In this document: positions 1 to 64,000 of the stretch, one piece after another
How positions within the stretch are numbered: the first letter of the stretch is position 1
How the letters are laid out: the number at the start of each line of letters is the position of its first letter
Assembly: GCA_016186795.1 (NCBI GenBank)
Contig: JACPKY010000001.1
Span: 129,357 to 193,356 of the forward strand
Direction of reading: 5' to 3'
Source: Candidatus Gottesmanbacteria bacterium
Lineage (GTDB): Bacteria > Patescibacteriota > Microgenomatia > 2-02-FULL-39-11
Length of the DNA: 64,000 nucleotides
Translations under genes and position numbers: made by a program
Notes under the pieces: model-generated
The model's database searches: none
What the model saw: the letters and a program-made list of their open reading frames with translations, nothing else
Told to the model about the DNA's origin: nothing

Positions 1-80
1 CCGTGAAAAAAATTATCGCTTTTTTTATATATATAGGATATAAAATAAATTTTTCATTTTTCCAATGAACAATTTCACAA

Positions 81-1109
81 TTATCTTCTTGATATACTTC
101 GTTTATACAACTCAATATTTTCAAGCGCGACTCCGGTACCACGAACAACACAAAGAAGCGGTTCCTCAGCTACATGAACGGGAACCCCGGTAAGGTTGAC
201 AATCAGACGATCTAAATTGCGAAGCTGGGATGTCCCTCCAGAGAGAACAATTCCTTTATCAATGATATCCGAAGCAAGTTCTGGTGGCGTATCTTCCAAC
301 ACTGCTTTAATGGCAGAAACAATACTGGTCAGTGGAGCTTGGAGAGCGTTTGCCAATTCTCCTGCATCTATTTCAATCATCCGCGGAAGTCCGGAGAGAG
401 AATCTCTTCCGCGAACTTCCATTTTCTGCGGCCACGTCTCATCCTTCCGAACCGTCGCAGACGGAGGAAGAGCGCTTCCTATATGAATTTTTACTTCTTC
501 TGCCATTCTCTCTCCAATATAAAGGTTGTACTTTTTTTTAATAAATCCTGTAATTGCTTCATCCAGTTTATTTCCAGCAATCCGAACTGAATGATGCACG
601 ACCACACCACCCAACGATATTACTGCAGCTTCAGTTGAACCACCTCCTATATCGACAATCATATTTCCAGACGGTTGAGCGATAGGGATTTTTGCACCAA
701 TTGCCGCAGCCAAGGGCTCTTCGATAAGATAGACAGTTCGGGCCCCAGCTGAAAGTGTTGCATCCATGACTGCCCGTCTTTCAACCTGTGTACACCCAGC
801 CGGTACACAGATCATCACTTCGGGCTTAAAAAACCGTGTTCGACCACAGACTCGATCAATGAAGTATCGAAGCATTGCCTCCGTCACTTCATAATCTGCA
901 ATCACTCCATCTCGAAGAGGACGTGATGCAACAATATTTCCTGGAGTTCGGCCAAGCATTTCTTTGGCTTCATTTCCGACAGCAACAACACGATTATCCT
1001 CGATAGCGACCGCAACAACGGTGGGTTCGTTAAGAACAACGCCTTCTCCGGTAAGATACACGAGTGAATTGGCTGTTCCTAAATCTATACCAAGTCGTTT
1101 GAAAAGCAT
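81..1109 (-). CDS. mreB: Rod shape-determining actin-like ATPase MreB
   Basis: 342 aa. N-terminal phosphate-1 motif LGIDLGTANS, DIGGGSTE phosphate-2 motif, overall MreB/Hsp70-actin fold motifs throughout. Confidence 0.9.
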   Translation of the reverse strand: MLFKRLGIDLGTANSLVYLTGEGVVLNEPTVVAVAIEDNRVVAVGNEAKEMLGRTPGNIVASRPLRDGVIADYEVTEAMLRYFIDRVCGRTRFFKPEVMICVPAGCTQVERRAVMDATLSAGARTVYLIEEPLAAAIGAKIPIAQPSGNMIVDIGGGSTEAAVISLGGVVVHHSVRIAGNKLDEAITGFIKKKYNLYIGERMAEEVKIHIGSALPPSATVRKDETWPQKMEVRGRDSLSGLPRMIEIDAGELANALQAPLTSIVSAIKAVLEDTPPELASDIIDKGIVLSGGTSQLRNLDRLIVNLTGVPVHVAEEPLLCVVRGTGVALENIELYKRSISRR

Positions 1110-1199
1110 ATTCAGTCCTTTTATCTATATCATACTATCTACTTACTATATAATTTAATGAAAATTTACCGTGAGTTTGTGCTTATTCTACCTTTCCCG

Positions 1200-1208
1200 T
1201 GGTATAAT
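1200..1208 (+). promoter_or_regulatory. Extended -10 element TGGTATAAT 12 nt upstream of the in-frame ATG at 1221
   Basis: Sequence tggtataat read directly. Suggests the real start of the downstream gene is 1221 with a very short leader. Confidence 0.35.
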
Positions 1209-1220
1209 TACAATCACTCC

Positions 1221-2444
1221 ATGGTGAAACGGATTCTCTACTCAATCCTCGTTGTAACTGGTCTTTGCCTTGTGACTGCTGGTGTCATTTCCTACGGACG
1301 TGGGTATCGCTTTGACTTCAAACAAAAAACTATCTCTCCAACAGGAATCCTCTCTGTCGCATCATACCCTGAGGGCGCATCAATTCTCGTTGATGGAAAA
1401 TTACTTTCGGCAAGTAACGCCTCTCTGAGTCTGGACCCAAACTGGTATGATGTGAAAGTTGAAAAAACAGGATACCAATCGTGGAACAAAAGAGTCAAAA
1501 TTCAGGGAGAGGTAGTAACCAAAGTCGACGCTCTCTTACTTCCCACGAGTCCGTCACTTCGAGCTTTGACGGTTACCGGTGTCACTTCGCCAACTCTTTC
1601 CCCAAGCACAACACGTCTTGCGTATATCGTCCCTGAAGAAGAATCTACTTCTTCCGCCAACTTGCCTCCCAGACGCGGTGTTTGGATTATGGATCTTCGA
1701 AATAGTGCACTAGGAGGGAATCCTCAACCTCGACAGGTGTACCTCTCACCAGAAGGTTTAGATCTAAGTGGAGGGGAAATTCTCTGGTCACCGGATGAAA
1801 AACAGTTGCTTTTCCTGGTAAAAAAACTTTCCGGGCAAAAAGAAACAGTTATCTCCGCTCTCCAAATTAGTCTCGATGGAGGAAGTATCCCTGTTGAAGT
1901 TGGAAGAATCTATCCGACTATCATTTCCCAATGGGAAACGATGAGGAAAGAACAAGAAGATATCCTTCTTACAGGCATACCGATCACGGTTGCACAGACT
2001 TTAAAAAATGGAGCTTCCACAATCCACTTTTCTCCTGATGAAACCAAGATCTTCTACCAGGCAACGGGATCGGCAACGATTGAGAGAGTAATTGATCCGC
2101 CCCTTATCGGAAGTAATTCAACCGAAGAAACTCGAACTCTTACGCCAAAAAATTACTATATCTACGATGTGAAGGAAGAAAAGAATTTTGCTTTAACTGA
2201 CGGGAAATCATTTCCAAATCCCTCGTCACTTTTTTGGTATACTGATTCAAAACATATCGTAATGATAGAAAAAGATACTATATCTATCATTGACTATGAC
2301 GGCCTGAATAAACGGGCAGTATTTCAAGGATCGTTTGAAAATGGTTATGTCTTCCCGTGGAGTAGCGGAGGGAAGCTTGTTATTTTAACAAGACTTACCA
2401 AATCTAGCCCATTCCCCACTCTGTACGAGATTGATCTTCGCTAA
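1221..2444 (+). CDS. Membrane-anchored PEGA-domain / beta-propeller (TolB-like) protein
   Basis: ORF 1158..2444. Probable start 1221 (MVKRIL, TM helix). PEGA-like segment ASYPEGASILVDGKLL...YDVKVEKTGYQSW. WD/TolB-like repeats downstream. Confidence 0.55.
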   Translation: MVKRILYSILVVTGLCLVTAGVISYGRGYRFDFKQKTISPTGILSVASYPEGASILVDGKLLSASNASLSLDPNWYDVKVEKTGYQSWNKRVKIQGEVVTKVDALLLPTSPSLRALTVTGVTSPTLSPSTTRLAYIVPEEESTSSANLPPRRGVWIMDLRNSALGGNPQPRQVYLSPEGLDLSGGEILWSPDEKQLLFLVKKLSGQKETVISALQISLDGGSIPVEVGRIYPTIISQWETMRKEQEDILLTGIPITVAQTLKNGASTIHFSPDETKIFYQATGSATIERVIDPPLIGSNSTEETRTLTPKNYYIYDVKEEKNFALTDGKSFPNPSSLFWYTDSKHIVMIEKDTISIIDYDGLNKRAVFQGSFENGYVFPWSSGGKLVILTRLTKSSPFPTLYEIDLR

Positions 2445-2451
2445 TTGGAAT

Positions 2452-3216
2452 CTATTTCAATACGTCCCCTTCCGGACGAGCAAAAACGATAAGCCGCTTA
2501 AGTGTCGTCCCGGGTGGCCAACACGTTTGCAGCGTTAATTGCTCATGAGTCGTTGGAACGGTTAAATAGTGGACTTCGGAGGGATCAACAATCAGTTTAT
2601 TGACTACCCGATAGATGTGTCTGTTTCCTTTATAAAACACATCGACTTCATCGCCGTTTTCCAGTTCTTTCAGGAGATAAAAAATAGCATTGTATCTTCC
2701 CACATTCCAAAATGCATCGGTTGAGTGGGCGAAAAGATAGATGTTTCCTGATATTCCCGGAAATACAGTACCTGCGGCGTGGGCAACGCCCTTTTCCAAT
2801 GTGGAAAGGTATTCATCGGGATTCCCAGCATCAACATTTGGGAAAATCGGAGCGTTTGCGCCAATTTTGGGTATGATGATACCAAACTGCGCAGAGACTG
2901 GTGACAGAACCTCGGTTTTATTCCCACCGGTAATATTTCCAAAAAATGTTGGTTTTCCAGAAGGGGTTGGAGTCACAAGAGATTCAAGGGAAGGTGAAGG
3001 CGTAATTTCTGTAACTGGAACTGTTTGGGTTGGATACTCAACAACATAACGAACATTTCTTGCAAGATTGATGCGGTAGAGAAATTCCAGATAGAAAGCC
3101 GGACCAAAGGTCATTGCCATGCCCCAGAGGGAAAAAAGGAGAAAGAAATTCCCAAGGGTTCGCAGGATAAGAAACTGGATTTGGTGACGGCTAAGTTTCA
3201 TAGGAACTTCTTCCAA
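2452..3216 (-). CDS. Sortase (transpeptidase) family protein
   Basis: N-terminal TM. Catalytic His (IYLFAHS) and TLxTC motif (QLTLQTCWP). Conserved Arg downstream. Confidence 0.75.
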   Translation of the reverse strand: MEEVPMKLSRHQIQFLILRTLGNFFLLFSLWGMAMTFGPAFYLEFLYRINLARNVRYVVEYPTQTVPVTEITPSPSLESLVTPTPSGKPTFFGNITGGNKTEVLSPVSAQFGIIIPKIGANAPIFPNVDAGNPDEYLSTLEKGVAHAAGTVFPGISGNIYLFAHSTDAFWNVGRYNAIFYLLKELENGDEVDVFYKGNRHIYRVVNKLIVDPSEVHYLTVPTTHEQLTLQTCWPPGTTLKRLIVFARPEGDVLK

Positions 3217-3225
3217 AATAACGTG

Positions 3226-3299
3226 CGCCCCTACCCAGACTCGGACTGGGAATCGCCCCGTTAGGACCGGGGTGCTCTATCCAATTAAGCTATAGGGGC
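3226..3299 (-). tRNA. tRNA-Arg (anticodon CCU)
   Basis: Reverse complement folds as cloverleaf: acceptor GCCCCTA/TAGGGGC, D-arm GCTT..GAGC, anticodon stem CCCCG/CGGGG with loop GUCCUAA, T-arm CCCAG/CTGGG. CCA not encoded. Confidence 0.85.
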
Positions 3300-3355
3300 A
3301 AATAACTTCAATTTGATTGTATTTTACCACTTACGAAGGTACAATAGGAAGAAAT

Positions 3356-3432
3356 CGGGGTGTAGCGCAGTTGGCTAGCGCGCATCGTTCGGGACGATGA
3401 GGCCGGCGGTTCAAGTCCGCCCACCCCGACCA
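3356..3432 (+). tRNA. tRNA-Pro (anticodon CGG), CCA encoded
   Basis: Acceptor CGGGGTG/CACCCCG, D-arm GCGC/GCGC, anticodon stem CATCG/CGATG with loop UUCGGGA, T-arm GGCGG-TTCAAGT-CCGCC, 3' ACCA. Confidence 0.85.
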
Positions 3433-3465
3433 ATCAAAACTTAACGATTTTTCAGGACGAGAGGA

Positions 3466-3500
3466 TTGCCCGCCCTCGCTTTCCGCCGCCGCCGAATTTC
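3466..3500. repeat. Left terminal inverted repeat (35 bp, perfect)
   Basis: ttgcccgccctcgctttccgccgccgccgaatttc is the exact reverse complement of 4910..4944. Confidence 0.9.
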
Positions 3501-3692
3501 ATATTTCGCTTTGCGAAATACACCGCAGAAAAAAGAGGAGTTGTGTTTGCCCCTCCCGCCCATGCGCACACAACAAGATTTTTGCTCCCTTTGGCCCACT
3601 AGAACGGGGTATGCGGAACCCATCTCTGCTAACAGTTCAAAAAATGGCTAAAGCTATTGGAATAAGTCCAAAAGATTTAATAGAATAAAACT

Positions 3693-4877
3693 ATGGACAA
3701 CTTTGAAAAACCATCAATAAATCCCGCGGAGCTTCAACCACAGCCAGAAGCTCAACAAGAAAAACCTCGCAAGGATGTTGAAGAAGTAAAAGAAGCGCAA
3801 AACTTTTTTCGTTCTCTTGGGCTCGCCGTGGAAAATGACGGTCTTATTACAAAAGAGCCGACCGAAGAGCAGCTAGAAAAGTTGCGCGAATGGCACGACC
3901 AAACAGGTGATGGTGGAATTGATATGCCAACGGGAAAAGCATTTTACGAAAAAGTTTTGCTCGCTATTTCTCTGTGGCGACAGCAGGAGGGCGAAAAAAC
4001 AAACTACCTTCTTGGAAAAGGCACAGGTGTTGAAGTTGCATTGCGGGGAAATATTGCGAGCAGGACAAAACGTCCTATTGAATTTTCTTATAGATCACAC
4101 AGCGATTTTGAATTATATGGTGTTGATTATGAAGCGGGAGAAAACGGCTCAAATTTAGGTGGTAAACCCGTATATATGGAATCGTTCGTAAGGGTTTTTG
4201 GGAATCAAGAATATTTTCCCGTTACTAAAACAAAGGGATTAAAAAATATCCCACCAACACTTTTACACGAAACGGCAGAGATTGTTGATTTCGGCGGCGT
4301 GTCCGCTCGTGTGCCACAACTAGAGCTTCTATTTTTGGATAAGTATATGTCTAGAGAAAGCACGCCTCGACCAGAAGGACATGATGCCGAATTACTTGCT
4401 AGGCAATATGTTCTAGACCGCGCAAAAACTCATCAATACTTAGACCAGCTCGTTATTGAACCGGCAGTCGCACAAATTCAGGCGCAGACTCAGAAAGATT
4501 ATCAGGGACAGTTGGATAGTATAAAAAGAAATATTACATTTACGCGACGAGAATTTGAAGAAGAAGGAATTGATCCCTCGCCGCAAGATTTAATTACGAG
4601 AATAAATGAGCCAATACAATCAATGCTTGATATTCACGGCACAGACACACGAGTTTCATATTCCGGTATTCGCCTGAATTTGTGGCAAGCACTTACACTA
4701 GAGCAAATTGATGCGGAAGGAAATGTTGTTGACCAAGAGTTTTTGCAAAAATTAGAAACGAGAGTAAAAGAAATGGAAATTGCCGCAATTGAAAGATATA
4801 AGAACAAACATCAAGAGTTGGATAAGCTCTTTGATGATATTGATAATGAGTTTGTGGAAGGAGAAAAGGCAGGATAA
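3693..4877 (+). CDS. Hypothetical protein (394 aa), sole cargo of the IR-bounded element
   Basis: Long clean ORF. Acidic, no TM or signal peptide. I recognise no catalytic motif. Confidence 0.6.
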   Translation: MDNFEKPSINPAELQPQPEAQQEKPRKDVEEVKEAQNFFRSLGLAVENDGLITKEPTEEQLEKLREWHDQTGDGGIDMPTGKAFYEKVLLAISLWRQQEGEKTNYLLGKGTGVEVALRGNIASRTKRPIEFSYRSHSDFELYGVDYEAGENGSNLGGKPVYMESFVRVFGNQEYFPVTKTKGLKNIPPTLLHETAEIVDFGGVSARVPQLELLFLDKYMSRESTPRPEGHDAELLARQYVLDRAKTHQYLDQLVIEPAVAQIQAQTQKDYQGQLDSIKRNITFTRREFEEEGIDPSPQDLITRINEPIQSMLDIHGTDTRVSYSGIRLNLWQALTLEQIDAEGNVVDQEFLQKLETRVKEMEIAAIERYKNKHQELDKLFDDIDNEFVEGEKAG

Positions 4878-4909
4878 AATTCAATGCGGCGCACCAGTTT
4901 TACTGGCAC

Positions 4910-4944
4910 GAAATTCGGCGGCGGCGGAAAGCGAGGGCGGGCAA
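4910..4944. repeat. Right terminal inverted repeat (35 bp, perfect)
   Basis: gaaattcggcggcggcggaaagcgagggcgggcaa is the reverse complement of 3466..3500. Confidence 0.9.
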
Positions 4945-5092
4945 AAATTCATTCCCCCCAACCCCCTTTCTTTTTGCCCGCCCGAGCGTCAGGTTTCGTT
5001 CCTGCCGCGCGAAGCGCGGCAATCCGTCGGGATTTTGTTCAAAAAAGGTTCGAGCGGCGTTCAGTAATTGCGACTGATCGATAGTTCATCCT

Positions 5093-5662
5093 ATGAAACT
5101 CATCCTTGCGTCTGCATCAGAGGGAAGGAAAAAACTCCTTTCTCTTTTTAAAATCCCTTTTAAAGCCATTCCCTCTATCATCAATGAAGAGGAAATTATG
5201 GGGAAAACCCCTCTTGAAACACTTCAACTTCGAGCAAAGAAAAAAGGAGAAGATATTGCAAAGAGAATTGATTCTACATCGTATTTGATTCTTTCCGCAG
5301 ACTCTGGAGCAATTGTAGGAAATGAGCTTATTGGAAAGCCAAAAAATCATGACGATGCCAAAAGAATATTGCAAAAACTTTCTGGAACCACCCATGAATT
5401 TATTACAGCTATCTATGCTGTTACACGAGATAAAGCGTGGGAAACCTATGAGAAAACGTTTGTGACATTCCGAAAGCTATCTGATAATGATATCAGACAC
5501 TATCTTTCGATAACAGACTATACACAATACGCAGGTGGATACGCTTTATTTGCTTCTCCACAGGATTTTGTCATCAAAACTGAGGGGTCTCTTTCCAATG
5601 TTATTGGACTCCCTTTAGAAAAGATTGTCCCGATCTTGAAAGAAAACAAATTAGTGCAGTAG
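5093..5662 (+). CDS. maf: Maf-like nucleoside triphosphate pyrophosphatase / septum formation protein
   Basis: LILASASEGRKKLL N-terminus. 189 aa typical of the Maf family. Confidence 0.8.
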   Translation: MKLILASASEGRKKLLSLFKIPFKAIPSIINEEEIMGKTPLETLQLRAKKKGEDIAKRIDSTSYLILSADSGAIVGNELIGKPKNHDDAKRILQKLSGTTHEFITAIYAVTRDKAWETYEKTFVTFRKLSDNDIRHYLSITDYTQYAGGYALFASPQDFVIKTEGSLSNVIGLPLEKIVPILKENKLVQ

Positions 5663-5669
5663 AGATTTA

Positions 5670-6527
5670 TCAAGTAAGACTAATTAAAACAACCCCTACT
5701 AGACTACTTGTAATTCCAATTTTTTGCTGCGGATTTAACCGTTCATGGAACACAAACCTTGAAAGAACAACAAAAAGAACTGGAAATGCCCCTGCAATAG
5801 GAGCAACTGTTGATGTATATCCAGAAAGAATCCCAATATTGTAGGCAAAATCTGCCATGGTAACCAGAAGAGTGTACAGAACAATCACTGTAACTATCGA
5901 ACTGGCACGGAAAACTTTAAAGATATTTTTCCTGACTCTTTTAAATATAGGAAGAATTAGGGCAATAAGATAAATCGGGTATAGTGACCAAAACCAGCCG
6001 ATTGTCTCAACCGGAATTCTTATAAGAGACAAGCTAATCCCCCATCCCAACATTCCGCCAATGGCATAGGGAACTCCGGAATTACTGATTGCTCCTTTTA
6101 GACCTTTTTCCTTAAGAAGAGATATATCCAATGAGGAAAGCACAATACCAGAAACGACAAGAAAGATCGCTACAAGTTGGAGAAGTGAAGGCGTCTCTCC
6201 AAAAAAGAAGATCGACATAAGCACTGCTACCACTGGAAATCCTCCGCCGGAAATCGTTCCTACAATTGAGGCATTCCCAACCTCAAGTGCCCGGAAATAG
6301 GAAATATTTCCAAGACTATGAATAATATTGATAAGAAATGCCACGATAAACATACCTATTTCAGGAAATTCTCCTGCAAAAGGAATATAGAGAGTTGTTA
6401 ATATCAGGGCCAATAGAAATCCCCAAAAGTAGGCATGGACATTCCCAATCTTTCTCGATGCAATTGTTACGAAAATATCCCCTGTCCCCCACCCGATAAG
6501 GGCAAGAAAAGCAAAAAGAGTTGCCAT
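5670..6527 (-). CDS. EamA/DMT-family transporter (10 TM)
   Basis: 285 aa polytopic membrane protein with duplicated 5-TM halves. Confidence 0.7.
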   Translation of the reverse strand: MATLFAFLALIGWGTGDIFVTIASRKIGNVHAYFWGFLLALILTTLYIPFAGEFPEIGMFIVAFLINIIHSLGNISYFRALEVGNASIVGTISGGGFPVVAVLMSIFFFGETPSLLQLVAIFLVVSGIVLSSLDISLLKEKGLKGAISNSGVPYAIGGMLGWGISLSLIRIPVETIGWFWSLYPIYLIALILPIFKRVRKNIFKVFRASSIVTVIVLYTLLVTMADFAYNIGILSGYTSTVAPIAGAFPVLFVVLSRFVFHERLNPQQKIGITSSLVGVVLISLT

Positions 6528-6574
6528 ACTTTTGCTATTGTAACAGTAATAATTAAGAAGTATATAATAACCAT

Positions 6575-8308
6575 ATGATGAACCGCTCCTATCTTACTCA
6601 ACTTTCTCTTCACCAAAAAAATCCTCAAAAGTGGATTTCCTGGGGAAAAAAGCTTCTGAAACAAGGCAAAAATCCATTTGAAATTTTCTATACTCCTGGT
6701 ATTGGTGAGATCATCCTTCTTGGGAAAAAGAAAAGAGAGAAACTTGATCTTCCACCAGCCCTCCAACCTCTCTCTCTTGAGCCAAGACTTTCCACCCTTT
6801 ATAGGGAAAACAAAAATCTCTTTCGCAAGAAACTTTTTACACTTCTAGAGGAAAAAGTTTCTCAAATAGAAAATCTTCGCGGAGTCAACCGAAGGCCCAC
6901 GCAAGGCAAGAATCTCTTATCAGGATGGGGTGCTGTTGTTACAAATAAAAAACGGGTATTAGGTTTTGGCGAAGTTCCAGATGGTGGTGAGTGGATAACA
7001 CGGGGTAAGTGCGACTGTTACGAAATGGCAACTGAGGGAAAAATCTGGAAAATGCTAGCCCTTGCAATTGATGTATCCGAAATTACAGACTCGAGGCAAC
7101 ATGACCAGTATGTTTTTGCTATTCTCAAAATACTCCAAAGTACTAGAATTTCTCTTATCCAGTTTGAGGATTTCGATGGGATTTCTGCTTTTCGAATTCT
7201 GAAAAAAGCACGGAAAATTCTCCATGTACCTCTTTTTAATGATGATATTGAAGGAACTGCCTGGATTTTGTGGATGGCAAAGCTTGCTGCCAAGGGAAGA
7301 AGTATCATTACAAGTTCAAAGTTTAAAGTGCAAAGTTCAAAATTAAACCTCAAAGCCCACGACATAAGAAAAATTAAGTTCCTGCTTCGTAGTGAATCAG
7401 TTCATGCTAGAAAAGAAGGAACTTTGCTTTTTCGAGATTCACTCTTTTTTTTCCATGGAGGTGGAGCGGCGGCAATTGGTGGAGGGATCTTTTTCAAAAA
7501 AATGCTTCTGAAGATGTATCTCCACAGTGGAATATCAAAGGTTCAAGCCATTCGGTTAATTAATAGACAAATTATTCTTACCGATAGTCATGGACTTTTG
7601 TATAAAGGAAGGACATCAAAAATAAAAGAAGGCCAAAAGCAAGAGTTCAAACCGTTCCAAAAGGATCTTCTTTTGAGAGAAAAACGGATTCTAGAGAGAT
7701 TAAATGCGCGTGGCCAAATAATTTCCTTGGAGAAATGTATCGATTTTTATGGCCAACACTTTCTTGGTAGAAATGGAACAATATTTCTTATTGGCCTGAC
7801 GGGACATCCTGGACAATTTAATGAAAAAGTTATTCGTACGGCAAGAACCGTTGTTAACATGCATAATCCTCACTCTGACATTTTTATTGACAGCGGATCA
7901 AATCCCACATACTTAACTGAAATTCTTACAAAAAAAGAGTCCCACCTCTTTCAAAAATCATCGCCAGATGAGCAAAGAAAAATTTTGGCTCAAGCCGTCC
8001 TAAGAGTGAAAAAAGCAGCCAATTCACTGGTAGTTTTAACAACTGGGAGCCCGTTTCATGTTCCTAATTTCCCTATTGGACAACTGAATAATCTCTTTGG
8101 GTTCCCGGCAGCGGGACTTGCGGTACTTACAAGAAAGGCACATGCCATTACCGATGAACTCGGGGAATCTGTCGCCCAGGCAAATGTAGAATTTCTAATC
8201 AACCATTATCCTAAAGCATTAAAAGATGGAATGCTCTGCCCACCAATTGAAAGTATTTTTGAAATGACAAAGAATGCTATCAATACTCGTGGATCTCAGA
8301 GGGATTAA
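6575..8308 (+). CDS. Malic enzyme family protein (divergent, with insertions)
   Basis: YTPGIGE, FNDDIEGTA and GGGAAAIGGG Rossmann motifs align with YtsJ/MaeB-type malic enzymes. Long Lys-rich insertions. Confidence 0.65.
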   Translation: MMNRSYLTQLSLHQKNPQKWISWGKKLLKQGKNPFEIFYTPGIGEIILLGKKKREKLDLPPALQPLSLEPRLSTLYRENKNLFRKKLFTLLEEKVSQIENLRGVNRRPTQGKNLLSGWGAVVTNKKRVLGFGEVPDGGEWITRGKCDCYEMATEGKIWKMLALAIDVSEITDSRQHDQYVFAILKILQSTRISLIQFEDFDGISAFRILKKARKILHVPLFNDDIEGTAWILWMAKLAAKGRSIITSSKFKVQSSKLNLKAHDIRKIKFLLRSESVHARKEGTLLFRDSLFFFHGGGAAAIGGGIFFKKMLLKMYLHSGISKVQAIRLINRQIILTDSHGLLYKGRTSKIKEGQKQEFKPFQKDLLLREKRILERLNARGQIISLEKCIDFYGQHFLGRNGTIFLIGLTGHPGQFNEKVIRTARTVVNMHNPHSDIFIDSGSNPTYLTEILTKKESHLFQKSSPDEQRKILAQAVLRVKKAANSLVVLTTGSPFHVPNFPIGQLNNLFGFPAAGLAVLTRKAHAITDELGESVAQANVEFLINHYPKALKDGMLCPPIESIFEMTKNAINTRGSQRD

Positions 8309-8699
8309 ACATAAGATCTGTTTCTCGTCCGGCAGCTTCACTATTTTCGGAAGCATGGATGGCGTTTGCTTGAATATCTGTTCCAAAATCCCCCCTGATT
8401 GTTCCTTTTGATGCCTTTCGACTATCTGTTGGACCACAGATTTCCCGGACTTTGGCAATAATATTGTCTCCTTGCCAGAGCATGGCAAAAATAGGAGTTG
8501 AGGTCATGTATGCTTTGATTGAAGGAAAGTATGGTTTATTTCTGTGATGCTCATACCATTTGGCAACAATATCATCGGGGAGTCGTAGAAATTTTGCTGC
8601 GACAATGCGAAATCCCTGTTTTTCAAGTCTCGTTATTATTTCTCCAACTACTGAACCCAGCACTGCATCTGGTTTAATAAGAATAACTGTGCGTTCCAT
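8280..8699 (-). CDS. ndk: Nucleoside diphosphate kinase
   Basis: MERTVILIKPD, NIIHASE-like active-site His region (NAIHASEN). 139 aa. Confidence 0.9.
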   Translation of the reverse strand: MERTVILIKPDAVLGSVVGEIITRLEKQGFRIVAAKFLRLPDDIVAKWYEHHRNKPYFPSIKAYMTSTPIFAMLWQGDNIIAKVREICGPTDSRKASKGTIRGDFGTDIQANAIHASENSEAAGRETDLMFNPSEIHEY

Positions 8700-10012
8700 T
8701 ATTCAAACTTTAATAATTTTCTAAACCGTTCCTCTTCTTTATACGGTCCAATAACGGCTAAATTCAGTGTATCATGTTTGAAAATATCATTGGCAACCCT
8801 CGTTACATCGGAAAGAGTAACACTATCGATCTCTTTCATAATATCCTGGGGAGTCTTTATATCTTCTTCCAAAAGTTCCTCTGAAGAAAATAATGCTGCC
8901 ACATTTCTGCTATCCTCAAGTTCCAAAACAAATCGTCCTTTGAGATATTCTTTTGCCTTGACCAATTCCTCATTGGTAATACTATTAAGTCTGACTTTGG
9001 CAAATTCCTCAAGCATTACTTTTATCGCATCGTCAATCCGTGCAACATCAACTCCTGCTTGGGTGACAAAATTACCAACATCAACGTACTGCTCGTTGGA
9101 TGAACGTACATAGTATGCCAGTCCTCTTCGCTCTCGAACTTCAATAAAAAGTCGAGATGACATCCCGCCTCCAAGTATTGCAGTTAGCACTCCAAGTTTG
9201 TATCTGCTAGGGTGTGTCAAATAGTATGACCGAAAGCCCAAACACAAATGTGCTTGTTGTGTATCCTTATATTTAACTAGTACTTGTGGTTCATCTTGCT
9301 TATCAGTAACTTTTTCCGGCTGTTGAACTTTTTTCGTTTTCCATCGACCTAAAAACTGTTCTACAAGTTCAAGAATTTTTTCCTGACTCCATTTGGTTCC
9401 AGCCCCAACACCACCAGCAATAGCAACAATGGTATTGGCAGGGCCATAGAATCGATCAATATATTGTATGAAATCTTCTCTTTTGACACTTTTGATTACC
9501 TCTTTTCGACCAGAGATATCTCTTCCAAGCTTGGTATCCCCATAGAGAAGATTTTCATAAAGGTCACCTACCTTGCGCATTGGAGTATCCTCGTACATGT
9601 TGATTTCTTCAATAATGACTCCCCTCTCTTTCTCGATTTCGTTCGCGTCAAATTTCGAGTGGAGAAGCATATCAGAGAGAACGTCAAGCTGGAGAGGAAG
9701 GTGCTGGCTGGCAGCTTTAATGTAATAGCCTGTATGGTCTTTGGAGGTAAAAGCGTTGAATTCTCCGCCAATACCATCAATTAGTGATGAAATAGCAAGA
9801 GCAGATGGCCGATTCTGTGTGCCTTTAAAGGCCATGTGTTCCAGGAAATGGGAGATGCCGTTGATATTTTTCTCTTCATACCGAGATCCTGCCCCCACCA
9901 TGAGAAGAACAGTAACCGAAGCAACGCCTGGTACAGGAATCGTTACTAGCCTGAGATTATTGGGTAAAGTCTGCTTGTTGTACTGCATACAAACGCTGAA
10001 GAATCCTATCAT
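8699..10012 (-). CDS. M16-family zinc peptidase (insulinase-like)
   Basis: HFLEHMAFKGT inverted zinc-binding HxxEH motif. Typical ~430 aa. Start possibly at MQYNK (9988). Confidence 0.85.
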   Translation of the reverse strand: MIGFFSVCMQYNKQTLPNNLRLVTIPVPGVASVTVLLMVGAGSRYEEKNINGISHFLEHMAFKGTQNRPSALAISSLIDGIGGEFNAFTSKDHTGYYIKAASQHLPLQLDVLSDMLLHSKFDANEIEKERGVIIEEINMYEDTPMRKVGDLYENLLYGDTKLGRDISGRKEVIKSVKREDFIQYIDRFYGPANTIVAIAGGVGAGTKWSQEKILELVEQFLGRWKTKKVQQPEKVTDKQDEPQVLVKYKDTQQAHLCLGFRSYYLTHPSRYKLGVLTAILGGGMSSRLFIEVRERRGLAYYVRSSNEQYVDVGNFVTQAGVDVARIDDAIKVMLEEFAKVRLNSITNEELVKAKEYLKGRFVLELEDSRNVAALFSSEELLEEDIKTPQDIMKEIDSVTLSDVTRVANDIFKHDTLNLAVIGPYKEEERFRKLLKFE

Positions 10013-10100
10013 ACTAGATCAAATCCCAAAGGACAAGGGGGAAGAAAAGATCGGATTGCATGGCTTGTATTGGACGGGCGAATCCTATTATGATGGAGTT

Positions 10101-11966
10101 ATGGAAACAATTCAGATCCCCCCCGAGGCACAAGCTGCAAAAGAGTTCGTAACACAAAAACCGCAACTAACAGACATGTTTTCCATGGGTGAAAAATACG
10201 CTCGAGGATTTATGAGCGAAATGAACGGAGGATTGGCTGAAGATCTTGATGGCGCAAAAAACCCTCTTGATCGTGAGCTTGAAAAAGAGGGGGTTAATTT
10301 GGAAAATCTAAAAGAAGATGAAGCATTATGGATGATTCAAACATCTTTTGAGTCAATCATCGGAAAAGAAATACCATTTGGCACTCAAACAGATGAAAAA
10401 GTGCTTCTCGATACCTATTACGCATTAGGAAAAATCTATGGAGCAGTTTCTGAGCTTGATAGATCGGGAAAAACCCTTGTTGTTGGTCTAGAAAGAGATG
10501 AGGAAACTCTCAATAGCACATTTTCCTTCCGGACCGTTGAAAAAGCACTGATTGAAAAGGTCCAACTGAAGGGTGAAGAAGCAATCGTGACAGCAGAAAA
10601 AGCCCAAGCCCTTGCTGATATGCTCTCATTAAACCAAGACTATCTTGCTGTTGATCTTTTTGAGTGGTTCTCCATAGGAACTGTTGCCTGGAACGGTGAG
10701 GTACTTATGAATGAGCGTCAAAACAGATCAATTGTTACTGCAGAAGCTGATGAGCATAATAGACTGACTCGTTTTGAAACTGAACTTGTACCAATAGATA
10801 GATTTGCAAGAGTATTTCGTGAAGTCCGCGATGAAAGTACTTCTGAACTTGAGGAAATATTGGGAAGGGTGCACTATGATACCAAACGCGCAAGACAGAT
10901 CTTTGATCAACTTATATCTGACCTTTTGCAACGGCGCGGAAGAGAATCACAAAGTGGGACAATCATTACTGATCTTCTTGGAGAAGGAACAATCGATGAG
11001 AAAGAATTTTGGGTAAAAACGGGTAAAGATCTGAAGAAGAATATCAAGCTTTCACAAATTCCCAAACTTGCCCGAGGAGAAATTGCAACCCTTCTTCAAC
11101 AAAGACTCGATTCAGTCCGATACTCCGATACTGACCCTATTGCCGCACCACTTCGGAAGTGGATCATCGTCAAACTTGCAGAAAGTATAGGCTTAGCCCA
11201 AGCGAAAGAAGTATCAACCGGAAAAGAAATATTCGTTGCGGAAGATGATCCGAGACTTGGCCAAAAAGATGAACGTTCACGAAAAACCCTTGTCACCGGC
11301 ACATGTGATATGGAACTGCAAGGCTTAACCAAAACTCATAGGAGACATGAAAAAGAGGACTCTTTCGATATGGATAAAATTCTTGATACGGCAAGAGAAG
11401 TACAAAAACTTCTTGGACTTCCAAACCGTCATAGAGGACTTGCCGATAGCTTACCTGTTACAAATGTTATCGGCAAGGAAGCACATACCCTTGGAATTGG
11501 CAATCTTGATCTTGAATTGGAAATGTTTCTTGATGATGTTGTAAAAACTGCGCCGGATATTTCCCAATACTCTCAAGCGGCAATCCTTTCCGCATTTGCT
11601 CTTCGGGTGCAAGCTCTTGCCACTCTCAGAGCTGCAGAAAAACCACCTAATGGGAATAGTCGGGGAAAAGGTGAATTGCGCGGAAAAAATTACTGGAATG
11701 GGGTAAAACAAGGGTTCGTAATGGTGGCCCAAGAGCTGGGATATAACGAATCCGTATTTACTAATCCATTCAAAATTACCTACACGCAAACAGAAGATGG
11801 AATTCCTCATTCATTTCAATTCAACAGGAAAGGAAAAGAAATGGGTGCATCTATTTTCCCAGGGGATCAACCAGAGGATGAAATTATACGGCAAGCACAA
11901 GAAATCCTTGAGAATTGTTATGAAAGAAATGGGGTTATAACGAAGAAAGAAAGAGTAACCTCTTAG
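10101..11966 (+). CDS. Large hypothetical cytoplasmic protein
   Basis: ORF track gives 9741..11966, but that overlaps the convergent... actually divergent M16 gene start. First in-frame ATG after 10012 is 10101 (METIQ). A TTG at 10053 is also possible. No recognisable domains. Confidence 0.5.
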   Translation: METIQIPPEAQAAKEFVTQKPQLTDMFSMGEKYARGFMSEMNGGLAEDLDGAKNPLDRELEKEGVNLENLKEDEALWMIQTSFESIIGKEIPFGTQTDEKVLLDTYYALGKIYGAVSELDRSGKTLVVGLERDEETLNSTFSFRTVEKALIEKVQLKGEEAIVTAEKAQALADMLSLNQDYLAVDLFEWFSIGTVAWNGEVLMNERQNRSIVTAEADEHNRLTRFETELVPIDRFARVFREVRDESTSELEEILGRVHYDTKRARQIFDQLISDLLQRRGRESQSGTIITDLLGEGTIDEKEFWVKTGKDLKKNIKLSQIPKLARGEIATLLQQRLDSVRYSDTDPIAAPLRKWIIVKLAESIGLAQAKEVSTGKEIFVAEDDPRLGQKDERSRKTLVTGTCDMELQGLTKTHRRHEKEDSFDMDKILDTAREVQKLLGLPNRHRGLADSLPVTNVIGKEAHTLGIGNLDLELEMFLDDVVKTAPDISQYSQAAILSAFALRVQALATLRAAEKPPNGNSRGKGELRGKNYWNGVKQGFVMVAQELGYNESVFTNPFKITYTQTEDGIPHSFQFNRKGKEMGASIFPGDQPEDEIIRQAQEILENCYERNGVITKKERVTS

Positions 11967-11979
11967 GAAGATTTATTAT

Positions 11980-14900
11980 TTAATAGAGTATTTTCCAGAC
12001 TGTTTCATATCGCTTTTGTTGATAAAAATCAGCATAATTGCTCCTAATTGTATTCCAGTCTTTCCCATACCCGTCATACATCCAGCGGTATGTATCATAC
12101 GTTTTAGGATCATTTTTTGCTAACCAATTAGTTAAAGTTTTTAACGCCGCCTTTACCTGTGATTCTGTGGCATTGGGATCATGGAGAACTTCATATTCAT
12201 CAGCAAGGTCATCGGGAAAGTTTATTCCATCGAGTAATTTTATCGCATCACTTGCGCTTCTTCCACAAAACGTTGTCGTAATCGTATTTGATCCTCCTCC
12301 AAGAAACTGAGGAGGATATCCCCTTATAATACCTGCTTTTACTTCATCGTGACTTATAAGATTGATATCAACTAATTGAATCGCATGTCCATCGTCGGTA
12401 TATAAAATTAGCTCCATATCCTCAAGATCGCTCATTTTTTTCGTAATCTGAGCCTCGGTCAGTGGCCGCCTGCTGATGCCTCCTTCTAACCATTCACGTA
12501 TCCCTTCCATAGGCTCTCCTCTTCCTGCCCACAGTCCCGAATGAGGCCACATGATAATACCCCCATGAACATTTACTTGATAGGTTGCTGCGTAGTGAGG
12601 AGGTTCATGAATTTCCACCTTTGGATCATAAATTACTTTATCCAATCTTGACCCTGGACCAAATATCTCTGGATGGTTACTTGTCAAAGTTGTTGTCTTG
12701 TCAGGATAAAATCCAAATTGTGCCAGCATGTTGTCTGCCGTTGCCTTGGGGATTTTTTGGGACTCAATAATTCTTTCCCAATCCTGTGTTGTAGTAAGAT
12801 TTTGAGCCTTTCCAACTTCAATTGGCACCTGAACAACGCTTGCGTTTTCTCCGTTTGCTAAAGGTTCACCGTTTGGTCCAATTGGAATCTGGACTACTTG
12901 TGCTGGTTTGGAGACAACTGAACTGGCCGGACGGGTATATTCAGGCATTCCTGTTTCCTTATTGAAACGGATATCGGATTCACTTTCTCCCTGTGGACCA
13001 CTTGGAAGGTCTGGTTCTGTCTTTACAAGTTCAGCCATCCCAGTTTCCTTGTTGAAGACAAATTTCGATCCGCTGGTATTATTATTGTTTACAACCTCAT
13101 CTGGTTTAAGTTCAGCCTCTTCTTCAACTTCTGGGGCTTGACTACTTTTATCTGTAGCCTCAAAAACATCATCTTTCTTCTTCCCTTCTGGAAGAGTATT
13201 TGCTTCTTGATTTCCTTCTCCCTCTTGACTTGTTCCTCCCTCACTTTCCGGCTCAACAGGTGAAGATTCCTCAGTAACAGGGGGTGGAGGAGGAGCAACA
13301 GGCTTTTTCACCAATTCCATCATTCCAGTCTTCTTATTGAATTGAAATGTACCGCTATCAGTTGTAATAAGTTCATCAGTACCTAGTTTCTGGGCAGGAT
13401 CAACGGCAACTTCCTCATACATCCCTGTTTCTTTATTGAATACCAGAACTTTAACAGGTCCATCTGCCGGAGGGGCATTTGGTGGAACCTCTGGGGGAGA
13501 CTCTTGCCCACGCATATCTTGTAATTTTTTGATATATCCAAGATCTTCACCGGTTCTTCTCTCAAGATCTGCTAAGCGCTCTAATTGATGAATATCAATT
13601 GGTTTCACCATGATATCGGTTCGGACCGTTACGGCATCTCCCGGACTGATACTTATACTGCCCTCAATAAGGCCTTTGTTAGCAGCATAAAACTTTCCAA
13701 AAGATTTATCCGACCATTCCGGACTATTGACAAGTTCACGCAATTTCTGAGCATCGGAAAGGGAAATTTTCCCACGAGCAATAAATGTATCAAGGAAACT
13801 ATCAAGGACCGGTTTTGCGCTTCCTGCTTCTGAGTAAAAATCTTGGGTAAATAATCCGGCATCGATCATTGCTTTTGTAACGCTACTTCCCTTCTCTACG
13901 GTGAGAGTTTTGAAAGCTGAGGCTGCAACAGATTGAGGGGCACTCAATGGTGCATTTTCTGTAACAATATTTGGTTGCAAATTCCTAGCTGCAAGATTTG
14001 CTTTTACCTCTGCCATCTGCTCTTTCATTTGGGCTTGATCGACAGCTTCGGTAACTGTCTGTCCTCCAAGCGGATTTTGATTTCCTGCTGATGCCACATT
14101 AACATGTGCGTTAACTCCCTGTGTTGGGTTCGGATTGAGGAGTGACTGTTCTGCAACAGATGTTGTATATCCTGATGGGGTAGAAATATTTTTGCTAGTT
14201 GATAAAACATTGTATGTTGACTCTCCAAGTGCAACAGGTTTTCCCGTATCTACTACAGAAGACCCACTGTTGCCACTTGCCAAAGGATCATATTTGATTT
14301 CCGGTTCGACTACATTTTCATTTACTCTTTGAGCCTTCATGAAGGCTTGAACCTTGGCATCTCGCGCTGGATTAGGTTCAGTATCAGCTTGAGGTTTTGG
14401 AATATCATCCCCATTATGATCACCATGAGGAATAATTCCATGTGAGTCTTTTGGAAGTTGAGGAGGTTTAGGTGGAAGAGTATCATTAACAATTGTGACT
14501 CCGGCAACATTGGTGACAACTTTGCTATCTTGGACTATCTGAGGAGCATTTAGGACAGTTTGAGCAACATTGGCAACAACATCCTTGACATGCCCTGCTA
14601 CTTCAACTACCTTTTTCCCAACGTCAAAAAGACCAGCTCCTGCCGCAAATGCTGCAACACCCTTTCCTGCCCCGATAAGTCCAACCCCAACTGCAGAAAT
14701 AGCCCCTTCTCGTGCTGTATCTCGAAAAAATCCTCCTCGGACGCTTCTTCGTGATTTTTGCCACTCTTCTTCAAAGTCACCAACACCTTTCAAAACTCTC
14801 AGAGACTGCTTCAACAGCTTGTAGGCAGTTTCCCGGTCCTGTTGATCGACAGCTGTAATAGTTGCTTCCCGAAGGTGGCGGATATCTCGAATGAGTTCCT

Positions 14901-15762
14901 TCTGAGCCGTACGGACAACAAGAGCTTCTGGAGCTTTAGAGCGGAGCTTTTGCCTTGCGGAAGCTAAATACTCTCGATCGAGTTGTTCTGGAGAGGAAAG
15001 AGTATGAGTCCGCGCCTGATCCAAAACTCTGTCTCGAATACCTGTTTGGTAGGCAAACTCAACAACTTTCTCCTCACCACCATGAGCTATTGACCCTGCT
15101 AGGTGTTTTACTCCATGGAAGACTTTCTCTCTTCCTGAAGCTGTAGCAGAAAGGGGCTTTTCTCTACTTCGTGCCTCCCGATGTTTCCCCACTCGCTCTT
15201 GGTAATAGCCTCTTGGTCTTTTTTGGGCAAACTGAATGGTTTCGCGAACTGCTCTGGCTGTCCCTGCACCAGCTGCAACTGCTGCAAGCGCTGCAGGACT
15301 TGTCACTGCTCCAATACCACCAGCAATACTTACTACCTTAAGTCCAAGTTCAGTCTGGGTTGCTGCTCTTGCTGCAAATCCAGCTCCCGCTGCAAGACCC
15401 GTAGTTGTAATCCATTTGCCATATTTTGTGGCCGCTAACCGTGGATTCTCTCGAGCTAATTCTACTTCTTTTTGAAGAGTATGAACAACTTGTTCTCCGG
15501 TTCTTGTTGCAATGTGACCAGCAAGCGAAGCTACCTCACGAATACGGCTCCTATTCACTGCTGTTTGGGCAGTTTGAGCCATTTCTTGGGTAAATTCCGG
15601 TGATCCTACTGAAAGTTCTTTCGGAGAATGAAAGAGAGAAGAAAGGGCCCTACGGGCATCGGCAACTGAACGCTCATAGCCTGCATTGAGTTGGCCAAAG
15701 CCCTGAAGAAGTACATCTCCTGGGGCATGAAAAGATGCTGTTCGTGCGTATTCTGTGTTCAT
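11980..15762 (-). CDS. Giant hypothetical protein (1260 aa) with Gly/Ala-zipper segments and FNKETGM repeats
   Basis: Two glycine-zipper-like hydrophobic stretches (TGLAAGAGFAARAA..., AISAVGVGLIGAGKGVAAFAAGAG). Four copies of FNKETGM/FNKKTGM between Pro-rich linkers. Distinct ~280-aa C-terminal domain. Confidence 0.7.
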   Translation of the reverse strand: MNTEYARTASFHAPGDVLLQGFGQLNAGYERSVADARRALSSLFHSPKELSVGSPEFTQEMAQTAQTAVNRSRIREVASLAGHIATRTGEQVVHTLQKEVELARENPRLAATKYGKWITTTGLAAGAGFAARAATQTELGLKVVSIAGGIGAVTSPAALAAVAAGAGTARAVRETIQFAQKRPRGYYQERVGKHREARSREKPLSATASGREKVFHGVKHLAGSIAHGGEEKVVEFAYQTGIRDRVLDQARTHTLSSPEQLDREYLASARQKLRSKAPEALVVRTAQKELIRDIRHLREATITAVDQQDRETAYKLLKQSLRVLKGVGDFEEEWQKSRRSVRGGFFRDTAREGAISAVGVGLIGAGKGVAAFAAGAGLFDVGKKVVEVAGHVKDVVANVAQTVLNAPQIVQDSKVVTNVAGVTIVNDTLPPKPPQLPKDSHGIIPHGDHNGDDIPKPQADTEPNPARDAKVQAFMKAQRVNENVVEPEIKYDPLASGNSGSSVVDTGKPVALGESTYNVLSTSKNISTPSGYTTSVAEQSLLNPNPTQGVNAHVNVASAGNQNPLGGQTVTEAVDQAQMKEQMAEVKANLAARNLQPNIVTENAPLSAPQSVAASAFKTLTVEKGSSVTKAMIDAGLFTQDFYSEAGSAKPVLDSFLDTFIARGKISLSDAQKLRELVNSPEWSDKSFGKFYAANKGLIEGSISISPGDAVTVRTDIMVKPIDIHQLERLADLERRTGEDLGYIKKLQDMRGQESPPEVPPNAPPADGPVKVLVFNKETGMYEEVAVDPAQKLGTDELITTDSGTFQFNKKTGMMELVKKPVAPPPPPVTEESSPVEPESEGGTSQEGEGNQEANTLPEGKKKDDVFEATDKSSQAPEVEEEAELKPDEVVNNNNTSGSKFVFNKETGMAELVKTEPDLPSGPQGESESDIRFNKETGMPEYTRPASSVVSKPAQVVQIPIGPNGEPLANGENASVVQVPIEVGKAQNLTTTQDWERIIESQKIPKATADNMLAQFGFYPDKTTTLTSNHPEIFGPGSRLDKVIYDPKVEIHEPPHYAATYQVNVHGGIIMWPHSGLWAGRGEPMEGIREWLEGGISRRPLTEAQITKKMSDLEDMELILYTDDGHAIQLVDINLISHDEVKAGIIRGYPPQFLGGGSNTITTTFCGRSASDAIKLLDGINFPDDLADEYEVLHDPNATESQVKAALKTLTNWLAKNDPKTYDTYRWMYDGYGKDWNTIRSNYADFYQQKRYETVWKILY

Positions 15763-16131
15763 ATTACAGAAAAGAAGCCTGTCCGGCTTCTCTATCTTTG
15801 GGCAGGTAACCTACTTTAATAATCTCATGAATTGAAATTTGTATCAATCATTTCTGTTATCTGTTCACTGCCTGCACTGAGCGAGCGAAGCGAGTCGAAT
15901 GTGTTTTGCTCTCAACCTTCTATTTTAGAAAGCTTAGAACAAAACCCTACTACGAAAAAAAACAATGACAAAAACTGCCACGAGATACAAAGCATCTCTG
16001 CGTTATTGTCGTGTTTTTTGAACAGGGTTTCGGTTTTGTCCGAGGAGAGGGGATTTCCCACATCGTTAGGCTTGTGGCCCGACGATTTTGTAAAATAGGG
16101 TATCCCCTCCTCCTGATTTTATTTTGTTGTG

Positions 16132-16180
16132 AGCCTCAGCTCATCTGAGATTCAGCTCCACGAGCTGAGGCTTTTCTTTC
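16132..16180 (+). terminator. Intrinsic terminator-like hairpin (11-bp stem agcctcagctc/gagctgaggct) followed by TTTTCTTTC
   Basis: Read directly. U-tract only on + strand. Confidence 0.4.
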
Positions 16181-16203
16181 CGAAAGTGCGCGCGCCGAGA
16201 GTG

Positions 16204-17091
16204 TTAGTCTCCCCAGTTGACGTTTTCGCCGTCAAAGGTGCCGGTTTCGGCGAGTGCGCCGTTAGCGCTTGCCGTGGGCTTGGGCGTGTAGACCTTGAGA
16301 ATGGTGTCCGCGTCGGGCGTAATGACGAGATAGACGAGCTGTCCGTAATTCTGGGTCTCCAGACTCATCATCTTGCCATTGTCGGCGTCCGAGCGGTCAA
16401 GCACGACGTGGTAAAGATTATCAACCTTTTCCCGCATGAGGGGCGTGCGATTCAATTCAATCTCAAACTGCGCGCCGGATTTGGCGGTAATGGAATAGGC
16501 AACGCCTGATTCCACCGAGAGACCGATAACTTCTTTTCCGCCTTGAATCGCAAAGGGCAGCGCGAACGCGACGTCTTTTTCGAGCTTGAATTCGCGGATC
16601 GCGAGCTGCGCCGGTCCGATGGGCTTGGGCTGTTGCGGGGCTTCGCCGGGCACGACCTCGAGAATGAGCGTCGTCGCGACATCAGGAACGATCTGCACCG
16701 TGACTTTTCCGTTCACCTTGTACCGTAATTCGATTGGTGCAGACTGATCCGAGATACCCACATTCTGAACCCACTTGGTGCCGTTCGTTGTCGAACCTTC
16801 AGCCAGCGGATCGGGTAAGCCGTCTTCGTAGACCGCATAGGCGGCATTGCTTTCCGACCCGAACGCAAGCTTGGTCGTCGCAGGATCAGTCTCGGTGACA
16901 CTTACTTTCCACACCCCTGCGGGAAGTGAAAATTTCACCGCCTGTCCGGCTTCGAGCGTGACCTCGCTCTGAAGACCGACGACTTTCGTCAGCTCCACCG
17001 GCTCTCCAGCGAACGCGATGCCAACCGAGGCGACGAGCGCGAACAAAGCGACGAACAACGCGAACACGAGCATACGAATGTTTTGCAACAT
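16204..17091 (-). CDS. Secreted hypothetical protein in a GC-rich (~58%) island
   Basis: 295 aa. N-terminal signal peptide/TM (MLVFALFVALFALVASVGIAFA). Beta-rich. Confidence 0.6.
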   Translation of the reverse strand: MLQNIRMLVFALFVALFALVASVGIAFAGEPVELTKVVGLQSEVTLEAGQAVKFSLPAGVWKVSVTETDPATTKLAFGSESNAAYAVYEDGLPDPLAEGSTTNGTKWVQNVGISDQSAPIELRYKVNGKVTVQIVPDVATTLILEVVPGEAPQQPKPIGPAQLAIREFKLEKDVAFALPFAIQGGKEVIGLSVESGVAYSITAKSGAQFEIELNRTPLMREKVDNLYHVVLDRSDADNGKMMSLETQNYGQLVYLVITPDADTILKVYTPKPTASANGALAETGTFDGENVNWGD

Positions 17092-17871
17092 TTTGAGTGT
17101 CCTCCGAAGGCTAAGGTTTTTAGGCCTTGCCTGTGAATTGTGTTTGTACGAACCGATCGATAAGATACGTTTAATTTATCTTGTCGATATGCACCTCCTT
17201 TCGAATCGAATCGAAATTTTTTGCCTGGACTACGTGGCAAGAAGAGTACGAGTGTGAGGCCTTAAATAGGCAGGCGCTCGAAACTAGCCTCGTACCCTTG
17301 TCGCCGCGTAGTTCTGCATACTCTTTCCGATTTGCAACGCAAAGCGGATTAGAGGTGCAGATGCTTTAAGCATTCAGGCTGATCCAAAGGAGTAGGAAGA
17401 AGACTCTTTACTATTACACTTCATCAATTAGACAAAAACCGAAATTTTCTGTTCCATCCCGACTTAGTCGGGACGTACGTAGTAGGGAATGTGAGGAGAT
17501 TCGTCCATTAAAGCCGCCAGAGGAAGCAAACTTCCTCCTTTAGCCTCAACTTCGTGAAGCTCCAGGCTTCCCTACTACTTGTAGAGCCTCTTAAACAGGC
17601 TCTTCTCTTCCCTTCACTTGTGAAAGTGCTATACTTATCGTGGCTGTCAGGATCCGGATGGAAGTGGAAAGGCATTTTGGTTAAAATGTCTTCCATCCGG
17701 GTCTCGGCAGCCTCAATTTTTAGGCACGAAAAAAAGAAGTGCATCGCTGCCTTTCCAAAGCTGCTTCCTTCTTACTTTTTCTGCCTTTCCTTTATTTTCC
17801 TGTATGTAAACGTGCCTTTCGACTTCGCTCAGGACTATAGCCCTTCCGCTTTCTGAAGAAGCCTAAGTATT

Positions 17872-17889
17872 TATGCTATAGGACTTAAT
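17872..17889 (+). promoter_or_regulatory. TATGCTATAGGACTTAAT motif copy A
   Basis: 17/18 identical to copy at 18944..18961. -10-like hexamer. Confidence 0.4.
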
Positions 17890-18035
17890 TCAGTGCGAAA
17901 AATATAGCACACAGAAAAGTGTTTGTCAAGTCCCCAGTTTATATTCAAAACTATCTGATATGTATAATTACTATTACTATAGGAAGATAATTTCTAAAGA
18001 ACACTGAGAAGTCATTCTAATGATATAATCACTCC

Positions 18036-18380
18036 ATGAAGGTAGTAGTCGACAGTGCACTCGCTCTTTCTGAGCTCAAGAAAATGGCGAAAGCCTCCTT
18101 TGGAACTCTTGTGAAGGTTGTGGTTGATATTGAGAAGGAAATCCTTGTGGTCGATAGTGAGCTCCATGCCGATGAAGAGGCATATCTTCTTTCCCAAGGC
18201 TCACATCAAGAGCACTTATGGGGAATTAACCTCTATCCTGACCTTCCCGAGTCTGAGTGGATAGAATTTGACTCCATGATTAACCTCCGTCCAGCTTCAG
18301 GCAATATTTCTCGAGGAGTTAACAATCCTGCAATTCGGGAAAAAATTGTTTTTATTGTCAATAAACGTATCAAAAGATGA
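18036..18380 (+). CDS. Small hypothetical protein (114 aa)
   Basis: Upstream TATAAT at 17963. 4-bp ATGA overlap with the next gene. Confidence 0.55.
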   Translation: MKVVVDSALALSELKKMAKASFGTLVKVVVDIEKEILVVDSELHADEEAYLLSQGSHQEHLWGINLYPDLPESEWIEFDSMINLRPASGNISRGVNNPAIREKIVFIVNKRIKR

Positions 18381-18712
18381 CTATCTACCACAAAAAACTT
18401 GCATCTGGAGACTGGAAACAGTTATCTTTCCTAGAACAGATGGCACATATTGGGAGCGAAGTCATTCGAGCCGTGAATTGGAAAGAGAGAAACAAAGCAA
18501 TCGCCGACAAAGCTCTGGAAAGAGCCCTAGAACTTATCGACCTGACTCGAAATACTGATAGAACGGTCTCTCAGCTGAGAGAGCTCTGTCGAGTAAGAGA
18601 GCTTCTTATTGATTTCTACTTCGGATTTGGAAATTACATCTCGTCAAAAGAAGAATGGGAGAAATACTTCTACCAAGTCACCTACGCTGCTCAACTGAAG
18701 CGACAAAAATAA
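18377..18712 (+). CDS. Small hypothetical helical protein (111 aa)
   Basis: Translationally coupled to 18036..18380. Confidence 0.55.
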   Translation: MTIYHKKLASGDWKQLSFLEQMAHIGSEVIRAVNWKERNKAIADKALERALELIDLTRNTDRTVSQLRELCRVRELLIDFYFGFGNYISSKEEWEKYFYQVTYAAQLKRQK

Positions 18713-18794
18713 TTTCCTCCGAACTCTTGTCTTCTTTTCATACGTGAAATTGTGATGTCTTTCACAGACAAAATAATGTATACTGAATGGTAGA

Positions 18795-18896
18795 ATGGTA
18801 TTTCTGCTCGTTCTACTGGGACTTTTTACAGGTGTCGTAAGCGGACTTATTGGTATCGGCGGCGGAGTTCTTATCGTACCAGCACATATCAAGTAA
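18795..18896 (+). pseudogene. 33-aa remnant of a TauE/SafE (TSUP, DUF81) permease N-terminus
   Basis: MVFLLVLLGLFTGVVSGLIGIGGGVLIVPAHIK then stop. The GxxGxGGG motif matches the first TM of TauE/SafE proteins (~250 aa normally). Confidence 0.5.
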
Positions 18897-18921
18897 ACGG
18901 CCAAAACACTTCCTTCCCTTC

Positions 18922-18955
18922 TTGACTTTTTCTTTTTCCAGTGTATACTATAGGA
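18922..18955 (+). promoter_or_regulatory. Sigma-70-like promoter TTGACT-N16-TATACT followed by ATAGGA (motif copy B)
   Basis: Read directly. Confidence 0.45.
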
Positions 18956-19245
18956 CTTAATCGCTAAATGCGGAGGATGACTCTTTCATGAGGCGATTTT
19001 TTGTGGCCGGTACGATTTCACTTCGAAATTTGGCTTTGGAGAAGAAATCTCCCGCCGCTCTTTGACAAGGGTTCGGGGCTATATATCCGAAACTCCTCCC
19101 GGGAAAGGAAAAGATTTTTTTTATAAAAAAGTCTCTCCGAGTATCCGGAGCTGGAGCTGATTTCCAACCTGAAGATCAAAAAGGTCTTTGGATTGGAGGT
19201 CAGCTTTTCGGATTTCCACCACCATCACTTTTAAGGAGGCAAATC

Positions 19246-19506
19246 ATGCCAGAATTTCCAGAGCTTAGCCAGCTCACCCAAGCAGTCCAAGGTTTCAACT
19301 TCACCTTGGACGACCCAATGAGAATCGTCGGAGCGGTCTTGTTCCTGCTTGGGGCGTATATCGGTTATTCTTACCGAGAGTGGCTGCCCGGTTTGATCAT
19401 CGGAGCAGTAATTGCTCTCGCCGGATTGTACGCCTTTCTCGACCCGCACGGAGCCTTAAGCATACTCAATCAAATTTTCAACTGGCTCCAAGAAATGGCC
19501 CGATAA
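19246..19506 (+). CDS. Small 2-TM membrane protein
   Basis: 86 aa. RBS ggagg 7 nt upstream. GC-richer than surroundings. Confidence 0.5.
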   Translation: MPEFPELSQLTQAVQGFNFTLDDPMRIVGAVLFLLGAYIGYSYREWLPGLIIGAVIALAGLYAFLDPHGALSILNQIFNWLQEMAR

Positions 19507-19706
19507 ACACACCCACCCCAACCCAAATTCCGGAAGGAAACGTACACGCGTTCTCAACGCAGCTCTCAATACAGCTTTCACTCGTGTACCTTTCCTTCCA
19601 TTTTCTCTGAGGAAAATACCTTTTCCCTGGAGAAAATGTAATCCGTATCACTCTTTTTCCTGTTGTTGGGAAACTGTGAAACTCGTATACTACGAACTAT
19701 TCTTCT

Positions 19707-20627
19707 ATGATCATTTTTCTCACCCTTCTTGCCAAAATTATTCCTCTTTACGTTGTTATCCTGATTGGATTTCTTTCTGGAAAACTTCTGAAAGTCCATA
19801 AAGAATCCCTTGCGAAAATTCTCCTTTACATCATTGTCCCTGCTGTTATGCTCCAAACTGCACTCACAACTCGTATTGCCGCAAATACGTTGAGCCTGCC
19901 GATTCTTCCATTTCTTATTGGAACTGCCTTTGCTATTTTTTTCTACCACGCAGGGAAATTTTTCTATAAAGACGCAACCCGCAATATCCTGGCATTTACA
20001 TCAGGGACTGCCAATGTGGGATATTTTGGATTGCCGGTTGCAATTTTACTTTTCCCACCTGAGGTAGTGAATTTTTACGTTCTTGCAATTCTTGGAAGCG
20101 TTGTTTATCAAAATTCTGTCGGATTTTACATAACCGCTTCAAGCCACCACAGTCCGAGAGAGGCTCTTGTCCATGTCCTAACTCTTCCAACACTTTATGC
20201 ATTTGCCCTTGGCATCGCCTTGAACCTTGGGAATTTTCCGCTTCGTCTCCCTATGGCAGAATTTTTACAAAACTTCCGAGGCGCGTATGCAGTACTTGGC
20301 ATGATGATGGTTGGTTTGGGTATTGCCGATATGAAAAGGCTTGCTTTTGATGGAAAGTTTATTTCTCTTGCTTTTTTTGCAAAATTTCTTCTGTGGCCGG
20401 CGGCAATGATAGGAATTATTTTCCTTGACCAAACGATTTTCCATTTCTTTACACCACAAATTCATCACGTACTCCTCCTCTACTCTCTCATGCCAATGGC
20501 TGCTGATACCGTCTCTGTTGCAACACTTCATCGGGCAGAACCGGAAAAGGCAGCCCTTGCCGTATTTCTCTCTACTCTTCTTGCCCTTATCTCCATTCCA
20601 CTGGTTGTAAGCCTTTTTGGGATATAA
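19707..20627 (+). CDS. AEC-family (auxin efflux carrier / malate permease-like) transporter
   Basis: 306 aa, 8-10 TM, two homologous halves, N-terminus MIIFLTLLAKIIPLYVVILIGF. Confidence 0.75.
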   Translation: MIIFLTLLAKIIPLYVVILIGFLSGKLLKVHKESLAKILLYIIVPAVMLQTALTTRIAANTLSLPILPFLIGTAFAIFFYHAGKFFYKDATRNILAFTSGTANVGYFGLPVAILLFPPEVVNFYVLAILGSVVYQNSVGFYITASSHHSPREALVHVLTLPTLYAFALGIALNLGNFPLRLPMAEFLQNFRGAYAVLGMMMVGLGIADMKRLAFDGKFISLAFFAKFLLWPAAMIGIIFLDQTIFHFFTPQIHHVLLLYSLMPMAADTVSVATLHRAEPEKAALAVFLSTLLALISIPLVVSLFGI

Positions 20628-20702
20628 ATTGTACTTGACGGTCTCAATAACAAGATCTATTAATAGATATCCCTTGATGAAGAAGCAGATTTCTGGTCCA
20701 AT

Positions 20703-20900
20703 TTGGATCTATCGGAGTATTTAGAACCTTCAGATTTTGAACGAGTAAGCTTTCCAAATCTCAAACCTACAACCATTCCTATTTCTATAAGGATTCCTAA
20801 GTATCTCCTCAATCGAGTGAAGGAAAAAGCGAATGAGTTGGCGATACCATATCAAAGCCTCATCAAGCAATATATCCAAAAGGGTGTAATGTCAAAATAA
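20703..20900 (+). CDS. BrnA/CopG-like ribbon-helix-helix antitoxin (orphan)
   Basis: C-terminal ...NELAIPYQSLIKQYIQKGV matches the BrnA antitoxin GIPYQTLIK signature. No BrnT-like partner adjacent. Confidence 0.55.
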   Translation: MDLSEYLEPSDFERVSFPNLKPTTIPISIRIPKYLLNRVKEKANELAIPYQSLIKQYIQKGVMSK

Positions 20901-20907
20901 AAAATAT

Positions 20908-20990
20908 AGCCAGATATATATCGATGGGATGCGAACGAAAATGAATTCGTTCGGTTCATGCAATATACATCTGGCTAAAGAATCTTTTTG
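20908..20990 (+). terminator. Nested hairpin (agccagatatata...tatacatctggct enclosing cgaacg/cgttcg) followed by T-run
   Basis: Read directly downstream of 20900 stop. Confidence 0.45.
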
Positions 20991-21066
20991 GCGAGCGCTC
21001 GGTTTTACCTGATTTCTGACTTTAGGCGGTCTTGTTTCTAACCGGTTTCTTACGTTTGTGCTTGCC

Positions 21067-21666
21067 TTATGTGGGCTTGTGTCTGGATCGTTTCTCCTCT
21101 TCTTCCTTCAGTATCGCGGCATAGGTTTCTTGACACTGCTTGCATTTTTGAAGATGCTTCCATGTCTTCGGAAAGCTTTTTGCCGGGTTAGATGCGTTGA
21201 CGTACTGACGCCATCTTTCCTGGCTGGGATGCCGGACCCTAAGAAAGGAGAGATCGGGTGCTGGAAGATGAAGGACTACAGGTAGCCGACCTTCGATCTC
21301 TGCAAGGGACAAATCCAGCAGTTCTACATACATCTGGGCGCAACTTTCGCACCGATCCAGATGCTGTTTGACTGCCGGAAACATCTTTGCCACAGGATCG
21401 CCTGAAGCTTCTGCTTGAACGTAGGACGGCAATGCATTCAGGACGAATTTGTGTGAGACGGATGTTTCTTCTCCACCGAAGACAGCTAGTGCAAACCGTC
21501 TCAGTTGAGGGGGAAGTTTTTTGCCTTGCTTGCCCTTCAGCTTCTTTCGCAGTTCCGCAAGCCGCGCGTCTTGTTGCGTACTCATGTTTTTTTCCTTGAG
21601 CGATGGAGATTTACTCACCTCTGCATTATGCATAAGGTGAATAGACTCACCCTCAATAGTGTTCAC
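21067..21666 (-). CDS. Hypothetical protein with two HLxxCxxC motifs (zf-HC2 anti-sigma-like?) in a ~50% GC patch
   Basis: HLDRCESCAQ and HLQKCKQCQETY. 199 aa. Confidence 0.5.
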   Translation of the reverse strand: MNTIEGESIHLMHNAEVSKSPSLKEKNMSTQQDARLAELRKKLKGKQGKKLPPQLRRFALAVFGGEETSVSHKFVLNALPSYVQAEASGDPVAKMFPAVKQHLDRCESCAQMYVELLDLSLAEIEGRLPVVLHLPAPDLSFLRVRHPSQERWRQYVNASNPAKSFPKTWKHLQKCKQCQETYAAILKEEEEKRSRHKPT

Positions 21667-21766
21667 ACTTCAACCCTGCCCGATGTGCCTCTTTCGAGCG
21701 GGCTAGGTTTGACTATGTGAAGGTGCTTGAACAAGCGCCGCGCCTAAGATTCGTGGAGGTATTATA

Positions 21767-21778
21767 TATACTATAGGA
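21767..21778 (+). promoter_or_regulatory. TATACTATAGGA motif copy C
   Basis: Read directly. Confidence 0.35.
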
Positions 21779-21828
21779 TAAATAAATCAAGGGCTATTGA
21801 CGAACTAAAAAGAGGGATTAAGTACAAA

Positions 21829-22644
21829 TTAATTCTTAGAAAATGATTTTGAAGGAGGTGGTGGATTCCTCCAGGCAGGAGGATTTGCATTTTTAGGATA
21901 TTTGACAATTCTACGTGCTTTTTGTTCAGCTTCTAAAGAATATTCCTGCACTGTGTATCGGTGATTTGGCCTTTGCTCTAAATAGTCAACAAAATCTCTG
22001 GAAATTCGTTCTCGGTCTTGTTCAGTAAGTCTTTCTCCTTCAGGACCAAATTCATCCATAATACTTAATAACGAGTGAGCTTTTTTAACTACGTGACTGG
22101 TCATGCTAAAGGAATCAATTTCTACTTGACTTTGCATAATATCAATTCCAAATTCTTCCAGCAAAAGAATGATACCTAAATCTTGCTGTTTTACACGGTC
22201 GGTTGGCGCTTTATAATAACAATTTCCCTTGCGATCAATTGCCACAAATAAATCATCCTGTTGTTTGGAATATAAAATACGCACTACCATTAGATCGCCT
22301 GAAGACTTCTCACCTGCAATTTTCATCTCATCAACAAAAGAAACATCATAAAACATTTCATAATCCGGAATTTTATCCTCATCCTGGGGATCTAAAGGAG
22401 TCCCAGATATCTCATGATCAATCACTCTTTCTAAACCAGGTGGAATCGGAGTTGGTTTGCCATCCTTCCAGCCCTCCACGGATATAAGAAAATGGCTGGG
22501 GGCAGCAGGATCAACATTTAACTGATTAATTATTAATGTCTCAAATGCACCACGCATAAGGCTGGGACTTAAATATCCGCCTACTTTATCTTTTTTATAC
22601 CCGGAAAATTCCTGTATATTGGCTTCAGGAGGAGTTTCTATCAT
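21829..22644 (-). CDS. Hypothetical protein (271 aa)
   Basis: Clean ORF, no recognised domain. Confidence 0.55.
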   Translation of the reverse strand: MIETPPEANIQEFSGYKKDKVGGYLSPSLMRGAFETLIINQLNVDPAAPSHFLISVEGWKDGKPTPIPPGLERVIDHEISGTPLDPQDEDKIPDYEMFYDVSFVDEMKIAGEKSSGDLMVVRILYSKQQDDLFVAIDRKGNCYYKAPTDRVKQQDLGIILLLEEFGIDIMQSQVEIDSFSMTSHVVKKAHSLLSIMDEFGPEGERLTEQDRERISRDFVDYLEQRPNHRYTVQEYSLEAEQKARRIVKYPKNANPPAWRNPPPPSKSFSKN

Positions 22645-22716
22645 TTTGTTCTCATGATAGCATATTATTTCTTATAAGTTGACTTCATAACCTAGCATGT
22701 TATACTATATCACTCT

Positions 22717-23088
22717 ATGTCTTTAAATATCCGGGAAATTTTCCAAAAACACGAATACGCAACTTTTCTTGTCGGCGGAATTGTAGGTTTTATCCTTCTT
22801 CTGATTGGACTCGGAGTAAGAAATATTACCGGCGGATCAAGTGCCACGCCAACACCAACTTTGACTCCTACTCAAACTCCAGCACCAACACAGATCCCTT
22901 CTCCAACTATTGGGAAAGAACCAACGGCAAAACCAACGGTCAAAACTCCAACCAAAACGCCAACGCCTTCATCTGGACCAACATCAAGTCAATCACCTTC
23001 GGCAACACCAACTACTGCACCCACAAATACCCCAGCTGCGACAAACACGCCAACAACAGCTCCACCAAGCGCAACTCCTACTTCTTAA
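22717..23088 (+). CDS. Membrane-anchored Thr/Pro-rich low-complexity protein
   Basis: N-terminal TM then TPTPTLTPTQTPAPTQ... repeats. Confidence 0.45.
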   Translation: MSLNIREIFQKHEYATFLVGGIVGFILLLIGLGVRNITGGSSATPTPTLTPTQTPAPTQIPSPTIGKEPTAKPTVKTPTKTPTPSSGPTSSQSPSATPTTAPTNTPAATNTPTTAPPSATPTS

Positions 23089-23089
23089 A

Positions 23090-23761
23090 TTATTCTGAAA
23101 CTGTGGGGGTAATTTCTCCAGTCGGAGAAATTGTCTCTACTACTGTGGGAGATATCTCGACAGAAGTCGGTTCTTGAGGAGTATGAGTCCCGGTTGGCAC
23201 TGAATCTATAATTGCCGAATGCCCATCTTCTTTCAACTCGCCGTTTACTCCATCGACAAAAATAACTTGAGATTCTGAAATGACAATTGATACGTCACTT
23301 TTTGCCTCTTTAATAATCTCAAATGAGAATGATGGAAGATTGACAACTCCTTGAGGAGCTGAATTTTCCGATTCTGCCCCATACAGTATTTTAAAACTCC
23401 CCTGATTATTGGCTTTCTCAGAATCTGTACCTTTCAAGAAACTCATACCATCTGCTTTTTTGGACGGATCGATTGATTGCAGTTTTAAATGACTTGAATC
23501 AAACCGGATACTTAAAAGTACTGAGGCAATTTTTCTATTTCCAATTCCAACAATTTTAGCGGCAACCGAAATTCTTTCTTCGACACTTCCCTTTTGCGAT
23601 TTAGGAAAAAGAGAAAGTTTTATTTCCCGATCGGAAACTGTTGCTTGAGTACGAGTTTCCTGTTTTTGTGTGGAGATATTTTGAGATAAAAAGACTGTAA
23701 GAACAGCAAGAACCGCTGTTGCGGCGATAATCGATCCAACATATATTTTTTTCTTACTCAT
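23090..23761 (-). CDS. N-terminally membrane-anchored cohesin-like beta-sandwich protein
   Basis: TM at N-terminus. ~140-aa beta-rich module (ISVAAKIVGIGNRKIASVLLSIRFDSSHLKLQSI). Start abuts the stop of the dockerin-bearing protease gene. Confidence 0.45.
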   Translation of the reverse strand: MSKKKIYVGSIIAATAVLAVLTVFLSQNISTQKQETRTQATVSDREIKLSLFPKSQKGSVEERISVAAKIVGIGNRKIASVLLSIRFDSSHLKLQSIDPSKKADGMSFLKGTDSEKANNQGSFKILYGAESENSAPQGVVNLPSFSFEIIKEAKSDVSIVISESQVIFVDGVNGELKEDGHSAIIDSVPTGTHTPQEPTSVEISPTVVETISPTGEITPTVSE

Positions 23762-26700
23762 TAGAACTCCATTGCGTCCAAAAGAATCTTCAAATCATTC
23801 TGATCAACTTTCCCATCTCCGTTGAAGTCTCCATCTTGATGGCCACGGGTTGTCGTCCTACCGTTATTTCTTAACCAGATAGTATAGTCTACTCCATCAA
23901 CCCGATTATCACCATTCGCATCACCCAAGACTTGTGGTTTCGGGGTGGATGTTGCGGAAGGAATACCCTGAGAACGAACTGTTGGAGAAGGAATAACCGT
24001 TGGTATGCGAGTCGGGGTTGGCGATGCGACCGAACTCTCCGGTAGGAAAGTACTGCCAGCTGATGACCCTCGCTTTATATAAAACCATAGATGTGTCCCT
24101 TGCAAAGTATTCTCTGGACTATTGAGATAGTTTTTGTCGTTTATCGCAACAAAGATATTTGGTTGACAGGTGCCATCAGTTTTCCCATTCCCTGCTCTAT
24201 TTGGATACTCTTTCTTGGGATAGCGGACAACCCACCCAGTACAAACAAATCCATTCGGAGGTGTAAAGGTGATGGATACCCGTCCAGGATTTTTCTCATC
24301 AATTCGGAAGTACTCGGTCTTGTAGACCATATCAGACCGTGGTAAGAATCGTGTTTGAGGCTTTTGACAAATCCACTCGCTATTTCTCGTTCCACCCAAT
24401 TGGTAACTTACCTGAAGATCCTGAGATTGAGAAACTCCAGTGCATACTGGCGGCCGGTGACCCCAGAAAATAATATCTTGAAATGATGAAACTCCGCTTT
24501 CTGTCAAGGACTCATTTACAATAGTATTGGTATCGATAATTCTTCGCGTTTCCCGTATCTTCCCAACGACCGATCCCAAAGCAACTAGAGATGGTGAGGG
24601 AGTCGGCGTGCGTGTCACTGTTGGGGTGGGTGTTTTTGTTGCCGTCGGTGTTGGTGTCCGAGTCGCAGTAGGAGTGGCCGTTGGCGTGGGAGTTCTGGTT
24701 GGAGTTGGTGTTGCAGTAAGAGACGGTGTCGGAGTTCTAGTTGGAGTTACCGTTGGGGTGGGAGTACGTGTAGGTGTAGGACTCGGTGTTTTTGTCGGAG
24801 TTATTGTTACGGTAGGAGTTGCGGTTGCCGTCGGTGTTGGCGTACGAGTGGATGTCGGCGTAGGCGTACGAGTAGGAGTTGGTGTCCTTGTAGGTGTAGC
24901 AGTTGGCGAAGAAGTCACAGTAAGAAATGGCGTCGGAGTTCTGGTTGGGGTTGGAGTGCTTGAGGGAGTAACTGATGGAGCTATAGAAGGACTGCAGGTA
25001 CATAAACTATCATCTGGACATACATTATTTCTGCACTGCAAAACAAATGGGTCACAATAGAAAGATGTGCATTCACTATCGCTTGTGCAATAATTATTGC
25101 ACGAAAGATTTGTTACTGGAGATGGTGTCGGAGTAAGTGTTGGAGGCGAAACAAAAATCACGGTAACGGGAATAGAGGTAATAGCGCTATTTTGCCCAAG
25201 TCGAGCGATCACAAAAATATCGCCATTACCAGATTCCTGTGGAATAAATGATGTCAGATCACCACTTGTCCTGGTAAGGGTGCCAATGGCAAAGGGCTCT
25301 CTCGAACTTATCCCCCACTCATAGGTAACGCCTGAAAAGATCGGTTGAGAATTTATGTCATAGGCAAGAGCAGAAATATTTACAGGACTTCCTCCAAGAT
25401 CAACAGAAATAATCTCCGGATTAACTCTGACATATGCAAGCGTTTGACTAGGTGCTGGAGTCGGTGTAGGTGTTTTTGTGCTGGTTGGAGTAGGTGTTTT
25501 TGTAGGAGTTGGAGTCCTAGTAGGTGTAGTAGTCTGGGTTGGAGTACGCGTCACTGTTGGGGTGGGTGTTTTTGTTGGGGTTGGAGTTTTGGTTGGTGTT
25601 AAGGTATGAGTCGGAGTTATTGTCAATGTTGGACTTGTCGAAATTGACGGTATTGGTGTGAATGTGGGATACGCTGTCACAAAGGGAATTATCAACACTT
25701 GCGCGGTTGTCATGTAGTACCACCAGTTATTTTTGTGGCCTAAACTATCAACTCCGGATACATGAGGAACATGTGAGAACATCCATCGTAGATAATTGTA
25801 TTCACTATTTTCCGGACATCCCCATGTTTGACAATTTATATTTTGAGCTTCTTGAGACAGATTTGGATAAGAGGTAAAACTCTCACATTGCGAAGGTACT
25901 GTTTGACTATTTGCGTAATCATAATCAATATCGGCATTGGCAGGATTATGAGTGTCTCCACAGCCAAACACCGATTGACTGGAATAATTGTGTTTGTTTG
26001 AGCGGAAATCTCCCCAACTTATGCCATAGCTATTTCTTGTGTATCCGATATACCTATCAAAGATAGCTTCAGCTCTATGACCCATATCATGAAGCATGGA
26101 ATCCATCCCTCGTTCATAATTAAAGCCCATGATGTGAATTGGTCTTTGACAATTTACATTGGAAACGACTGGACCATTGGTCCAAAATGCTCCAGTACCG
26201 GCCATATTTGCTTCAAAGAAACCAGTTCGAGGCGGTCCAGTGATCCAAAGCTCATCTATCTCTCCCCGATTTACCATCTCGCAAATATTTTGTTCCAGTA
26301 AAATTTTAGTGTAATTGGCAAAATCATTACTTGGTGGCTCATTGCATGGACCTTTCCCTTCCAAACAAGCAAATAATGTTTCACCTGTATAGTCAAATCC
26401 ATTTTGTTTTTCCGGCATATCATCAAGTTCTCTTATTCCAACAATTTGATATTTCACCCGACCATGACTTACTTCCTCCAATTCGCGAGCATACTGATCT
26501 ATCTGTTCATACGGATTATTCCAATTGTAATAATCAATAAGAGATCCGTTATTTAGGGATGGAACTTTTGGGTTATAGATAAGGGCAAATACTCGCGGGA
26601 AAACATATTCTTGTTGCCCAGTTGGGGTAGGAGAAAGGAAGGGAGTCGGTGTAGATGATATCAAAGGATTTTGAGTCGGTGTTGGTGTTCTTGTAGGAGT

Positions 26701-28926
26701 AGGCGTTCGAGTCGGCGTCACTGTTGGTGTATTTGTGGGAATACAACTGGCTGGCGCAATAGTAGGTGTAGCACCGGCTTGTGTCGTCTCTATATAGGGT
26801 GTAAAGTGGAAATCGACTATATCTGCACCCCAACTCGTCCCGCTATTGTTGGATGTAAATGGTTGCCCGGACGGATTGGCATAACAGCTGCTACTATTTG
26901 AAAACTGCCATGAGTAGGATCCACCGGTATTGGAAAGAATAAGAGCGTAAAGTTGGCCTTGCTGTATAGAAACTGCGGGAGAAAACGTAAATATATTTCC
27001 GCAAAGAACATTTGTGGATGCTATATCTGCCCCTGTTGGATATCCATTGAGAGTTGCACGAAGATGAAGGGTCGTCGTACCAGCGCCTCTAGTGCCGGCA
27101 ATAGCAACATGTGTGAGAAACCCGGATTTGGTTGGAACAAACGTTTGCGCCTTCCAGACAGTATTTGTTACTTGTGTTGTAGATGTGGAAACTGATGAGC
27201 ATGCCTGATCTTGAAATGTATATGAACTGCCAGTTGGGACAACTGAAGCAGTCGGAGTAGGTGTACGAGTTGGAGTGGGAGTTCTAGTAAGAGTAGGAGT
27301 AGGGGTAAAGGTAAGAGTAGGAGTACTAGTGGGATTTGGGCTAACTGTATTGGTAGGTGGCGCAATGGCGGAAATGGCAGCATTGGCATTTACTTTTCCT
27401 TTTGACCAATATGTTCCTGTACCCAATATTGAATCTGCTGTATTTTCCAAAACATCCCTAACTCCTTGATTGGAAAAATTTGGGGAAAGATGCCAAATGA
27501 GTGCGGCAATCGCTGAAACAAAAGGTGTGGACTGAGATGTCCCGGCTGCCCATGCATAAGATTCAGCATACAAAGGGTCATAGTTTGTAGAAAAAATACA
27601 GTCAATATAATTATCTATAGTACAATCGCCCCCAGGAGCTGCTACATCAACCCAAGATGCGCTATATTCAGAATATGATGCTTTCTGCCCATTTCTATCC
27701 GTTGCTGCAACAGCAATCACTTGGGAATAGGCTGCAGGATACATTACAGGATTTGTTGAGTCACAATTGGGATGATCGGAAGGATTTCCACAGTTTCCCG
27801 CTGCTGCAACAAGCAAGAATCCGGCATTCCAAGCACGCCCAATAGCACTTTGTATTGAAACTGATGGATATTCTCCCGCAAGACTCATATTGATAACAAC
27901 TTTTTTCCCTGAGTAAGCTGATATAACTTGATCAATCCCGGCAACCAATGATGAGGTAAAAACCGAACCGTATTGATTGGCAACTTTTACTGAAACCAGT
28001 TTTGTCTCAAAACCTGTTCCGGCAATACCAATTCCATTATCGGTCAGAGCAGCCGCAATTCCTGCAACGTGCGTCCCATGCCATAAATCGTCGCCACCGC
28101 CTGAAACACACGGTAAAGAAATACAGTTATACCAGGCAAGAACCTTCGAAGATATATCCGGATGAACCGTACTTATGCCCGAATCCAGAACTGCAATTAA
28201 AACGTTGCCCGAACTATCTCCCCGCGTTTTATCCCAAGCATTAAAGGCAGAAATATCTGGAAGTGCCCATTGGTATGAATTTATAAACTCATCATTGGGT
28301 AAATAGGATGTATGAAGAATGTAGTCTGGTTCAGCATACTCAACCTCGGGAAGAGTTTTATAGTCAGCAATTACTTGAGAGATATCAACGTCTTGAGAAA
28401 GTGGTTGTTTTGCGATAACGAGCTCTTCTCCTTGCAATGCCGATTCGATCAGTGAATTTCTTTCTTCAACTTTGGTGATTGCCGCAATTTTTTCTTCCGG
28501 AAGCTTCCCGCCTGTTAAACGTGTGCCAAAATCAGTAAGTTCCTGAATTGCTGCGCCAAGGAGAGTACTTCTGGTATTTTCTCTTTGAGAAGCAATTCGA
28601 TGTAAAGCAGAAAGCGACTGGCCTGATTTGTATTTTACAATTACTCGATCAGTGGCATAGGGAATACCTCCAGTTTCGGAACTTGCCGAATGAAAAAATC
28701 CACCTTCAGGAATTTGTTGTGAAGGTGGCAGGGGTTTTTTAGGTTTAGAAGTCGGTTTTGCTTTGGCTGGTGGTCTAACTGTTGGTTTTGAGGTAGGTGC
28801 TTTCGATGGCGAGGGATTTTGTGCAGAGACTTCTGATGTATAAAAATTTAACAGGATTCCCGCACTTACAACAAGAACTATGCCGAAAATCCAAGGCAGT
28901 TTCCGCATAGTTCTACTTTGATACAC
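23761..28926 (-). CDS. Giant secreted subtilisin-like (S8) serine protease with TP-rich linkers and C-terminal type-I dockerin
   Basis: Signal peptide. Asp (AVLDSGI), His ([11 protein letters not shown]), Ser ([16 protein letters not shown]) triad. C-terminal [16 protein letters not shown]...[17 protein letters not shown] calcium-binding dockerin repeats. Cys-rich and HDMGH-containing middle domains. Confidence 0.85.
24560..24960. repeat. Tandem PTxT(R/K)TPTPT linker repeats inside the S8 protease gene
   Basis: Repetitive acNggNgt periodicity. Generates spurious antisense ORFs (VGVGV...). Confidence 0.8.
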
Positions 28927-28948
28927 TTACAAGGGGAAGTCAAGGAGA

Positions 28949-28968
28949 GTATTTCACATGTGAAATAC
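28949..28968. promoter_or_regulatory. Perfect 20-bp palindrome gtatttcacatgtgaaatac between argS stop and protease start
   Basis: Read directly. Terminator for argS or operator for the protease gene. Confidence 0.35.
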
Positions 28969-28969
28969 T

Positions 28970-30940
28970 TCACATTCTTTCGACTGTTTCGATTCCGAGA
29001 AGATATAATCCCTTATTAAGAATGTGGGCAGTTGCGGTTGTTAGGAAAAGACGAAATTCTGTGCTAGTGGATCCGCTCTTATTACCAGAACCAAGAATGG
29101 AATGTTTATTGTAAAAGACATTGAATTTTCCGGCTATTTGAAATAAATATGAACACAAAAGGTTTGGTGAAAGAGTCTCTGCGCTCCCAAGGACAACTTC
29201 GGGGAAACGGTAAAGAGTACGAAGAAGAACTTCTTCTTCTGTGTTTAATTCCAGAGAAGATAGTTTCAGAGAGCTTTCGTCAATTTGCGACTTTGATTTA
29301 TTGGCACTTTTCCACTTGCGAAGGACACTTTTGCACCGGGCGTAGGTGTAGAGAAGGTAGGGACCAGAATCACCATCAAGTGAGACTGATTCCTCAAGAT
29401 CAAAGGCAATATCGATCTTGGGATTGACCCGAAGCATCGAATATTTCACCGCCGCGACCGAAACTTTTTCTGAAATATCTGCTTTGTTTCCTTCTCCTTT
29501 TCCAATTTTGGATTTCTCCATAATTTTCAATATCTTCTCTTTTGCTTCATCGAAAAGAGAGTCTGCAGTAATTACCTGACCGGTGCGAGATGACATTTTG
29601 CCGGATTTCAGGTGAACCATACCATAAGCTAAATGAAAATGCTTGCCTTTGTGACGAGGGAAAAGTATCTCGGTTGCTTTGTATCCGATTTGGAAAAAAT
29701 TACTCTGCTCATTGGCGACGTTATTTATAGAAAGATCATAGGGAAAGGTATTATATTCAAGCTCTTCCAAAGCTACTTCTTTCCCTTCGTAGGTGGCATA
29801 ATTTTCGGAAGTGACAAACACGCAGTTATTCAACCCGTACTTTTTACCAGGAAAGTAAATTGATCCGTCCTTATCTTTGATAAAAATCCCACTCTTTACA
29901 GCCTCAATTACAAGTTCCCTCCCTTGCCTTTCTACTTCACTTTCAAAAAAGAGACGGTCAAAGTAGGTGCCAACTCTTTTATATATCGAGTCAAAGTACT
30001 CTAAACTCCAGCCGCGAGTTTCCTCCCAGAGGGCAACACTTTTTGGATCTTCATAAATGGCTTTATTCATACCAATGATCTCTTTCTGAACCTTCTTGTC
30101 TTTTTCATATGCTTGACTCCCCTGCGCATACGCCCGACCCAAGAATTTTGCCTTTTCACGGGGTGTGAAACGGCGAATATGATCTAATTCAATCTTTTCA
30201 CGCTCAAGAATCTTTTTAACGCCCCAGATTGCTTTGGCAACATGAAGGCCAACATCTCCTTCATAGTTTGCCCTAAATACTTCTGTTCCAACCGCTTCCA
30301 GTATCCGAACCAGTGATTCGCCAATACTGATGTTTCTGAGATGCCCGATATGGAACTCTTTCAGAGTATTGGGATGGGCAAATTCAAGAAAAATCTTCTT
30401 GCCTTCTAACACGTGAGCAAGCGGTATCGTGGTAAATTTGGTTGATTTATCAGCCTTTTTGTAATTTAGCAGTTGAGAAATTAGAGTGATAAATACCTCT
30501 TTGCGGATCCAGAGGTTAATGAATCCCGGGCCCGCCACATCGGCCTTTTCCAATATATCCCTATATGTCAGTTTTCCCCCATTTTTCCCATTTTCCATAC
30601 CTTGGAGATGAACACTATCAGATATAAATGATGTCGTTTGATTTGTTTTGATATATTTATTGACCTGATCTGAGATTTGTTTTGCTAATTCAAGAGGACT
30701 CTTCTTCAAAACTCCGGCCAGTCGGAAGGCTACGTTTGTTGAATAATCCCCATAGTGGAAACTACCGGGATGCTCAAGGTGAATTGAAAAACTCTTCACT
30801 TTGGATAAATTTTCTGGGAAGGCCGTCACAACAACCTGTTTTACCATATCTCCAAGCAGAGCAACGTATGATGGTTCTTTTTCCCAATCAAGATTGGTAA
30901 AAAGCTTTGGTCTATCTAAAGGTGATTTTTGATCCTTCAT
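28970..30940 (-). CDS. argS: Arginine--tRNA ligase
   Basis: Class I HIGH (EFHIGHLRN) and KMSK-like (GKMSSRTGQ) motifs. 656 aa. DALYS-type anticodon-binding C-terminus. Confidence 0.9.
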   Translation of the reverse strand: MKDQKSPLDRPKLFTNLDWEKEPSYVALLGDMVKQVVVTAFPENLSKVKSFSIHLEHPGSFHYGDYSTNVAFRLAGVLKKSPLELAKQISDQVNKYIKTNQTTSFISDSVHLQGMENGKNGGKLTYRDILEKADVAGPGFINLWIRKEVFITLISQLLNYKKADKSTKFTTIPLAHVLEGKKIFLEFAHPNTLKEFHIGHLRNISIGESLVRILEAVGTEVFRANYEGDVGLHVAKAIWGVKKILEREKIELDHIRRFTPREKAKFLGRAYAQGSQAYEKDKKVQKEIIGMNKAIYEDPKSVALWEETRGWSLEYFDSIYKRVGTYFDRLFFESEVERQGRELVIEAVKSGIFIKDKDGSIYFPGKKYGLNNCVFVTSENYATYEGKEVALEELEYNTFPYDLSINNVANEQSNFFQIGYKATEILFPRHKGKHFHLAYGMVHLKSGKMSSRTGQVITADSLFDEAKEKILKIMEKSKIGKGEGNKADISEKVSVAAVKYSMLRVNPKIDIAFDLEESVSLDGDSGPYLLYTYARCKSVLRKWKSANKSKSQIDESSLKLSSLELNTEEEVLLRTLYRFPEVVLGSAETLSPNLLCSYLFQIAGKFNVFYNKHSILGSGNKSGSTSTEFRLFLTTATAHILNKGLYLLGIETVERM

Positions 30941-30955
30941 ATCGGGTTTATTTTA

Positions 30956-31621
30956 TCATAGGCCCTCTACCTCAGCCACCACTCTTACCGGAACACCATC
31001 AGTAGGAGTAGATAAAGGAAAAGCAAAGACACGGAATACTTTGTGGGTAAGTCTATCGAAATTTGTCAGATTTTCCATAATAGGAATCCCTGCTCCTAGA
31101 ATGATCTTGTGAATGGGAAATGGATCTTTATCTGGACTTGGTGAGTCAATCCCGACCATCTTCACCCGTGCCTGAGTTAGTCCTTTTGCAAAACCTTCTG
31201 AAAGAACTGAATACGAGGAAAAATAATCTTTCCTTTTCCAGTTCTTGCTATAGTCTGTCCGGATCAAAACAACTGTATCATTATATTTAGTAATATGATC
31301 TTTTATTTCGGAATGTATCGGATTTTGTCCTCGACAATCTAGGACAATTCCCTTTCCGGAAAATGTAGTTAGAGGTAACTCTGATAATGATTTTCCACCA
31401 GGAATAAAGTGTGATGGAGCATCCATATGAGTCCCTGTGTGACCGACAAAACTGTAGGAATGAACTGAACAGCCGTCTTTTGCAATCGTAAAAATCTTCT
31501 TAATTTGAGGAGAAGGATCACCCGGAAAAACGGGAAGATTTGATGTAAATGGGAGAGATAAATCTATATACTTATATCTCATACTATACTTTTTTAAAAA
31601 TAACTGTAACAAGACCTGCAA
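30956..31621 (-). CDS. Cyclase-family protein (kynurenine formamidase-like)
   Basis: HTGTHMDAPSHF metal-binding motif. Confidence 0.8.
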   Translation of the reverse strand: MQVLLQLFLKKYSMRYKYIDLSLPFTSNLPVFPGDPSPQIKKIFTIAKDGCSVHSYSFVGHTGTHMDAPSHFIPGGKSLSELPLTTFSGKGIVLDCRGQNPIHSEIKDHITKYNDTVVLIRTDYSKNWKRKDYFSSYSVLSEGFAKGLTQARVKMVGIDSPSPDKDPFPIHKIILGAGIPIMENLTNFDRLTHKVFRVFAFPLSTPTDGVPVRVVAEVEGL

Positions 31622-32444
31622 CGATTATACACCCTCCTATCCATTGTTGAAGCGTCATATTCTCTTTCAAAAATACGACACCAAGGATGGCTGCAAGAAA
31701 CATCGCAGGTACAAGAAAAAACGACCCTATGGCTCCTGGAAGGTATTTGAGACTGCTGTAGAGGAACGTAACACCGGTAAGGTAAAAAAAGCCATTCAGA
31801 AGTATGAGGAGAATGTCTCGCCCATCATATGTAGGGAAAGTTCCACCATTTATGACAAAAGGTATTAAGAATATTCCTCCAATAAGAAAACGAACCGATG
31901 TTACAACACTTGTCGGAATTTGGGGATCTATCTTTTTTGTCATAACATCAGTAATCCCAAAAGCAAGAGTCCCAGAAACTAGCATTATTTCACCAATCCG
32001 AAAGTTAAAACGCTCCGTCTGGGAAAGAAGATAGGCTCCGAAAAGCAGAAGACCCATACCGAGAAGTTGTCGAGGTACAATAGATTCTTTTAACCAAACG
32101 TATGCGGTCAAAGTGGCAAAGACGACTTCCAGTTGCAAAAGGAATGCTGCTTCGGAAACTGGAACAATTTGTAAACCCGATAGGGCAAAATAACCTCCTA
32201 TTCCTGAAGCAAGAATTCCAAATACCAAAAGAAGCGGAATGTCTTTTCGATTCACTTTCCTTAGAGAATACTTGGATAAAACAAGTGTAATCGGCAAAAA
32301 GAGAATTCCAATGACAAGTGATGTCCAAACCGTCACAACGAGAGGAGGAAACTTGGATACGAGGAGTTTGGCAGGAAAAAGATCGAGTGAGAAAATAATT
32401 GTTGTCAGTACTCCAAAGAAAAGTCCCTTCTGATAGTTTTTCAT
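31584..32444 (-). CDS. EamA/DMT-family transporter
   Basis: 286 aa, 10 TM. Confidence 0.7.
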   Translation of the reverse strand: MKNYQKGLFFGVLTTIIFSLDLFPAKLLVSKFPPLVVTVWTSLVIGILFLPITLVLSKYSLRKVNRKDIPLLLVFGILASGIGGYFALSGLQIVPVSEAAFLLQLEVVFATLTAYVWLKESIVPRQLLGMGLLLFGAYLLSQTERFNFRIGEIMLVSGTLAFGITDVMTKKIDPQIPTSVVTSVRFLIGGIFLIPFVINGGTFPTYDGRDILLILLNGFFYLTGVTFLYSSLKYLPGAIGSFFLVPAMFLAAILGVVFLKENMTLQQWIGGCIIVAGLVTVIFKKV

Positions 32445-32780
32445 AAAAAAACTCCCGCTAAAAATAGACTACTGTCTTAAGGACGGGAGTTCAAGAGTAT
32501 CTCCTCCGTGGTGCCACCTTAATTCCGGAAGGCTTCTTCCGCTCGTTTGAGACCTACTTTCCTCTGATTCGTATTACTTGAGGATTTCTTCAGTCTCCAG
32601 CTCCGAGGCTCGGTCCAGATTTTTTCATCTCTAGGTTCCTCATCAACGCTATTGGAAGGATTGTATTGAACAATACTATTTCTGTCAATACTGTCAGTTT
32701 TTATGTTTGAACTTTCGGATATTTTTCACTAACCCATCCGCCAACTGGCGGATAGATTATAGGCAGAATCGAGGATATAC

Positions 32781-33731
32781 TTACTGACCGGCAGGGGTTG
32801 TTGGTTGAACTTGCGCACCTCCCGTTGCCCCGGTTGGAACAACTTCCTTCTCCATCGCTTTGGGTGTGGTAGTCACTTTTGGCTTTGGTTGTGCTAAAGC
32901 TTCTTTGGTTGTCGTGATAACCTCAACAACTGGGGCTTTTGCCCAAGCAGCAACTGCTGCGGTTGTATACTGCGGTGTCCCGTTTGCTGCAACTGGTACG
33001 AGTGCGAAGTAGTACTTTACACCGGGAGTAAGGTATCCAACTGTGAACCAACGTATGTTACCCATATTCAAGAGGCCATACTGATATGATCCCGCTTTGG
33101 TTCCATATACCAGGTGATAGTTTTCGGCTCCTGAAACATTGGTCCAGTAAAGAGTTACTTGCCCCACCTTTGGACCTGCCTTGGCCCACAGTTTCTCGGC
33201 TCCAACTGGTCCGCCTGTCTTTGCCGAAACTGTTGGTTGAGCTGCCGCTTGGTCTTTTTTCACAGTCGGCGCACCTACTTTTGTATCCATCGATGCTGTT
33301 GAAACAACACCGCCTGCCGCAACCGCCCAGACTTCGCCAGAAAATGGACTTGAGGCACCATTGTGAGCTGCAATCATCCGGAAGTAGTATTTCACTCCTG
33401 GAGTAAGACTCTTGACGGTGTATTTTCTACTCATTTCACCGCCAATGTTTTCTGCTCCATATATGTATGTATTAGTCTTTGTTCCGTATGCAACACCGTA
33501 ACGGTCCGCGTAGTTGACGCCTTCCCAATAGATTGTAACTTCTCCCGCTTTTGGACCTGATTTTGCCCATACTTTTTTTGGAGCTTCCGGTCTTAACCCC
33601 CCCGAGGAATCACCGGCGTACACTTTGGAAGGAGCAAGGATTGACCCAACTCCCGCAATTCCCAATATTAATACCAGGAAGGAAAATGAGTAGATTTTTT
33701 TCATATACTTCAACTTTCTAGTAATTTTCAC
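32781..33731 (-). CDS. Secreted protein with two fibronectin type-III-like repeats
   Basis: Signal peptide. Duplicated VT(I/L)YW..YxxxYGTK..Y..LTPGVKYYF modules. Confidence 0.6.
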   Translation of the reverse strand: MKITRKLKYMKKIYSFSFLVLILGIAGVGSILAPSKVYAGDSSGGLRPEAPKKVWAKSGPKAGEVTIYWEGVNYADRYGVAYGTKTNTYIYGAENIGGEMSRKYTVKSLTPGVKYYFRMIAAHNGASSPFSGEVWAVAAGGVVSTASMDTKVGAPTVKKDQAAAQPTVSAKTGGPVGAEKLWAKAGPKVGQVTLYWTNVSGAENYHLVYGTKAGSYQYGLLNMGNIRWFTVGYLTPGVKYYFALVPVAANGTPQYTTAAVAAWAKAPVVEVITTTKEALAQPKPKVTTTPKAMEKEVVPTGATGGAQVQPTTPAGQ

Positions 33732-33956
33732 AGTCTGTCAAGGACTAATTAAATATAAATAAAAATATACAAAGGTAACAAAATATATCAATCCAAATGG
33801 AAAGTCCATTTCCTTTTCCCAACTCTCTCTTGACAGCGTGAATAAATGTGTGAAATGCTAGAACCAGTAAGGAAAACCTACAAAATAAATATGACCAGTT
33901 GGTAACAACAGACGGTGAACCTGAAAAGACGGTTTTCTTGTAGGTGGTTTTTTCAT

Positions 33957-36395
33957 ATGGCACGTCGCAAAAAGAAATCAATCGCAAAAAAAGTACAACT
34001 CCATAGCATGAGACCTATGGAATCGCTTCATGCCTTTCTTCGAAGCATAAATCTCTCAATAGTGAAAAAGACTTCTCCACGGATTAGCCAAAGGACGAAG
34101 AAAGTGAAGGGAAAATTGATGGTAACGAAAAACCTGAAAAAGCGAGGATTTTCACAATCAACATCCGTTCAATTATTCCTTACCGAATTCCACCGCTCAA
34201 AGACAAACACTCATATAACACTCACGAAAAAGAAAGAGACGCTTTCAAAACTTCCATCACAAACAGGAATATTTCTCAAGACATTTTGGAGCAGAAACCA
34301 AAGAGTAATTATTCCAATCGTTGGAATAGGTTTCATCGCAAGCGGAACATTCTACTTTTATATCCTTCGAGATCTCCCTTCACCGTTTACTCTTTCTTCC
34401 CAGCATATTGCGCAGACAACGATTATACGGGATCGCAATGGAATCGTTTTGTATAAAGTCTACAAAGACGCAAACCGCGTTAAAATGACATGGGATGAAA
34501 TCCCAACAGTCGTGAAAAATGCAACAATTGCCATTGAAGATGCCGATTTTTACCGCCATAACGGAATTTCTCCCAAAGCAATTGTCAGGGCATTCCTCTA
34601 CAACCTTCAGCAAACAAATATCAATACCTATCAAGGGGGTTCTACTATCACCCAGCAATTAGTAAAAAACAGGCTCCTCAATCAACAGAAAACATATAAA
34701 CGGAAAGCTCAAGAAATTATTCTAGCCCTAGCAACCGACCTTCTCTATTCAAAAAAAGAAATCCTCAACATGTATCTCAATGAAGTAGGTTACGGAGGTC
34801 CGGCATATGGGATTGAGTCGGCCGCACAGATGTATTTCGGAGTACATGCGAAAGACTTGAGTTTAGCTCAAGCAGCATTCCTTGCTGGTCTTCCGGCTGC
34901 CCCAACGACATTTTCTCCTTTTGGCACAAATCCGCACCTATCAACAATTCGGCAGCAGCAAGTTCTTGATAGGATGTTAAACCTTTCCATGATCTCCAAA
35001 ACTGCGTATGATCAAGCACGAAATGAACTCCTTGTTTTTGCTGCACAAAAAATTGATATCTTGGCTCCCCATTTCGTAATGTTTGTCAAAGACCAACTGG
35101 TGACGCAATTGGGTGAAAATGTTGTCGTCGGCGGAGGCCTTGATGTTATTACTACTCTTGATTATTCCATTCAGCAAAAGGCAGAAGAGGTAGTGAAAAA
35201 GCAAATAGAAAGTATGGGAAAAGGCTACAATATCCATAATGGCGCAGCTCTTGTCACCGACCCGCAAACAGGAGAAATCTTAGCCATGGTTGGATCACAG
35301 GATTACTTTGATGTTGCAAACAAAGGCCATGTCAATGTCACAACAGCTCTTCGACAACCTGGCTCTTCCATAAAAGTAGTCAATTACGCCTACGCCTTTG
35401 ACCATGGCTATACTCCCAATAGCGTTATTGAGGACTCACCGGTTGTGTTTGTAGCACCAGGTGCGACCGAACGGTATGCACCACAAAATTACGATTCGAA
35501 ATTCCATGGGAACGTCACCTTTCGGTCGGCATTGGCAAATTCCTACAATATTCCTGCTGTAAAAATCCTCAATCGGATTGGGGTTCCCAACATGCTTGAG
35601 CAGGGAAGAAAGATGGGGATACGAAGCTGGAATGATCCACCTCCTATCGGGCTTTCGCTCACATTAGGAGGGCTTGAGGTAACCATGCTTGATATGGCAC
35701 GAGTCTACGGAACACTGGCAAATCAAGGGGTGAGGAAAGAGTTGAAGTTCATAAAAGAGATTCGGGATAGTGACCAATCTGACCTGACAAAACTTTTTTA
35801 TGAAAAAAGCAAAGACCTATCGCTTATCGGAAGTGTCGAGGCAGAAGAAAATGCTCAAGTCGTTTCCCCTCTTGCCGCTTATTGGCTGACAGACATCCTT
35901 GCCGATAACAACGCCCGGCTTCCAGCCTTTGGACGGTATGCAAAGCTATCAGTACCTGGACATAAAGTCGCTGTGAAAACAGGAACATCAAATAATTTCC
36001 GGGATAACTGGACGATCGGCTTCTCACCAAACTATCTTGTGGCAACGTGGGTTGGCAATAGTGATGGAACGTACATGAACAAAAATCTTGTTTCAGGCAT
36101 AACAGGAGCTGCCCCAATTTGGCATGAAATTATGTCATCTCTCCTTTCCGATGTTGAGGCAAAGGAATTCTCTGTCCCTGAAGGACTCATTCCAATTAAA
36201 GTTTGTGCAGTCAATGGCCTTCTTACCTGCCCCAACTGTCCGCAGGAGAAAATAGAGTACTTTGCCGCTGATAAAGTCCCAACGAAACAGTGCTATTTCA
36301 GATCTGCCTCAGACTGTGCTTCTGCCAAGCAGCAAGCAGAAGGAAAATCTGAGGAAGAAAAAAAGCAACTCCTTGCCGGATGCTTCGCAAACTAA
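33957..36395 (+). CDS. Class A penicillin-binding protein (transglycosylase + transpeptidase)
   Basis: GT51 motifs EDADFYRHNGIS and GGSTITQQLVKN. Transpeptidase SxxK (GSSIK), SYN, KTGT. ORF opens at 33915. RBS-supported ATG at 33957. Confidence 0.85.
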   Translation: MARRKKKSIAKKVQLHSMRPMESLHAFLRSINLSIVKKTSPRISQRTKKVKGKLMVTKNLKKRGFSQSTSVQLFLTEFHRSKTNTHITLTKKKETLSKLPSQTGIFLKTFWSRNQRVIIPIVGIGFIASGTFYFYILRDLPSPFTLSSQHIAQTTIIRDRNGIVLYKVYKDANRVKMTWDEIPTVVKNATIAIEDADFYRHNGISPKAIVRAFLYNLQQTNINTYQGGSTITQQLVKNRLLNQQKTYKRKAQEIILALATDLLYSKKEILNMYLNEVGYGGPAYGIESAAQMYFGVHAKDLSLAQAAFLAGLPAAPTTFSPFGTNPHLSTIRQQQVLDRMLNLSMISKTAYDQARNELLVFAAQKIDILAPHFVMFVKDQLVTQLGENVVVGGGLDVITTLDYSIQQKAEEVVKKQIESMGKGYNIHNGAALVTDPQTGEILAMVGSQDYFDVANKGHVNVTTALRQPGSSIKVVNYAYAFDHGYTPNSVIEDSPVVFVAPGATERYAPQNYDSKFHGNVTFRSALANSYNIPAVKILNRIGVPNMLEQGRKMGIRSWNDPPPIGLSLTLGGLEVTMLDMARVYGTLANQGVRKELKFIKEIRDSDQSDLTKLFYEKSKDLSLIGSVEAEENAQVVSPLAAYWLTDILADNNARLPAFGRYAKLSVPGHKVAVKTGTSNNFRDNWTIGFSPNYLVATWVGNSDGTYMNKNLVSGITGAAPIWHEIMSSLLSDVEAKEFSVPEGLIPIKVCAVNGLLTCPNCPQEKIEYFAADKVPTKQCYFRSASDCASAKQQAEGKSEEEKKQLLAGCFAN

Positions 36396-36453
36396 TCTAA
36401 TTTCCATATCTTAAATTGACATACTATTCATACAATGGTATTATTTATACCAA

Positions 36454-36732
36454 ATGAATACGTCTATGATCGTCACAAATATCCGGATGCCGAAACAGAT
36501 CTATACCAAAGTAAAAACATTGGCTGCGGAAAAAGGTATAAGTTTCAACCAATATATCAATCAACTTGTTGCCGAAAAGACAAGATTAAAACAATTGGGA
36601 TTGGATAAAAAACCACTCAAAAGAAACCAATATCCATCTCTCTGGGATTTAGCAAAGTTAGCCAAACTTCCCTCAAAGCCCATGGGTGCATCGAAGGATG
36701 ACAAAATCATTTACGGTATAGATGATCGATAA
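36454..36732 (+). CDS. Ribbon-helix-helix antitoxin (VapB/CopG-like)
   Basis: TNIRMPKQIYTKVKTLAAEKGISFNQYINQLV beta-alpha-alpha. Overlaps the PIN gene. Confidence 0.6.
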   Translation: MNTSMIVTNIRMPKQIYTKVKTLAAEKGISFNQYINQLVAEKTRLKQLGLDKKPLKRNQYPSLWDLAKLAKLPSKPMGASKDDKIIYGIDDR

Positions 36733-37126
36733 AGTATTTATTGACACGAGTTTTTTAAAGGCCGTGGTCGACGAAAAAGACGACTTTTATACCGATGCGT
36801 TAAGGATTTGGAACAGATTCCGGGAGGGAAATTTTCAGCTTCTTACCTCTAATTTTATCCTTGATGAGACACTTACACTTGTTCGTATCCGCAGAGGTCT
36901 CCATATTATAGAATTATTTAGAAAAATTCTTGCCGGAAAGCCTGCTATAGAAATAGAAAGAGTTGCTCTTGAGGACGAAGAAAATGCATGGAAATGGTTC
37001 ATGCTTCCCTGGAAAGATCTATCCTTTACTGACTGCATCTCCTTTGCCTTGATGAAGCGGCTTGGACTGAACAGAGTTGCTACTTTCGATAAACACTTCC
37101 GCCAGGCCGGATTTATCCTCTTTTGA
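36722..37126 (+). CDS. PIN-domain toxin (VapC-like)
   Basis: VFIDTSF (Asp), LDET, conserved C-terminal FD acidic residues. 134 aa. Confidence 0.8.
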   Translation: MIDKVFIDTSFLKAVVDEKDDFYTDALRIWNRFREGNFQLLTSNFILDETLTLVRIRRGLHIIELFRKILAGKPAIEIERVALEDEENAWKWFMLPWKDLSFTDCISFALMKRLGLNRVATFDKHFRQAGFILF

Positions 37127-37174
37127 CCAACTAGTATTTTGCCTGTCCCCCGGGCACTCAGGACATACGGCCAC

Positions 37175-37203
37175 TTGACAAGTAACCTATAGTAGGATAT
37201 ACT
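37175..37203 (+). promoter_or_regulatory. Sigma-70-like promoter TTGACA-N17-TATACT containing the ctatagtagga motif variant
   Basis: Read directly, 65 bp upstream of 37268. Confidence 0.5.
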
Positions 37204-37267
37204 CCCCTTTCTTCCTCGAAGTAGAGACAAATAATCATCGTATAAACTACGATGGTTTTTTGTATCT

Positions 37268-37879
37268 ATGAGACAGTATATCTTCTTCATCTTACTAGTC
37301 CTTTTCCTTAGCCCTCTAGGTGGGCTGGTTCATTCTGCCTATGCATCTGCCGAGGCTATTGAGGAGGACGCAATTCAGAAGCTTATGATTGATCCGAGGT
37401 CTGAGGTGCCTGAGTATAAACTCTTGCCCAAACCCACTCCAGCCCCTCAAGAAAATAGCCTCCAGACAGAGGACGACCGTGCCTGGACGACCTCCCTCTA
37501 CCGAAAGACGATTGGCGAAGTAGCCAATAAGTACCATCTTGATGCACAGCTTCTCTATGCTACCATCATGACTGAATCTGAGGGGAACGAGTTTGCCTTC
37601 CGCTACGAACCTCAAATCAAGGACGCGAGCTTTTGTATCGGGCAAATACTTCTTTCTACTGCCCGTTCTCTTGGGTTTAACGGAGAACCAAAGGAGCTCT
37701 ATAACCCTGAGATCTGTATTGACCTCATGGGGAGATACTACCGCTTCATGCTTGATACCCATGGAGAACTTACGTTCGTGCAGCTTGCACAAGCATACAA
37801 CACTGGCTCACCGTTTAAATGGGCAGTTCCAGGACACATCGAAAGATTTACCATTTGGTATGAAGAGAAAGGAAGCTAA
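37268..37879 (+). CDS. Secreted lytic transglycosylase (SLT)-domain protein
   Basis: Signal peptide. LLYATIMTESEGNEFAFRYEP catalytic Glu-Ser region. Confidence 0.6.
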   Translation: MRQYIFFILLVLFLSPLGGLVHSAYASAEAIEEDAIQKLMIDPRSEVPEYKLLPKPTPAPQENSLQTEDDRAWTTSLYRKTIGEVANKYHLDAQLLYATIMTESEGNEFAFRYEPQIKDASFCIGQILLSTARSLGFNGEPKELYNPEICIDLMGRYYRFMLDTHGELTFVQLAQAYNTGSPFKWAVPGHIERFTIWYEEKGS

Positions 37880-37883
37880 AGGT

Positions 37884-38792
37884 CTACTTCACTTGCCAAC
37901 TCTTCCCATCACTCACTACCTCAATATCTCCATCCACATCGGTCCTTCTTAACTGTATCGATCTATTTCGTAAGAGATCAATTGCTTCTTTTGAAGGATG
38001 ACCGTAGCTATTTTTCCCAACAGAAATGACAGCAAGTTCTGGACGGATAAAATCAAGAAATTCGCGGCTCATGCCGGTTTTGGAACCATGATGTGGAACT
38101 TTGAGCACCGTAACTGGTTGTAATAGTCCAAGTCTTAGGATATCTGGCTGAATTCTGATATCCCCATCCCCGGTAAAAAGAGTGTGGAAAGAACCATACG
38201 AAAGATTGATGTAATAGGAAAAATCGTTGATATCAGTCTCGGTGGAAAGACCTAAGATAGCACCAGATATCAAACTGTTAGGATAATCCGCTAGATCGAC
38301 GTGACTAAAAACCCAGTTTTTTTCTGGCCAAACAACCGTAAATTCAACACTTCCAAGTTCGAAATGGTCTCCGGCAAAGAGGTTCTTCAGTGGAATTTGC
38401 TGGCGAGAAAGTTCCTCAATCAACATTCTATATCCTTCAGTATCGTTTTCCTCTAAACCACTAATAAAATATTTCACACTATATCGTTTAATCAGAGAAA
38501 TCAATCCTTGCAGATGATCTTTTTGCGGGTGGGTAAGGAGGACAATATCGATCGTCCGGTCGTAAAAAGGCATATGTTTCCCAAGGCAAAGAAGGATACT
38601 ATCATTGGGTCCGCCATCAATAACCATATCCAAGTTTTCCGGTGTCCTGATATAGGCACCGTCTCCTTGGCCGACGTTGCAAAAAACGATATGGAGAAGA
38701 CCATCGGGAAGAGAGAAAAGATAGCCTCCGAGAAGAATAAGGCCGAAGAGAATCCCAATGATAAAGTACTTTTTAGAGAACATAATTCCCAA
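37884..38792 (-). CDS. comEC: ComEC C-terminal metallo-beta-lactamase domain (separate ORF)
   Basis: HxHxDH (LTHPQKDHLQG), VPHHGS. N-terminal TM. Different frame from the competence-domain ORF. Confidence 0.75.
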   Translation of the reverse strand: MGIMFSKKYFIIGILFGLILLGGYLFSLPDGLLHIVFCNVGQGDGAYIRTPENLDMVIDGGPNDSILLCLGKHMPFYDRTIDIVLLTHPQKDHLQGLISLIKRYSVKYFISGLEENDTEGYRMLIEELSRQQIPLKNLFAGDHFELGSVEFTVVWPEKNWVFSHVDLADYPNSLISGAILGLSTETDINDFSYYINLSYGSFHTLFTGDGDIRIQPDILRLGLLQPVTVLKVPHHGSKTGMSREFLDFIRPELAVISVGKNSYGHPSKEAIDLLRNRSIQLRRTDVDGDIEVVSDGKSWQVK

Positions 38793-38859
38793 TAAGAATC
38801 AAATCCCAAATCCCAACTCCAATCAACACCAATGTCAAATAGCAATGACCAATCTATGA

Positions 38860-39663
38860 CTAAAATCGTATCGAAGCGAACGGGATTCGAGCCAAAAGCT
38901 CTATAACAGTAATAATATACGTCAACGGTACCCACGTAAACCATGCCGGCACAATTCCTAAAGGAAGCCAAATTATCGATACTAAACTCGTGAAAAACCC
39001 CAAGATCATAATTGGCTGGATTGCCCATTCTATGAGAACATTCGCGACAGGCGAAATGAGTGAAATTCTGCCAAATCGAAGAAAGATTACTGGCAGTGTA
39101 AAAAGTTGAGCGCTAAGTGTGAGGCGAAGATTTTCTTTCAGAAAATAAAAAAGTTGATCTCTCAATCTATTTTGTAACTGGCGCTTGGATGGTTTATTTG
39201 CCAAAAGGATTCCCAGTGTCGCTAAGAAAGAAAGTTGAAATGAGACATCTTTTACGAGAGAAAAATCGAACAGAAGTATTACCATGGCGGCTAAAAATAA
39301 ACTTAGCAATCCCCAATTTTGTCTGCCAAAAACGATGGCAACCAAATTCATCGAGCCCATAATGGAGGCCCGTACTATTGATGGACTGGCTCCCACAAAC
39401 AAAACAAATAGTACTATAAGACATATCGTAATAATACTAGAGGCCTTTTTTCCCATGAAGGTAAGCATTTTGGCTGTCAGTGTAGTCAAAATAGTAATAT
39501 TTATTCCAGAAAGGGCAATAATATGAAGCGTCCCGGTAGTAATAAGGCTCTGGTAGAAACTCCGTGGCATTGGCCCATCAATACCGAAAAGAATTCCAAG
39601 AAGTAACGATGCCTGAGGCTCGGAAAGAAGATGCTGAATTGGGGCAACGAACGGATTAGTCAT
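38860..39663 (-). CDS. comEC: ComEC competence (DNA internalisation channel) domain
   Basis: LLLGILFG...TGTLHIIALSGINITIL...VGASPSIVRAS signature of the Competence domain. Confidence 0.8.
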   Translation of the reverse strand: MTNPFVAPIQHLLSEPQASLLLGILFGIDGPMPRSFYQSLITTGTLHIIALSGINITILTTLTAKMLTFMGKKASSIITICLIVLFVLFVGASPSIVRASIMGSMNLVAIVFGRQNWGLLSLFLAAMVILLFDFSLVKDVSFQLSFLATLGILLANKPSKRQLQNRLRDQLFYFLKENLRLTLSAQLFTLPVIFLRFGRISLISPVANVLIEWAIQPIMILGFFTSLVSIIWLPLGIVPAWFTWVPLTYIITVIELLARIPFASIRF

Positions 39664-39673
39664 GGGGCACCCC

Positions 39674-40444
39674 CTAGGTGATATGTAAGAAGCGGACCAA
39701 GAACTGCAAGCGTTTCTTTTCCGATAGACTAAAAAAGACGAGAAAAAAGCGCAAGGAATAGGTTGCGATAATGGTAAAAAATGTAGAGGTTGTAAAGATG
39801 GTCACAGGGTAATAGCGTAAGTTTACGTCATAGATATTCGTAAATCCTATGAGTAAGAATGTTAGTCCGACAACCAAGAAGAATAAAGGTTTATTGTAGC
39901 CACCGAACCACTGACTTGTGAAAAAGATGGATTTTGTGGAAGAAATTCCTAAGATAACTGAGGCCAAAATAAGAGAAATAAGATATAAATCGCTAATTCG
40001 ATCCTCAAGTGGATGGTTTATTTCCAAAATCCCAAGCATGAAACAGACAAAAAGACTATTTAAGAAAATGAGGTAGTGACTGAGCCTTCCATGAAACATC
40101 TCGTTGACCCGATAGGATAATGCGCGTTTGTCCTGCCGAAGATATCGCCACATAATTTTTCCTGTAAAATGGATACCATCGCCCACGTATGCTCCCGCAA
40201 AAAAGATTAGCATGATAGCAATAAGGTCAAAATCTCCCAATGGAAAAAGTGTCATTGATGGGCGAAGAAGGATGTTTCTGACAATACTGTACCAGCCGAT
40301 ATAAAAAAGGAGAGGGAAAAGAAAAATGGTCAGCCAGTCGCTAACAGGTACGCGTTTAAAGACCTTCTCTTCAAGCCTCCCTCTCCTATGGGAGATAACA
40401 GCAATTAAGGCAACTGCCGCAATGAAAAAAAATCCTTTCAGCAT
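39674..40444 (-). CDS. Polytopic membrane protein, possibly ComEC N-terminal (DUF4131-like) part
   Basis: Position and orientation fit the ComEC N-terminus. Stop is 10 nt and one frame away from the competence-domain ATG. Confidence 0.4.
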   Translation of the reverse strand: MLKGFFFIAAVALIAVISHRRGRLEEKVFKRVPVSDWLTIFLFPLLFYIGWYSIVRNILLRPSMTLFPLGDFDLIAIMLIFFAGAYVGDGIHFTGKIMWRYLRQDKRALSYRVNEMFHGRLSHYLIFLNSLFVCFMLGILEINHPLEDRISDLYLISLILASVILGISSTKSIFFTSQWFGGYNKPLFFLVVGLTFLLIGFTNIYDVNLRYYPVTIFTTSTFFTIIATYSLRFFLVFFSLSEKKRLQFLVRFLHIT

Positions 40445-40463
40445 TCCTTTTTACTCTAGCAAA

Positions 40464-41084
40464 TCAGTATAAAGTGATCAAATCGGCTAGATTATCAAAG
40501 GTTTTCTGACCAAGAATTTTTTTCGTCAATAACTCATCAATTGATTTGTACGGACGGCCTGAAATAATTTTCTCGGCGGTCACTGGACCAATACCCGGAA
40601 GAGATTCTAACTCTGATTTTGAGGCAGAATTCAAAGGAATAAGAGCTGATAGATCTGTCGTTTGCATCCCTCGTACGTCCGATTTTGCAGATTCGGAGAC
40701 GTTTGGTATATAGAGTTTTATCCCATCGGTTAGTTTTGATGCTTTATTGAGAGTCTGAGAAACCCAAGTACGATCGGCATTGCTAGATAGACCACCAGCG
40801 ATTGTAAGAGCATCGGAAATCCGAGCCCCTATGGGAAGTTCATACACACCAGGCTTTTGCACTGCTCCTTCAATATCAATAACAACAGTAAGAGTTGAAG
40901 AGTGTGTGGAATCCGTAGAAAAAACAACTTCAGAATCATCCGGTGAACGTTTCACAAGTGTAAATATTCCCGAGGCTACAAGAACTATTCCGACAATACC
41001 AACAATGATAGGTATGGCAAATATCTGCCATATTCTTTTTATTCCCTCAATATGAGAAGACTCATGGTCATCTGAAAAACTCAT
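40464..41084 (-). CDS. comEA: ComEA-like DNA receptor (SLBB + helix-hairpin-helix)
   Basis: N-terminal TM. C-terminal LESLPGIGPVTAEKII...FDNLADL HhH motifs. Confidence 0.8.
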   Translation of the reverse strand: MSFSDDHESSHIEGIKRIWQIFAIPIIVGIVGIVLVASGIFTLVKRSPDDSEVVFSTDSTHSSTLTVVIDIEGAVQKPGVYELPIGARISDALTIAGGLSSNADRTWVSQTLNKASKLTDGIKLYIPNVSESAKSDVRGMQTTDLSALIPLNSASKSELESLPGIGPVTAEKIISGRPYKSIDELLTKKILGQKTFDNLADLITLY

Positions 41085-41099
41085 GCTGTACTAGGAGTA

Positions 41100-42026
41100 T
41101 CACAGATGAGCACTCGAAGCAACAAAACGGGATTTGACAAAAAAGTAGCCAACGACCGCAAAAGTAATAATAGGAGAAAGATAGTGTGGAATAGACATGC
41201 CAAATGCATCAGCAATCATAATCGTGCCCAAGAAAAGAATTGAGTACATGGCACCGTTTTTGAGATAGATGTATTTTTTAATCCTTTCAATATTATGCAC
41301 AGTCAGTTCGCGAAGGACGAATGCGCCCAATCCATTTCCCAAAAGGATAAGAGGTACTGACAAGGTGAAGGCAAAAGATCCAAGGACTCCATCGATAGAA
41401 AATGTTGTATCGATAACTTCAAGGTAGAGGATTTTACTGATATCCGACATCCCCCCACTCCCTTTCATGAGTGACTTTTCGGCAAGTTGGGCTTGCTGCT
41501 TAAACCCGTGGGTAATAAAAAATGCCGTTGAGCCAACGACAGCGGAAAATGCCAGAAGCGGTTCAATAGAAATTGCAAACCAAACGATGGTTGTCAAAAG
41601 AACCGATACTACTGCGTAGAACCAGACCCCTTGGGAAAAGATAAACCGTTCTCCCGGAAGACCGAACTGTTTCTCTTCAAGGAAAATCCAATGGAAAAAA
41701 AGAAAGAGTAAGAATACTCCCCCACCCATGAGAAGAAGAGGAGATGATGATTCAATCGATTCAACGATATGGGGGTCACCAGAAAATGTAGCGGTGAAGG
41801 CACCAACCGGACCAAGACCGGGAGAAACCATCCAAACAATAAGAAGAGGAAGAAGTCCTCGGACAATAATGACAGCGAAAAGAAGTCCCCAGAAAAGAAA
41901 CCATCCTCGATATTTTGGCTTCATGGTGGAAAGAACCTCGGCGTTGATGATGGCATTGTCGATACTACTGATTACCTCGAAAAGAGAAAGACCGACAACA
42001 GGAAGGAGAAGCGAAAGAAGATTCAT
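41100..42026 (-). CDS. TerC/Alx-family integral membrane protein
   Basis: SIDNAIINA and SIDGVLGS repeats typical of the TerC family. 308 aa. Confidence 0.6.
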   Translation of the reverse strand: MNLLSLLLPVVGLSLFEVISSIDNAIINAEVLSTMKPKYRGWFLFWGLLFAVIIVRGLLPLLIVWMVSPGLGPVGAFTATFSGDPHIVESIESSSPLLLMGGGVFLLFLFFHWIFLEEKQFGLPGERFIFSQGVWFYAVVSVLLTTIVWFAISIEPLLAFSAVVGSTAFFITHGFKQQAQLAEKSLMKGSGGMSDISKILYLEVIDTTFSIDGVLGSFAFTLSVPLILLGNGLGAFVLRELTVHNIERIKKYIYLKNGAMYSILFLGTIMIADAFGMSIPHYLSPIITFAVVGYFFVKSRFVASSAHL

Positions 42027-42120
42027 AAAAGGTATTATACCTAAGTTTCTGGGGAAGAAAAAGCATTCCGATTAACTCGGAAGGTTTCGAATTCGCTCAG
42101 GATGACTGCACCTTGCGCGG

Positions 42121-42294
42121 TCACTTCTTCATTACCATAAACTCCCCAACAATTGCTACTGCAAAAACAACAACACCGACCGTCACCGTTGCAAGATCTG
42201 GCCACAAAGCAGCAACTATCAGTCCCAACCCAACACCACCTAATGTATGGAGAAGCGGGTGTGGTTTGAAACACTCTTGCATCATTTTATCCAT
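42121..42294 (-). CDS. Candidate 57-aa small membrane protein (not in ORF track, <60 aa)
   Basis: MDKMMQECFKPHPLLHTLGGVGLGLIVAALWPDLATVTVGVVVFAVAIVGEFMVMKK. RNY codon bias. RBS-like aggggtga. Lies in the TerC leader. Confidence 0.3.
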   Translation of the reverse strand: MDKMMQECFKPHPLLHTLGGVGLGLIVAALWPDLATVTVGVVVFAVAIVGEFMVMKK

Positions 42295-42335
42295 TCTTCA
42301 TTCACCCCCTTCTATAAGATATATCAGCATGATTA

Positions 42336-42632
42336 TTACATTAATTTTTCTGACCAGAAAAATGTGCACCCATCATTTCCAACACGAGCCGAGTGTGTAA
42401 CATTTCCGGCAATAACAAGTTTATCACCCCTGACACAGTGGAATTTTTCCTCTCCAACAACGACATCCATTGATCCAGAAAGAAATGCAAGGAGTTTGGT
42501 TTCGGGATGCTTGTGGGGAGGGTAGATATCACCAGGTCCGTTGGTATAGTGCATCGGGTCAAATCCCTCTGCAATAATTGACCTGGAAATCTCTTCGTCT
42601 TTAAGATTTGCGTAGAAATTTTGATAGTACAT
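42336..42632 (-). CDS. Cupin-domain protein
   Basis: HKHPETKLLAFLSG...G...H two-His cupin motifs. 98 aa. Confidence 0.6.
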   Translation of the reverse strand: MYYQNFYANLKDEEISRSIIAEGFDPMHYTNGPGDIYPPHKHPETKLLAFLSGSMDVVVGEEKFHCVRGDKLVIAGNVTHSARVGNDGCTFFWSEKLM

Positions 42633-42768
42633 AGAACCTATATTAAAACCTCATTTCTACTGCAACTGTCCAGTTTCGCAACGAAAGCAGGTTTTGATAT
42701 AGGTTCTTCCAAAATTCCTTCCAATCTCAAATGTAACAGTCAAGAATTTGAAATGCAAGTGGGGTCGA

Positions 42769-43524
42769 TTAGACAGAAAGCGAAATGCCGCCAGTATGGG
42801 GAAGAACGATAAGTTCACGTTCAAGAGGGATTAATGTCACCATGCGATCTGGAAATTGTCCGATTTGATACGTTGTGATTGGACGATATCCTCTCATTAC
42901 TGGATAGGAAAAGGGTTCCCCTTCTCCACCAATTTCGATGGCATTCCCGGTCCAAATTGGTTTGATTTCCGTCCAAGAACCACCATTTGTAGGCGACTTT
43001 CCATTCCCATTGAGAATAATTGCATTCAATTCATGTTCTAACTCTTTGAGATTTTCGGCAACCTGCCACCTTTGTATAGGGATACTTGCGGAATTACCAT
43101 TCTGGTTGACCCGAAAGAGTGCTCGGGATCCTGAAGAAGCAAGAGTGACTGTGTACATTTGTCCCTGCTGTAATTGTATTTGTTTTGCTTCTTTCCCACT
43201 TGAAGAAAGTGCAATAGGATCTTGGACTGGAGAAGTATTCAAACCGAGATCCTCTGGTAATCTAACTGATCCATCAATTTGTCTTCTATAAAATTCTGTC
43301 TTATCATCCCGTACAACATAGACTCCTCGCTCATAGGAAACTGTCCGGCCTGTTCGATCGTGTGTCCTAACAACAGGAACAATGCCAACCCTTCCTCCAC
43401 TCACTTCTATCTGGAAAGGAAGTTGCAGAGGTCCCTGCGAGGTTTCAACAGTAGGAGGGGTCGGTTTATGAAAGCCACTTTCTTTTTGTGCTTCGATTGC
43501 TAATTGGAGCTCTTCAGATACCAT
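42769..43524 (-). CDS. Hypothetical protein (251 aa)
   Basis: Clean ORF, no motif recognised. Confidence 0.5.
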   Translation of the reverse strand: MVSEELQLAIEAQKESGFHKPTPPTVETSQGPLQLPFQIEVSGGRVGIVPVVRTHDRTGRTVSYERGVYVVRDDKTEFYRRQIDGSVRLPEDLGLNTSPVQDPIALSSSGKEAKQIQLQQGQMYTVTLASSGSRALFRVNQNGNSASIPIQRWQVAENLKELEHELNAIILNGNGKSPTNGGSWTEIKPIWTGNAIEIGGEGEPFSYPVMRGYRPITTYQIGQFPDRMVTLIPLERELIVLPHTGGISLSV

Positions 43525-43583
43525 GGTATTGATTCAGTTTGAAATCAGAGGTATAGTGTAAGCATAGCATACTCAATAGGGCT

Positions 43584-43916
43584 ATGAAACTTATCGTAGA
43601 ACTCATTATCCGGGCATTTATCTTACTTCTGACAACGTACCTTGTCCCGGGATTCCATATACAGTCCTATACGTCAGCTCTCATTGTCGCAATTGTTCTC
43701 GCCATCTTGAATGTTTTACTCAAACCCCTGCTTCTACTTCTTACTCTTCCGCTTACGATTTTGACATTGGGACTTTTTACATTTGTCATTAACGCAATTC
43801 TTCTTCTTATTGCCGCAAATATTGTCAAGGGTTTTACAATCGACTCATTCATGACCGCAATTATTGCCTCGATCGTCATAACACTCCTTTCTGCGGTAAT
43901 AAATGCATTCCTCTAG
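43584..43916 (+). CDS. DUF360 / phage-holin-4_2 family small membrane protein
   Basis: 110 aa, 4 TM, YvlD-like sequence pattern. Confidence 0.55.
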   Translation: MKLIVELIIRAFILLLTTYLVPGFHIQSYTSALIVAIVLAILNVLLKPLLLLLTLPLTILTLGLFTFVINAILLLIAANIVKGFTIDSFMTAIIASIVITLLSAVINAFL

Positions 43917-43939
43917 AGTAATAATCCAAAGGGAAATAG

Positions 43940-44935
43940 TTAGCGGCTAAATGACCTTGGAAGTTGGAGATGACGGGATTGACTTACCGATTCCGTCGGA
44001 GTTGGTGGGATACTCGTCGGTTGTGGAGTACTCGTTGGATTTGTTGGAAATGGAAATGAAAGTGTCGGTAGAATGGGACGAATCCAACGAAGCGTTGGAA
44101 GTATCAATGTATACGGTGTCGGAGTAGGTATTACGCCAAAGAAATGTATCAGACTATCTCCTCCTATCATGGTTCCATCAATTCCATTTGGGGTGCTGTC
44201 AACAACCGTTGTTGTTCCTCGTAACTGATCCATCCGCCACATGACAACTGTACTATCATCTCCTAGTAAGTCTCCATCATAGGCTCCACTTGACCAAAGA
44301 CCAGCAACATCTCGAACCACTTTGGAAAGACGAACTTCGTCGATTGCCCCTTTGAAACTGGCAGGATTTCCGAATGGTTCCGTATAAGATCCGCCTAAAA
44401 TGATTGTTGTCCCGATGGGCTTTAGTGTCGAAATCGTAATCGTTGGATCGGTCACTTGGGTACCATTGATAAACAGTCTCGTTTTTGTACTATCAATTGT
44501 TACTGCAATATGACTCCATACCCCTGATGAGAGCTGCCCTGAAGTGATAGTCACCTGTCCTCCACTCCCATGTCGATATGTCAAAGACAATGACCCTCCA
44601 TTGATGCTAACTTCATAGGCAAGAACATCTCCTGAGGGAGTACCAACTGAGAGAATCTTTTGGATACCAGAGATTGAATTGGGTTTCACCCAGGCCTCAA
44701 AAGTAAATGCAGGTGGAGGGAAACTATTTGCATTGGTTGCTTTGACGTATCCCCCATTTAACTCCAGATAATTAGAAATAAGTGATTGAGCTTTGGTCTG
44801 GAAAAATATCGGCAATACGAAGGAAAATGAAAGTAATATAACTAAAATTGCAAGGAATTTTTTCATAAAAATATTCGGGAGTAACGAACGGGGCAGAAGT
44901 TTCGATATGATAACCTGCCAAGGAATTACTGTCAA
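43940..44935 (-). CDS. Membrane-anchored LamG/concanavalin-like domain protein with Pro/Thr tail
   Basis: FTFEAWVKPNSISGIQKILSVG LamG signature. Confidence 0.6.
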   Translation of the reverse strand: MTVIPWQVIISKLLPRSLLPNIFMKKFLAILVILLSFSFVLPIFFQTKAQSLISNYLELNGGYVKATNANSFPPPAFTFEAWVKPNSISGIQKILSVGTPSGDVLAYEVSINGGSLSLTYRHGSGGQVTITSGQLSSGVWSHIAVTIDSTKTRLFINGTQVTDPTITISTLKPIGTTIILGGSYTEPFGNPASFKGAIDEVRLSKVVRDVAGLWSSGAYDGDLLGDDSTVVMWRMDQLRGTTTVVDSTPNGIDGTMIGGDSLIHFFGVIPTPTPYTLILPTLRWIRPILPTLSFPFPTNPTSTPQPTSIPPTPTESVSQSRHLQLPRSFSR

Positions 44936-44998
44936 GGGGAAAATTTAGATTGTTGACGAAGCCGTATACATATTCTAATCTTTAAGTAAGGATTACGA

Positions 44999-46597
44999 AT
45001 GGGAAAAATAACCTCAAAAGTCAAAGAGAAAGAATATTCTCGAAATACAGATTTCTACAAATTTACTGCTACTATAGTTCTCGGTATCCTCCTTGTCGGT
45101 GCAACAGTATATATAAACACCATGACGTTTCAGAACCAAACAAGTGCAAGTCGAAATAACCTGAATATTCAACCAATCAAGGAAGTACCTATAACACAGT
45201 TATTACCTTCTTCGGCTCCTACACTTTACCCATTTGGACTGGCTGGATTTACCCTTCTAAATCCTTCACCTCCATACAAGGCATATACCGACTTCATCAA
45301 CCAAAGCGGTGCAAAACTCATTTCACATTCCGTTCGATGGTTGGATATCGAACCTGTAAAAGGCGAGTATAACTTTGAATCTCGAGAGGGAACATGGCTT
45401 TCTGTAGCGATTCCTGAGTATGACCAATATTGTCGTCGAAACGATATGCAATGTACCATATTGTTTGGCAACCCACCAGATTGGGCGCACGAAAAGGCAG
45501 GAACAGGATCAGATTGTCTCCCTATCGATGAAGAGGATTTCGACGCAATGGCAGATGCAGCAGCAGAAGTCGTAAAGCGATTCGGTTCCACAACCTCGGG
45601 ACTACAAATTCTTAATGAGCCGGATTTTGCCCATTGTTATGGAGGATATGATGATCAAAACCAAAATGGCCAAATTGATTATAAAGACTATGCACTGATC
45701 GTGAAAAAAATCTATCAGGCAATTAAAGAGGTTGATCCTTCTTATCCAGTTCTCGTTGGCAGATTTGCTTCAGATCCATCATTTAATCAACATAGCCAAC
45801 TGAATAAAGATCGTGACGGCACAAAAATAAACCTTATCGATTTTCTTCCGCAGTTTCTATCTTACAGTCAACAAGAACTTGGCGGGCAGTATTTCGACTA
45901 CTTGGATATCCACTACTATGAAGGCTCTCATAATCACTCATTTGAGCCATTCCACTCAAAAGACTCGTATGGAGAAGGTGGAGGCGGAATTCGGGGAAAA
46001 ACGTTTTGGGCAAGAGATCTTCTTACTCAATATGGAGGAGAAGATATCCCAATTATTTACTCGGAAATAGGCTATGCAACGTATGGATATCCCGAAACGC
46101 AAACGTATCTTGGGAGACAAGCTGAAGAGGTCTTTAAACTATACGCACAGGGATTATCTGCTGGAGCAAAATCATTAAGCTGGTATTGTATCGGGGATTT
46201 CAGTACAGCGTGCGTACGAACAACCCCATCTGAGAGTGCATTCAGTTTGCGCCTTCTGGATGGATCTTCTAACAATAATCCACCACTTACTCCCCGACCA
46301 TCGTATCGTGCGTATCAAGCGATTGCGAAAGAGTTAAAAGATACCCGGTATAACGATGTAGACGACACGGACGGTATAGAAGGATATCTCTTTGAAACAG
46401 ATGAAAATAACAAAGAAGTTCTCTGGTCGAGATCTTCTTCACCTGTCGAAAAAGTGTTTACCACTTCCTCTTTACACATGTACTCGGCAGTCGGAGAAGA
46501 AGAAAATATTCAAGATGGGGAAACAGATGATCTAGACGGTCAAAAGAATGGTTCTATCACAATCAGTATTTCTTCTCCGACTCTTATTGTTTGGTAA
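44999..46597 (+). CDS. Membrane-anchored glycoside hydrolase, clan GH-A (GH5-like)
   Basis: ILNEPDF acid/base Glu motif and IYSEIGY nucleophile motif. N-terminal TM. Confidence 0.65.
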   Translation: MGKITSKVKEKEYSRNTDFYKFTATIVLGILLVGATVYINTMTFQNQTSASRNNLNIQPIKEVPITQLLPSSAPTLYPFGLAGFTLLNPSPPYKAYTDFINQSGAKLISHSVRWLDIEPVKGEYNFESREGTWLSVAIPEYDQYCRRNDMQCTILFGNPPDWAHEKAGTGSDCLPIDEEDFDAMADAAAEVVKRFGSTTSGLQILNEPDFAHCYGGYDDQNQNGQIDYKDYALIVKKIYQAIKEVDPSYPVLVGRFASDPSFNQHSQLNKDRDGTKINLIDFLPQFLSYSQQELGGQYFDYLDIHYYEGSHNHSFEPFHSKDSYGEGGGGIRGKTFWARDLLTQYGGEDIPIIYSEIGYATYGYPETQTYLGRQAEEVFKLYAQGLSAGAKSLSWYCIGDFSTACVRTTPSESAFSLRLLDGSSNNNPPLTPRPSYRAYQAIAKELKDTRYNDVDDTDGIEGYLFETDENNKEVLWSRSSSPVEKVFTTSSLHMYSAVGEEENIQDGETDDLDGQKNGSITISISSPTLIVW

Positions 46598-47002
46598 CAA
46601 ACTACTCCAAAATCCTAAGAATTAAAAAGTTGTCTTAATATCTTTGTCTTTGGTATACTCCCAATCCGTACGGGGGAAAACGTACGAAGCACTTTGACAT
46701 CATCTTACGGAAAACTTTTCCTTATGATCTTTACTGCAGATCGGAGAGAGACGGAATGTTTTCAAATATAAATAGATAAAAGAAAGACTGCCCCGAATGG
46801 AAATGTCCTTGTTTCTCTATCTTCGGGCACTGCGGGGGTCCCACGGCTTCCGATCAGCCGTTTCCCCACGCTTGCCACTCAGTAAGAGAAACGACGAACA
46901 TTTCCAGCGGGGAAATTTTGTATTACTTCTGCTTCTCCCCGATCTGCACGTAGAGATCAAAAAAATCAAAAGGCGAAAGCCTACATTCAGGAGGAAAAGG
47001 AC

Positions 47003-47788
47003 ATGCCACAAAAAAAGAAAACGCAAGAGAGTTCGTGGCTAACACTTGGACTGGTTGTAATCATTGCAATGGCGATCCTCATCGTTTTTGCAACAGCAAC
47101 AGTAGTGATGACGCAACAATCAACCCCAACGTCAACCAGGACAGCAAAACCGGATAAAACATTAGCTTTTTTGCTAACGTCGATCCCGGAGACACGTCGC
47201 GCTTTGCCAACGACGACGTCCCAACTTCGGGATTTGGCGGAGGAAGTGTGGAAAAATCCAAATCCGAAGGATAATGTCCAAGGCTTCACTATCAAAAAAA
47301 ACGGTGAAGCCCGCGTCACAGGTCTCGGACCCCTCTATAACAAGTCAAGCAAGGACGTCATCATCAAATGGGACTACCTTGTTGCCTTGGCCCAATTCAA
47401 CGGGCCATGTAGTAAATATCCCATTACATTTACCGACGACCCCCAGATTTTCCTGGCAACCACTGCGAATGATGATGGATTTATCATTGGGGTCAAGTCC
47501 GAGCGCGATGTAAACATTGCGGTCGCCGCTGCATGCTGGATGCAGCGAATTATTCCGGACTTGAAGTCGGTTAATACAGAGCGCGCAGTCCAAGTGATGC
47601 GGAACTCGATAGGTGTGGGAACCTATCAGTATTGCATGCTCACAAGGACTCCTTATGAGGACTGCGTAAAATTGGTTGTCCAACTGGCGGGAGCCGGATT
47701 CCAGCAAACACCCGACGGGTACAAACTTATGTTGCCAACGTTGTACACCATGGGTGTCCGCGGTTTGTGGCTTGAGCTTAAGCCGTAA
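47003..47788 (+). CDS. Membrane-anchored hypothetical protein in ~52% GC patch
   Basis: N-terminal TM, 261 aa. Confidence 0.5.
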   Translation: MPQKKKTQESSWLTLGLVVIIAMAILIVFATATVVMTQQSTPTSTRTAKPDKTLAFLLTSIPETRRALPTTTSQLRDLAEEVWKNPNPKDNVQGFTIKKNGEARVTGLGPLYNKSSKDVIIKWDYLVALAQFNGPCSKYPITFTDDPQIFLATTANDDGFIIGVKSERDVNIAVAAACWMQRIIPDLKSVNTERAVQVMRNSIGVGTYQYCMLTRTPYEDCVKLVVQLAGAGFQQTPDGYKLMLPTLYTMGVRGLWLELKP

Positions 47789-47890
47789 GATGAACTACAG
47801 CAGGGCGGCCGCAAAAGCGGTTCCCATCTTTGCGCTGTCTGCCCTGCTGTTCATCTTGACAGTCATAGAATTCTCAACTACGATCGATGT

Positions 47891-49090
47891 ATGAAGGCAA
47901 AGAAACTTCTTTCTATTTTCCTTTTTGTTCTTCCACTCTTCCTTTTTCTTCCGCTAGCTGCATCTGCTACAACACCTCTTGTTCAAGAGAAAATGCCTGC
48001 AGTTGAAATTAATCCAGATGATATGCCGAGAGACTATCCTCTCATGTATCCTCCTCCAACGATGAATACCGGACTTTATGAGCTTGCCATCTTTGATAAA
48101 AAAGGTGGAGCCTATATCGCCGGAAAAATCGTTTTTGATAAAAGCGACAAAGACCTTCTTGAGGACTTAAACATATTTATTCCCGGCAAAGATGCCCAGT
48201 TTGTAAATGTCGTTCACGAACAGTATGTATATAAAGAAACTTGCTATCCTTGGAAATATCCCCGGCCATTACCAGCTCAAATTCAAGGAGAACAAGTTGA
48301 GCCAACATTTGGAAATTCCACGCCGTCAGCACCAGGAGAGGAAATATCAGTCCCTCCTAGACCTTCAATCATGCCAGATGGGGATGAATACTGTCCCAAG
48401 CAGTATACTCAGGTCTATTCAACGGTTGATCCGGAAGTAACTATTGGAAAAAAAGGAGTCAATGTACGTATTTCAGCAACTGCCGAGGATGATACGTCCC
48501 AAGAGGCTCTTCTTTTCCTCTACAGGCTGCCGAGTGTGGCATTTAACATTTTCTCAAATCACTACTTTCGACTTGATACAGTTCAACTCCCCTTTACCAC
48601 TGCTTCAACTCAGGTAGGAATATTGGTCAAAGACGGGTTACACCTTCGAGGAGCTCCAGGATTTACTGCTGACTATGGCGGAGGGTACGTTCCGAGCTTT
48701 CGACCTTTGGAAAAGGCACGCAATTTAAACCGGGAAGATAATCAAGAACTGACAAATCTCTCCAATGAAATAGCTTACCAAGGAATGATTCGCCGTGGTG
48801 ATTCTGATGTTACTCCCGATTCTTCTTTGACTCTGTCAGGAGTCTACGGGACACATCTTCTCATGCTGTATGTGAAAGAGATATTCTTGGGAATTATCTT
48901 CGTCCTTGTCCTTATTGCAGCAATCTTATGGGCCATAAAATATTTTTTCAAGAACCATCTAAATCTAAGACTTATTCTTATCACGGTCGTCGCAACATTT
49001 TTCGTGACAATCTTTCTTGTTGCATTTATTCTTCTTCTCTTTTTTTACTTTCGAACCACGATTGGATTTGGATACTCTATCCCCGTGTAA
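47891..49090 (+). CDS. Secreted hypothetical protein with C-terminal TM helices
   Basis: Signal peptide. Two C-terminal TM segments. Confidence 0.55.
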   Translation: MKAKKLLSIFLFVLPLFLFLPLAASATTPLVQEKMPAVEINPDDMPRDYPLMYPPPTMNTGLYELAIFDKKGGAYIAGKIVFDKSDKDLLEDLNIFIPGKDAQFVNVVHEQYVYKETCYPWKYPRPLPAQIQGEQVEPTFGNSTPSAPGEEISVPPRPSIMPDGDEYCPKQYTQVYSTVDPEVTIGKKGVNVRISATAEDDTSQEALLFLYRLPSVAFNIFSNHYFRLDTVQLPFTTASTQVGILVKDGLHLRGAPGFTADYGGGYVPSFRPLEKARNLNREDNQELTNLSNEIAYQGMIRRGDSDVTPDSSLTLSGVYGTHLLMLYVKEIFLGIIFVLVLIAAILWAIKYFFKNHLNLRLILITVVATFFVTIFLVAFILLLFFYFRTTIGFGYSIPV

Positions 49091-49285
49091 ATTAAATCCT
49101 CATTTTTCCTGTGTGATACAATAGCCGGAAAATCGGCTGAATACTCACTTGTGTGAGTAGGCTCTTTGGCAGATATACCCTTCTTACTGTATCCCGATTA
49201 AATCGGGATCAGTCTAGAAGGAGTTATACCCGGAACAATTTCAACTGTGAAGGGTATAAGTGGTTCAAACGAACAAGGAGGAACC

Positions 49286-49660
49286 ATGATATCGTTTGAA
49301 ACGGGAATTGTCCTCGTAACGGTTATCAACACTGTCCAGATATTCTTTCTCCCCTTGGGGAAAATTCTCGGCTTCTATGCACGGATTCGACCGAACGTGC
49401 TCGGCATAGAAGTAATGGGGATCAGCTGGATCGTGCGGATACCGTTTATTTTGAGGACGGTACTGATTGTTATGAGTCTGGGGACCCAGTACATCGATCC
49501 ATGCATCACGGTATTTGCGCTTGCGCTGGATATCATTGGATGGATCCTTGCCGCGATAAACTGGGAGATAAAAATCTCGATCTTTCGAGATCTCAAGGAT
49601 TTTATCCCCCTCGTGTATATGTGGATTCTGTTAATCGCAATAATCCTGTCCCCACGATGA
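49286..49660 (+). CDS. Small 4-TM membrane protein
   Basis: Strong RBS caaggagg 8 nt upstream of ATG at 49286. The ORF-track start 49247 is less likely. Confidence 0.5.
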   Translation: MISFETGIVLVTVINTVQIFFLPLGKILGFYARIRPNVLGIEVMGISWIVRIPFILRTVLIVMSLGTQYIDPCITVFALALDIIGWILAAINWEIKISIFRDLKDFIPLVYMWILLIAIILSPR

Positions 49661-49761
49661 ATCCACTCCAACCCACAATACCTTTTCAAGAACTTGATTG
49701 CCGCAAGGCAAACACGCAAAGACAATCAGGTTTACGAAAAGGTATTATTTTGGAAAAAATG

Positions 49762-49811
49762 AATACCTCTTCGACACAGATTGTTTGGCCCTTTCCGGCC
49801 GAAGAGGTATT
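49762..49811. terminator. Bidirectional terminator hairpin (12-bp stem aatacctcttcg/cgaagaggtatt) between convergent genes
   Basis: Read directly. Confidence 0.45.
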
Positions 49812-49818
49812 TAAAGGG

Positions 49819-50232
49819 TCAGGAAATGAGACGGAAGAGATAGAGATAGTAGAGGGGTGGGATAATAAACAATATTCGCTTCCACCATTGGATACTCTCC
49901 CAGTCAATCACGATATGTCCCTCAAATTGTATTCCCAAGATGTAGAATTTGAGGTCAATCTTGATGAACTGGTACCATTCCAGAGCAACAACACATATTG
50001 TGATGGCTCCAAAGTACCACTCTCCTACTCCGCTCAAGAGCGCAAGAACGATAATAATGGGCTGGATAATGAGAACTGCATACATGACTCCCATGATCAG
50101 GAATCCTCCCAGCCCTCGGTCCTCTACATCCCGACCCCGTAATACAAGCTTTTGCAGGTATCCTCCCCAAACAAGTGCGCTTGAGAGAACTGCTGCAAAA
50201 AGCAGAATTCCTTGCAAAAGTATCTGTGGCAT
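49819..50232 (-). CDS. Membrane protein (137 aa)
   Basis: RBS aaggagg 7 nt upstream of ATG. 4 TM. Confidence 0.5.
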   Translation of the reverse strand: MPQILLQGILLFAAVLSSALVWGGYLQKLVLRGRDVEDRGLGGFLIMGVMYAVLIIQPIIIVLALLSGVGEWYFGAITICVVALEWYQFIKIDLKFYILGIQFEGHIVIDWESIQWWKRILFIIPPLYYLYLFRLIS

Positions 50233-50486
50233 CTTCGGCCTCCTTTGTGAATTTGAAGACTTTCTCCTCGCAAGAATTCTTTCGCTTCTACTCGCTGCTA
50301 TGGACCTCCTTGTGAAATTTCCTATCCTCTCTAAAGAGAAGGTGTTTTTGAAATGTGCAAGTCTTATCGCGCATGATAAGGCTATTTCTTCCGCACATTA
50401 TACATCGAGAAGAAATATAAGGTGAAATATCGGGTAAAAATATATGAGAGGTGAAAATGAAAGCCAGCAGACGGGAAAAGGAGGAT

Positions 50487-50543
50487 GAAAAAAAGACCTC
50501 GCGGAGAACCGCGCAATAAAGCAACTTTCGTTGCGCGGTTCTC
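50487..50543 (-). terminator. Intrinsic terminator (13-bp stem gagaaccgcgcaa/ttgcgcggttctc, U-run on minus strand)
   Basis: Directly downstream of the 50550 stop. Confidence 0.5.
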
Positions 50544-50549
50544 TTGATG

Positions 50550-50936
50550 TTAGTGGGTGCGGATGAATTGCGGATCAATGGGATCAGGCAAAATTATTTG
50601 TAGATCCTTTTGCTGATACCAGGCGCACAGATACTTTTGGGTACAGACCCGGTAATACTTGGGGGGGACAAAAAAAGCATCTGCATCGCCACCTTTGGTG
50701 ATAAATCCTATGTCTCCGAATTGTGGAGGTTCGAATCTCTGATATGGATTTATACACTCATAAGGGACTTCGATCAATTTGTCAAAACAGGCGTAGCTAT
50801 ACTCTCCTTTCCCGAGCAGAACTACTTTTTGACCTTCATTGAAAATGGGCTTGGCAGTGATGATCGGAAGAACGTTCCAGACCGCAAGCGTTAATAGCAC
50901 GCTCGCAAGCCCGATGTAAAACGTGAGCCGTTTCAT
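50550..50936 (-). CDS. Secreted hypothetical protein (128 aa)
   Basis: Signal peptide. Confidence 0.5.
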   Translation of the reverse strand: MKRLTFYIGLASVLLTLAVWNVLPIITAKPIFNEGQKVVLLGKGEYSYACFDKLIEVPYECINPYQRFEPPQFGDIGFITKGGDADAFFVPPKYYRVCTQKYLCAWYQQKDLQIILPDPIDPQFIRTH

Positions 50937-51191
50937 GGTTCTCCTCCTTTGGTGAGAACGAACTGAATTGGGGTTTGATTGAATTGATAAACGACGTGCA
51001 ACGAACCCGCTGGATCCTTGCTTTAAGCCATATTGATTGTCTTCTCGACTCTCCCGACTCAGTCGGGATCGCTCGAAGAATAAAGACCCAAGGGGTTCGC
51101 TGCACTTCCCGTCTTGCTGGCTTGTTAAAGAACTGGTCTTTCTTTATGATTTCATTAACATTATATTATACCATCCTGAGGCTAATTATTC

Positions 51192-51203
51192 AATACTATA
51201 GGA
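51192..51203 (+). promoter_or_regulatory. AATACTATAGGA motif copy D
   Basis: Read directly. Confidence 0.35.
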
Positions 51204-51467
51204 TTATTAAGGGGTCCTTAGAGATAAGACTTCTATCTCAACAAAGGGGAAATCTTTTTTGTTTTCAGTAAGGATGCTTTTTACCTATAAATATCTACTC
51301 TTCTTAAACTTCCCCTTATTCCTCCCAATTTATAACCACCAATTTTGAGTATTTTATAAGGCTTCTTTACTATTTTCCTTATTATTTTAACAGTATTAGT
51401 CATTCTTTATTTCCTTCTTAATATATAGAGAGATTGCAATAAATACAGGAATATTGTCAATACGCTG

Positions 51468-53990
51468 TTAAACTACAAAATTAATGAGTTTCCCGGGGAC
51501 AAAAACGGTTTTGCGGATGGTTTTTCCTTCCAAATGCTTTTGCACTTTGGCTGACGATTTAGCTTTCTTCTCTACTTCCTCCTGAAGGGCTGCTTTTGGA
51601 GACTGGATACTAAATGAATCTCTTAATCTTCCATTAATCTGAACGACTATAATTGTTTGATCCTCGACAAGGAATTTCTCATCATATGATGGCCAAGGAT
51701 ATTTGTGAATCGAGTTAAATACTTCCTTTTCTGTTTTCTGTTTACTGTTTACTGTTAACTGAATTTCCTGCCACAGCTCTTCTGTCATATGTGGAGCAAA
51801 GGGAGCAAGAAGCAGTAACAAGCTTTTTATATGTTTTTCTGTTATCTGTCCGTCAGCTGGCGGATTGTTTTCTGTTAACTGATTTACATACTCCATGATG
51901 TGGGCAATTGCGGTATTGTAGCGAAGATTTTCTAGATCTTCGGTGACTTCTTTGATACAACGGTGCATGGCTTTTGTATTTTTGAGATTCTTCGTCCCGA
52001 TAGTATCGGGATTCAGAATGACACTATTTGCAAGGCGCCAAACACGACTCAAGAATTTGTACATCCCGGCAATTCCTGTGTCTCTGAAATCCCCACCATG
52101 ATCAAACGGGCCCAAAAACATAAGGTACGTCCGAAGTGTATCTGCTCCGTATTTTTTGATGTAGCTATCAGGAATGATGACATTTCCTCGAGACTTACTC
52201 ATCTTGGCTCCTTCTGCAATAATAAGACCATGGGCATAAAATCTCGTAAACGGTTCATCGAAATCCAAAAGCCCCATATCGTGAAATACCATCGTAATGA
52301 ACCGGGAATACAGAAGATGGAGGACTGAATGCTCTGCACCCCCAATATATATATTTACAGGAAGCCATTTTTTGGTAATTTCCGGATCCCAAGGGACTTG
52401 TCCTGAGGCAGCGCAGCGAGTCGAAGGATATCGAAACTGATACCACGCGCTATCAAGAAATGTATCCGACACATCAGTCTCCCGACGTGCTTGACCTCCG
52501 CAGTGAGGACATTTCACGTGATAAAAATCTGGATCCTGAGCAAGAGGCGCTTTCCCTGTTCCGGTGGGTTGGTAATTTTTTATAAAAGGAAGTTTCACTG
52601 GAAGATCTTCTTCGGCAACTGGATACCACTTTTTGCATGCATCGCAATAAATCATGGGAATCGGCGGACCCCAGTAGCGCTGTCGTGAGATGCACCAATC
52701 GCGAAGATGCATGGTCACTGTTTTTTTACCATTTCCCTTATTTATAATGTAATCGGCAATTAAACCCTTGGCTTTCTCTGTCGGCATGCCCGTAAACTCC
52801 CCTGCTTTTTCCATGACTCCTTCCCCAATGTAGGCATGATCCAATTTTTTGGGATCAAGGGGTTTCCCGTCTTTTGGGACGATAACTGGGACAATGGGAA
52901 GGTCATATTTTTTGGCAAACTCAAAATCTTTCTGGTCGTGAGCAGGGTTGCATTTAACAATTCCTGTACCAAACTCCATCACTGCGAAGTTAGCGATAAA
53001 TATTTTCATCTTCCATCCTGTCAAATGGTTAATCGCAAATCTTCCAATGAAATAACCCTTTTTATCTTTTATGGCGGCTTGTGGATCTTTCTTATTTTCG
53101 GAAATTACAATCTTACAAAATTCTTTAGCACCCTTTTCATAGGATGTTCCTTTGACAAGAGTGGAAATGATTGGGTGCTCGGGTGAAATAACAATAAATG
53201 TTGACCCCCAGGACGTATGCGGCCACGTAGTAAATGTAGTAAGCTTGACATCCATTCCGTCTATTTGCCAATCTTCCAATAGCCCTTCGGTTTTCCCAAT
53301 CCAATTTCTTTGGGCAACCTTCACTTTGTTGGTCCAGTTTAACGTCTCCAGATCTTTCAGGAGTCTATCCGCGTATGCGGTAATGCGAAAATACCACTGT
53401 TCCATCTCGCGCTTTTCTACAACAGATTTGCACCGTTCACACCGTCCTTCAATCACCTGTTCATCGGAAAGAACTGTTTTGCATGAGGGACAGAAATTGA
53501 CAGGAGACTTTTTGCGGTATGCAAGACCGCGTTTAAATAGTTGAATGAAAATCCACTGCGTCCATTTATAATAGGCTGGATCATAGGTTTCCAGTTTACT
53601 TTCCCAAGCAAAACCGTTTCCTATGCTAGTTAGTTGCCGATAGAAATTTTGCTGACTGACCTTTGCCTGTTGGGCAGGGTGTTTGCCGATTTTGATGGCG
53701 TAGTTTTCACTATGAATGCCAAATCCGTCAAGACCGATTGGTTCAAAGACGCCTAGACCTTTCATCCGCATAAACCTCCCATAAATATCTGCTCCGGTAA
53801 AAGCATACATGTTCCCAACATGAAGACCCTCGGCTGACGGGTATGGAAACATCATGAGGTTATAGAACGGCTTTGGAGCCTTTTTGATGTCCGGCTGGTA
53901 GACTTTTTCCTTTTGCCATTTCTCCTGCCACTTGGACTCATAAGATTCTGGGTGGAGTTTGTCGACTTTTTTGGGCTGTTTGAATGGCAT
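51468..53990 (-). CDS. leuS: Leucine--tRNA ligase
   Basis: HVGNMYAF (HIGH) and KMSKSRGN (KMSKS). CxxC zinc knuckles. 840 aa. Confidence 0.9.
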   Translation of the reverse strand: MPFKQPKKVDKLHPESYESKWQEKWQKEKVYQPDIKKAPKPFYNLMMFPYPSAEGLHVGNMYAFTGADIYGRFMRMKGLGVFEPIGLDGFGIHSENYAIKIGKHPAQQAKVSQQNFYRQLTSIGNGFAWESKLETYDPAYYKWTQWIFIQLFKRGLAYRKKSPVNFCPSCKTVLSDEQVIEGRCERCKSVVEKREMEQWYFRITAYADRLLKDLETLNWTNKVKVAQRNWIGKTEGLLEDWQIDGMDVKLTTFTTWPHTSWGSTFIVISPEHPIISTLVKGTSYEKGAKEFCKIVISENKKDPQAAIKDKKGYFIGRFAINHLTGWKMKIFIANFAVMEFGTGIVKCNPAHDQKDFEFAKKYDLPIVPVIVPKDGKPLDPKKLDHAYIGEGVMEKAGEFTGMPTEKAKGLIADYIINKGNGKKTVTMHLRDWCISRQRYWGPPIPMIYCDACKKWYPVAEEDLPVKLPFIKNYQPTGTGKAPLAQDPDFYHVKCPHCGGQARRETDVSDTFLDSAWYQFRYPSTRCAASGQVPWDPEITKKWLPVNIYIGGAEHSVLHLLYSRFITMVFHDMGLLDFDEPFTRFYAHGLIIAEGAKMSKSRGNVIIPDSYIKKYGADTLRTYLMFLGPFDHGGDFRDTGIAGMYKFLSRVWRLANSVILNPDTIGTKNLKNTKAMHRCIKEVTEDLENLRYNTAIAHIMEYVNQLTENNPPADGQITEKHIKSLLLLLAPFAPHMTEELWQEIQLTVNSKQKTEKEVFNSIHKYPWPSYDEKFLVEDQTIIVVQINGRLRDSFSIQSPKAALQEEVEKKAKSSAKVQKHLEGKTIRKTVFVPGKLINFVV

Positions 53991-54041
53991 ACGATGAGGA
54001 GATTATAAAGAGATTGAGGGTGTTTGTAAATGTGAGAGTCT

Positions 54042-55082
54042 CTAAATCCAACCGCGCCAACGAAATACCGCAAGCATACTTGCTGCAATGGCAAACATAA
54101 TACTTCCAATAAGAAAAAGGGCATCGGGATGCTGGGCAAAAGGGAGGAAGTACAAATTCATTCCATAGATATTGGTGATAAAGGTTAACGGCAGAAGCGT
54201 TGCGGAGAAGATGGTAAGGACTTTGATTGTTTCGTTTGTTTTAAATGAAAGATAGCTTTCAAATGTACGGGATAAATTGTCGGAGAGTTCATTGACGTCT
54301 TCAATTCTATCCCAGATTTTCCTCATGTGATCAGAAATATTAGTAAAGTAGGTACGCAGTTCCTTATCGACCAAAGTATGCCGAGTTTCCAAAAGATACA
54401 TAAATGAATTGACTTGTGGCTTCATAATTGTCTGAAAATAGGTAACATTCCTTCGCAGAAACGAAATTTGTTTGGCAACAATGCGCGGCTTTTTGGTAAA
54501 CACATCGGTATCGATAACTTCAAGAGCCTTTTCCACTTGTTCAACAAGTGGAAATATCGTATCAACAAGTTTATCGATACTCCGGTAGAGAAGAAATCCA
54601 GGTCCTTGGGAAAAGTAGGTTTGTTTATTTTTTCTTTTTTTGGTTATTGTGTCAATTAGATTGTCAAATGAGGGAAAGTCGTGATTGGAAATCATGATAA
54701 CGTCGTTTTTGGTGAGAAAAAAATCTACTTCCTTCGATTCAATTTTTTTACTTTCCTCATTATATTCCGGGAAATGTAAAACGAAAAAAATATAATCCGG
54801 ATCAAAGTCTATTTTTGGCCTTTGGATAAGGGAAATAACATCATCAAGATGGGTCGGATGGAAGGAGTAATGTCTCTTGAGGTAGGAAACATTTTTGGGT
54901 GTGGGAAACCAGATGACGATGAGTTTCCCCTGATCGTACGGAATGATTTTCATGCGGTTTTTATCGACTTTCGGTTTCTCGGGAGTACCCGGCAGGTGGA
55001 GAAAATCCCGAGCGCGACTAAAGGGATTGGTCACTGCGGTAAGGAAAGGATGAAGAGAGACCTGAGGAAGAGGTAAATTCAT
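54042..55082 (-). CDS. corA: CorA-family magnesium/cobalt transporter
   Basis: YGMN motif at the start of the penultimate TM. Two C-terminal TM helices. Confidence 0.85.
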   Translation of the reverse strand: MNLPLPQVSLHPFLTAVTNPFSRARDFLHLPGTPEKPKVDKNRMKIIPYDQGKLIVIWFPTPKNVSYLKRHYSFHPTHLDDVISLIQRPKIDFDPDYIFFVLHFPEYNEESKKIESKEVDFFLTKNDVIMISNHDFPSFDNLIDTITKKRKNKQTYFSQGPGFLLYRSIDKLVDTIFPLVEQVEKALEVIDTDVFTKKPRIVAKQISFLRRNVTYFQTIMKPQVNSFMYLLETRHTLVDKELRTYFTNISDHMRKIWDRIEDVNELSDNLSRTFESYLSFKTNETIKVLTIFSATLLPLTFITNIYGMNLYFLPFAQHPDALFLIGSIMFAIAASMLAVFRWRGWI

Positions 55083-55211
55083 ATATTGAGCGTAACGCAG
55101 ATTGAAAAGAAAAGCAATGAAGTTATGAAATTTTTGGGCAAAAAATACGCCGAGGGGCTAAACAGTTACTTCTTTGCTCTTGACAAAATGTATATTTTTA
55201 TGTATATTTAA

Positions 55212-55496
55212 ATGTATATGAATCTGACAAATTATATTACGACTACAGAATTAAGAACAAAATCAGCCGAGCTGGTAAAAATGCTAAAACAAGGAGTCGG
55301 TCTCTCCCTTATTCATCGATCAAAGATTATCGGCAAGATATCTCCTCAACTCCCGGAAGCACCACCTATTAAAGATATAAGAGTCTTGGAAAAATTACTA
55401 AAAGACATTCTTCCGGGAAAAATTATAAACAGAGGGGAAAGAAAGAAAAGATACCGACAATACCTGAAAGAAAGATATGGCAAGAGTATTTCTTGA
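55212..55496 (+). CDS. Phd/YefM-like antitoxin
   Basis: ITTTELRTKSAELVKMLKQG...IIGKISP pattern. Overlaps the downstream PIN gene. Confidence 0.5.
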   Translation: MYMNLTNYITTTELRTKSAELVKMLKQGVGLSLIHRSKIIGKISPQLPEAPPIKDIRVLEKLLKDILPGKIINRGERKKRYRQYLKERYGKSIS

Positions 55497-55851
55497 TACC
55501 AACTTTTTCATTGATTTGGTAGAGAGAAGAAAAGAGACTAATTTACCGCAATTTAAAAATTATCAACTTTTTGTTTCTCCTCTTTCTTTTCATATCCTGG
55601 CTTATATCTACCGCTACAAATTTCCCAATACTAAATTTACTGATCTTATGGGGTTATTTACAATTATTCCTCTTACACAAACCGTCTTGGAAAAAGGCAG
55701 TCTGGGACCAACCGGCGATTTTGAAGACAATCTTCAGCTGCATTCGGCGGTTGAAGGAGACTGTGAATTATTTTTGACCAGTGATAAAAAACTTCTAACG
55801 ATGAATTATTTTGGGACAACAAAAATTACAAATTCTCTCTTGATAAGGTAG
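55477..55851 (+). CDS. PIN-domain toxin (VapC-like)
   Basis: VFLDTNFFI, DFEDNL, TSDKKL acidic quartet. Confidence 0.75.
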   Translation: MARVFLDTNFFIDLVERRKETNLPQFKNYQLFVSPLSFHILAYIYRYKFPNTKFTDLMGLFTIIPLTQTVLEKGSLGPTGDFEDNLQLHSAVEGDCELFLTSDKKLLTMNYFGTTKITNSLLIR

Positions 55852-55884
55852 AGTTCTTCTGGAAAAATTGTACTTCTTGCTGCT

Positions 55885-56505
55885 TTGGCAAATTCACTAT
55901 CTCCAGTCACGATGACATCCACTCCATCGATGACGATAGGTAAACTTTGGTGCTATACTGAACGTATGAAAAAAACTGCCCTCCATATTCTCATCATGGG
56001 GATATCAGTTGCCCTTATCTTTCTCTGGGTTGCCAGTGCCGAACTCTCCTACTACTCTTTGCAACTGACCGCCATACTTCTCCTGACACTTATTATTACT
56101 CACAGAATCCTCAAACCATCATCGTTCAAACTAGCAGAAAGCACGATATCGACAATGGCAGTTCTTCTTATTACGAACGCTACAGGAGGACTGACATCTC
56201 CCCTATTTTTCCTCAACTACTTTATCCTGTTTGAGTTGTCCCTCCTTCTTGAACCGTTGATTGCCATTGCGGTGTCTGTCCTTTTTCTCCTTTTTTATTT
56301 TTTGACTGCTGAGGTTGGCTATGGCACACTCACCTACTTGGAACTTCTTGCCTTCCCCCTCATTACCCCGTTTGCCTACTTTTTTGGCTCATTCTACTTT
56401 AAATCGACAAATCAGAAAAGGGAGATCCGCACACTTTCCAAAAAGGTTGAGGTACTTGAGGAAAAACTCGTGTCTGAAGAAATGAGTCATTTGAAACGAT
56501 CATGA
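55885..56505 (+). CDS. Polytopic membrane protein with C-terminal coiled coil (first gene of 4-gene operon)
   Basis: Start possibly 55966 (MKKTALHIL). 5-6 TM. Stop overlaps the next ATG. Confidence 0.5.
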   Translation: MANSLSPVTMTSTPSMTIGKLWCYTERMKKTALHILIMGISVALIFLWVASAELSYYSLQLTAILLLTLIITHRILKPSSFKLAESTISTMAVLLITNATGGLTSPLFFLNYFILFELSLLLEPLIAIAVSVLFLLFYFLTAEVGYGTLTYLELLAFPLITPFAYFFGSFYFKSTNQKREIRTLSKKVEVLEEKLVSEEMSHLKRS

Positions 56506-57224
56506 AAAAAGCGTTGGTCATCGTTTTCGCAATGGTCATCATGTCTTTTTCTGTCAGTGGAAGTTTCGCCCAAGATATGTCCTCTGAATCGTTTCGAATT
56601 CAAGGCGGGAATTTCAATATGACCTCTGGAAATAAGGCATCGGAAAACTTTAACCTTGCTGATGTTGTTGGCCAAGTTGCTGCCCAAATATTTGCCTCTA
56701 AAGGATATATCATTAATGCCGGATTTTTAAATGCGGCAGGAGGAGAACTATTTGGGTTTAGCGTCGCTCCTTCGGTTTTGGATTTTGGCAGTCTTTCTCC
56801 AAATATTCCTGTTGAGGGAAAACTCACTCTCACTGTTAATATTGGCAATGTGAGTGGATACACCGTGAGTGTTATCGAAAACAACCCTCTGAAAACGCTG
56901 GTTGAAGCACAAATCCCAGATACTTCATGCAACAGCGATAGTCCGTGTTCGCCAATTCAGGCAGGAATGTGGACTGGTACAGGAAGAGCTGGCTTTGGGT
57001 ACCATATGGAAGGAAAAACCGTGACCAAAGACTTTAAAGACGAGACAGCATTTCGACCCTTTGCCGCAACAATTAGAAATGAAAGACCGGCACTTATTAT
57101 GCAGTCGAAAGCAAAGAAAGTCGCGGATGTTGCCCATATGACGGTGAAAGTCTTGATCGACCAAAATCAACCTGTCGGACAGTATAAAAATATCCTGCAT
57201 TTTACTGCCCTTCTTGGCTTATGA
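56502..57224 (+). CDS. Secreted beta-rich surface protein
   Basis: Signal peptide MKKALVIVFAMVIMSFSVSGSFA. LDFGSL...LTLTVNIGNVSGYTVSV beta-sandwich-like. Confidence 0.55.
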   Translation: MKKALVIVFAMVIMSFSVSGSFAQDMSSESFRIQGGNFNMTSGNKASENFNLADVVGQVAAQIFASKGYIINAGFLNAAGGELFGFSVAPSVLDFGSLSPNIPVEGKLTLTVNIGNVSGYTVSVIENNPLKTLVEAQIPDTSCNSDSPCSPIQAGMWTGTGRAGFGYHMEGKTVTKDFKDETAFRPFAATIRNERPALIMQSKAKKVADVAHMTVKVLIDQNQPVGQYKNILHFTALLGL

Positions 57225-58165
57225 AATATTTTGCTTTTATGAGAGTTTTCAAATGGATTCCAGTTCTTATACTGCCAGTGTGGATTTTCTTTGCAAAAAT
57301 TTCCCCTGCTTCAGCCCAGACACTTTCACTTTCTATTTCTCCGCCGCTTCTGGAAGTTATGATCAAACCAGGTAAATCTATAACACAGGTATACAAATTA
57401 ACAAATAACGGAGAGACGACTATTATAACAGCAAGAATTGCCGAGTTGGGTGTAAAAGGCATTGAAGAAGATCCAACCTTTCAACTGGAAAACTGGATCG
57501 GACTGGTAAGTAGTGATACAACATTTGGAAAACCATTTCTCCTTGAACGTGGGAAGACGAAAGAGTTTATTTTAAAAATTAATCCGCCGGAGAGTGTTGA
57601 GGAGAAAGATTACTACCGAGTCCTTCTTTTTACCACGAAACCAAACCCACCAAGCGATAATTCCCAGTCTCAAATTGCGCAAACGCTTGGCAGTCCCCTC
57701 CTTATCACTACGACAAAAACTGGACTTCTGAATAAAAATGTGGAAATTGTTACCTTTGATGTACCTAAGATTATTGACTCGTTTGGACCCCTCCAAGCAA
57801 CAATCGCGGTTTCCAATACCGGAAGCACATACACGAGACCAGTTGGGACCATTACCCTGAAGGGGCTTATCGGCAGAGGGACGTTTGAAATTTCACCCCG
57901 CATTATTATGGCGGGCCAAAAGAGAAATCTGACAACAGAGATAAGTTCTAGTAACGATCCAAATAGTCCAACTATCGATATTTCCGGAATTTATTTTGGT
58001 CCGTACACGCTCACAGTTGACTTTACGCTTGATCAAGGAACAATAACACTTAGCCAAACAAAGAAATTTTATGCGCTCCCCTGGAAACTACTTCTTGTCC
58101 TTTTCGTTATCATTCTTTTTGTGGTCGTTGTTCGTACTCGAAGAAGGAAAGTTTCAAAAAAATGA
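57221..58165 (+). CDS. Secreted surface protein with C-terminal TM anchor and basic tail (DUF916/DUF3324-like architecture)
   Basis: Signal peptide. Two beta-rich modules. ...LLLVLFVIILFVVVVRTRRRKVSKK. Confidence 0.55.
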   Translation: MKYFAFMRVFKWIPVLILPVWIFFAKISPASAQTLSLSISPPLLEVMIKPGKSITQVYKLTNNGETTIITARIAELGVKGIEEDPTFQLENWIGLVSSDTTFGKPFLLERGKTKEFILKINPPESVEEKDYYRVLLFTTKPNPPSDNSQSQIAQTLGSPLLITTTKTGLLNKNVEIVTFDVPKIIDSFGPLQATIAVSNTGSTYTRPVGTITLKGLIGRGTFEISPRIIMAGQKRNLTTEISSSNDPNSPTIDISGIYFGPYTLTVDFTLDQGTITLSQTKKFYALPWKLLLVLFVIILFVVVVRTRRRKVSKK

Positions 58166-59046
58166 TACTATTATTTTTACTGACGTTACTATTTATTAAT
58201 ATATCAAACACTCCTCAGGTTTGGGCGGTGGAACTGAAGGATTCATCAACTACACAGGCGTTGATTCCTATCAAAACAACACTCCATGTGTTTGGCTATA
58301 CCGCACCGTACAGCATTGTCCAGGCAACTGGAATCCGGGTTTTTGCCCAAACATCATCAGATCGAATTGGCTACTTTGAGATTGCCCAATTACCTCTTTC
58401 GTATGAGACTGTCGATATCTGCTTATCAACAATTGACGGGCTTGGAAGAGTCGGCTTTCCCCTCTGTATCAAAGCACCCGATGAGAATGAACCAACCGAT
58501 ATCGGGCCGCTTCTTCTATCGCCCACGATTTCACTCTCCGCAGGAATTATTTGGGAGAGACAACAGGTTAGTGCAACTGGACAAACTATCCCAAATTCGC
58601 AAGTAGAAATTTCATTTTTTGAAGCCACGCCTGATGAACTGGTGGGAAAATTCGTGAAAGAAGCATACGCTTTTGGATTACCACTTCTTACCGGAAAATC
58701 CGACAGCCGCGGCTACTATAGCGTGAACCTTCCGACAGTGAAATCTTCACAGTTTCGAGTCTTTACGAAATCTTTCTACTATGGACTGCCGAGTCCCAAA
58801 AGTCATACGCTTTCTTTTTCTGTCGGATGGATCATCTACTATTGGCTATTGTATATTTTTCCAAAGCTGATGCTCATTCTTCTTGTGACTGTTGGAATGG
58901 CCTATCTTGTCTATCGTGAAAAGAAAACGAGGAGCATTAGAATTTGGGCTGTCTATTTCAACGAAACACGACTGATACCGTTTGAGATAAGAACACGTCT
59001 TCAACTGAAGCGGATATGGTATAATCTCCGGGGTTTGTGGAAGTAA
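58162..59046 (+). CDS. Secreted surface protein with C-terminal TM anchor
   Basis: Signal peptide. C-terminal TM plus basic tail. Confidence 0.55.
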   Translation: MILLFLLTLLFINISNTPQVWAVELKDSSTTQALIPIKTTLHVFGYTAPYSIVQATGIRVFAQTSSDRIGYFEIAQLPLSYETVDICLSTIDGLGRVGFPLCIKAPDENEPTDIGPLLLSPTISLSAGIIWERQQVSATGQTIPNSQVEISFFEATPDELVGKFVKEAYAFGLPLLTGKSDSRGYYSVNLPTVKSSQFRVFTKSFYYGLPSPKSHTLSFSVGWIIYYWLLYIFPKLMLILLVTVGMAYLVYREKKTRSIRIWAVYFNETRLIPFEIRTRLQLKRIWYNLRGLWK

Positions 59047-59389
59047 GATCAAAGAATGCCCTCCCAAACGTATCGGTGACTGGTTGTACTTGGCTCACGG
59101 TTAAGGGCCCTGAAATTCGAAGCTTTACCGTCTTTGTGGACATACCTAGACCTTGAGTATTGAGTAAAAATACCGTCACGCGGACTATTGAGGTGCCATT
59201 TGCCTGTGAAATGAGCGGTGAAGCAAAAAGGTAGGAATTCTCAAGAGACATTGAGCTTAATCCAGGGGCGCTCGCCTGACCAAAAAGAGAGGTTCTCGTC
59301 CGTGAAATGGTTATAGCCACAAGAACGAATAAGAGAGAAGATGCCAAGATACTAAGAAGGTAATAGCGGTGATAATCGAGCCGACCCAT
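58958..59389 (-). CDS. Membrane-anchored Ig-like (Big-type) domain protein
   Basis: N-terminal TM. 89-bp 3' overlap with the convergent gene lowers confidence. Confidence 0.35.
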   Translation of the reverse strand: MGRLDYHRYYLLSILASSLLFVLVAITISRTRTSLFGQASAPGLSSMSLENSYLFASPLISQANGTSIVRVTVFLLNTQGLGMSTKTVKLRISGPLTVSQVQPVTDTFGRAFFDLTSTNPGDYTISASVEDVFLSQTVSVVFR

Positions 59390-60205
59390 ATCTTTATTGT
59401 GATCGACTTCTCATCACTCGTCAAGTGAGGGCAATAAGGGGCAAATCGAGCCTATCCGAAGAAAAATCGAATGAAAAAGGGGATCTTTTTTATAACCCTA
59501 TAGTTCAAAGTGAATTTGAACAGTTTGAAAGACGAATGCGAGAGAATAGGAAGAAAAAATGGGTCCAGAAAACAATCGATTCTGCCGAGAAAAAAAGTAA
59601 AACAGTCAATATTGAGCAAGAATTAAAGTTGATTAAATATTATCATAATAGGCTAAACTAATAATGTCACCTATTTAGCAGTCAACAATGTTGAGTGATA
59701 ATCATTGACTGACATTGAATTTTTAATAAATTGAATCGATTCTCCGTTCAAGACAAAATTACTCCTTTCGTATATATTTTTTTAGACTTATAGTACAGGT
59801 CTCTCCATAAAATTCACTCCACCACCTCTTATTACCGGGAATTATCTTTGCTCTCACCCACTTGTTTCTTGGAAACAAATTTTCGTTCTCTTCTTCGCCC
59901 CAAACCAACACTTTTCCTAACATGTGAAAAGTGAGGAAAGCACTCTTTTATTTTCACTTTTGAACTATATCAAAACGGACAGTCGAACGAAAAATAGAGG
60001 TTTTTGGCCGATGATCACTTTGATATATTAACGCATTTAAATTAATTATGCGGGAAATCGTGAAAATATCGTGAAATGTGTGTTAAGAGTCGAACACAAG
60101 TGAAAACTTCACTCTCTGATTTCCTATCTAAATATTACCTAACTAGATCATTTTCCTCTTGACAAGCTTATTAATATAGTTCTTAATAATTACAGGGAGT
60201 AGTAA

Positions 60206-64000
<3,795 letters not shown>

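Follow-up and report, generated by a model that had tools for sequence, protein, structure and literature searches.

The stretch of DNA analysed here, referred to below as the window, comprises 64 kb of a Candidatus Gottesmanbacteria genome. Near its left end lie tRNA-Arg(cct) at 3225-3299 on the minus strand, part of the host gene order, and tRNA-Pro(cgg) at 3356-3432 on the plus strand, recognized by both ARAGORN and Rfam. The latter is followed by one arm of a perfect inverted repeat (IR), the remnant of a regulatory gene, a single intact gene for a 394-aa protein, here called gene N (3693-4877, plus strand), the other IR arm, a partial copy of the tRNA-Pro 3' end and the host gene maf (5093-5662, plus strand). 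Gene N is co-directional with tRNA-Pro, from which it is separated by 260 nt on the downstream side. In the initial annotation this arrangement was read as an insertion sequence, with the repeats as its termini and gene N as a possible transposase of a new family. The repeat and the reading frame between its arms were both confirmed: the arms, 3466-3500 on the plus strand and 4910-4944 on the minus strand, are identical at 35 of 35 positions, and tRNA-Pro ends 33 nt before the left one. With up to three mismatches allowed, exactly two copies of the arm occur in the window, while shuffled sequences gave an expectation of 0. Self-blastn returned this IR as the sole significant inverted repeat across the 64 kb, and the search for extra copies, run within the window, found no second copy of the IR.

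The ends of the inserted DNA do not coincide with the IR. In a Gottesmanbacteria relative (L074/L075; homologous loci are designated by L numbers) with the gene order MreB-PEGA-sortase-tRNA-Arg-tRNA-Pro-maf-...-NDK-M16, maf begins 7 nt after tRNA-Pro, as against 1.66 kb in the window; the window therefore carries an insertion of about 1.64 kb relative to this locus, which is syntenic but distant (Maf 66% identical). At the empty site of L074 the sequence ...CCCCGAC is followed by AAAGATT and then by the ATG of maf, whereas in the window ...CCCCGAC at the end of tRNA-Pro is followed by CAATC. The empty site, together with homology across loci, places the insertion at approximately 3431-5074, and its true ends thus lie 35 nt and 130 nt beyond the repeats that had been taken for termini. 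Target-site duplications were found neither around the IR of the window (flanks GAGAGGA and AAATTCA) nor at the arms of L009.

Integration is targeted to the 3' end of tRNA-Pro, which supplies the B arm of attL; element sequence completes the genomic CCA. A 4-nt core, CGAC, is common to attL, attR, the empty site and the attP-like junctions of relatives; in the window it is found at 3427-3430 (plus strand), the presumed crossover region in attL, and at 5071-5074. The right end of the insertion is the pseudo-tRNA-Pro 3' end AGGTTCGAGCGGCGTTCAGTAATTGCGAC (5046-5074, plus strand), which comprises the P arm and the core of attR. This sequence is conserved in L005, L076, L077, L078 and L080; in these loci the P' arm adjoins it directly, and the two make up an attP-like junction. 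Homology of L005 to the window ends at 5073, and Logan contigs carrying maf begin at 5045, with a k-mer branch at 5045-5074, which is the sole hint at excision or integration. The left terminal segment CAATCAAAACTTAACGATTTTTCAGGACGAGAGGA (3431-3465, plus strand) resembles the outer end, or P' arm, of the tRNA-Pro-adjacent arm in recombinase-bearing relatives: CCAATCAAAAC of the window aligns with CCAATCTAAAC of L076, the similarity beyond about 12 nt being weak (z 1.6-3.5). Alignments of the adjoining 3466-3560 with the arms flanking the recombinase gene in relatives (X arms) are collinear and not significant. With slashes marking the junctions, attL of the window reads ...CCCCGAC/CAATCAAAAC and attR ...GTTCAGTAATTGCGAC/TGATCG; in L076, L077, L078 and L080 the central junction is ...GTTCAGTAATTGCGAC/CAAT... 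and attL is tRNA-Pro ...CCCCGAC/CAAT. Excision of the window element would accordingly be expected to yield attP GTTCAGTAATTGCGAC/CAATCAAAAC and attB CCACCCCGAC/TGATCGATAG. In 713 kb searched, the 16-mer at the right end is confined to these loci, and equivalent att logic is recognizable in L022 at tRNA-Thr and in L015/L049, L054 and L066 at tRNA-Ser and tRNA-Asp. The earlier proposal of mobile DNA acquired at a tRNA 3' end is thus borne out, both by the empty site in the syntenic relative and by the presence of near-identical cargo in other CPR classes.

An assembly artefact can be ruled out as the source of the IR, since the IR-bounded segment recurs in the NCBI MAG and in four independent Logan assemblies; flanking arms at homologous loci assembled with IDBA, MEGAHIT and SPAdes also argue against it. 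The Logan contigs of this segment end within both arms because the 35-nt IR meets the k=31 graph. Many close homologues of gene N sit on contigs of 1.3-1.7 kb, and the idea that such short contigs betray a multicopy insertion sequence was rejected, as they stop inside the arms in the way k-mer graphs predict.

The 192-bp 'leader' of the initial annotation proved to be composite, consisting of a palindrome, a hairpin and the end of a truncated XRE-HTH gene. The palindrome ATTTCGCTTTGCGAAAT (3503-3519, plus strand), directly interior to the left arm, is conserved in L006, L008 and L009 at the equivalent place and may serve as an operator for the HTH protein. The hairpin, GTTGTGT and ACACAAC around a GC-rich loop (3540-3574, plus strand), is conserved in the same three loci. 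At 3599-3688 (plus strand) alignment to intact genes reveals the last 29 codons and stop of an XRE-type HTH gene (LERGMRNPSLLTVQKMAKAIGISPKDLIE*), whose intact counterparts, HTH_3 genes of 67-73 aa, occupy the matching position in L006, L008, L009 and L037. Relative to these, the alignment shows a gap of about 192 nt with a junction at approximately 3593/3594, and this deletion took the promoter and the first 40 or so codons of the gene. Beyond the stop codon of gene N lies a stem-loop, CCAG-TTTTA-CTGG (4894-4906, plus strand), with compensatory stem changes in L005, L006 and L009, which appears to be terminator-like. The left IR arm, or core, shares the motif CGCCG..GAATTTC with arms of L005, L008 and L042, and the right arm is the inner end of a 164-nt right terminal region. 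This region holds two GC hairpins. One, GGGCGGGCAAAAA and TTTTTGCCCGCCC around a 23-nt loop (4935-4983, plus strand), overlaps the outer end of the right arm, and a matching hairpin in an arm of L078 has its loop reverse-complemented; the other is TGCCGCGC-GAA-GCGCGGCA (5003-5021, plus strand). The gcccgccc-like half-sites reported previously fall apart accordingly: a third exact copy of TTGCCCGCCC does exist at 4974-4983, where it pairs with the outer end of the right arm to give the first of these hairpins with its 13-bp stem, while the conserved hairpin in the left part carries the other motif (about 3547-3561) as its loop. No Rfam family was matched at the arms.

Gene N encodes a protein confidently predicted to fold as a pol-beta nucleotidyltransferase with helical N- and C-terminal domains, nearest to the MenT/AbiEii toxins. 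The AF2 model (pLDDT 94) resembles nucleotidyltransferase toxins and matches no RNase-H, HUH or recombinase fold, so that the structure prediction proposed as a check on RNase-H-fold transposases pointed elsewhere. The new-transposase hypothesis likewise found no profile match in Pfam, NCBIfam or PHROG. Pfam AbiEii/DUF1814 (E<=10) and PADLOC (E<=0.01) also gave no match, a profile-based sequence search of the PDB returned nothing, and Foldseek of the model against PDB and BFVD returned no significant match. The protein carries the acidic and Lys residues typical of the nucleotidyltransferase fold; candidate motif residues are G108xG110...S137-D138-F-E140, E173, D216-K217 and D231, several of them invariant, with a spacing of motif I that differs from MenT. 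Copies 79-91% identical at the protein level occur in Magasanik-, Kaiser- and Nomurabacteria, lineages other than the Gottesmanbacteria host of the window. Judged by dN/dS values of 0.07-0.17, gene N is under purifying selection, and it persists intact in the window without its HTH partner. This is a small family, of 129 clusters at 50% identity; a co-directional tRNA gene lies at most 500 nt upstream of the cargo gene at 10 of 52 loci, against about 0.9 expected. A phage or plasmid origin was rejected on empty searches: tblastn against INPHARED and PLSDB gave no match, and neither relatives nor the right-end motif were found in IMG/VR.

In relatives the cargo gene is adjoined by a gene for a large serine recombinase (LSR) with Resolvase, Recombinase and Zn_ribbon_recom domains (L008, L009, L022, L042, L045 and L054). 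No homologue was detected in the 64-kb window by tblastn with two LSRs of this family. Close homologues of the LSR number more than 7,800 and come from Patescibacteria, Omnitrophota, Elusimicrobia and Acidobacteria; near relatives carry HTH, MTase and REase cargo at tRNA-Pro, and in other phyla, elements at tRNA-Pro that encode an LSR share the termini of the window element. In LSR-bearing elements the recombinase gene and the cargo are each bracketed by near-perfect inverted arms of 73-251 nt. The arms flanking the LSR range from 73 to 158 nt, and those flanking the cargo measure 35 nt in the window, at least 119 in L006, 208 in L009, at least 95 in L010, 251 in L022 and 187 in L078, with an overall range across loci of 17 to 251 nt. 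Since IRs are absent from L037, L054, L066 and many distant homologous loci, they are not essential for keeping the cargo gene. Arms are 100% identical within L009 and 83% identical between L009 and L046. A reading frame that extends into the outer part of the L009 arm raised the question whether this part is duplicated host sequence. The idea was discarded, since the arm is conserved over its full length in the different surroundings of L046 and the 'ORF' of L009 runs on the strand opposite the true recombinase gene. Identity between L045 and L009 is 100%, with the cassette of L045 inverted relative to the LSR flank; the two isomers might result from an assembler taking either path through the 208-nt perfect repeat. 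All eight LSR genes that adjoin a tRNA have one orientation, which argues against free flipping of the recombinase module, the flanking IRs notwithstanding. A search for an excised circle or a convergent cargo-arm-recombinase junction yielded such a junction in L041 only, with a different recombinase, and neither an excised form nor a second copy of the window element was observed.

Several known systems share part of this anatomy. Like tycheposons, which are tRNA-targeting integrative islands (bioRxiv 10.1101/2020.12.28.424599), and CIME-type elements, the window insertion sits at a tRNA 3' end and is flanked by the tRNA gene and a partial, or pseudo, copy; variable cargo including defence genes and degenerate remnants beside tRNA genes are further common traits. 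Unlike tycheposons, whose recombinase is a tyrosine enzyme, the window family has a large serine recombinase, and its elements are tiny, at 1.6 kb without the LSR and about 3.5-6 kb where it is present. A further difference from tycheposons and CIME-type elements in the literature searched is the inverted duplication of att arms around each module, of which that literature, including work on CPR or tRNA-Pro serine-recombinase elements, holds no description. Invertible segments such as the Hin/Gin/Pin invertons, epigenetic invertons (PMC7672463) and PinQ (PMC12529663) also have a cassette between IRs, and here too a serine-family recombinase is adjacent in relatives, one of which was assembled in both orientations; however, that recombinase belongs to the large type instead of the small invertases, hix-type sites are far shorter than the arms seen here, and the window itself holds no adjacent recombinase. 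In relatives the cassette has its own promoter, so that no on/off logic is evident. The cargo, for its part, resembles the MenT and AbiEii (DUF1814) nucleotidyltransferase toxins (PMC7450476, PMC10435456), for which four conserved motifs are described, I and II for metal binding, III and IV (PMC7450476). The predicted pol-beta nucleotidyltransferase fold is like that of solved MenT structures, but the protein lacks a Pfam AbiEii or PADLOC match, has large extra helical domains, and is partnered by an XRE-HTH protein instead of AbiEi or MenA.

As regards the recombinase, the relatives resemble the phiC31, Bxb1 and TnpX class in the Resolvase, Recombinase and Zn-ribbon protein, the short att core and the lack of target-site duplication, and the window differs from elements of this class in being without an LSR. 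That class is not known to have an internal inverted attP-like junction, or to flank its integrase genes and cargo with perfect inverted arms of 70-250 nt. The yeast 2-micron plasmid has the FLP recombinase and perfect inverted repeats of 599 bp. It resembles the elements described here in combining a site-specific recombinase with long perfect IRs that part two unique segments, and a full element, if excised, would have the same topology; the likeness is purely topological, as recombinase family and host differ.

The window segment at approximately 3431-5074 is probably a 1.64-kb recombinase-less integrated remnant of an LSR-driven family that targets tRNA 3' ends, here that of tRNA-Pro. Comparative sequence data demonstrate that it is an insertion relative to the syntenic relative, with predicted attL and attR sites that share CGAC and termini that recur in LSR-bearing elements. 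The layout of a full element is, from the tRNA to the host, X', the LSR gene reading towards the tRNA, X, Y, the HTH and cargo genes reading towards the host, and Y', with X/X' and Y/Y' as near-perfect inverted copies of att arms and the X-Y junction as an inverted attP-like site. Of this, the window retains attL, an inner Y of 35 nt, the cargo cassette and the full 164-nt Y'. The 35-bp IR would therefore be a residual or minimal pair of cassette-flanking arms and not the terminal repeat of a transposon, and, as the recombinase is absent, this copy would be a non-autonomous remnant or satellite. Its short left arm may result from deletion of the LSR, X and outer Y, or the copy may have been an LSR-less satellite from the start. 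The cassette encodes a nucleotidyltransferase of MenT/AbiEii structural class, ahead of which there was originally a small XRE-HTH regulator similar to those that control restriction-modification systems; from fold and context, the enzyme may be toxin-like or defence cargo, the HTH protein controlling its expression upon entry into a new host. With the regulator and promoter deleted, transcription of the cargo in the window would depend solely on read-through or a weak internal promoter. The arms are presumably recombination substrates, which would keep them identical and could flip the cassette, and the window copy could probably move only with an LSR supplied in trans. The initial annotation had itself listed a non-autonomous element with passenger cargo among its options, and this part comes close to the evidence, whereas its reading as a canonical insertion sequence does not stand.

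That reading, with the 35-bp repeats as terminal repeats and the 394-aa protein as a transposase of a new family, is now very improbable. A single ORF does lie between perfect IRs, transfer of the gene between distant CPR lineages is evident and its close homologues on 1.3-1.7-kb contigs are numerous; but those contigs are accounted for by de Bruijn graph breaks at repeats, the protein has a nucleotidyltransferase fold with the typical acidic and Lys residues and without RNase-H, HUH or recombinase similarity, and in relatives a bona fide recombinase is linked to it. Moreover, the bounds of the insertion, given by empty site and homology, lie outside the IRs, no target-site duplication is present, and the arms vary from 17 to 251 nt and are missing at some loci. 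Just as little credence can be given to a MITE-like element with cargo, mobilised in trans by a DDE transposase: it would suit IR-bounded cargo in a window devoid of a recombinase, yet it too fails on the position of the IRs away from the insertion ends and the lack of a target-site duplication, and among about 70 loci no transposase is linked to the cargo, in contrast to the LSR and the tRNA/pseudo-tRNA att ends.

Two further explanations concern the arms rather than the mode of entry. The arms might act in RNA, a read-through transcript from tRNA-Pro pairing them (35 bp, up to 250 bp in relatives) into a duplex through which the cargo mRNA is processed by RNase III or silenced. This is improbable, if somewhat less so than the transposon readings: the cargo gene is close to and co-directional with tRNA-Pro, has lost its own promoter and would have its whole mRNA enclosed by the arms, and the right terminal region is rich in structure (z -2.5); on the other hand, the arms are exactly identical, with neither G-U tolerance nor compensatory changes, recombination cores at tRNA ends mark their outer limits, arms of the same type flank the recombinase gene, and no Rfam family is matched. 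A better case, though still a doubtful one, can be made for inert relics, the 35-nt copies being leftovers of longer arms after deletions, at present without a role at the DNA or RNA level. The window copy bears the mark of at least one clean deletion, within the HTH gene; it lacks the recombinase, and on the left it has an arm much shorter than its 164-nt right terminal region. Against this, the IR has stayed identical at 35 of 35 positions despite a dS of 0.3-0.6 between the cargo gene and its nearest relatives, its inner arm boundaries match those of a sister clade, and L008, the closest locus with context, likewise retains a core pair of about 20 nt, none of which amounts to proof of function. 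The recombinase-less remnant of an LSR-driven family thus remains the preferred account of the segment.

A wider proposal can be put forward only tentatively. The family, with the window copy as a pared-down member, might represent an undescribed class of modular elements in which a very widespread LSR moves cassettes into tRNA 3' ends, each module is bracketed by perfect inverted copies of one att half-site arm, and the cargo is a new MenT-like family of nucleotidyltransferases common to CPR bacteria and DPANN archaea. With each module bracketed in this way, every junction between modules or between module and host would be an att site. If so, modules could flip, swap or persist as satellites devoid of a recombinase, excision would give a circle resembling the 2-micron plasmid, in which two repeats, each bearing attP, stand in inverted orientation, and the cargo family might possibly act on tRNA 3' ends.

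As far as the window is concerned, the outcome corrects the initial annotation: the putative new transposase is a passenger gene, and the element, a degenerate island beside a tRNA gene, belongs to a familiar kind. The cargo represents a structurally confident but unannotated family of nucleotidyltransferases, exchanged among CPR lineages that lie very far apart and DPANN archaea; little is known of the mobile elements and the defence or addiction systems of these organisms. Inverted att arms around each module, identical within a locus and diverging between loci, are unexplained by standard models of serine integrases. The LSR family is extremely widespread and highly conserved. Because its cargo includes restriction-modification genes as well as others, gene flow in groundwater and sediment communities may proceed to a large extent by this route.

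An inverted repeat, perfect over its 35 nt (TTGCCCGCCCTCGCTTTCCGCCGCCGCCGAATTTC, 3466-3500; reverse complement at 4910-4944), is present in exactly two copies in the window when up to three mismatches are allowed, against none in 100 shuffles, and self-blastn of the 64-kb window returned no further significant inverted repeat. The two copies enclose one long ORF, 3693-4877 (+), encoding 394 aa; the left arm lies 33 nt beyond the end, at 3432, of tRNA-Pro(cgg), and tRNA-Arg(cct) is located at 3225-3299 on the opposite strand. The exact 394-aa protein also turned up in four Logan contigs, which come from different runs; they measure 1445-1461 bp and terminate within both arms, as the 35-nt inverted repeat breaks the k=31 graph. 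The structure is therefore not specific to a single assembly, and the perfect repeat around a single ORF beside tRNA-Pro, as described in the initial annotation, is confirmed. Short direct repeats of 24-70 nt with 86-96% identity, clustered at 24602-25577 and 62088-63541, are unrelated to this element.

The extent of the insertion is given by comparison with an empty site. The host is a Gottesmanbacterium (its Maf match is exact), and a relative whose Maf is 66% identical shares the gene order MreB, PEGA, sortase, tRNA-Arg(cct), tRNA-Pro(cgg), maf, ..., NDK, M16, with a tRNA-Pro-to-maf gap of 7 nt versus 1.66 kb in the window. On the right, nucleotide homology to L005, a related locus in another host context whose cargo protein is 91% identical, runs 130 nt past the right arm and ends at 5073; Logan contigs with the window's maf begin at 5045, which means that in those samples the graph branches at the 30-mer 5045-5074. 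With the junction marked by a slash, the left end reads ...CCCCGAC/CAATCAAAAC, the right end AGGTTCGAGCGGCGTTCAGTAATTGCGAC/TGATCG....ATG(maf), and the empty site of the relative ...CCCCGAC/AAAGATT ATG. Since these three sites and that of loci carrying a large serine recombinase (LSR) share the core CGAC, the element spans ~3431-5074 (1,644 bp), with no target-site duplication. The 3' CCA is encoded in the window tRNA-Pro gene (3427-3432, ..CCCCGACCA) and absent from that of the relative (L074:3986-3993, ..CCCCGACAA); the inserted element supplies its CA. Insertion at the tRNA 3' end is borne out by the empty site and by the att-like ends, which it shares with LSR elements.

Pfam, NCBIfam, and PADLOC gave no match to the 394-aa ORF, and PHROGs and PDB sequences no meaningful one. 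Its very confident AlphaFold2 model, built with 67 homologues in the alignment (pLDDT 94.4, pTM 0.88), shows a central domain of the pol-beta-type nucleotidyltransferase fold with helical domains on either side. Family-invariant residues include D138, E173, K181, E211, D216, K217, R226, and D231, and at least 90% of the sequences share E140; they fall in the motifs GKGxGVExALRG...YRSHSDFELYG and PQLELLFLDKY...R....DAELL. DUF1814 toxins, which are defined by four motifs (PMC7450476), have this fold in common with the protein but not sequence-level membership, and the two sets of motifs are compatible and possibly equivalent. This is a small family: clustering at 50% identity gives 129 clusters out of 1.84 billion representatives, and no account of it was found in the searchable literature. 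Its hosts are CPR bacteria and DPANN archaea, and now and then it forms a domain of giant proteins. The domain is also fused in a 1007-aa protein with a second nucleotidyltransferase-like N-terminal domain (L042:2421-5444), and the giant proteins that contain it measure 2,198-6,099 aa (P0351, P0370, P0372, P0373). Magasanik-, Kaiser-, and Nomurabacteria have copies of 79-91% identity, which demonstrates horizontal spread over CPR classes, and dN/dS of 0.07-0.17 among close copies demonstrates purifying selection, so the protein is functional.

The initial annotation took the locus for an insertion-sequence-like element and gave a new transposase family as one possibility. The perfect terminal-looking repeats around a single ORF prompted this reading, which failed on every testable point: there is no transposase match, the true ends (~3431 and ~5074) lie outside the repeat, and no target site is duplicated. 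The interpretation is wrong, and the structure prediction proposed as a check yielded a pol-beta-type nucleotidyltransferase rather than a transposase; this fold and the lack of Pfam and NCBIfam matches contradict the transposase assignment. The supposed 192-bp leader is what remains of a regulator gene. Directly upstream of the cargo gene, the related loci L006, L008, L009, and L037 have an XRE-type HTH gene of 67-73 aa (Pfam HTH_3 at 6e-19; top PADLOC matches to restriction-modification 'control proteins'), which overlaps the cargo start codon in L006 and L009. In the window a clean deletion of ~192 nt (alignment A3) has taken the first ~40 codons together with the promoter region, leaving only the last 29 codons at 3599-3688. 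Immediately inward of the left arm, the loci have a palindrome (3503-3519) and a hairpin (3540-3574) in common, both conserved. The sole promoter-like site seen upstream of the cargo gene is weak (3657-3686); the gene has lost its own promoter, so transcription may reach it by read-through from tRNA-Pro.

Related loci carry an LSR of 490-540 aa with Resolvase, Recombinase, and Zn_ribbon_recom domains. It adjoins the HTH-nucleotidyltransferase module in L008 (1822-3294), L009, L022 (3722-5338), L042 (472-2052), L045, and L054, and the enzymes at tRNA-Pro in L076-L080 are 84-93% identical to that of L008. Very widely distributed and strongly conserved, the LSR family counts >7,800 matches below E=1e-40 (72-94% identity), spread over Patescibacteria, Omnitrophota, Elusimicrobia, and Acidobacteria; many of its copies lie on ~2-kb contigs. 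The cargo beside tRNA-Pro LSRs, inspected in L076-L078, consists of HTH, methyltransferase, and DEAD/ResIII helicase genes (L076), an unannotated ORF only (L077), or HTH, methyltransferase, and HinfI-type restriction enzyme genes (L078). Downstream of the LSR of L008 (Magasanikbacteria) lies a defence-island-like cluster (3291-6967) with an OLD/Gabija-like AAA ATPase, a GmrSD_N+HNH restriction enzyme, and methyltransferase fragments.

In the tRNA-Pro LSR loci attL reads tRNA-Pro ...CCCCGAC/CAAT... and the internal junction AGGTTCG.GC..CGTTCAGTAATTGCGAC/CAAT...; the latter is attP-like, as a pseudo-tRNA-Pro 3' end joins an arm also found at attL. Among 713 kb of loci, the right-end 16-mer was confined to the window, L005, and L076-L078; L080 was subsequently found to carry it too. 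The order of tRNA, element, and pseudo-tRNA end recurs at tRNA-Thr (L022) and at tRNA-Ser and tRNA-Asp (L015/L049, L054, L066), including LSR-less copies with scarcely more than the nucleotidyltransferase gene. Such copies between tRNA-Asp or tRNA-Ser and a pseudo-tRNA 3' end are L066:5694-7160, L015:1238-3700, and L049:3727-6190; at the tRNA-Asp used by L066, the related L054 (cargo 85% identical in nucleotides) does have an LSR, and long inverted arms are missing from both. A co-directional tRNA lies within 500 nt upstream of the cargo gene in 10 of 52 loci (~0.9 expected), and all eight tRNA-adjacent LSR genes (L022, L042, L054, L076-L080) have their 3' end facing the tRNA 3' end. A tandem pair of tRNA-Pro copies upstream of a cargo homologue (L023:5385-5867) possibly reflects successive integrations.

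Near-perfect inverted arms of 73-158 nt (X and X') flank the LSR gene in L008 and in seven of the eight tRNA-adjacent LSR loci (L022, L042, and L076-L080), L054 being the one without. The cargo arms (Y and Y') are 100% identical in L006 (at least 119 nt), L009 (208 nt), L010 (at least 95 nt), L036 (at least 61 nt), and the window (35 nt), 99.6% identical in L022 (251 nt) and 99.5% in L078 (187 nt), and about 20 nt long in L008; arms are absent from several loci examined. On their outer side the arms terminate exactly within the att cores, with overlaps of 4-7 nt to the tRNA end and to one another. The general layout is tRNA, X', LSR (directed leftwards), X, Y, HTH and cargo (directed rightwards), Y', host. 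The right terminal region of the window (4910-5073, 164 nt) has the Y-arm layout of inner part, two GC hairpins, and pseudo-tRNA end. Just its inner 35 nt recur at the left, so the two copies of the 35-bp repeat are cassette-flanking arms in residual or minimal form. Missing from the window are the outer ~130 nt of Y along with X and the LSR, which were either lost by deletion or never present in what would be a satellite; the similarity of its left region to X arms is collinear yet weak. The 23-nt loop of its right-arm GC hairpin (4948-4970) is the reverse complement of its counterpart in the arm of L078 (5559-5745), the stems and outer arm end being collinear, which suggests small flips between TTTTTGCCCGCCC stems. 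Sequence adjoining the L042 recombinase arm recurs 5 kb downstream as an inverted copy of ~100 nt (L041:5178-5543, L042:2230-2329), so that the fused cargo gene and two further genes are bracketed; another recombinase gene, of a different kind, follows with its 3' end.

Within one locus arm sequences are identical, but they diverge from locus to locus: those of L009 and L046 are 83% identical across all 208 nt, with different flanks beyond, and cargo genes differ by dS 0.3-1.1. Identity within and divergence between loci therefore indicate concerted evolution, implying ongoing arm recombination or conversion. L045, from another assembly than L009 and, by sample names, the same field site, is 100% identical to L009 but has the cargo 3' end joined via the arm to the LSR flank; by sequence it would be its inversion isomer, and a 208-nt perfect repeat allows an assembler either path. 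Between species, the orientation of the cargo relative to the LSR varies: tandem in L008 and L045, divergent in the others. Flipping of the cargo cassette is thus a likely candidate process in the relatives; the single orientation of all eight tRNA-adjacent LSR genes and the lack of arms in several loci count as caveats. The circle of an excised full element would share the topology of the yeast 2-micron plasmid.

The window locus is a degenerate, non-autonomous member of a serine-recombinase integrative element variant. It works like tycheposons, tRNA-targeting integrative islands with integrase-less derivatives (bioRxiv 10.1101/2020.12.28.424599), which, however, use a tyrosine recombinase. 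The searchable literature yielded no account of inverted duplication of att arms in LSR elements, and the variant is apparently undescribed. Integration would have proceeded by LSR-catalysed recombination between attP and attB inside CGAC, and the window copy would be immobile barring an LSR in trans. By analogy with MenT/AbiEii and the C-protein-controlled restriction systems of sister elements, the HTH protein may control a toxin-like or defence nucleotidyltransferase.

What the first reader, a model, noticed from the sequence alone, without database searches (positions are those of the whole stretch)
11980..15762. 1260-aa protein with glycine-zipper membrane segments and four FNKETGM repeats
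The N-terminal third is Ala/Gly-rich with two glycine-zipper-like hydrophobic stretches, reminiscent of tape-measure or pore-forming proteins. The middle has Pro-rich linkers separating four near-identical FNKETGM(x)E(L)V peptides. The C-terminal ~280 aa form a distinct globular domain (…HEPPHYAATYQVNVHGG…FCGRSASDAIKLL…). No secretion signal is present. It is convergent with another 620-aa unknown gene. Candidate polymorphic effector or structural protein.
Basis: seen in the sequence. Interest (0 to 1): 0.55.

Follow-up and report, generated by a model that had tools for sequence, protein, structure and literature searches.

The report
Giant surface protein with sortase-like tip
This 1260-residue protein of an uncultured Gottesmanbacteria (CPR) bacterium belongs to a rare, undescribed family whose conserved end domain most resembles a sortase, and it sits next to a secreted protein carrying a sortase-type LAETG tag.

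Summary
ORF 11980..15762(-) encodes 1260 aa with Ala/Gly-rich hydrophobic stretches, four FNK(E/K)TGM peptides and a globular C-terminal domain. It is identical to a Candidatus Gottesmanbacteria hypothetical protein and matches no Pfam, NCBIfam, PHROGs or PDB sequence.

An exhaustive search of 1.84 billion representatives found only 13 distant relatives. They share the architecture: N-terminal module, middle domain, Pro-rich spacer with short hairpin repeats, C-terminal domain.

The C-terminal domain folds confidently (pLDDT 86). His1074 and Cys1166 are invariant, and Cys1166 is the only cysteine in the protein. Its best structural match is sortase, but weakly (Foldseek E 0.056, TM about 0.3). 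Profile comparison (P about 0.008) puts His on His, Cys on the TLxTC Cys, and the last strand on the sortase Arg strand.

In the five loci of long family members that have upstream DNA, the gene directly upstream encodes a signal-peptide protein. Three of these end in a strict LPXTG-like motif (LAETG here; P = 4e-7).

Best reading (about 0.45): a membrane-anchored stalk carrying a very divergent sortase-like Cys/His domain that acts on this partner. Export of the domain is unproven. The tape-measure, pore-former and polymorphic-toxin readings are not supported.

The parts
11980..15762 (-). Whole CDS, 1260 aa, of an undescribed CPR protein family (stop codon 11980-11982)
14563..15471 (-). Conserved N-terminal module (aa 98-400), present in 10 family members. 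It consists of a hydrophobic Ala/Gly stretch, a basic segment, a helical region and a second Gly-rich stretch. It has no relative in PDB or Pfam.
15253..15414 (-). Hydrophobic Ala/Gly-rich stretch 1 (aa 117-170), conserved across the family with a nearly invariant Arg. Putative membrane hairpin or anchor.
14626..14706 (-). Hydrophobic Gly-rich stretch 2 (aa 353-379). It is clearly hydrophobic only in the query and P0002 and carries charged residues in most relatives.
13951..14505 (-). Low-complexity spacer 1 (aa 420-604), rich in Ala, Val, Asn and Pro
13573..13950 (-). Family-specific middle domain (aa 605-730; consensus '..LxVxKG....L...G.......GSAK.FL......G.I......L.......P..S...L.......F.GL..V.PG..I'). 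It is found in 10 members and is duplicated in P0011. No PDB or Pfam relative.
12808..13545 (-). Pro/Glu-rich spacer 2 (aa 740-985). It carries the four hairpin repeats and two 'VVQ(I/V)PI' motifs.
13402..13452 (-). Hairpin repeat 1: KVLVFNKETGMYEEVAV
13303..13353 (-). Hairpin repeat 2: GTFQFNKKTGMMELVKK
13018..13068 (-). Hairpin repeat 3: SKFVFNKETGMAELVKT
12928..12978 (-). Hairpin repeat 4: SDIRFNKETGMPEYTRP
11983..12765 (-). C-terminal domain (aa ~1000-1260), a sortase-like His/Cys domain. Residues 1045-1260 were modelled at pLDDT 86.
12541..12543 (-). His1074 codon. It is invariant in 13/13 members, lies at the end of a beta strand ('IIMWPHSG'), and aligns with the sortase catalytic His.
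12412..12513 (-). Helical insertion 1 (aa 1084-1117), between the His strand and the next strand. It carries the invariant Glu1086, Arg1089 and Gln1105.
12265..12267 (-). Cys1166 codon. It is invariant in 13/13 members, is the only Cys in the protein, lies at the end of a beta strand ('TITTTFCG'), and aligns with the sortase TLxTC Cys.
12022..12255 (-). Helical insertion 2 (aa 1170-1247): six helices between the Cys strand and the last strand, with the conserved motif 'NPxAxxxxVxxAxxxLxxWLxxxNP'. It is partly duplicated in P0004, P0006 and P0010.
12010..12012 (-). Arg1251 codon, at the start of the last strand ('KRYETVWKILY'). This position is Arg in 10/13 and Lys in 3/13 members. It aligns with the sortase beta8 Arg once insertion 2 is excised.
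16204..17091 (-). Partner gene directly upstream on the same strand: 295 aa, with a signal peptide (MLQNIRMLVFALFVALFALVASVGIAFA|G), beta-rich, no Cys, ending '...GALAETGTFDGENVNWGD'. It is a distant homologue of the genes upstream of P0007, P0009 and P0008.
16240..16254 (-). LAETG, an LPXTG-like sorting motif in the partner protein, 11 residues before its C-terminus
2452..3216 (-). Canonical sortase of the same genome (PF04203, E 6.4e-23). It is a possible alternative enzyme for the partner, and its relatives were used as the reference profile.

Best explanation
The gene encodes a modular cell-envelope protein of a rare CPR-restricted family.

Proposed mechanism:
1. The conserved N-terminal module (aa ~98-400), with its Ala/Gly-rich hydrophobic stretches, holds the protein in the cytoplasmic membrane. 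This is inferred.
2. About 600 residues follow: low-complexity, Pro/Glu-rich spacer containing a family-specific middle domain and four FNKETGM beta-hairpins. These form an extended stalk. This is also inferred.
3. The stalk ends in a catalytic domain with a very divergent sortase-type fold. The shown features are the invariant His1074 at the end of one strand, the invariant Cys1166 at the end of another, and a basic residue (Arg1251) opening the last strand.
4. Compared with a sortase, the domain has two helical insertions. One lies after the His strand and carries the invariant Glu1086, Arg1089 and Gln1105. The other is a six-helix bundle between the Cys strand and the last strand.
5. The likely substrate is the secreted 295-aa protein encoded directly upstream, which ends in LAETG plus 11 residues. 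By analogy with sortases, Cys1166 would attack the Thr-Gly bond, form a thioester, and pass the partner to an amine acceptor on the wall, on another protein, or on the stalk itself. Step 5 is inference from the fold resemblance and the conserved gene pairing. No chemistry has been shown.
For: 1. Family and architecture. An exhaustive phmmer search of 1.84 billion representatives found 13 relatives. They share the N-module, the middle domain, repeats in a Pro-rich spacer, and the C-domain.

2. Catalytic-type conservation. His, Cys, Glu, Arg and Gln are invariant in 13 sequences that are only 21-29% identical. The invariant Cys is the only Cys in 9 of 13 members, for example 1 in 1260 aa in the query.

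3. Fold. AF2 with the 13-sequence alignment gave pLDDT 86 and pTM 0.80. The order of elements is strand-strand(His) / helices / strand-strand / helix / strand(Cys) / helices / strand, which is the sortase beta3-beta8 order plus two insertions.

4. Structure search. The best Foldseek hit in PDB is a sortase (5utt_A, E 0.056, probability 0.87). More than a dozen other sortases of classes A, C and E follow at E 0.3-3. No papain-like, NlpC/P60, CHAP or caspase-like entry appears in the top 50.

5. Profile comparison. hhalign against a sortase profile gave P = 0.0088. It aligned His on His, Cys on the TLxTC Cys, and the 'GD.v.v....Y.V' hairpin on 'MELILYTDDGHAIQLVD'. With insertion 2 excised, P = 0.0073 and 'RYxxVW' aligns on the sortase beta8 'RLiv' strand. 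The real score was 23.5. Column shuffles gave 11.0 +/- 1.9 (0 of 100 reached the real score), and the reversed alignment scored 9.9.

6. Pfam. The Sortase model gives a weak hit for member P0002 (E 0.05) in the same region.

7. Partner gene. In all five loci of long members with upstream DNA, the preceding same-strand gene encodes a signal-peptide protein of about 300 aa (the L004 one is cut off at its 5' end, so its signal peptide was not seen). Their C-terminal tails are LAETG (window), LPQTG (L004), MPSTG (L008), MPGTSG followed by a hydrophobic stretch and RRR (L006), and VPKVG followed by an amphipathic tail (L003). A profile built from three of these finds the window protein at E 0.0015. 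The motif [LIVM][PA]xTG in the last 50 aa occurs in 4 of 297 ORFs, and 3 of those 4 are these upstream genes (P = 4e-7).
Against: - Similarity to sortase is below every conventional threshold. HHalign probability is at most 5.3%. Foldseek TM is 0.31/0.36 with rmsd 7 A. A 12-column block shuffle reached the real hhalign score in 3 of 120 trials.
- The query has no Pfam Sortase hit. The single member hit (E 0.048) is one of nine noise-level families.
- The beta1/beta2 part of a sortase barrel was not modelled.
- The position of the sortase Arg is Lys in 3 of 13 members.
- Export of the C-domain is unproven. There is no signal peptide. The second hydrophobic stretch is not hydrophobic in most relatives. 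The basic segment after stretch 1 suggests the chain returns to the cytoplasm.
- The same genome has a canonical sortase, which could process the partner by itself.
- Another LPXTG protein with a short tail lies elsewhere in the window.
- The window partner lacks the hydrophobic and basic tail of a classical sorting signal.
- In the loci of two short members (P0002, P0012) the upstream gene is a small TM protein rich in Pro and Thr. The P0012 one has no LPXTG-like motif, and the P0002 one ends only in a degenerate 'TPATGLGDG'.
- One member (P0008) lacks the family C-domain.
Confidence: 0.45

Rival explanations
1. The C-terminal domain is a Cys/His hydrolase that does not perform sortase-type transpeptidation. 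It could be a protease, a cell-wall endopeptidase or an amidase. The protein would be a surface-anchored lytic or processing enzyme, for example for remodelling its own wall or attacking a host cell envelope. The neighbouring LAETG protein would be sorted by the ordinary sortase.
For: The invariant His/Cys pair and the single Cys per protein show a thiol active site but not its chemistry. Three further invariant residues (Glu1086, Arg1089, Gln1105) lie in an insertion that sortases lack. The sortase Arg position is Lys in 3 of 13 members. A canonical sortase exists in the window and in L005. Large anchored proteins with a C-terminal cell-wall hydrolase domain are common in monoderm bacteria (from general knowledge).
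Against: No papain-like, NlpC/P60, CHAP or amidase structure appears among the top 50 Foldseek hits. His precedes Cys by 92 residues and both lie at strand ends, as in sortases. This rival does not explain the conserved pairing with an LPXTG-like partner.
Confidence: 0.22
2. The giant protein is mainly a scaffold or acceptor. The partner protein would be ligated by the housekeeping sortase onto the stalk, for example onto a Lys of the FNKETGM hairpins, or onto the wall beside it, to build a surface fibre or adhesin. The C-domain would be a binding or regulatory module, not the ligase.
For: The gene pair is conserved. The stalk is repeat-bearing, Pro-rich and variable between members. A canonical sortase is present in the genome.
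Against: An invariant His, an invariant Cys that is the sole Cys of the protein, and an invariant Glu, Arg and Gln at 21-29% overall identity are typical of an active site, not of a binding module. The hairpin motif and its Lys are not conserved in relatives.
Confidence: 0.15
3. The protein is cytoplasmic or membrane-associated on the inside, and the resemblance to sortase and the neighbouring LPXTG-like genes are coincidental. The function is then unknown, with a thiol enzyme domain.
For: There is no signal peptide. The only well conserved hydrophobic stretch is followed by a strongly basic segment. The second stretch is not conserved as hydrophobic. All sortase similarity scores are sub-threshold.
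Against: Pro/Thr/Glu-rich spacers with short hairpin repeats and near absence of Cys are typical of extracytoplasmic proteins of monoderm bacteria (general knowledge). The association with upstream secreted LPXTG-like proteins has P = 4e-7. Three independent methods point to the same fold.
Confidence: 0.12
4. One reading: a phage tape-measure or pore-forming protein, or a polymorphic toxin effector.
For: Gly/Ala-rich hydrophobic segments and large size occur in tape-measure proteins. A variable central region with a distinct C-terminal domain is reminiscent of polymorphic toxins (general knowledge).
Against: There are no PHROGs hits and no significant BFVD structural match. All seven fetched loci with informative flanks are chromosomal housekeeping contexts without phage, Rhs, LXG, CDI or T6/T7 genes. 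The C-terminal domain is the most conserved part of the family, not a swapped variable tip. There is no conserved downstream immunity-like gene.
Confidence: 0.03

Closest known systems
Sortases (MEROPS C60, Pfam PF04203), especially enzymes encoded next to their dedicated substrate such as class C pilin sortases and SrtB
   Same: - The order and spacing logic of the catalytic elements is the same: a hydrophobic strand ending in His, a 'short strand - long strand' hairpin, a hydrophobic strand ending in Cys, and a last strand opening with Arg.
- It is the best structural match in PDB.
- The protein is anchored through its N-terminal part.
- It is encoded next to a secreted protein with an LPXTG-like C-terminal motif.
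   Different: - There is no significant sequence match to PF04203.
- Two helical insertions (about 35 and 80 aa) are absent from known sortases.
- The family has extra invariant Glu, Arg and Gln residues.
- The Arg position is Lys in some members.
- The catalytic domain is separated from the anchor by about 600 residues of stalk, not by a short linker.
- The anchor is a conserved 300-aa module, not a single TM helix.
- The partner's sorting signal here has no hydrophobic tail.
The canonical Gottesmanbacteria sortase of the same genome (window 2452..3216, minus strand)
   Same: Local motifs are similar: 'GNIYLFAHS' vs 'GGIIMWPHS', 'GDEVDVFYKGNRHIYRVVNKLIVDPSEV' vs 'DMELILYTDDGHAIQLVDINLISHDEV', 'EQLTLQTC' vs 'NTITTTFC', and 'KRLIVFARP' vs 'KRYETVWKI'.
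   Different: The canonical enzyme is 254 aa with one N-terminal TM helix and a clear PF04203 match (E 6.4e-23). It has thousands of close relatives, whereas the target family has 14 clusters.
Large N-terminally anchored cell-wall hydrolases of monoderm conjugation or envelope systems (VirB1-like proteins such as PrgK, TcpG, CwlT)
   Same: Both have an N-terminal membrane anchor, long linkers and a C-terminal thiol enzyme domain. One relative (P0012) lies 1 kb from a T4SS pilin-like gene.
   Different: Those enzymes carry NlpC/P60, CHAP or SLT domains, with Cys before His at a helix N-terminus. No such fold or Pfam match was found here. The other loci contain no T4SS genes.

Membership tests
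Sortase (Pfam PF04203 / MEROPS C60) | Significant match to the family HMM (gathering score 26.6 bits) | tested here: not met
   The query has no hit even at E <= 10. Only member P0002 reaches 13.8 bits, E 0.05.
Sortase (Pfam PF04203 / MEROPS C60) | Eight-stranded sortase beta-barrel fold | tested here: inconclusive
   The AF2 model (pLDDT 86) has the strand order beta3-beta8 with two helical insertions. The Foldseek top hit is sortase 5utt_A (E 0.056, probability 0.87, TM 0.31/0.36), and many further sortases follow at E 0.3-3.
Sortase (Pfam PF04203 / MEROPS C60) | Catalytic His at the end of strand beta4 | tested here: met
   His1074 is invariant in 13/13 members, follows a strand in the model, and is aligned to the sortase His by hhalign.
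Sortase (Pfam PF04203 / MEROPS C60) | Catalytic Cys at the end of strand beta7 (TLxTC motif) | tested here: met
   Cys1166 is invariant and ends strand 116-122 of the model. It is aligned to the TLxTC Cys. The preceding residues are hydrophobic or Thr ('TITTTFC', 'LLTVVIC', 'LVITYC').
Sortase (Pfam PF04203 / MEROPS C60) | Invariant Arg on strand beta8 | tested here: inconclusive
   The basic residue at the start of the last strand is Arg in 10/13 and Lys in 3/13 members. It aligns with the sortase Arg strand only after the 80-aa insertion is excised.
Sortase (Pfam PF04203 / MEROPS C60) | Extracytoplasmic location through an N-terminal anchor or signal | tested here: inconclusive
   One conserved hydrophobic stretch has KD19 of 1.3-1.9. 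The second stretch is not conserved as hydrophobic. There is no signal peptide. No dedicated topology predictor was available.
Sortase (Pfam PF04203 / MEROPS C60) | Cleaves an LPXTG-type sorting signal and transfers the protein | not testable with these tools
   Only an association was tested. The conserved upstream gene carries LAETG, LPQTG or MPSTG near its C-terminus, with P = 4e-7 against background.
Phage tape-measure protein | Homology to TMP families and location in a tail gene cluster | tested here: not met
   There is no PHROGs hit and no significant BFVD structural match. Neighbours are housekeeping genes.
Polymorphic toxins (LXG, Rhs, CDI and similar) | N-terminal trafficking domain, variable C-terminal toxin and an adjacent immunity gene | tested here: not met
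   There are no Pfam or NCBIfam domains. The C-domain is the conserved part of the family. There is no conserved downstream gene.
Papain-like NlpC/P60 / CHAP hydrolases | Cys at a helix N-terminus followed by His on a strand; fold match | tested here: not met
   His precedes Cys by 92 residues. No such entry appears among the top 50 Foldseek hits. There is no Pfam hit.
Choline/cell-wall-binding repeats (CW_binding_1), considered for the FNKETGM hairpins | Match to PF01473; tandem ~20-aa repeats | tested here: not met
   Pfam scans of the repeat region and of concatenated repeats at E <= 10 gave no CW_binding hit. The repeats are isolated by linkers and are not tandem.
LysM, considered for the middle domain | Match to the LysM model; ~45-aa beta-alpha-alpha-beta unit | tested here: not met
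   There is no Pfam hit for aa 405-1000 at E <= 10. A profile of 11 copies finds nothing in PDB. The domain is about 105 aa.

The most novel reading that the evidence does not exclude
This may be a new class of sortase-fold transpeptidase. It would have diverged beyond HMM recognition and gained two helical insertions. It would sit at the tip of a ~600-residue stalk on a dedicated membrane module and work with a cognate LPXTG-like protein encoded upstream. In an ultra-small episymbiotic CPR bacterium, such an enzyme could ligate or polymerise a surface protein far from its own membrane, for example to build an attachment fibre or to couple the partner to a host-cell surface.
Probability: 0.3. 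Interest if true: 0.75.

Novelty: new variant of a known kind. Interest (0 to 1): 0.58.

Why it matters
CPR/Patescibacteria live attached to other cells, yet almost nothing is known about how their surface structures are built. Many of their large proteins are unannotated.

If this family carries a functional sortase-type enzyme at the end of a long stalk, it extends the known range of sortase architecture and sequence. It also gives a defined enzyme-substrate pair (C-domain plus LAETG protein) that can be tested in vitro without culturing the organism. It could add a new scaffold for protein-ligation tools.

If the sortase reading fails, the result is still a defined new thiol-enzyme domain, with a confident model and candidate active-site residues.

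Tried and rejected
- **Direct annotation.** Pfam, NCBIfam and PHROGs scans of the protein, its neighbours and ten relatives found nothing significant.
- **PDB sequence searches.** The whole protein, the C-terminal 260 aa, and profiles of the C-domain, middle domain and N-module gave only noise: Protein A helix, RbsD/FucU, J-domain and designed helical bundles.
- **Word-indexed homologue search.** With the protein and with the C-domain profile it returned only the protein itself and P0013.
- **Single-sequence AF2** of aa 956-1260 was uninformative (pLDDT 42).
- **Viral structure library** gave no match.
- **GTDB genome scans** gave nothing: the alignment was too divergent to make patterns, and the single protein gave no relatives.
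- **Conserved downstream or convergent partner** was rejected. The 703-aa convergent ORF has no homologue in the other loci.
- **Paralogues** of the N- or C-module elsewhere in the window: none.
- **Choline-binding-repeat reading** of FNKETGM and **LysM reading** of the middle domain were not supported.
- **FNKETGM as an internal sortase motif ('ETG')** was considered. It was rejected as a general feature because relatives carry different hairpin sequences without TG.
- **P0008's different C-terminus** looks sortase-like by eye ('IAFGH...VGLLTCADLGKSRTVLEFV'), but hhalign gave P = 0.19, which is not significant.
- **Literature searches** for sortase in CPR, Patescibacteria and Gottesmanbacteria found no description of such a family.

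Full report
**1.

The window contains a 1260-codon ORF at 11980..15762 on the minus strand. Its product is identical to NCBI hypothetical protein HYW55_00785 of a Candidatus Gottesmanbacteria (CPR/Microgenomates) genome.

The four FNK(E/K)TGM peptides lie at aa 775, 808, 903 and 933, and the two Ala/Gly-rich hydrophobic stretches at aa 117-170 and 353-379. The repeats sit in a Pro/Glu-rich spacer (E 13%, P 12%). They differ at synonymous sites, so the peptide itself is under selection and the repeats are not a fresh duplication.

The N-terminus has no signal peptide. A convergent ORF of unknown function ends 13 nt from the stop codon.

**2. Genomic setting**

The 64-kb window is ordinary CPR chromosome. 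It carries:
- MreB, a canonical sortase, Maf and EamA transporters;
- malic enzyme and an M16 peptidase;
- ArgRS, LeuRS and PBP1;
- ComEA and ComEC;
- an S8 protease with a dockerin.

It holds two tRNA genes. Rfam reported one of them and no other RNA family.

Nothing phage-like or secretion-system-like flanks the gene. PHROGs gives no hit for the protein, its two neighbours or two relatives.

**3. A rare family with a shared architecture**

Pfam, NCBIfam and PDB sequence searches are empty. An exhaustive phmmer scan of 1.84 billion cluster representatives, using aa 61-1260, found only 13 relatives at E <= 1e-3. All are below 32% identity. The ten looked up are each a singleton cluster, from metagenome assemblies.

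Reading and aligning them shows a common plan:
- **(i) N-terminal module.** About 300 aa, consensus 'P...AG..TR.A...GL...GA...PAALAASA.GTGV.TY.RE.........K.YY......H ... SHG.E ... D....S.AH ... K.P.RF..GA'.
- **(ii) Middle domain.** About 105 aa, and duplicated in P0011.
- **(iii) Variable spacer.** It is Pro-rich and carries short strand-turn-strand repeats. The sequence of these differs between members. Examples are 'RWEYQEVANSDGTKGLKLVQV' in P0009, 'ILYKYVEVNEHGQKVFKLVPV' in P0008, and 'IPIIGG' motifs in P0003.
- **(iv) C-terminal domain.** About 260 aa, and the best conserved part.

Neither the N-module profile nor the middle-domain profile finds anything in PDB. The window holds no paralogue of either the N- or the C-module.

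**4. The C-terminal domain**

In a 13-sequence alignment at 21-29% identity to the query, five columns are invariant: His1074, Glu1086, Arg1089, Gln1105 and Cys1166. The invariant Cys is the only cysteine in 9 of the 13 proteins, including 1 in 1260 residues here. This is the signature of a thiol active site.

A single-sequence AF2 run failed (pLDDT 42). With the family alignment, the model of aa 1045-1260 is confident (pLDDT 86, pTM 0.80).

Its element order is:
- strand, strand (ending at His);
- two helices;
- short strand, long strand;
- helix;
- strand (ending at Cys);
- six helices;
- final strand.

That is the order of sortase strands beta3 to beta8, with two helical insertions.

I had noted from the sequence that 'IIMWPHSG ... 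MELILYTDDGHAIQLVDINLISHDEV ... TITTTFCG ... KRYETVWKI' parallels the sortase pattern 'hhhhGH ... GD.i.v....Y.V.....V.p.ev ... LTLxTC ... Rhhhh'. I then tested this four ways.

a. **Foldseek against PDB.** The top hit is a sortase: A. oris SrtA, 5utt_A, with E 0.056, probability 0.87 and TM 0.31/0.36. Sortases of classes A, C and E recur through the list at E 0.3-3. No hit passes 1e-3. No papain-like, NlpC/P60, CHAP or caspase-like fold appears in the top 50.

b. **hhalign against a sortase profile.** The family alignment was extended 60 aa upstream. The sortase profile combined three sources:
- the window's own sortase and its relatives;
- four PDB class C segments;

The result was P = 0.0088 and probability 4.6%, with His on His and Cys on Cys. 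With the post-Cys helical insertion excised, P = 0.0073 and the last strand aligns on the sortase Arg strand.

c. **Null models for the hhalign score of 23.5.**

| Null | Score | Trials reaching 23.5 |
|---|---|---|
| Column shuffles | 11.0 +/- 1.9 (max 16.3) | 0 of 100 |
| Reversed alignment | 9.9 | not reached |
| 12-column block shuffles | 18.3 +/- 2.1 | 3 of 120 |

The block shuffles keep the motifs intact, so they are a harsh null.

d. **Pfam scans of all C-domains at E <= 10.** Sortase appears for one member only (P0002, E 0.048), among nine noise-level families. On its own this means nothing.

No single test is significant by conventional standards. However, three independent methods point to the same fold. 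The invariant residues fall on the sortase catalytic positions. The position of the sortase Arg is basic in all 13 members, Arg in 10 and Lys in 3.

I put about 0.6-0.65 on a sortase-type fold. Strict family membership is not established.

**5. A conserved partner gene**

In every locus of a long family member for which upstream DNA exists, the gene directly upstream on the same strand encodes a beta-rich protein of about 300 aa, with a signal peptide wherever its 5' end is present (the L004 gene is cut off).

| Locus (family member) | Coordinates of upstream gene | C-terminal ending |
|---|---|---|
| Window (query) | 16204..17091(-) | '...GALAETGTFDGENVNWGD' |
| L004 (P0003) | 2-559 | '...EPLPQTGLVETGSGLERILGFLIQVAEAVRKAFGG' |
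| L008 (P0007) | 395-1348 | '...AAMPSTGNAPAIIVRQPNVFERFLGWFLSLFGK' |
| L006 (P0008) | 8453-9448 | '...GTMPGTSG...GGLLPLGAVVFASRRR' |
| L003 (P0009) | 6083-7012 | '...AVPKVGPADMAVKPMAAPNFFAQAWAWLKSLLGK' |

The proteins are related. L003 and L008 match at 2e-9, and L006 matches both at about 1e-5. A profile of these three finds the window protein at E 0.0015 among 1046 ORFs.

The strict motif [LIVM][PA]xTG within the last 50 residues occurs in only 4 of 297 ORFs of at least 100 aa in the window plus loci. Three of those four are these upstream genes, giving P = 4e-7 for at least 3 of 5.

This ties the family functionally to sortase-type sorting signals, independently of the fold argument.

There are caveats:
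- The window partner has no hydrophobic tail after the motif.
- The genome has a canonical sortase (2452..3216).
- Another ORF in the window ends 'LPHTGGISLSV' (42769..43524), so short-tailed signals may be the local norm for the housekeeping enzyme.
- Two short family members (P0002, P0012) are instead preceded by small TM proteins rich in Pro and Thr.

**6. Topology is the weak point**

Only the first hydrophobic stretch is conserved, with KD19 maxima of 1.3-1.9 in ten members. It is followed by a strongly basic segment. The second stretch carries Lys, Arg or Glu in most relatives.

Several features fit an extracytoplasmic C-terminal part:
- a possible hairpin plus a third crossing in the query;
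- the Pro-rich stalk;
- the near absence of Cys (one search gives the comparison with other proteins of the window);
- the secreted partner.

This remains inference. No dedicated topology predictor and no further structure jobs were available.

**7. Mechanistic proposal and rivals**

Best explanation (0.45): the protein is a membrane-anchored stalk bearing a very divergent sortase-like Cys/His/Arg domain. That domain cleaves and transfers the upstream LAETG protein.

Rivals:
- a thiol hydrolase without transpeptidation (0.22);
- a scaffold or acceptor onto which the housekeeping sortase ligates the partner (0.15);
- an intracellular thiol enzyme with a coincidental context (0.12);

**8. Novelty**

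The family has no Pfam or NCBIfam model. I found no mention of it in papers on sortases in CPR, Patescibacteria or Gottesmanbacteria.

If the sortase reading is right, this is a new variant of a known enzyme kind, with an unprecedented architecture:
- two helical insertions;
- a 600-residue stalk;
- a dedicated N-terminal module;
- a cognate substrate gene.

If it is wrong, the C-domain is a new thiol-enzyme fold variant with defined candidate catalytic residues.

Noticed in passing
window 61001-64000 (+ strand, runs off the window end): The last 2 kb has 64% GC and strong purine skew, against about 42% GC elsewhere. An open reading frame on the + strand explains this. It encodes a beta-rich N-terminal part followed by a very long collagen-like (Gly-X-Thr)n repeat ('[34 protein letters not shown]...'), reminiscent of BclA-type bacterial collagen-like surface proteins. 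The minus-strand '[10 protein letters not shown]' ORFs listed there are shadows of it.
   Followed up: partly
window 23090-23761 (-) and 23761-28926 (-): A 1721-aa S8 subtilase with a C-terminal type I dockerin is followed immediately downstream by a 223-aa cohesin-domain protein. This is a cohesin-dockerin pair in a CPR genome, suggesting a surface-tethered protease.
   Followed up: no
window 42769-43524 (-): A 251-aa ORF with no Pfam hit ends 'LIVLPHTGGISLSV': an LPXTG motif only 6 residues from the C-terminus. Together with the LAETG protein, this suggests that sortase signals in this genome have very short tails.
   Followed up: partly
window 2452-3216 (-), 1158-2444 (+), 3225-3432: The canonical sortase (PF04203) lies between a PEGA-domain protein and a divergent tRNA-Arg(CCT)/tRNA-Pro(CGG) pair. 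Relatives at 60-79% identity are abundant in Gottesmanbacteria metagenomes (4078 hits).
   Followed up: partly
L010 4825-5142 and 9076-11472 (locus of relative P0012): A T4SS pilin-like gene (PF18895) lies 1 kb upstream of the family member. A downstream protein of at least 799 aa contains a hydrophobic Gly/Ala stretch followed by 'GRRNRN...F..H', resembling the family N-module. The HMM match is not significant (E 0.74).
   Followed up: partly
P0008 aa 730-904 (L006 10001-12715): This family member keeps the N-module and middle domain but has a different C-terminus. By eye it shows a compact sortase-like string ('IAFGHFDVF...GERVGLLTCADLGKSRTVLEFV') followed by a second His-strand-like segment. 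hhalign against sortase gave P = 0.19, so this is unresolved.
   Followed up: partly
window aa 1190-1215 of the target (about 12118-12195): The helical insertion carries a conserved 'NPxAxxxxVxxAxxxLxxWLxxxNP' motif. It gives weak sequence matches to Protein A B-domains and to a J-domain helix. The motif is duplicated in P0004, P0006 and P0010. This is probably only helical-motif resemblance.
   Followed up: partly
window 18036-18712 (+): Two small overlapping ORFs (114 and 111 aa, sharing 4 nt) look like a toxin-antitoxin-type pair. They were not examined.
   Followed up: no
window 16140-16190: A GC-rich inverted repeat (GCCTCAGCTC...GAGCTGAGGC) lies directly after the stop of the LAETG gene. 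A 441-nt intergenic region follows, with a sigma-70-like site at 15847-15819 on the minus strand. The partner and the large gene may therefore be transcribed separately. The pattern scans were not above chance.
   Followed up: partly

Follow-up and report, generated by a model that had tools for sequence, protein, structure and literature searches.

Results

A subtilase gene and a cohesin gene that share one nucleotide

The window, by which we mean the whole 64-kb stretch of DNA that was analyzed, carries on its reverse strand two overlapping genes, which encode a giant dockerin-bearing protease of the S8 family and a small protein with a single cohesin module. The host is Candidatus Gottesmanbacteria, an ultra-small groundwater bacterium of the CPR. 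The two genes and their junction are as follows:

23761..28926, reverse strand: gene for the dockerin-bearing S8 protease; 1721 aa in the longest ORF, which opens with a GTG
23090..23761, reverse strand: gene for the single-cohesin protein; 223 aa; NCBI MBI2616660.1, HYW55_00840, annotated as 'hypothetical protein'
23759..23763, reverse strand: TAATG junction of the protease stop and the cohesin-gene start, with a 1-nt overlap

Both ORFs were recovered with exactly the positions and lengths given in an earlier note on this DNA, and the cohesin gene indeed begins at the protease stop, as the note had stated. At the junction, ...GAGTTCTAATGAGT... (TAA/ATG), a GGAG precedes the ATG of the cohesin gene by 5 nt; the overlap and the GGAG together suggest that translation of the two genes is coupled. 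The true start of the protease is probably the ATG at 28908 (M7) and not the GTG, which gives a product of 1715 aa, because the gene call in an independent assembly is of 1715 aa and the orthologue from locus L001 begins at the equivalent Met. Scans for promoters and terminators around the operon returned nothing better than shuffled controls. Elsewhere in the window there is a sortase gene at 2452..3216.

Domain architecture of the protease

The following features were identified in the protease (numbered from the GTG):

28825..28908, reverse strand: Sec-type signal peptide, ending VSA/Q; the sole hydrophobic segment of the protease
28282..28704, reverse strand: N-terminal propeptide region, Fervidolysin_NPro-like, I9-type (Pfam 26.8 bits, cut-off 21)
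27352..28206, reverse strand: peptidase S8 catalytic domain, thermitase-like, with D248, H283, N378 (oxyanion) and S464 all found
26779..27228, reverse strand: module A, aa 567-716, without a family; 65% identity to the L001 orthologue
25702..26613, reverse strand: module B, aa 772-1075, without a family; contains HDMGH
26077..26091, reverse strand: HDMGH motif, aa 946-950, inside module B
25141..25449, reverse strand: module of ~100 aa, aa 1160-1262, beta-rich by eye, without a family match; missing from the L001 orthologue
24988..25116, reverse strand: eight-cysteine module, aa 1271-1313; kept in L001
24061..24588, reverse strand: module C, aa 1447-1622, without a family; 57-60% conserved in L001 and L003
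23764..23928, reverse strand: C-terminal dockerin, aa 1667-1721, with two Ca-binding loops

The signal peptide would be cleaved after VSA, and the L001 orthologue carries an equivalent signal, ending IYA/Q. The earlier assignment of the protein to the subtilases is borne out by a Pfam search with the large protein, in which Peptidase_S8 matches aa 241-498 with 154.9 bits, and by recovery of the catalytic residues in their characteristic contexts (VLD248SG, H283GTHVAG, AAGN378 and GTS464), the triad being in D-H-S order and accompanied by the oxyanion Asn. As read from the translation, the active site is intact. The nearest solved relative of the domain is thermitase (1thm, E 6.5e-50), and searches of NCBIfam with the protease yielded S8 relatives below threshold only, such as mycosin, whose 150 bits fall short of the cut-off of 279.

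Of the ~1200 residues between the S8 domain and the dockerin, about 325 in total are Pro/Thr linker. The Cys-rich and HDMGH-containing inserts reported earlier are both present. No significant Pfam match was obtained for modules A and C, the module at aa 1160-1262 or the Cys-rich module, and nothing was retrieved from Pfam for module B at E<=10. A PDB profile search with module B gave only spurious matches to cytochrome c3 (E>0.04), and a single-sequence AF2 prediction of it reached a pLDDT of 33.6. Module C precedes the dockerin in all three orthologues and was compared with the X module of type II/III X-dockerin dyads, which directly abuts its dockerin; here a linker of ~45 residues lies between the two, and module C matched no known X module or PDB sequence. 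The unassigned modules are possibly substrate-binding. Consideration was also given to HDMGH as a zinc metallopeptidase motif of the HExxH-like kind; this was dropped because the orthologue reads HSYGHR at the site, so that the acidic second position is not conserved and the conserved part comprises only H-x-x-G-H-R-x-E, and no Pfam or PDB match was found.

The two canonical Ca-binding dockerin repeats that the earlier note had seen at the end of the protease are significant by Pfam standards, with Dockerin_1 (PF00404) matching aa 1667-1715 at 24.0 bits against a cut-off of 22.9. Two 12-residue loops begin at residues 1669 and 1700, 31 residues apart, and both are perfect instances of DxNxDxxxDxxD. 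The region thus has the organization of a type I dockerin, namely a duplicated segment in which an EF-hand-like loop (D/N at positions 1, 3, 5, 9 and 12) is followed by a helix. The orthologues and L005 retain both loops. A six-frame translation of the 64-kb window contains no third loop motif of this kind, and neither a second dockerin nor a second cohesin was found in the window.

The downstream gene encodes a cohesin module

The 223-aa protein has the following features:

23684..23746, reverse strand: N-terminal hydrophobic helix, aa 6-26, preceded by KKK; putative signal-anchor (AF2 helix 9-26)
23642..23665, reverse strand: juxtamembrane motif KQETRTQA; family consensus Q-[DE]-[TI]-R-x-x-A, with A40 nearly invariant
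23222..23641, reverse strand: cohesin module, aa 41-180 (Pfam, AF2 model and Foldseek matches)
23093..23221, reverse strand: disordered Pro/Thr-rich tail, aa 181-223, ending PTVSE, without LPXTG and without a C-terminal TM segment

A Pfam search detected Cohesin (PF00963) at aa 54-178 (25.5 bits, cut-off 24.1), in an alignment that spans positions 6-130 of the 139 in the profile. Thus Peptidase_S8, Dockerin_1 and Cohesin, the three profiles to which the earlier note had pointed, each exceed their curated cut-offs, the margins for cohesin and dockerin being small (only 1-1.5 bits each). The same note had staked its reading on whether this product would model as a cohesin-type beta-sandwich. AF2, working from an alignment of only 4 sequences, predicted a confident beta-sandwich at residues 41-180 with a pLDDT of about 90, and in a Foldseek search of the PDB with this model 49 of the 50 matches listed were cohesins, of types I, II and III (best E 1.5e-6; target-normalised TM-score up to 0.67 among the cohesin matches listed). 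The model is hence a jelly-roll sandwich of ~140 residues that superposes on solved cohesins, and going by this model the 223-aa protein carries a real cohesin module. A family profile run against PDB sequences retrieved no match even at E<=10, and the cohesin assignment therefore rests on fold and context. The precomputed annotation of the three closest cohesin relatives displays no Pfam match and NCBIfam has no family for the protein, while distant members of the family exceed the Pfam Cohesin cut-off (29.2 bits in L064, 26.9 in L066 and 29.1 in L008).

Word-index searches for homologues gave only 4 and 7 proteins, and the family became visible only in a full HMMER scan, which recovered 106 cluster representatives at E<=1e-3. 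In the set of 110 sequences formed by these representatives, the window protein with its close relatives, and P0110, a hydrophobic segment is present at the N-terminus in 103 and at the C-terminus in only 3; 83 of the 110 are no longer than 320 aa.

Conservation of the gene pair

Eight independent loci, the window included, have DNA upstream of the cohesin-family gene that could be checked (the window, L001, L003, L004/L005, L008, L064, L065 and L066), and in all eight the gene immediately upstream is an ORF that ends in a dockerin. This synteny, the strongest of the new lines of evidence, supports the earlier interpretation of the two genes as a tethering pair. The adjacency is kept down to about 25% identity between the cohesins, as in L004/L005, where the cohesin is only 25% identical to that of the window and the gap between the genes is 1 nt; the spacing from dockerin gene to cohesin gene is often 0-1 nt, and the cargo changes between loci. 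For instance, L001 has an S8-dockerin protease of 2602 aa upstream of the cohesin gene, and in L008 (Gottesmanbacteria MFJU01000019.1) an S8-dockerin protease of 553 aa precedes cohesin-family genes, with four downstream genes encoding cohesin modules and/or dockerin-like repeats. L007 has five dockerin ORFs in an array, where no cohesin is in view, and L020 combines cohesin and dockerin in one polypeptide. The arrangements in L008, L007 and L020 indicate that cross-specific networks exist in the CPR. On the gene orders available, the pair is not peculiar to the window but recurs in the CPR.

A search of contigs from species representatives with the alignment of the close cohesin relatives found nothing, and the lineage of this genome is thus apparently absent from that collection. 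A genome scan with the dockerin alignment returned mostly loci of Planctomycetota, with no gene of the window's cohesin family nearby.

Discussion

A probable surface-display cassette

Taken together, these observations make it probable, in our judgement, that the two genes form a surface-display cassette, likely co-translated, in which a cognate dockerin and cohesin would tether a secreted protease to the cell. The protease would be exported via its cleavable Sec signal peptide and its N-terminal propeptide would be removed, as in other subtilases, leaving an active thermitase-like domain joined to the Ca-binding dockerin via ~1200 residues of modules and linker. The product of the downstream gene would be a small protein that one N-terminal helix keeps in the cytoplasmic membrane (N-in, C-out), with its single cohesin exposed. 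The dockerin and the adjacent cohesin are predicted to bind each other; once plugged into the membrane-held cohesin, the dockerin would keep the protease on the cell by a long flexible tether, from which it could digest external or host-surface proteins. We agree with the earlier note that this is not a cellulosome, because the window has a single cohesin and one dockerin, and the protease and its modules have no glycoside hydrolase or CBM match.

Two parts of this proposal, the retained helix and the partnership of the two modules, can be read differently. We infer that the 223-aa protein is anchored by its single N-terminal helix rather than cleaved at a signal peptide. If R-x-x-A were a signal-peptidase site, the cohesin protein would be released and not membrane-anchored: the helix would be a signal peptide cut at T-Q-A/T, and the complex would be free in solution, or fixed via the Pro/Thr tail to the wall or S-layer. 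The R-x-x-A motif does occur family-wide directly before the cohesin domain, with a nearly invariant Ala, its T at -3 and A at -1 agree with the signal peptidase I rule, and the C-terminal ending PTV[SP]E(E) is common to four close relatives; yet the motif lies ~14 residues beyond the hydrophobic core, farther than the usual Sec cleavage site, and no known wall-binding signal, SLH and LPXTG included, is present in the tail, which ends ...TPTVSE. Furthermore, one cohesin subfamily has before the helix a conserved extension of 30-45 residues, read as cytoplasmic, with the motif RNLxLEEFY, whose conservation argues for a retained N-terminus and would be hard to account for if that terminus were discarded. 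We therefore regard release of the cohesin protein as rather unlikely. KQETRTQA itself could be either a candidate cleavage site or the beginning of the cohesin domain; a regular-expression search of the window for the motif hits essentially the cohesin protein alone, and it is thus not a general signal of this genome.

With regard to partnership, the adjacent cohesin might not be the partner of the dockerin at all, each binding others encoded elsewhere or on a host, with adjacency reflecting co-regulation only. The more complex sets in relatives (L008, L007 and L020) are of a kind that would allow this, and with 64 kb of the genome covered, the true partners could be cohesins or dockerins encoded outside this stretch. 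However, the window holds exactly one of each, and an adjacency seen in every one of the eight loci, often with 0-1-nt spacing and despite changing cargo, is the pattern expected of a cognate pair, which makes separate partners improbable in our view. We give less credence still to the idea that the 223-aa protein is a generic beta-sandwich (carbohydrate-binding or Ig-like), a chaperone or an inhibitor, and that the dockerin repeats are only Ca-binding stabilisers. Such a role is suspected for many orphan dockerin-like repeats of Planctomycetota, the phylum that dominated the dockerin scan without a gene of the window's cohesin family nearby, and the marginal Pfam scores and the missing PDB sequence match would fit it too; against this, the structural matches are almost all cohesins and not CBMs or Ig domains, the members in L064, L066 and L008 independently exceed the Pfam Cohesin cut-off, and in CPR loci the dockerin is always accompanied by a cohesin gene.

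Beyond the tethering of a protease by its own cohesin in this genome, there may, more tentatively, be a surface-arming system spread across the CPR/Patescibacteria lineage, a possibility that we hold to be appreciable though short of probable. It would consist of small membrane-anchored single cohesins with their own juxtamembrane motif, each encoded immediately 3' of, and often translationally coupled to, an interchangeable secreted cargo with a dockerin tag, with scaffoldin-like networks in some genomes (L008). The cargoes would comprise S8 proteases both giant and minimal, fn3 proteins and possibly phosphoesterases, the last seen so far in L007 only, where no cohesin gene is in view.

Members of the CPR are abundant and uncultured, are believed to live on the surfaces of other cells, and are usually described as limited in their biosynthesis. 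Binding of the pair would offer a concrete way, easily tested with two small recombinant modules and calcium, by which a cell of very limited biosynthesis could keep a large protease on its surface, as well as a compact cassette of cargo and anchor whose binding specificities could add to the orthogonal pairs used in designer enzyme assemblies. Should the lineage-wide system be real, ultra-small episymbionts could display long-tethered enzymes that work on the surface of the host cell. The general understanding of the cohesin-dockerin mechanism is unchanged by the finding, which concerns a non-cellulosomal use of a well-known tethering system.

Comparison with known systems

Cellulosomal anchoring proteins typically attach to the cell surface by SLH domains. 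OlpA and OlpC of C. thermocellum (type I) and ScaE of R. flavefaciens (type III) are examples of small single-cohesin surface proteins that fix an enzyme with a dockerin directly to the cell, and their cohesins (3ul4, 4dh2 and 2zf9) are among the structural matches listed for the window protein, at 10-19% sequence identity. Their attachment is by C-terminal SLH repeats or by sortase/LPXTG, whereas the window cohesin has an N-terminal helix instead, and no SLH, LPXTG or C-terminal hydrophobic segment of an SLH- or sortase-attached anchoring scaffoldin was found in it.

Non-cellulosomal cohesin and dockerin modules in bacteria and archaea, of which a pair from Archaeoglobus fulgidus is one example, were reportedly the subject of a survey by Peer et al. 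in 2009. In the literature covered by our search, a comparison that stands apart from that survey, we found no description of a cohesin-dockerin system in CPR/Patescibacteria, nor of a strict cassette of a cargo-dockerin gene with a TM-cohesin gene. Archaeal cohesin-dockerin pairs have been shown to bind, and such modules occur in non-cellulolytic settings in ANME archaea, according to PMC9012536, and in the R. bromii amylosome, according to PMC4611034. The window pair resembles these systems, in which the modules are found on varied domains in organisms that do not degrade cellulose, often without large scaffoldins. Giant dockerin-type proteins proposed to act on the surfaces of other cells have been described in Omnitrophota (West-Roberts et al., bioRxiv 10.1101/2023.11.21.568195). 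These too are very large extracellular proteins with dockerin repeats from ultra-small, possibly predatory or symbiotic bacteria; however, they are of at least 30,000 aa, carry numerous dockerin and thrombospondin repeats as well as C-terminal TM anchors, and lack a dedicated cohesin gene next to them, whereas the window protease has 1.7 kaa and a single dockerin at its end, and is paired with a cohesin gene.

The closest parallel comes from Clostridium (Acetivibrio) thermocellum, in which, according to the review PMC12484212, which summarizes Chen et al. 2024, the double dockerin of an S8 protease (dDoc_0689) binds the cohesin of cell-bound ScaD. There, as in the window, a subtilisin-family protease with C-terminal dockerin(s) is proposed to be anchored by a cohesin at the cell surface, outside the enzyme scaffold. 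The window protease differs in having one dockerin in place of a tandem pair, in its CPR host and in the lack of cellulosome components in the window; its cohesin carrier, a protein of 223 aa in which one N-terminal hydrophobic helix but no SLH domain was detected, is encoded directly after, and overlapping, the gene for a protease of ~1700 aa with five unassigned modules. Since a dockerin-bearing S8 protease on a surface cohesin is already known in C. thermocellum, the window pair would represent a new example, and not a new kind, of such a system.

Gene pair and its junction

The following ORFs and motif of the window are at issue:
23761..28926, minus strand: protease ORF, 1721 aa counted from GTG
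23090..23761, minus strand: cohesin-protein ORF, 223 aa
23642..23665: juxtamembrane Q-[DE]-[TI]-R-x-x-A motif of the cohesin protein

As the earlier note had described, the two genes lie head-to-tail, with the cohesin gene beginning at the protease stop. The ORFs share 1 base: the minus-strand junction reads ...ATGGAGTTCTAATGAGTAAG..., the last A of the protease TAA being the first base of the cohesin-gene ATG, with a GGAG 5 nt upstream of the latter. Such an arrangement is typical of translationally coupled genes, and suggests that these two are coupled. The 223-aa protein has the same sequence as NCBI MBI2616660.1, annotated 'hypothetical protein HYW55_00840', of Candidatus Gottesmanbacteria, a CPR bacterium of the Patescibacteria/Microgenomates group.

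The gene upstream of the protease, on the same strand, encodes arginyl-tRNA synthetase. The true protease start is probably the ATG at 28908 (M7), because the gene call of an independent assembly is 1715 aa, the orthologue in the related locus L001 starts at a Met matching M7, and the GTG falls within a promoter-like TTGACT...TATCAA stretch. This stretch follows a perfect 22-nt palindrome, AGTATTTCACATGTGAAATACT (28944..28965), situated in the 43-nt gap between the synthetase stop and the protease ORF, which may act as an operator or form an RNA hairpin. At the other end, the cohesin gene stops 1 nt from a convergent gene (22717..23088, plus strand) for a 123-aa predicted membrane protein without any family match; the related loci L001 and L002 have a 126-aa gene at the equivalent position.

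Domain architecture of the protease

The profile search proposed in the earlier note recovered Peptidase_S8, Dockerin_1 and Cohesin from Pfam, all above their cut-offs. In the protease Pfam detects three domains, namely a Fervidolysin-type N-terminal propeptide, Peptidase_S8 (aa 241-498; 154.9 bits) and Dockerin_1 (aa 1667-1715; 24.0 bits against a cut-off of 22.9), while NCBIfam yields S8 relatives only, all sub-threshold. The catalytic Asp248, His283 and Ser464 and the oxyanion Asn378 are retained, and thermitase is the closest solved relative (E 6.5e-50). The single hydrophobic segment is N-terminal and, with VSA|Q after it, is consistent with a cleavable Sec signal. The two canonical calcium-binding repeats noticed previously at the C-terminus are two perfect 12-residue calcium loops, beyond which the six-frame translation of the 64-kb window contains no further such motif. 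The gene thus encodes an intact secreted subtilase, a member of the S8 family, with a C-terminal dockerin.

Five modules, none with a significant Pfam match, separate the S8 domain from the dockerin:
aa 567-716: module A
aa 772-1075: module B, containing HDMGH
aa 1160-1262: unnamed module of about 100 aa, beta-rich in look by eye
aa 1271-1313: Cys-rich module with eight cysteines
aa 1447-1622: module C, after which the dockerin is always next in order

The Cys-rich and HDMGH-containing inserts mentioned in the earlier note are accordingly both present. Pro/Thr linker between the modules amounts to about 325 residues, or 19% of the protein's length. For module B a search of PDB sequences found no relative, and AlphaFold2 (AF2) modelling from the single sequence reached a pLDDT of only 33.6. 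The possibility that its HDMGH is a variant of HExxH is ruled out by the orthologue, which reads HSYGHR; the conserved element is therefore H-x-x-G-H-R-x-E, accompanied in both proteins by EIDE[LV]W, CGD-x-H-x-P-x-N and NCQ-x-WGC. The orthologue (L001, 320..8128) keeps S8, modules A, B, Cys and C, and the dockerin, lacks the module at aa 1160-1262, and gains Laminin_G_3 and a large NHL-repeat region; the cargo thus has its middle section rearranged from one close relative to another.

The adjoining gene product is predicted to adopt a cohesin fold

Pfam Cohesin matches aa 54-178 of the 223-aa protein by a small margin (25.5 bits against a cut-off of 24.1), its three closest relatives have no Pfam match in precomputed annotation, and a profile of four sequences retrieved nothing from PDB sequences even at E<=10; hence the structural test was key. 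The AF2 model, built on a four-sequence alignment, has an N-terminal helix (aa 9-26), a confident core (aa 41-180; pLDDT about 90) and a disordered tail (aa 181-223). In a Foldseek search of the PDB, 49 of the 50 matches listed are cohesins, covering types I, II and III as well as cohesin-like modules of C. perfringens (E from 1.5e-6; target-normalised TM-score up to 0.67; identity 10-19%). The product thus does model as the cohesin-type beta-sandwich surmised earlier.

A dockerin gene consistently precedes the cohesin gene

In all 8 loci with upstream sequence, the window included (L002 ends at a contig end and was left out), a dockerin-ending ORF directly precedes the cohesin-family gene. 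The cargo varies; the adjacency is constant.

Dockerin-ending ORFs upstream of cohesin-family genes (locus; upstream ORF; spacing)
Window; 1721-aa S8 protease; 1-nt overlap
L001; 2602-aa S8 protease; 43-nt gap
L003; C-terminal part only, module C and dockerin; 40-nt gap
L004/L005/L006; ORF of up to 888 aa measured from stop to stop (cohesin sharing only 25% identity with that of the window); 1-nt gap
L008, Ca. Gottesmanbacteria RIFCSPLOWO2_01_FULL_42_22; compact 553-aa S8-dockerin protease, then four helix and cohesin/dockerin-like genes
L064, L065, L066 (metagenome); dockerin-ending ORFs, one with fn3; 4-nt overlap to ~26-nt gap

On the contig of another family member, P0042, the end of an unannotated upstream gene is separated from the cohesin gene by 6 nt. 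The Planctomycetota loci that the dockerin alignment brought up, by contrast, lack any nearby gene of this cohesin family.

Several related loci are more elaborate. The four genes downstream of the L008 protease (4501..12149 of MFJU01000019.1) each encode an N-terminal helix with one to three cohesin-family modules and/or C-terminal dockerin-like repeats, which looks like a scaffoldin-like network around a protease. In a Parcubacteria contig (VMFS01000005.1; L020, 4756..6174) a 473-aa ORF joins Cohesin, an fn3-like domain and Dockerin_1, with a second cohesin ORF just upstream, and within 6 kb of a Bathyarchaeota contig (L061) lie a dockerin ORF and two cohesin ORFs that Pfam recognises. Another Ca. 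Gottesmanbacteria locus (MFJF01000029.1; L007, 2..6999) has five tandem ORFs with dockerin repeats, one also with a calcineurin-like phosphoesterase domain, and no cohesin within its 7 kb.

Proposed membrane anchoring and mechanism

A full HMMER scan over 1.84 billion representatives gave 106 clusters at E<=1e-3 (47 at E<=1e-10); these representatives, the window protein with its close relatives and P0110 form a set of 110 sequences. Distant members pass the Pfam Cohesin cut-off independently (29.2, 26.9 and 29.1 bits). Most of the 110 sequences are short (<=320 aa in 83), with a hydrophobic segment N-terminal in 103 and C-terminal in only 3. Across P0005-P0109 the helix is followed by a conserved motif, Q-[DE]-[TI]-R-x-x-A, whose Ala hardly varies and which other window ORFs do not share, and a subfamily bears a conserved cytoplasmic N-terminal extension, RNLxLEEFY; neither motif matched any NCBIfam signal model.

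The N-terminal helix would keep the cohesin protein in the membrane: KKK ahead of the helix suggests an N-in orientation, and the cytoplasmic motif of the subfamily suggests that the N-terminus is retained. The alternative is that R-x-x-A is a cleavage site, and for this reason we hold the anchor with less confidence than the cognate tether itself. Elsewhere the window encodes a sortase (2452..3216, minus strand), an fn3-containing secreted protein (32781..33731, minus strand) and a class A penicillin-binding protein with Transgly and Transpeptidase domains (33915..36395, plus strand); no recognisable sortase signal is present in the cohesin protein.

The pairing of a dockerin gene with an overlapping or adjoining cohesin gene is conserved, and the dockerin of the protease and its neighbouring cohesin quite probably form a cognate tether. 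By analogy with characterised pairs the two would bind each other with calcium. Propeptide removal would leave the catalytic domain tethered, the dockerin being at the other end of the protein; if the Pro/Thr linker is extended at ~0.3 nm per residue, the active site could by our estimate lie ~100 nm from the membrane. Such a protease may serve in protein scavenging or host-surface attack. The minimal surface tether of the earlier note is supported, chiefly by the new evidence from synteny, with binding and anchoring as its predicted steps.

Other features of the window

An ORF of >1264 aa running past the window end (60206..64000, plus strand) combines Phage_int_SAM_1 (aa 110-197) with long collagen-like GXY repeats (Collagen, 263.8 bits), which account for the GC jump to 63.5% and strong skews at 62-64 kb. 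Small Phage_int_SAM_1 genes also occur near the cohesin genes of L004 and the P0042 contig. For two large ORFs, 11980..15762 (minus strand; 1260 aa) and 9741..11966 (plus strand; 741 aa), Pfam gives no match at E<=0.001.

Comparison with known systems

Our literature search found no paper linking cohesin-dockerin pairs to CPR lineages. Both bacteria and archaea are known to carry cohesins and dockerins outside cellulosomes; cases include ANME archaea and A. fulgidus (PMC9012536) and the R. bromii amylosome (PMC4611034). Dockerin-type giant proteins have been reported in Omnitrophota (bioRxiv 10.1101/2023.11.21.568195). As the pair comprises a cohesin, a dockerin and an S8 protease and lacks the defining attributes of a cellulosome, in keeping with the earlier note, we class it as a further case of a non-cellulosomal cohesin-dockerin surface tether. 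Routine domain annotation would pick up its components, and its mechanism would be a textbook one and not new; the conserved cassette nevertheless provides a directly testable hypothesis for how CPR bacteria arm their surface. The closest likeness is to C. thermocellum, where the double dockerin dDoc_0689 of an S8 protease binds the cell-surface cohesin of ScaD (review PMC12484212), tethering an S8 protease at the cell surface. In contrast to the known tethers, the window pair is a strict two-gene cassette from a different lineage, the CPR, with an N-terminal helix in place of SLH or LPXTG as its putative anchor, and a cargo that differs in size and in its modules without family match.

Follow-up and report, generated by a model that had tools for sequence, protein, structure and literature searches.

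CPR bacteria live attached to host cells, and surface appendages are therefore central to their biology. Among the appendages described in this group, the closest to the locus presented here is the Pam pilus of Candidatus Mycosynbacter amalyticus (Troman et al., bioRxiv 10.64898/2026.03.03.709456), known since 2026 and, as far as the accessible part of that preprint extends, in Saccharimonadia only. [quoted passage not shown] PamC and PamD combine two Ig-like domains with a C-terminal transmembrane (TM) helix, the shaft pilins PamA, PamB and PamE consist of an N-terminal sandwich, a linker donor strand and a C-terminal domain, and homologues of PamA-like two-domain pilins form filaments in M. 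amalyticus. CPR bacteria lack an outer membrane, which is stated in the accessible text as well (bioRxiv 10.64898/2026.03.03.709456).

Other families provide further points of comparison. The WxL/Csc clusters of Lactobacillales and Bacillales encode a small WxL protein, a large WxL protein and a WxL-interacting protein (WxLIP, made of DUF916, DUF3324 and a TM helix), the last one being a two-Ig protein with a C-terminal TM segment that is predicted by AlphaFold2 to donate a strand to its small or large partner (PMC10599100). TasA/TapA from Bacillus and the archaeal bundling pili AbpA/AbpB are usher-less donor-strand-exchange fibres of monoderm envelopes, and their operons also code for an accessory or anchor protein; their subunit has a jelly-roll fold and they work without a PapD-like chaperone (PMC9245690).

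The cluster described here lies within a 64-kb window (the whole stretch of DNA that was analysed) of Candidatus Gottesmanbacteria, and it is likely to represent the CPR Pam pilus as it occurs in Gottesmanbacteria, in the shape of a reduced donor-strand-exchange system. As in Pam, the host is a CPR bacterium, the components are Sec-exported, there is no usher, and a giant fibre-like protein is encoded nearby. The initial annotation had read the cluster as a possible undescribed surface complex, adhesin or fibre assembly system. Its products are indeed surface or fibre-assembly proteins; the novelty suggested for them is taken up below with the pilin-like subunit.

Gene structure and the pilin-like subunit

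Inspection of the open reading frames (ORFs) of the window reveals four successive ORFs on the + strand, here called g1 to g4. These encode a polytopic membrane protein (g1, 55966..56505, 179 aa), a PamT-like small pilin (g2, 56502..57224, 240 aa), a membrane-anchored PapD-like chaperone candidate that would be the analogue of PamC/PamD (g3, 57221..58165, 314 aa), and, as the candidate base or anchor, a membrane-anchored protein built of two beta-sandwich domains (g4, 58162..59046, 294 aa). ORFs, hydropathy and AF2 models agree with the layout initially proposed, of one polytopic and three signal-peptide proteins with C-terminal TM segments in g3 and g4, and only the start of g1 had to be corrected: since its homologues have 179-184 aa and their alignments begin at residue 1-2 of the short (179-aa) form, g1 almost certainly starts at the ATG in 55966 and not at the TTG in 55885. 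The products of g3 and g4 are identical to HYW55_01000 and HYW55_01005, respectively, from a Candidatus Gottesmanbacteria MAG.

Consecutive genes share 4-nt stop/start overlaps, each an ATGA, at 56502-56505, 57221-57224 and 58162-58165, just where they had been annotated. The same 4-nt overlaps recur in relatives with 45-70% identity (e.g., L001, L072, L074, L076 and L077), and they are therefore conserved rather than the product of chance. Even though such overlapping codons suggest translational coupling of g1 to g4, they do not establish the fixed stoichiometry that had been claimed for their co-expression. A promoter-like site on the + strand (55930..55959, ATGACG-18-TATACT with a TG before the -10), found as a pattern match in a consensus scan, ends 6 nt upstream of the g1 ATG, so that the transcript may have no leader or only a very short one.

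The g2 protein has a Sec signal peptide, with likely cleavage between SFA and Q, and is beta-rich thereafter. Two parts can be told apart in it: an N-terminal segment of 55 residues, which is highly conserved, and a C-terminal domain of the Pam pilin type, where the pair Cys143/Cys149 is conserved. Its residues 4-146 match the NCBIfam model NF058579, "CPR-type pilus protein PamT" (CPR_pilus_PamT), with an E-value of 2.9e-12 and 46.5 bits; because the equivalog cut-off, 240, is far from being reached, g2 is a relative of the Pam pilins at the family level, and not an equivalog by the NCBI threshold. The g2 of the window itself has no match to NF058581 (CPR_Pam_pilin_C) at E<=1; within its family, PamT is matched by 49 of 50 members (best E 1e-16), and CPR_Pam_pilin_C by 41 of the 50. 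These matches go against the suggestion of an undescribed system, whose type has been published as the CPR Pam pilus (bioRxiv 10.64898/2026.03.03.709456). As a single-domain pilin of 240 aa, set against the 241 positions of the PamT model, g2 resembles its Pam counterpart, whereas the low score reflects a very divergent sequence, and the gene order also differs.

In the AF2 model of g2, residues 85-240 are confident and residues 21-81 have a pLDDT below 50, which leaves the most conserved part of the protein without a usable model. The best Foldseek matches of this model are the chaperone-usher pilins CfaB, FimA, PapE, CsuA/B and PapA, all of them weak (E 4e-3 and above, TMt about 0.5). TasA (8aur) appears as a weak match at rank 42 (E 0.038), and no SipW-type peptidase is present here, contrary to the TasA/TapA system.

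Hydropathy and the family alignment mark g1, the first gene of the module, as a polytopic membrane protein with several hydrophobic segments, which a 19-residue hydropathy window merges into three blocks and which, by reading of the sequence, would correspond to about 5-6 TM helices. The family conserves the motif TGGLxSPLFFLxYF and the residues S78, F81, G74, P97 and P135. No credible match to g1 was found among Pfam, NCBIfam and PDB profiles; its charged cytoplasmic tail is probably a coiled coil, since the sole PDB profile matches are coiled-coil proteins. A search of 1.84 billion proteins yielded 262 representatives of the family, nearly all of about 120-290 aa and three of 316-359 aa, with no repeated fusion to a kinase or other enzyme domain among them.

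Full and reduced forms of the operon among relatives

Synteny, which had been proposed initially as a check, shows the cluster to be a conserved co-oriented unit across its relatives. In some 140 related loci the order g1-g2-g3 is nearly invariant: of 95 non-redundant loci, 88 have g1 upstream of g2 and on its strand, and 94 have g3 directly after g2. This locus and its relatives define a Microgenomatia form of the CPR Pam system with a near-invariant core of membrane protein, PamT-like subunit and tethered chaperone. Wherever the records of the 58 GTDB loci bear an informative taxon name, it is Gottesmanbacteria, Roizmanbacteria, Microgenomates or Patescibacteria. For many records, which are TPA bins, the title reads 'uncultured Gammaproteobacteria' (or else Nevskiaceae or Pseudomonadales), and these titles are taken to be mislabels. 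This distribution agrees with the statement, in the accessible part of the Pam description, that Pam pilins are restricted to CPR bacteria (bioRxiv 10.64898/2026.03.03.709456).

In most lineages the operon has a full form, g1-g2-g3-(large pilin)-(chaperone 2)-g4-Big_1, where a two-domain Pam pilin of 480-520 aa sits with a second chaperone before g4. These large pilins match CPR_Pam_pilin_C (E 1e-5 to 1e-6), and their C-terminal domain aligns with residues 82-243 of g2, whereas the second chaperone adjoining them is a paralogue of g3 (hhalign probability 99.3%). A large pilin is found within 7 kb in 42 of the 66 loci having enough flank. Same-class relatives thus carry PamA-like two-domain pilins and two chaperones, as Pam does. 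Contrary to them, all the Gottesmanbacteria-type loci long enough to judge (L001, L005, L006, L063-L065, L067, L069, L072, L074 and L077-L079) read g1..g2-g3-g4-Big_1, with neither large pilin nor second chaperone. A two-domain shaft pilin of the PamA/PamB/PamE type is absent from the cluster, from the 64-kb window and from all Gottesmanbacteria-type loci, and HMMs of g2 and g3 detect no second copy of either gene in the window.

This absence could also mean that a full-length Pam pilus is built with a PamA-like shaft pilin and a chaperone encoded elsewhere in the genome, the contribution of the cluster being limited to a tip subunit, an anchor and one chaperone. The inspection covered 64 kb of a 194-kb contig within a larger genome, and the system is modular in other Microgenomatia, where 3-5 kb of comEA/comEC genes can separate the set formed by the large pilin, chaperone 2 and g4 from g1-g2-g3, or the set can lie inverted upstream (L014, L035, L039 and L042). 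However, in those moved second modules g4 and Big_1 travel with the large pilin, whereas here they stay joined to g3 (the junction is in places an overlap of 4 nt), as would be expected if the pilin and its chaperone had been cleanly deleted; this deletion-like pattern arose independently in L034. Moreover, no large pilin is found within about +/-8 kb of any Gottesmanbacteria-type locus or in the 64-kb window, and all 57 of the 57 g2 homologues recovered are of 296 aa or less. A complete pilus with its shaft encoded at a distance is, on this evidence, somewhat unlikely.

The tethered chaperone candidate, the candidate anchor and the WxL comparison

In g3 a signal peptide precedes two beta-sandwich domains of the Ig-like type, which are followed by a C-terminal TM helix at residues 288-313 (AF2 pLDDT 92.2). 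The top global fold matches of its model in the PDB are chaperone-usher chaperones, namely CfaA, Caf1M, DraB, CsuC, FimC and PapD (Foldseek E 6e-8 to 3e-6, TMt 0.5-0.59). The fold also matches the WxLIP structures 9i1y and 9i25 from Enterococcus faecium, the latter bound to the long WxL (E 1e-7, TMq 0.37-0.38), and RbmA, a PamR-like fold, with E-values similar to those of the chaperones. Because RbmA and WxLIP folds match at similar E-values, the chaperone label comes partly from context. Searches by sequence found no match of the g3 family to the NCBIfam Pam models or PDB chains, although NCBIfam may lack PamC/PamD models. Likened by architecture and fold, g3 is a candidate PapD/FimC-type chaperone resembling PamC/PamD.

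Chaperone-usher chaperones hold the pilin C-terminus through a conserved Arg in their N-terminal strand. At the presumably equivalent position g3 has instead an invariant Glu (E45, family alignment A1). Compared with chaperone-usher pili as a whole (Pap, Fim, Caf, Csu and CFA/I), the cluster shares the chaperone and pilin-domain folds, and donor-strand complementation and exchange are presumed to be common to both. In this case, however, there is no outer membrane, no usher (the cluster has no usher-sized ORF), and the chaperone is tethered to the membrane instead of being soluble.

The last gene of the cluster, g4, codes for a protein that, as judged by hydropathy, starts with a signal peptide and continues with a beta-rich ectodomain, a TM segment (about residues 221-251) and a basic cytoplasmic tail, the tail carrying the clade-specific sequence RLxLRRIWYNLR. 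The family alignment (A3) presents two transthyretin-like domains with the conserved linker IGPLLLSPTISL between them, and Cys87/Cys102 are invariant; weak matches to CarboxypepD_reg occur in 10 of the 25 members of the family (best E 1.9e-5). The gene that closes the full-form operon of L003 is 32% identical to g4 (E 9e-40). With its two beta-rich domains and TM anchor, it is a candidate functional analogue of PamR, even though PamR, a terminator or anchor, is characterized by an RbmA-like pair of FnIII domains with a C-terminal TM helix, whereas the g4 family weakly matches transthyretin-like domains.

The fold of g3 raises a second alternative, a non-filamentous complex of the WxL/Csc type, where g3 would be a WxLIP-like scaffold that binds g2 permanently by strand insertion and keeps it on the cell surface, without polymerisation, in a system distantly akin to the WxL clusters of Firmicutes. 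The g3 model matches WxLIP as well as it does chaperone-usher chaperones, the envelope is of the monoderm type, and the cluster logic recurs in WxL clusters (PMC10599100): the C-terminal domain of a large protein recurs as a small single-domain protein, and a two-Ig TM protein is predicted to complete the sandwich of its partner with a strand. In addition, a static complex would be plausible given the lack of a shaft pilin, and 4 of 89 g3 homologues have faint matches to PF06030 (WxLIP_PGBD, best E 0.03). Against this, g3 has no match to DUF916 (PF06030) or DUF3324 at E<=1, neither g2 nor its 50 homologues match the WxL domain (PF13731) in Pfam, and g2 lacks a W-x-L motif. The analogy to WxL/DUF916-DUF3324 loci drawn in the initial annotation, together with the profile search proposed there, thus stands for the fold and architecture that g3 shares with WxLIP, but does not extend to membership by sequence of any of the cluster proteins. 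Among the best 50 fold matches of g2 there are many chaperone-usher pilins and no WxL chain, even though 9i25 was in the library, and g2 matches the Pam pilin models. The host belongs to another phylum, no CscD-like protein with an LPXTG motif is encoded, and the PamA-like two-domain pilins of the relatives have homologues that form the filaments reported in the accessible account of M. amalyticus. All this makes a static WxL-type complex decidedly unlikely.

A motif scan of the cluster proteins located W-x-L strings only at or inside TM segments, and an LPXTG-like motif in none of the five proteins scanned, g1 to g4 included, in agreement with what had been noted initially. A sortase-assembled Gram-positive pilus was also considered and rejected, with no LPXTG motif and no sortase in or adjoining the cluster. 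The sortase annotated at 2452..3216 is real (Pfam Sortase, E 6e-23), but it lies 53 kb away and has no link to the cluster.

That the cluster would be the decaying remnant of a formerly complete pam operon, its function gone with the shaft pilin, would account for the absence of the large pilin and second chaperone that most relatives have, but it is highly improbable, given that the four ORFs are intact and conserved (45-70% identity) in no fewer than 15 independent loci of the Gottesmanbacteria type, and that overlaps, signal peptides, Cys pairs and TM helices are preserved, which indicates purifying selection.

Proposed assembly model and neighbouring genes

The reduced Pam system that we favour would be Sec-dependent and usher-less, with donor-strand complementation and exchange taking place on the outer face of the cytoplasmic membrane. 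The products of g2, g3 and g4 would be exported via Sec and their signal peptides cleaved off. Tethered by its C-terminal helix, g3 would act as a PapD-like chaperone, completing the incomplete Ig-like C-terminal domain of g2, which would then be passed on to a strand donor. The membrane protein g1 would probably be the platform or organiser for this transfer, whereas the TM-tethered g4 would likely represent the base that holds the structure on the membrane. The pair lost from this clade would correspond to a PamA-like two-domain shaft pilin and its own chaperone, placed between g3 and g4 in most Microgenomatia. Due to this loss, the product would most likely be a short tip or adhesin, made of g2 and anchored in the membrane, or a polymer made of g2 only, rather than a long heteropolymeric pilus; with no shaft pilin encoded at the locus, a filament would be hypothetical.

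A more speculative version, which we regard as unlikely, goes further and proposes a minimal shaft-less donor-strand system, where g2 self-polymerises via its 55-residue N-terminal segment, which is extremely conserved yet disordered in the monomer, or is clamped onto the TM-anchored g4, g1 serves as a hitherto unrecognised 'inner-membrane usher' platform, and CPR Pam and Firmicutes WxL systems are two branches of one ancient strand-complementation family with tethered chaperones on monoderm envelopes. A whole clade without a shaft pilin represents a natural minimal system in which to study what a 'tip' subunit and its chaperone achieve by themselves. The similarity in fold between the tethered chaperone and enterococcal WxLIP points to a possible bridge between two families of surface systems that are both poorly understood.

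Downstream of the cluster, a giant surface-fibre protein is encoded on the + strand (60206..64000) and runs off the window. Its translation, hydropathy and Pfam matches indicate a cytoplasmic Phage_int_SAM_1-like N-terminus (E 2.8e-6), a TM segment at about residues 245-267, a large ectodomain, and a long collagen-type Gly-X-Thr repeat (Collagen, E 4e-80). [quoted passage not shown]

Between g4 and the giant gene, the - strand (58958..59389) encodes a protein of 143 aa in which an N-terminal TM anchor is combined with an Ig-like domain (Pfam Big_1, E 2.9e-12). Both this protein and g1 are conserved at the locus, and neither appears in the accessible portion of the Pam description. The Big_1 gene is convergent with g4, the 3' ends of both genes overlapping by 89 nt here and by 89-122 nt in Gottesmanbacteria-type loci. 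It follows g4 directly in this convergent orientation in most of the loci containing g4, whereas four loci (L036, L102, L138 and L140) have a co-oriented copy, L140 carrying a convergent one as well.

Organisation of the gene cluster across related loci

The four consecutive plus-strand genes g1 (55966..56505), g2 (56502..57224), g3 (57221..58165) and g4 (58162..59046) overlap one after another in an ATGA that combines stop and start codon (56502-56505, 57221-57224 and 58162-58165). The same 4-nt overlaps are found again in relatives only 45-70% identical, and the overlapping four-gene layout described in the initial annotation is therefore real and conserved. For g1, ATG 55966 is a better start than TTG 55885: it gives a protein of 179 aa, and the homologues measure 179-184 aa, with alignments that begin at residue 1-2 of this shorter form; a TATACT that is promoter-like by its pattern, with its 3' end at 55959, precedes this codon. 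No terminator was predicted 3' of g4, which overlaps instead the convergent Big_1 gene (58958..59389, minus strand), encoding an Ig-like domain behind an N-terminal TM anchor. Rfam and tRNA scans of window positions 50-64 kb returned no RNA genes.

Around 140 related loci, obtained from look-ups and two collection scans, were classified by HMMs. The g1-g2-g3 core is nearly invariant, with g1 upstream in 88 and a chaperone directly after g2 in 94 of the 95 non-redundant loci. In most Microgenomatia (Roizmanbacteria and others), three additional genes follow the core. The first encodes a large pilin (480-520 aa), which matches CPR_Pam_pilin_C (E 1e-5 to 1e-6) and can be aligned over its last ~160 residues with positions 82-243 of g2; the second, a chaperone paralogous to g3 (hhalign probability 99.3%); and the third, a g4 homologue (E 9e-40), which ends this full-form module. 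The Big_1 gene comes next and is usually convergent, a co-oriented copy being present in four loci, one of which has a convergent copy too. This second module directly continues the core in some loci; in others comEA/comEC genes intervene, or the module is inverted. Among the 66 loci having enough flank, 42 have a large pilin within 7 kb.

All Gottesmanbacteria-type loci long enough to judge read g2-g3-g4-Big_1, without large pilin or second chaperone. This reduced form comprises the window and L001, L005, L006, L063-L065, L067, L069, L072, L074 and L077-L079, and L034 is an independent example of it; the 64-kb window holds no other g2-like or g3-like ORF. Each pilin type stands beside its own chaperone paralogue, and in this clade the large pilin and its chaperone are lost together; both observations fit cognate chaperone-subunit pairs.

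Two large pilins, or an additional g2-like gene, are present at some loci (L044 7981-9453 and 10495-11934; L098 15841-16713; L100 3376-4356; L130 6417-6647; L132 13256-14227), and the gene at the g2 position exceeds 350 aa in L117 and L119, so that subunit number differs between lineages. The CPR-specific cluster also appears in many records that bear the title 'uncultured Gammaproteobacteria bacterium', or a Nevskiaceae or Pseudomonadales name, such as L008, L010, L012, L015, L022 and some 20 other GTDB loci; these TPA bins are almost certainly mislabelled Patescibacteria.

The pilin-like g2 and its candidate chaperone g3

The g3 product shows 100% identity to HYW55_01000, and that of g4 to HYW55_01005, both encoded on a 193,780-bp contig of a Candidatus Gottesmanbacteria MAG. 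All homologues are annotated as hypothetical, the only precomputed Pfam domain being CarboxypepD_reg in one g4 homologue. Single-sequence Pfam searches with g1-g4 gave nothing useful, and sequence searches against PDB chains (with g2, g3, g4 and the profiles A1, A2 and A4, A1 and A4 being those of the g3 and g1 families) gave no meaningful match, the structures of Pam, a surface-pilus system of CPR bacteria, not being detectable in them. When the relatives' g1-like, g3-like, g4-like, second-chaperone and large-pilin proteins were scanned with NCBIfam, a Pam model was matched by the large pilins only.

The g2 product matches NF058579, 'CPR-type pilus protein PamT', over residues 4-146 (E 2.9e-12), at 46.5 bits against a cut-off of 240 bits. 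The same model is matched by 49 of 50 g2 homologues (best E 1e-16), and NF058581, 'Pam pilus system pilin subunit', by 41 of them. The signal peptide is the sole hydrophobic feature of g2, according to both a hydropathy scan and the AF2 model. The confident part of this model is the C-terminal domain (residues 85-240), whose best PDB folds are the chaperone-usher pilins CfaB, FimA, PapE, CsuA/B, FimG and PapA, as weak matches (E 4e-3 to 5e-2, probability about 0.99, TMt 0.45-0.53). Conservation within the family peaks outside this domain, in the first 55 residues of the mature protein (residues 26-81, window 56577-56745; family pattern GGNFNMTSGNK...DVVGQ...SKGYIIxAGF), which are also the PamT-matching part and the portion held in common with Saccharimonadia PamT. 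This segment is conserved yet the worst modelled by AF2 (pLDDT <50), which suggests that it may fold only on a partner.

The g3 product has a signal peptide and a C-terminal helix (288-313) in both hydropathy and AF2 analyses, and is modelled as two beta-sandwich domains followed by this TM helix (pLDDT 92.2). Foldseek against the PDB retrieved the chaperones CfaA, Caf1M, DraB, CsuC, FimC and PapD (E 6e-8 to 3e-6, TMt 0.5-0.59) and, at the same level, the WxLIP of E. faecium (9i1y and 9i25, the latter 'bound to long WxL'). RbmA also matches, with a poorer global fit (TMq 0.26, rmsd ~15 A). PamC/PamD-type models were not matched in the NCBIfam scan of the g3 family. In both chaperone paralogues, the most conserved region is the N-terminal strand LSLSIxPPLLEVMIKPGKSITQ (g3 residues 37-62), which contains an invariant Glu (E45). 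At the equivalent site, chaperone-usher chaperones have an Arg that binds the pilin C-terminus; the Glu in its place hints that g3 would grip its subunit differently.

The membrane components g1 and g4

Hydropathy of g1 reveals several hydrophobic segments and no cleavable signal peptide. A 19-residue window fuses these segments into three blocks, and about 5-6 TM helices can be read from the sequence. The family is small, with 262 representatives among 1.84 billion proteins searched, nearly all of ~120-290 aa and three of 316-359 aa; g1 carries the motif TGGLxSPLFFLxYF. No credible Pfam or PDB relative was found in the searches. The idea of a truncated PilS-type sensor was dropped to a weak lead, because 6TM_PilS is matched by only 2 of 67 homologues, faintly (E 0.015), and none carries a fused kinase domain; across the 262 representatives, fusions to a kinase or another enzyme domain do not recur. 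In the best-supported reading, g1 is a conserved membrane partner and possibly a platform.

The g4 product starts with a signal peptide and has a TM segment (~221-251) followed by a basic tail. In the family alignment, GYTxP...SDxxGYF signatures mark two beta-rich domains, one pair of Cys is invariant and the linker IGPLLLSPTISL is strongly conserved; the TM segment and a clade-specific tail are seen there as well. CarboxypepD_reg, a transthyretin-like sandwich, is weakly matched by 10 of 25 members (best E 1.9e-5). The g4 and Big_1 genes overlap tail-to-tail at window 58958-59046, and throughout the Gottesmanbacteria-type clade by 89-122 nt (convergent pairs in L001 9797-9897, L063 11309-11409, L074 5051-5172 and L077 3463-3551). 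The codons of the clade-specific cytoplasmic tail (RLxLRRIWYNLR) lie antisense to those for the Big_1 C-terminus; other lineages, such as L003, lack the tail and have an overlap of 8 nt only. Constraint from the opposite strand may partly explain the conservation of this tail.

Relation to described surface systems and genomic surroundings

The best-supported reading is that of a Pam-type, usher-less, Sec-dependent donor-strand system. According to the available text of the Pam preprint (bioRxiv 10.64898/2026.03.03.709456), PamA and PamB of Ca. Mycosynbacter amalyticus are two-domain pilins whose filaments, held by donor-strand exchange, were solved by cryo-EM, PamT is a single-domain tip pilin, PamC and PamD are FimC/PapD-like chaperones unusual in keeping a C-terminal TM helix, PamR is TM-anchored and RbmA-like, and there is no usher. 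The cluster shares with Pam the PamT/pilin domain, the tethered chaperone and the CPR-only distribution. However, the locus lacks a shaft pilin. A possible counterpart of the RbmA-like PamR is g4, which has two beta-rich domains and a TM segment, with weak CarboxypepD_reg matches in its family. The initial annotation had raised the possibility of an undescribed surface complex, adhesin or fibre assembly system, and this interpretation is partly supported: the conserved surface-type cluster stands, whereas the kind of system had already been described, very recently, and the cluster is best read as a reduced, divergent form of it.

In the proposed mechanism, the PamT-like g2 has an incomplete Ig-like domain that the PapD-like, membrane-tethered g3 would cap; g3 would then give way to a strand donor, the TM-anchored g4 would serve as the base, and g1 would be the membrane partner, possibly the platform. 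Without a shaft pilin, the most likely product would be either a short structure of g2 and g4 anchored in the membrane or a polymer of g2 alone, formed via its conserved N-terminal segment; it is conceivable that another part of the genome encodes a shaft pilin. The analysis itself shows the homology, the folds, the synteny and the absence of the pilin pair from the locus, and from these the chaperone function, the strand exchange, the parts played by g1 and g4 and the kind of product are inferred.

The resemblance to WxL/DUF916-DUF3324 (Csc) loci, also put forward initially, is apt as an analogy in how the system would work, since the architecture is common to both and g3 has the WxLIP fold (PMC10599100). 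It does not extend to membership: by sequence, the cluster lacks a WxL domain, DUF916/DUF3324 and LPXTG. As first noted, the proteins contain no LPXTG motif. Their W-x-L strings occur at TM segments only. The available text of the preprint (bioRxiv 10.64898/2026.03.03.709456) makes no mention of WxL. Classical chaperone-usher pili differ in having an usher, absent here, and a sortase-dependent pilus is rejected, as no sorting signal is present. The g2 product is neither a type V (lipoprotein) pilin, having no lipobox Cys and cysteines only at 143 and 149, nor a type IV pilin, given its ordinary Sec signal peptide and beta-rich fold. The Pam-type reading extends these systems to Gottesmanbacteria, brings to light a conserved membrane component (g1) and a natural shaft-less form, and provides a structural connection between the tethered chaperone and WxLIP.

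Upstream of the operon lie leuS (51468-53990, minus strand) and, directly adjacent, a CorA Mg2+ transporter (54042-55082, minus strand; Pfam E 9e-52) and an antitoxin/PIN-toxin pair (55212-55851, plus strand). Near the pam operon of M. amalyticus, the available preprint text reports a Mg2+ transporter of CorB-like type together with an orphan antitoxin resembling MazE (bioRxiv 10.64898/2026.03.03.709456); the similarity may be a coincidence or a recurring neighbourhood theme. Past the Big_1 gene, a giant plus-strand ORF (60206-64000, >1264 aa) runs off the window end. It encodes a cytoplasmic region with two SAM-like repeats (phage-integrase N-terminal, Phage_int_SAM_1-like), one TM segment and a huge ectodomain, the last part of which consists of hundreds of residues of collagen-type Gly-X-Thr/Ser repeats (Pfam Collagen E 4e-80). 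Read in their other frames, these repeats produce ORFs on both strands that are long but spurious. Homologues of the giant protein lie downstream of the cluster in at least 25 loci, and by analogy the protein echoes the 'tail fibre-like protein' that the same preprint, in its available text, describes as consistently co-localised with pam operons (bioRxiv 10.64898/2026.03.03.709456). A Laminin_G_3 (concanavalin-like) protein (43940-44935, minus strand) and two plus-strand ORFs of 532 and 399 aa without Pfam match (44999-46597 and 47891-49090), 7-12 kb upstream of the cluster, may be further surface proteins.

In Roizmanbacteria and other Microgenomatia, comEA and comEC, the latter present as separate Competence and metallo-beta-lactamase parts, lie between or beside the two pam-like modules (L014 8034-11261; L034 7996-11006; L004 7021-8672; L003 1185-3922), a recurring linkage of DNA-uptake channel genes with the pilus-like locus.
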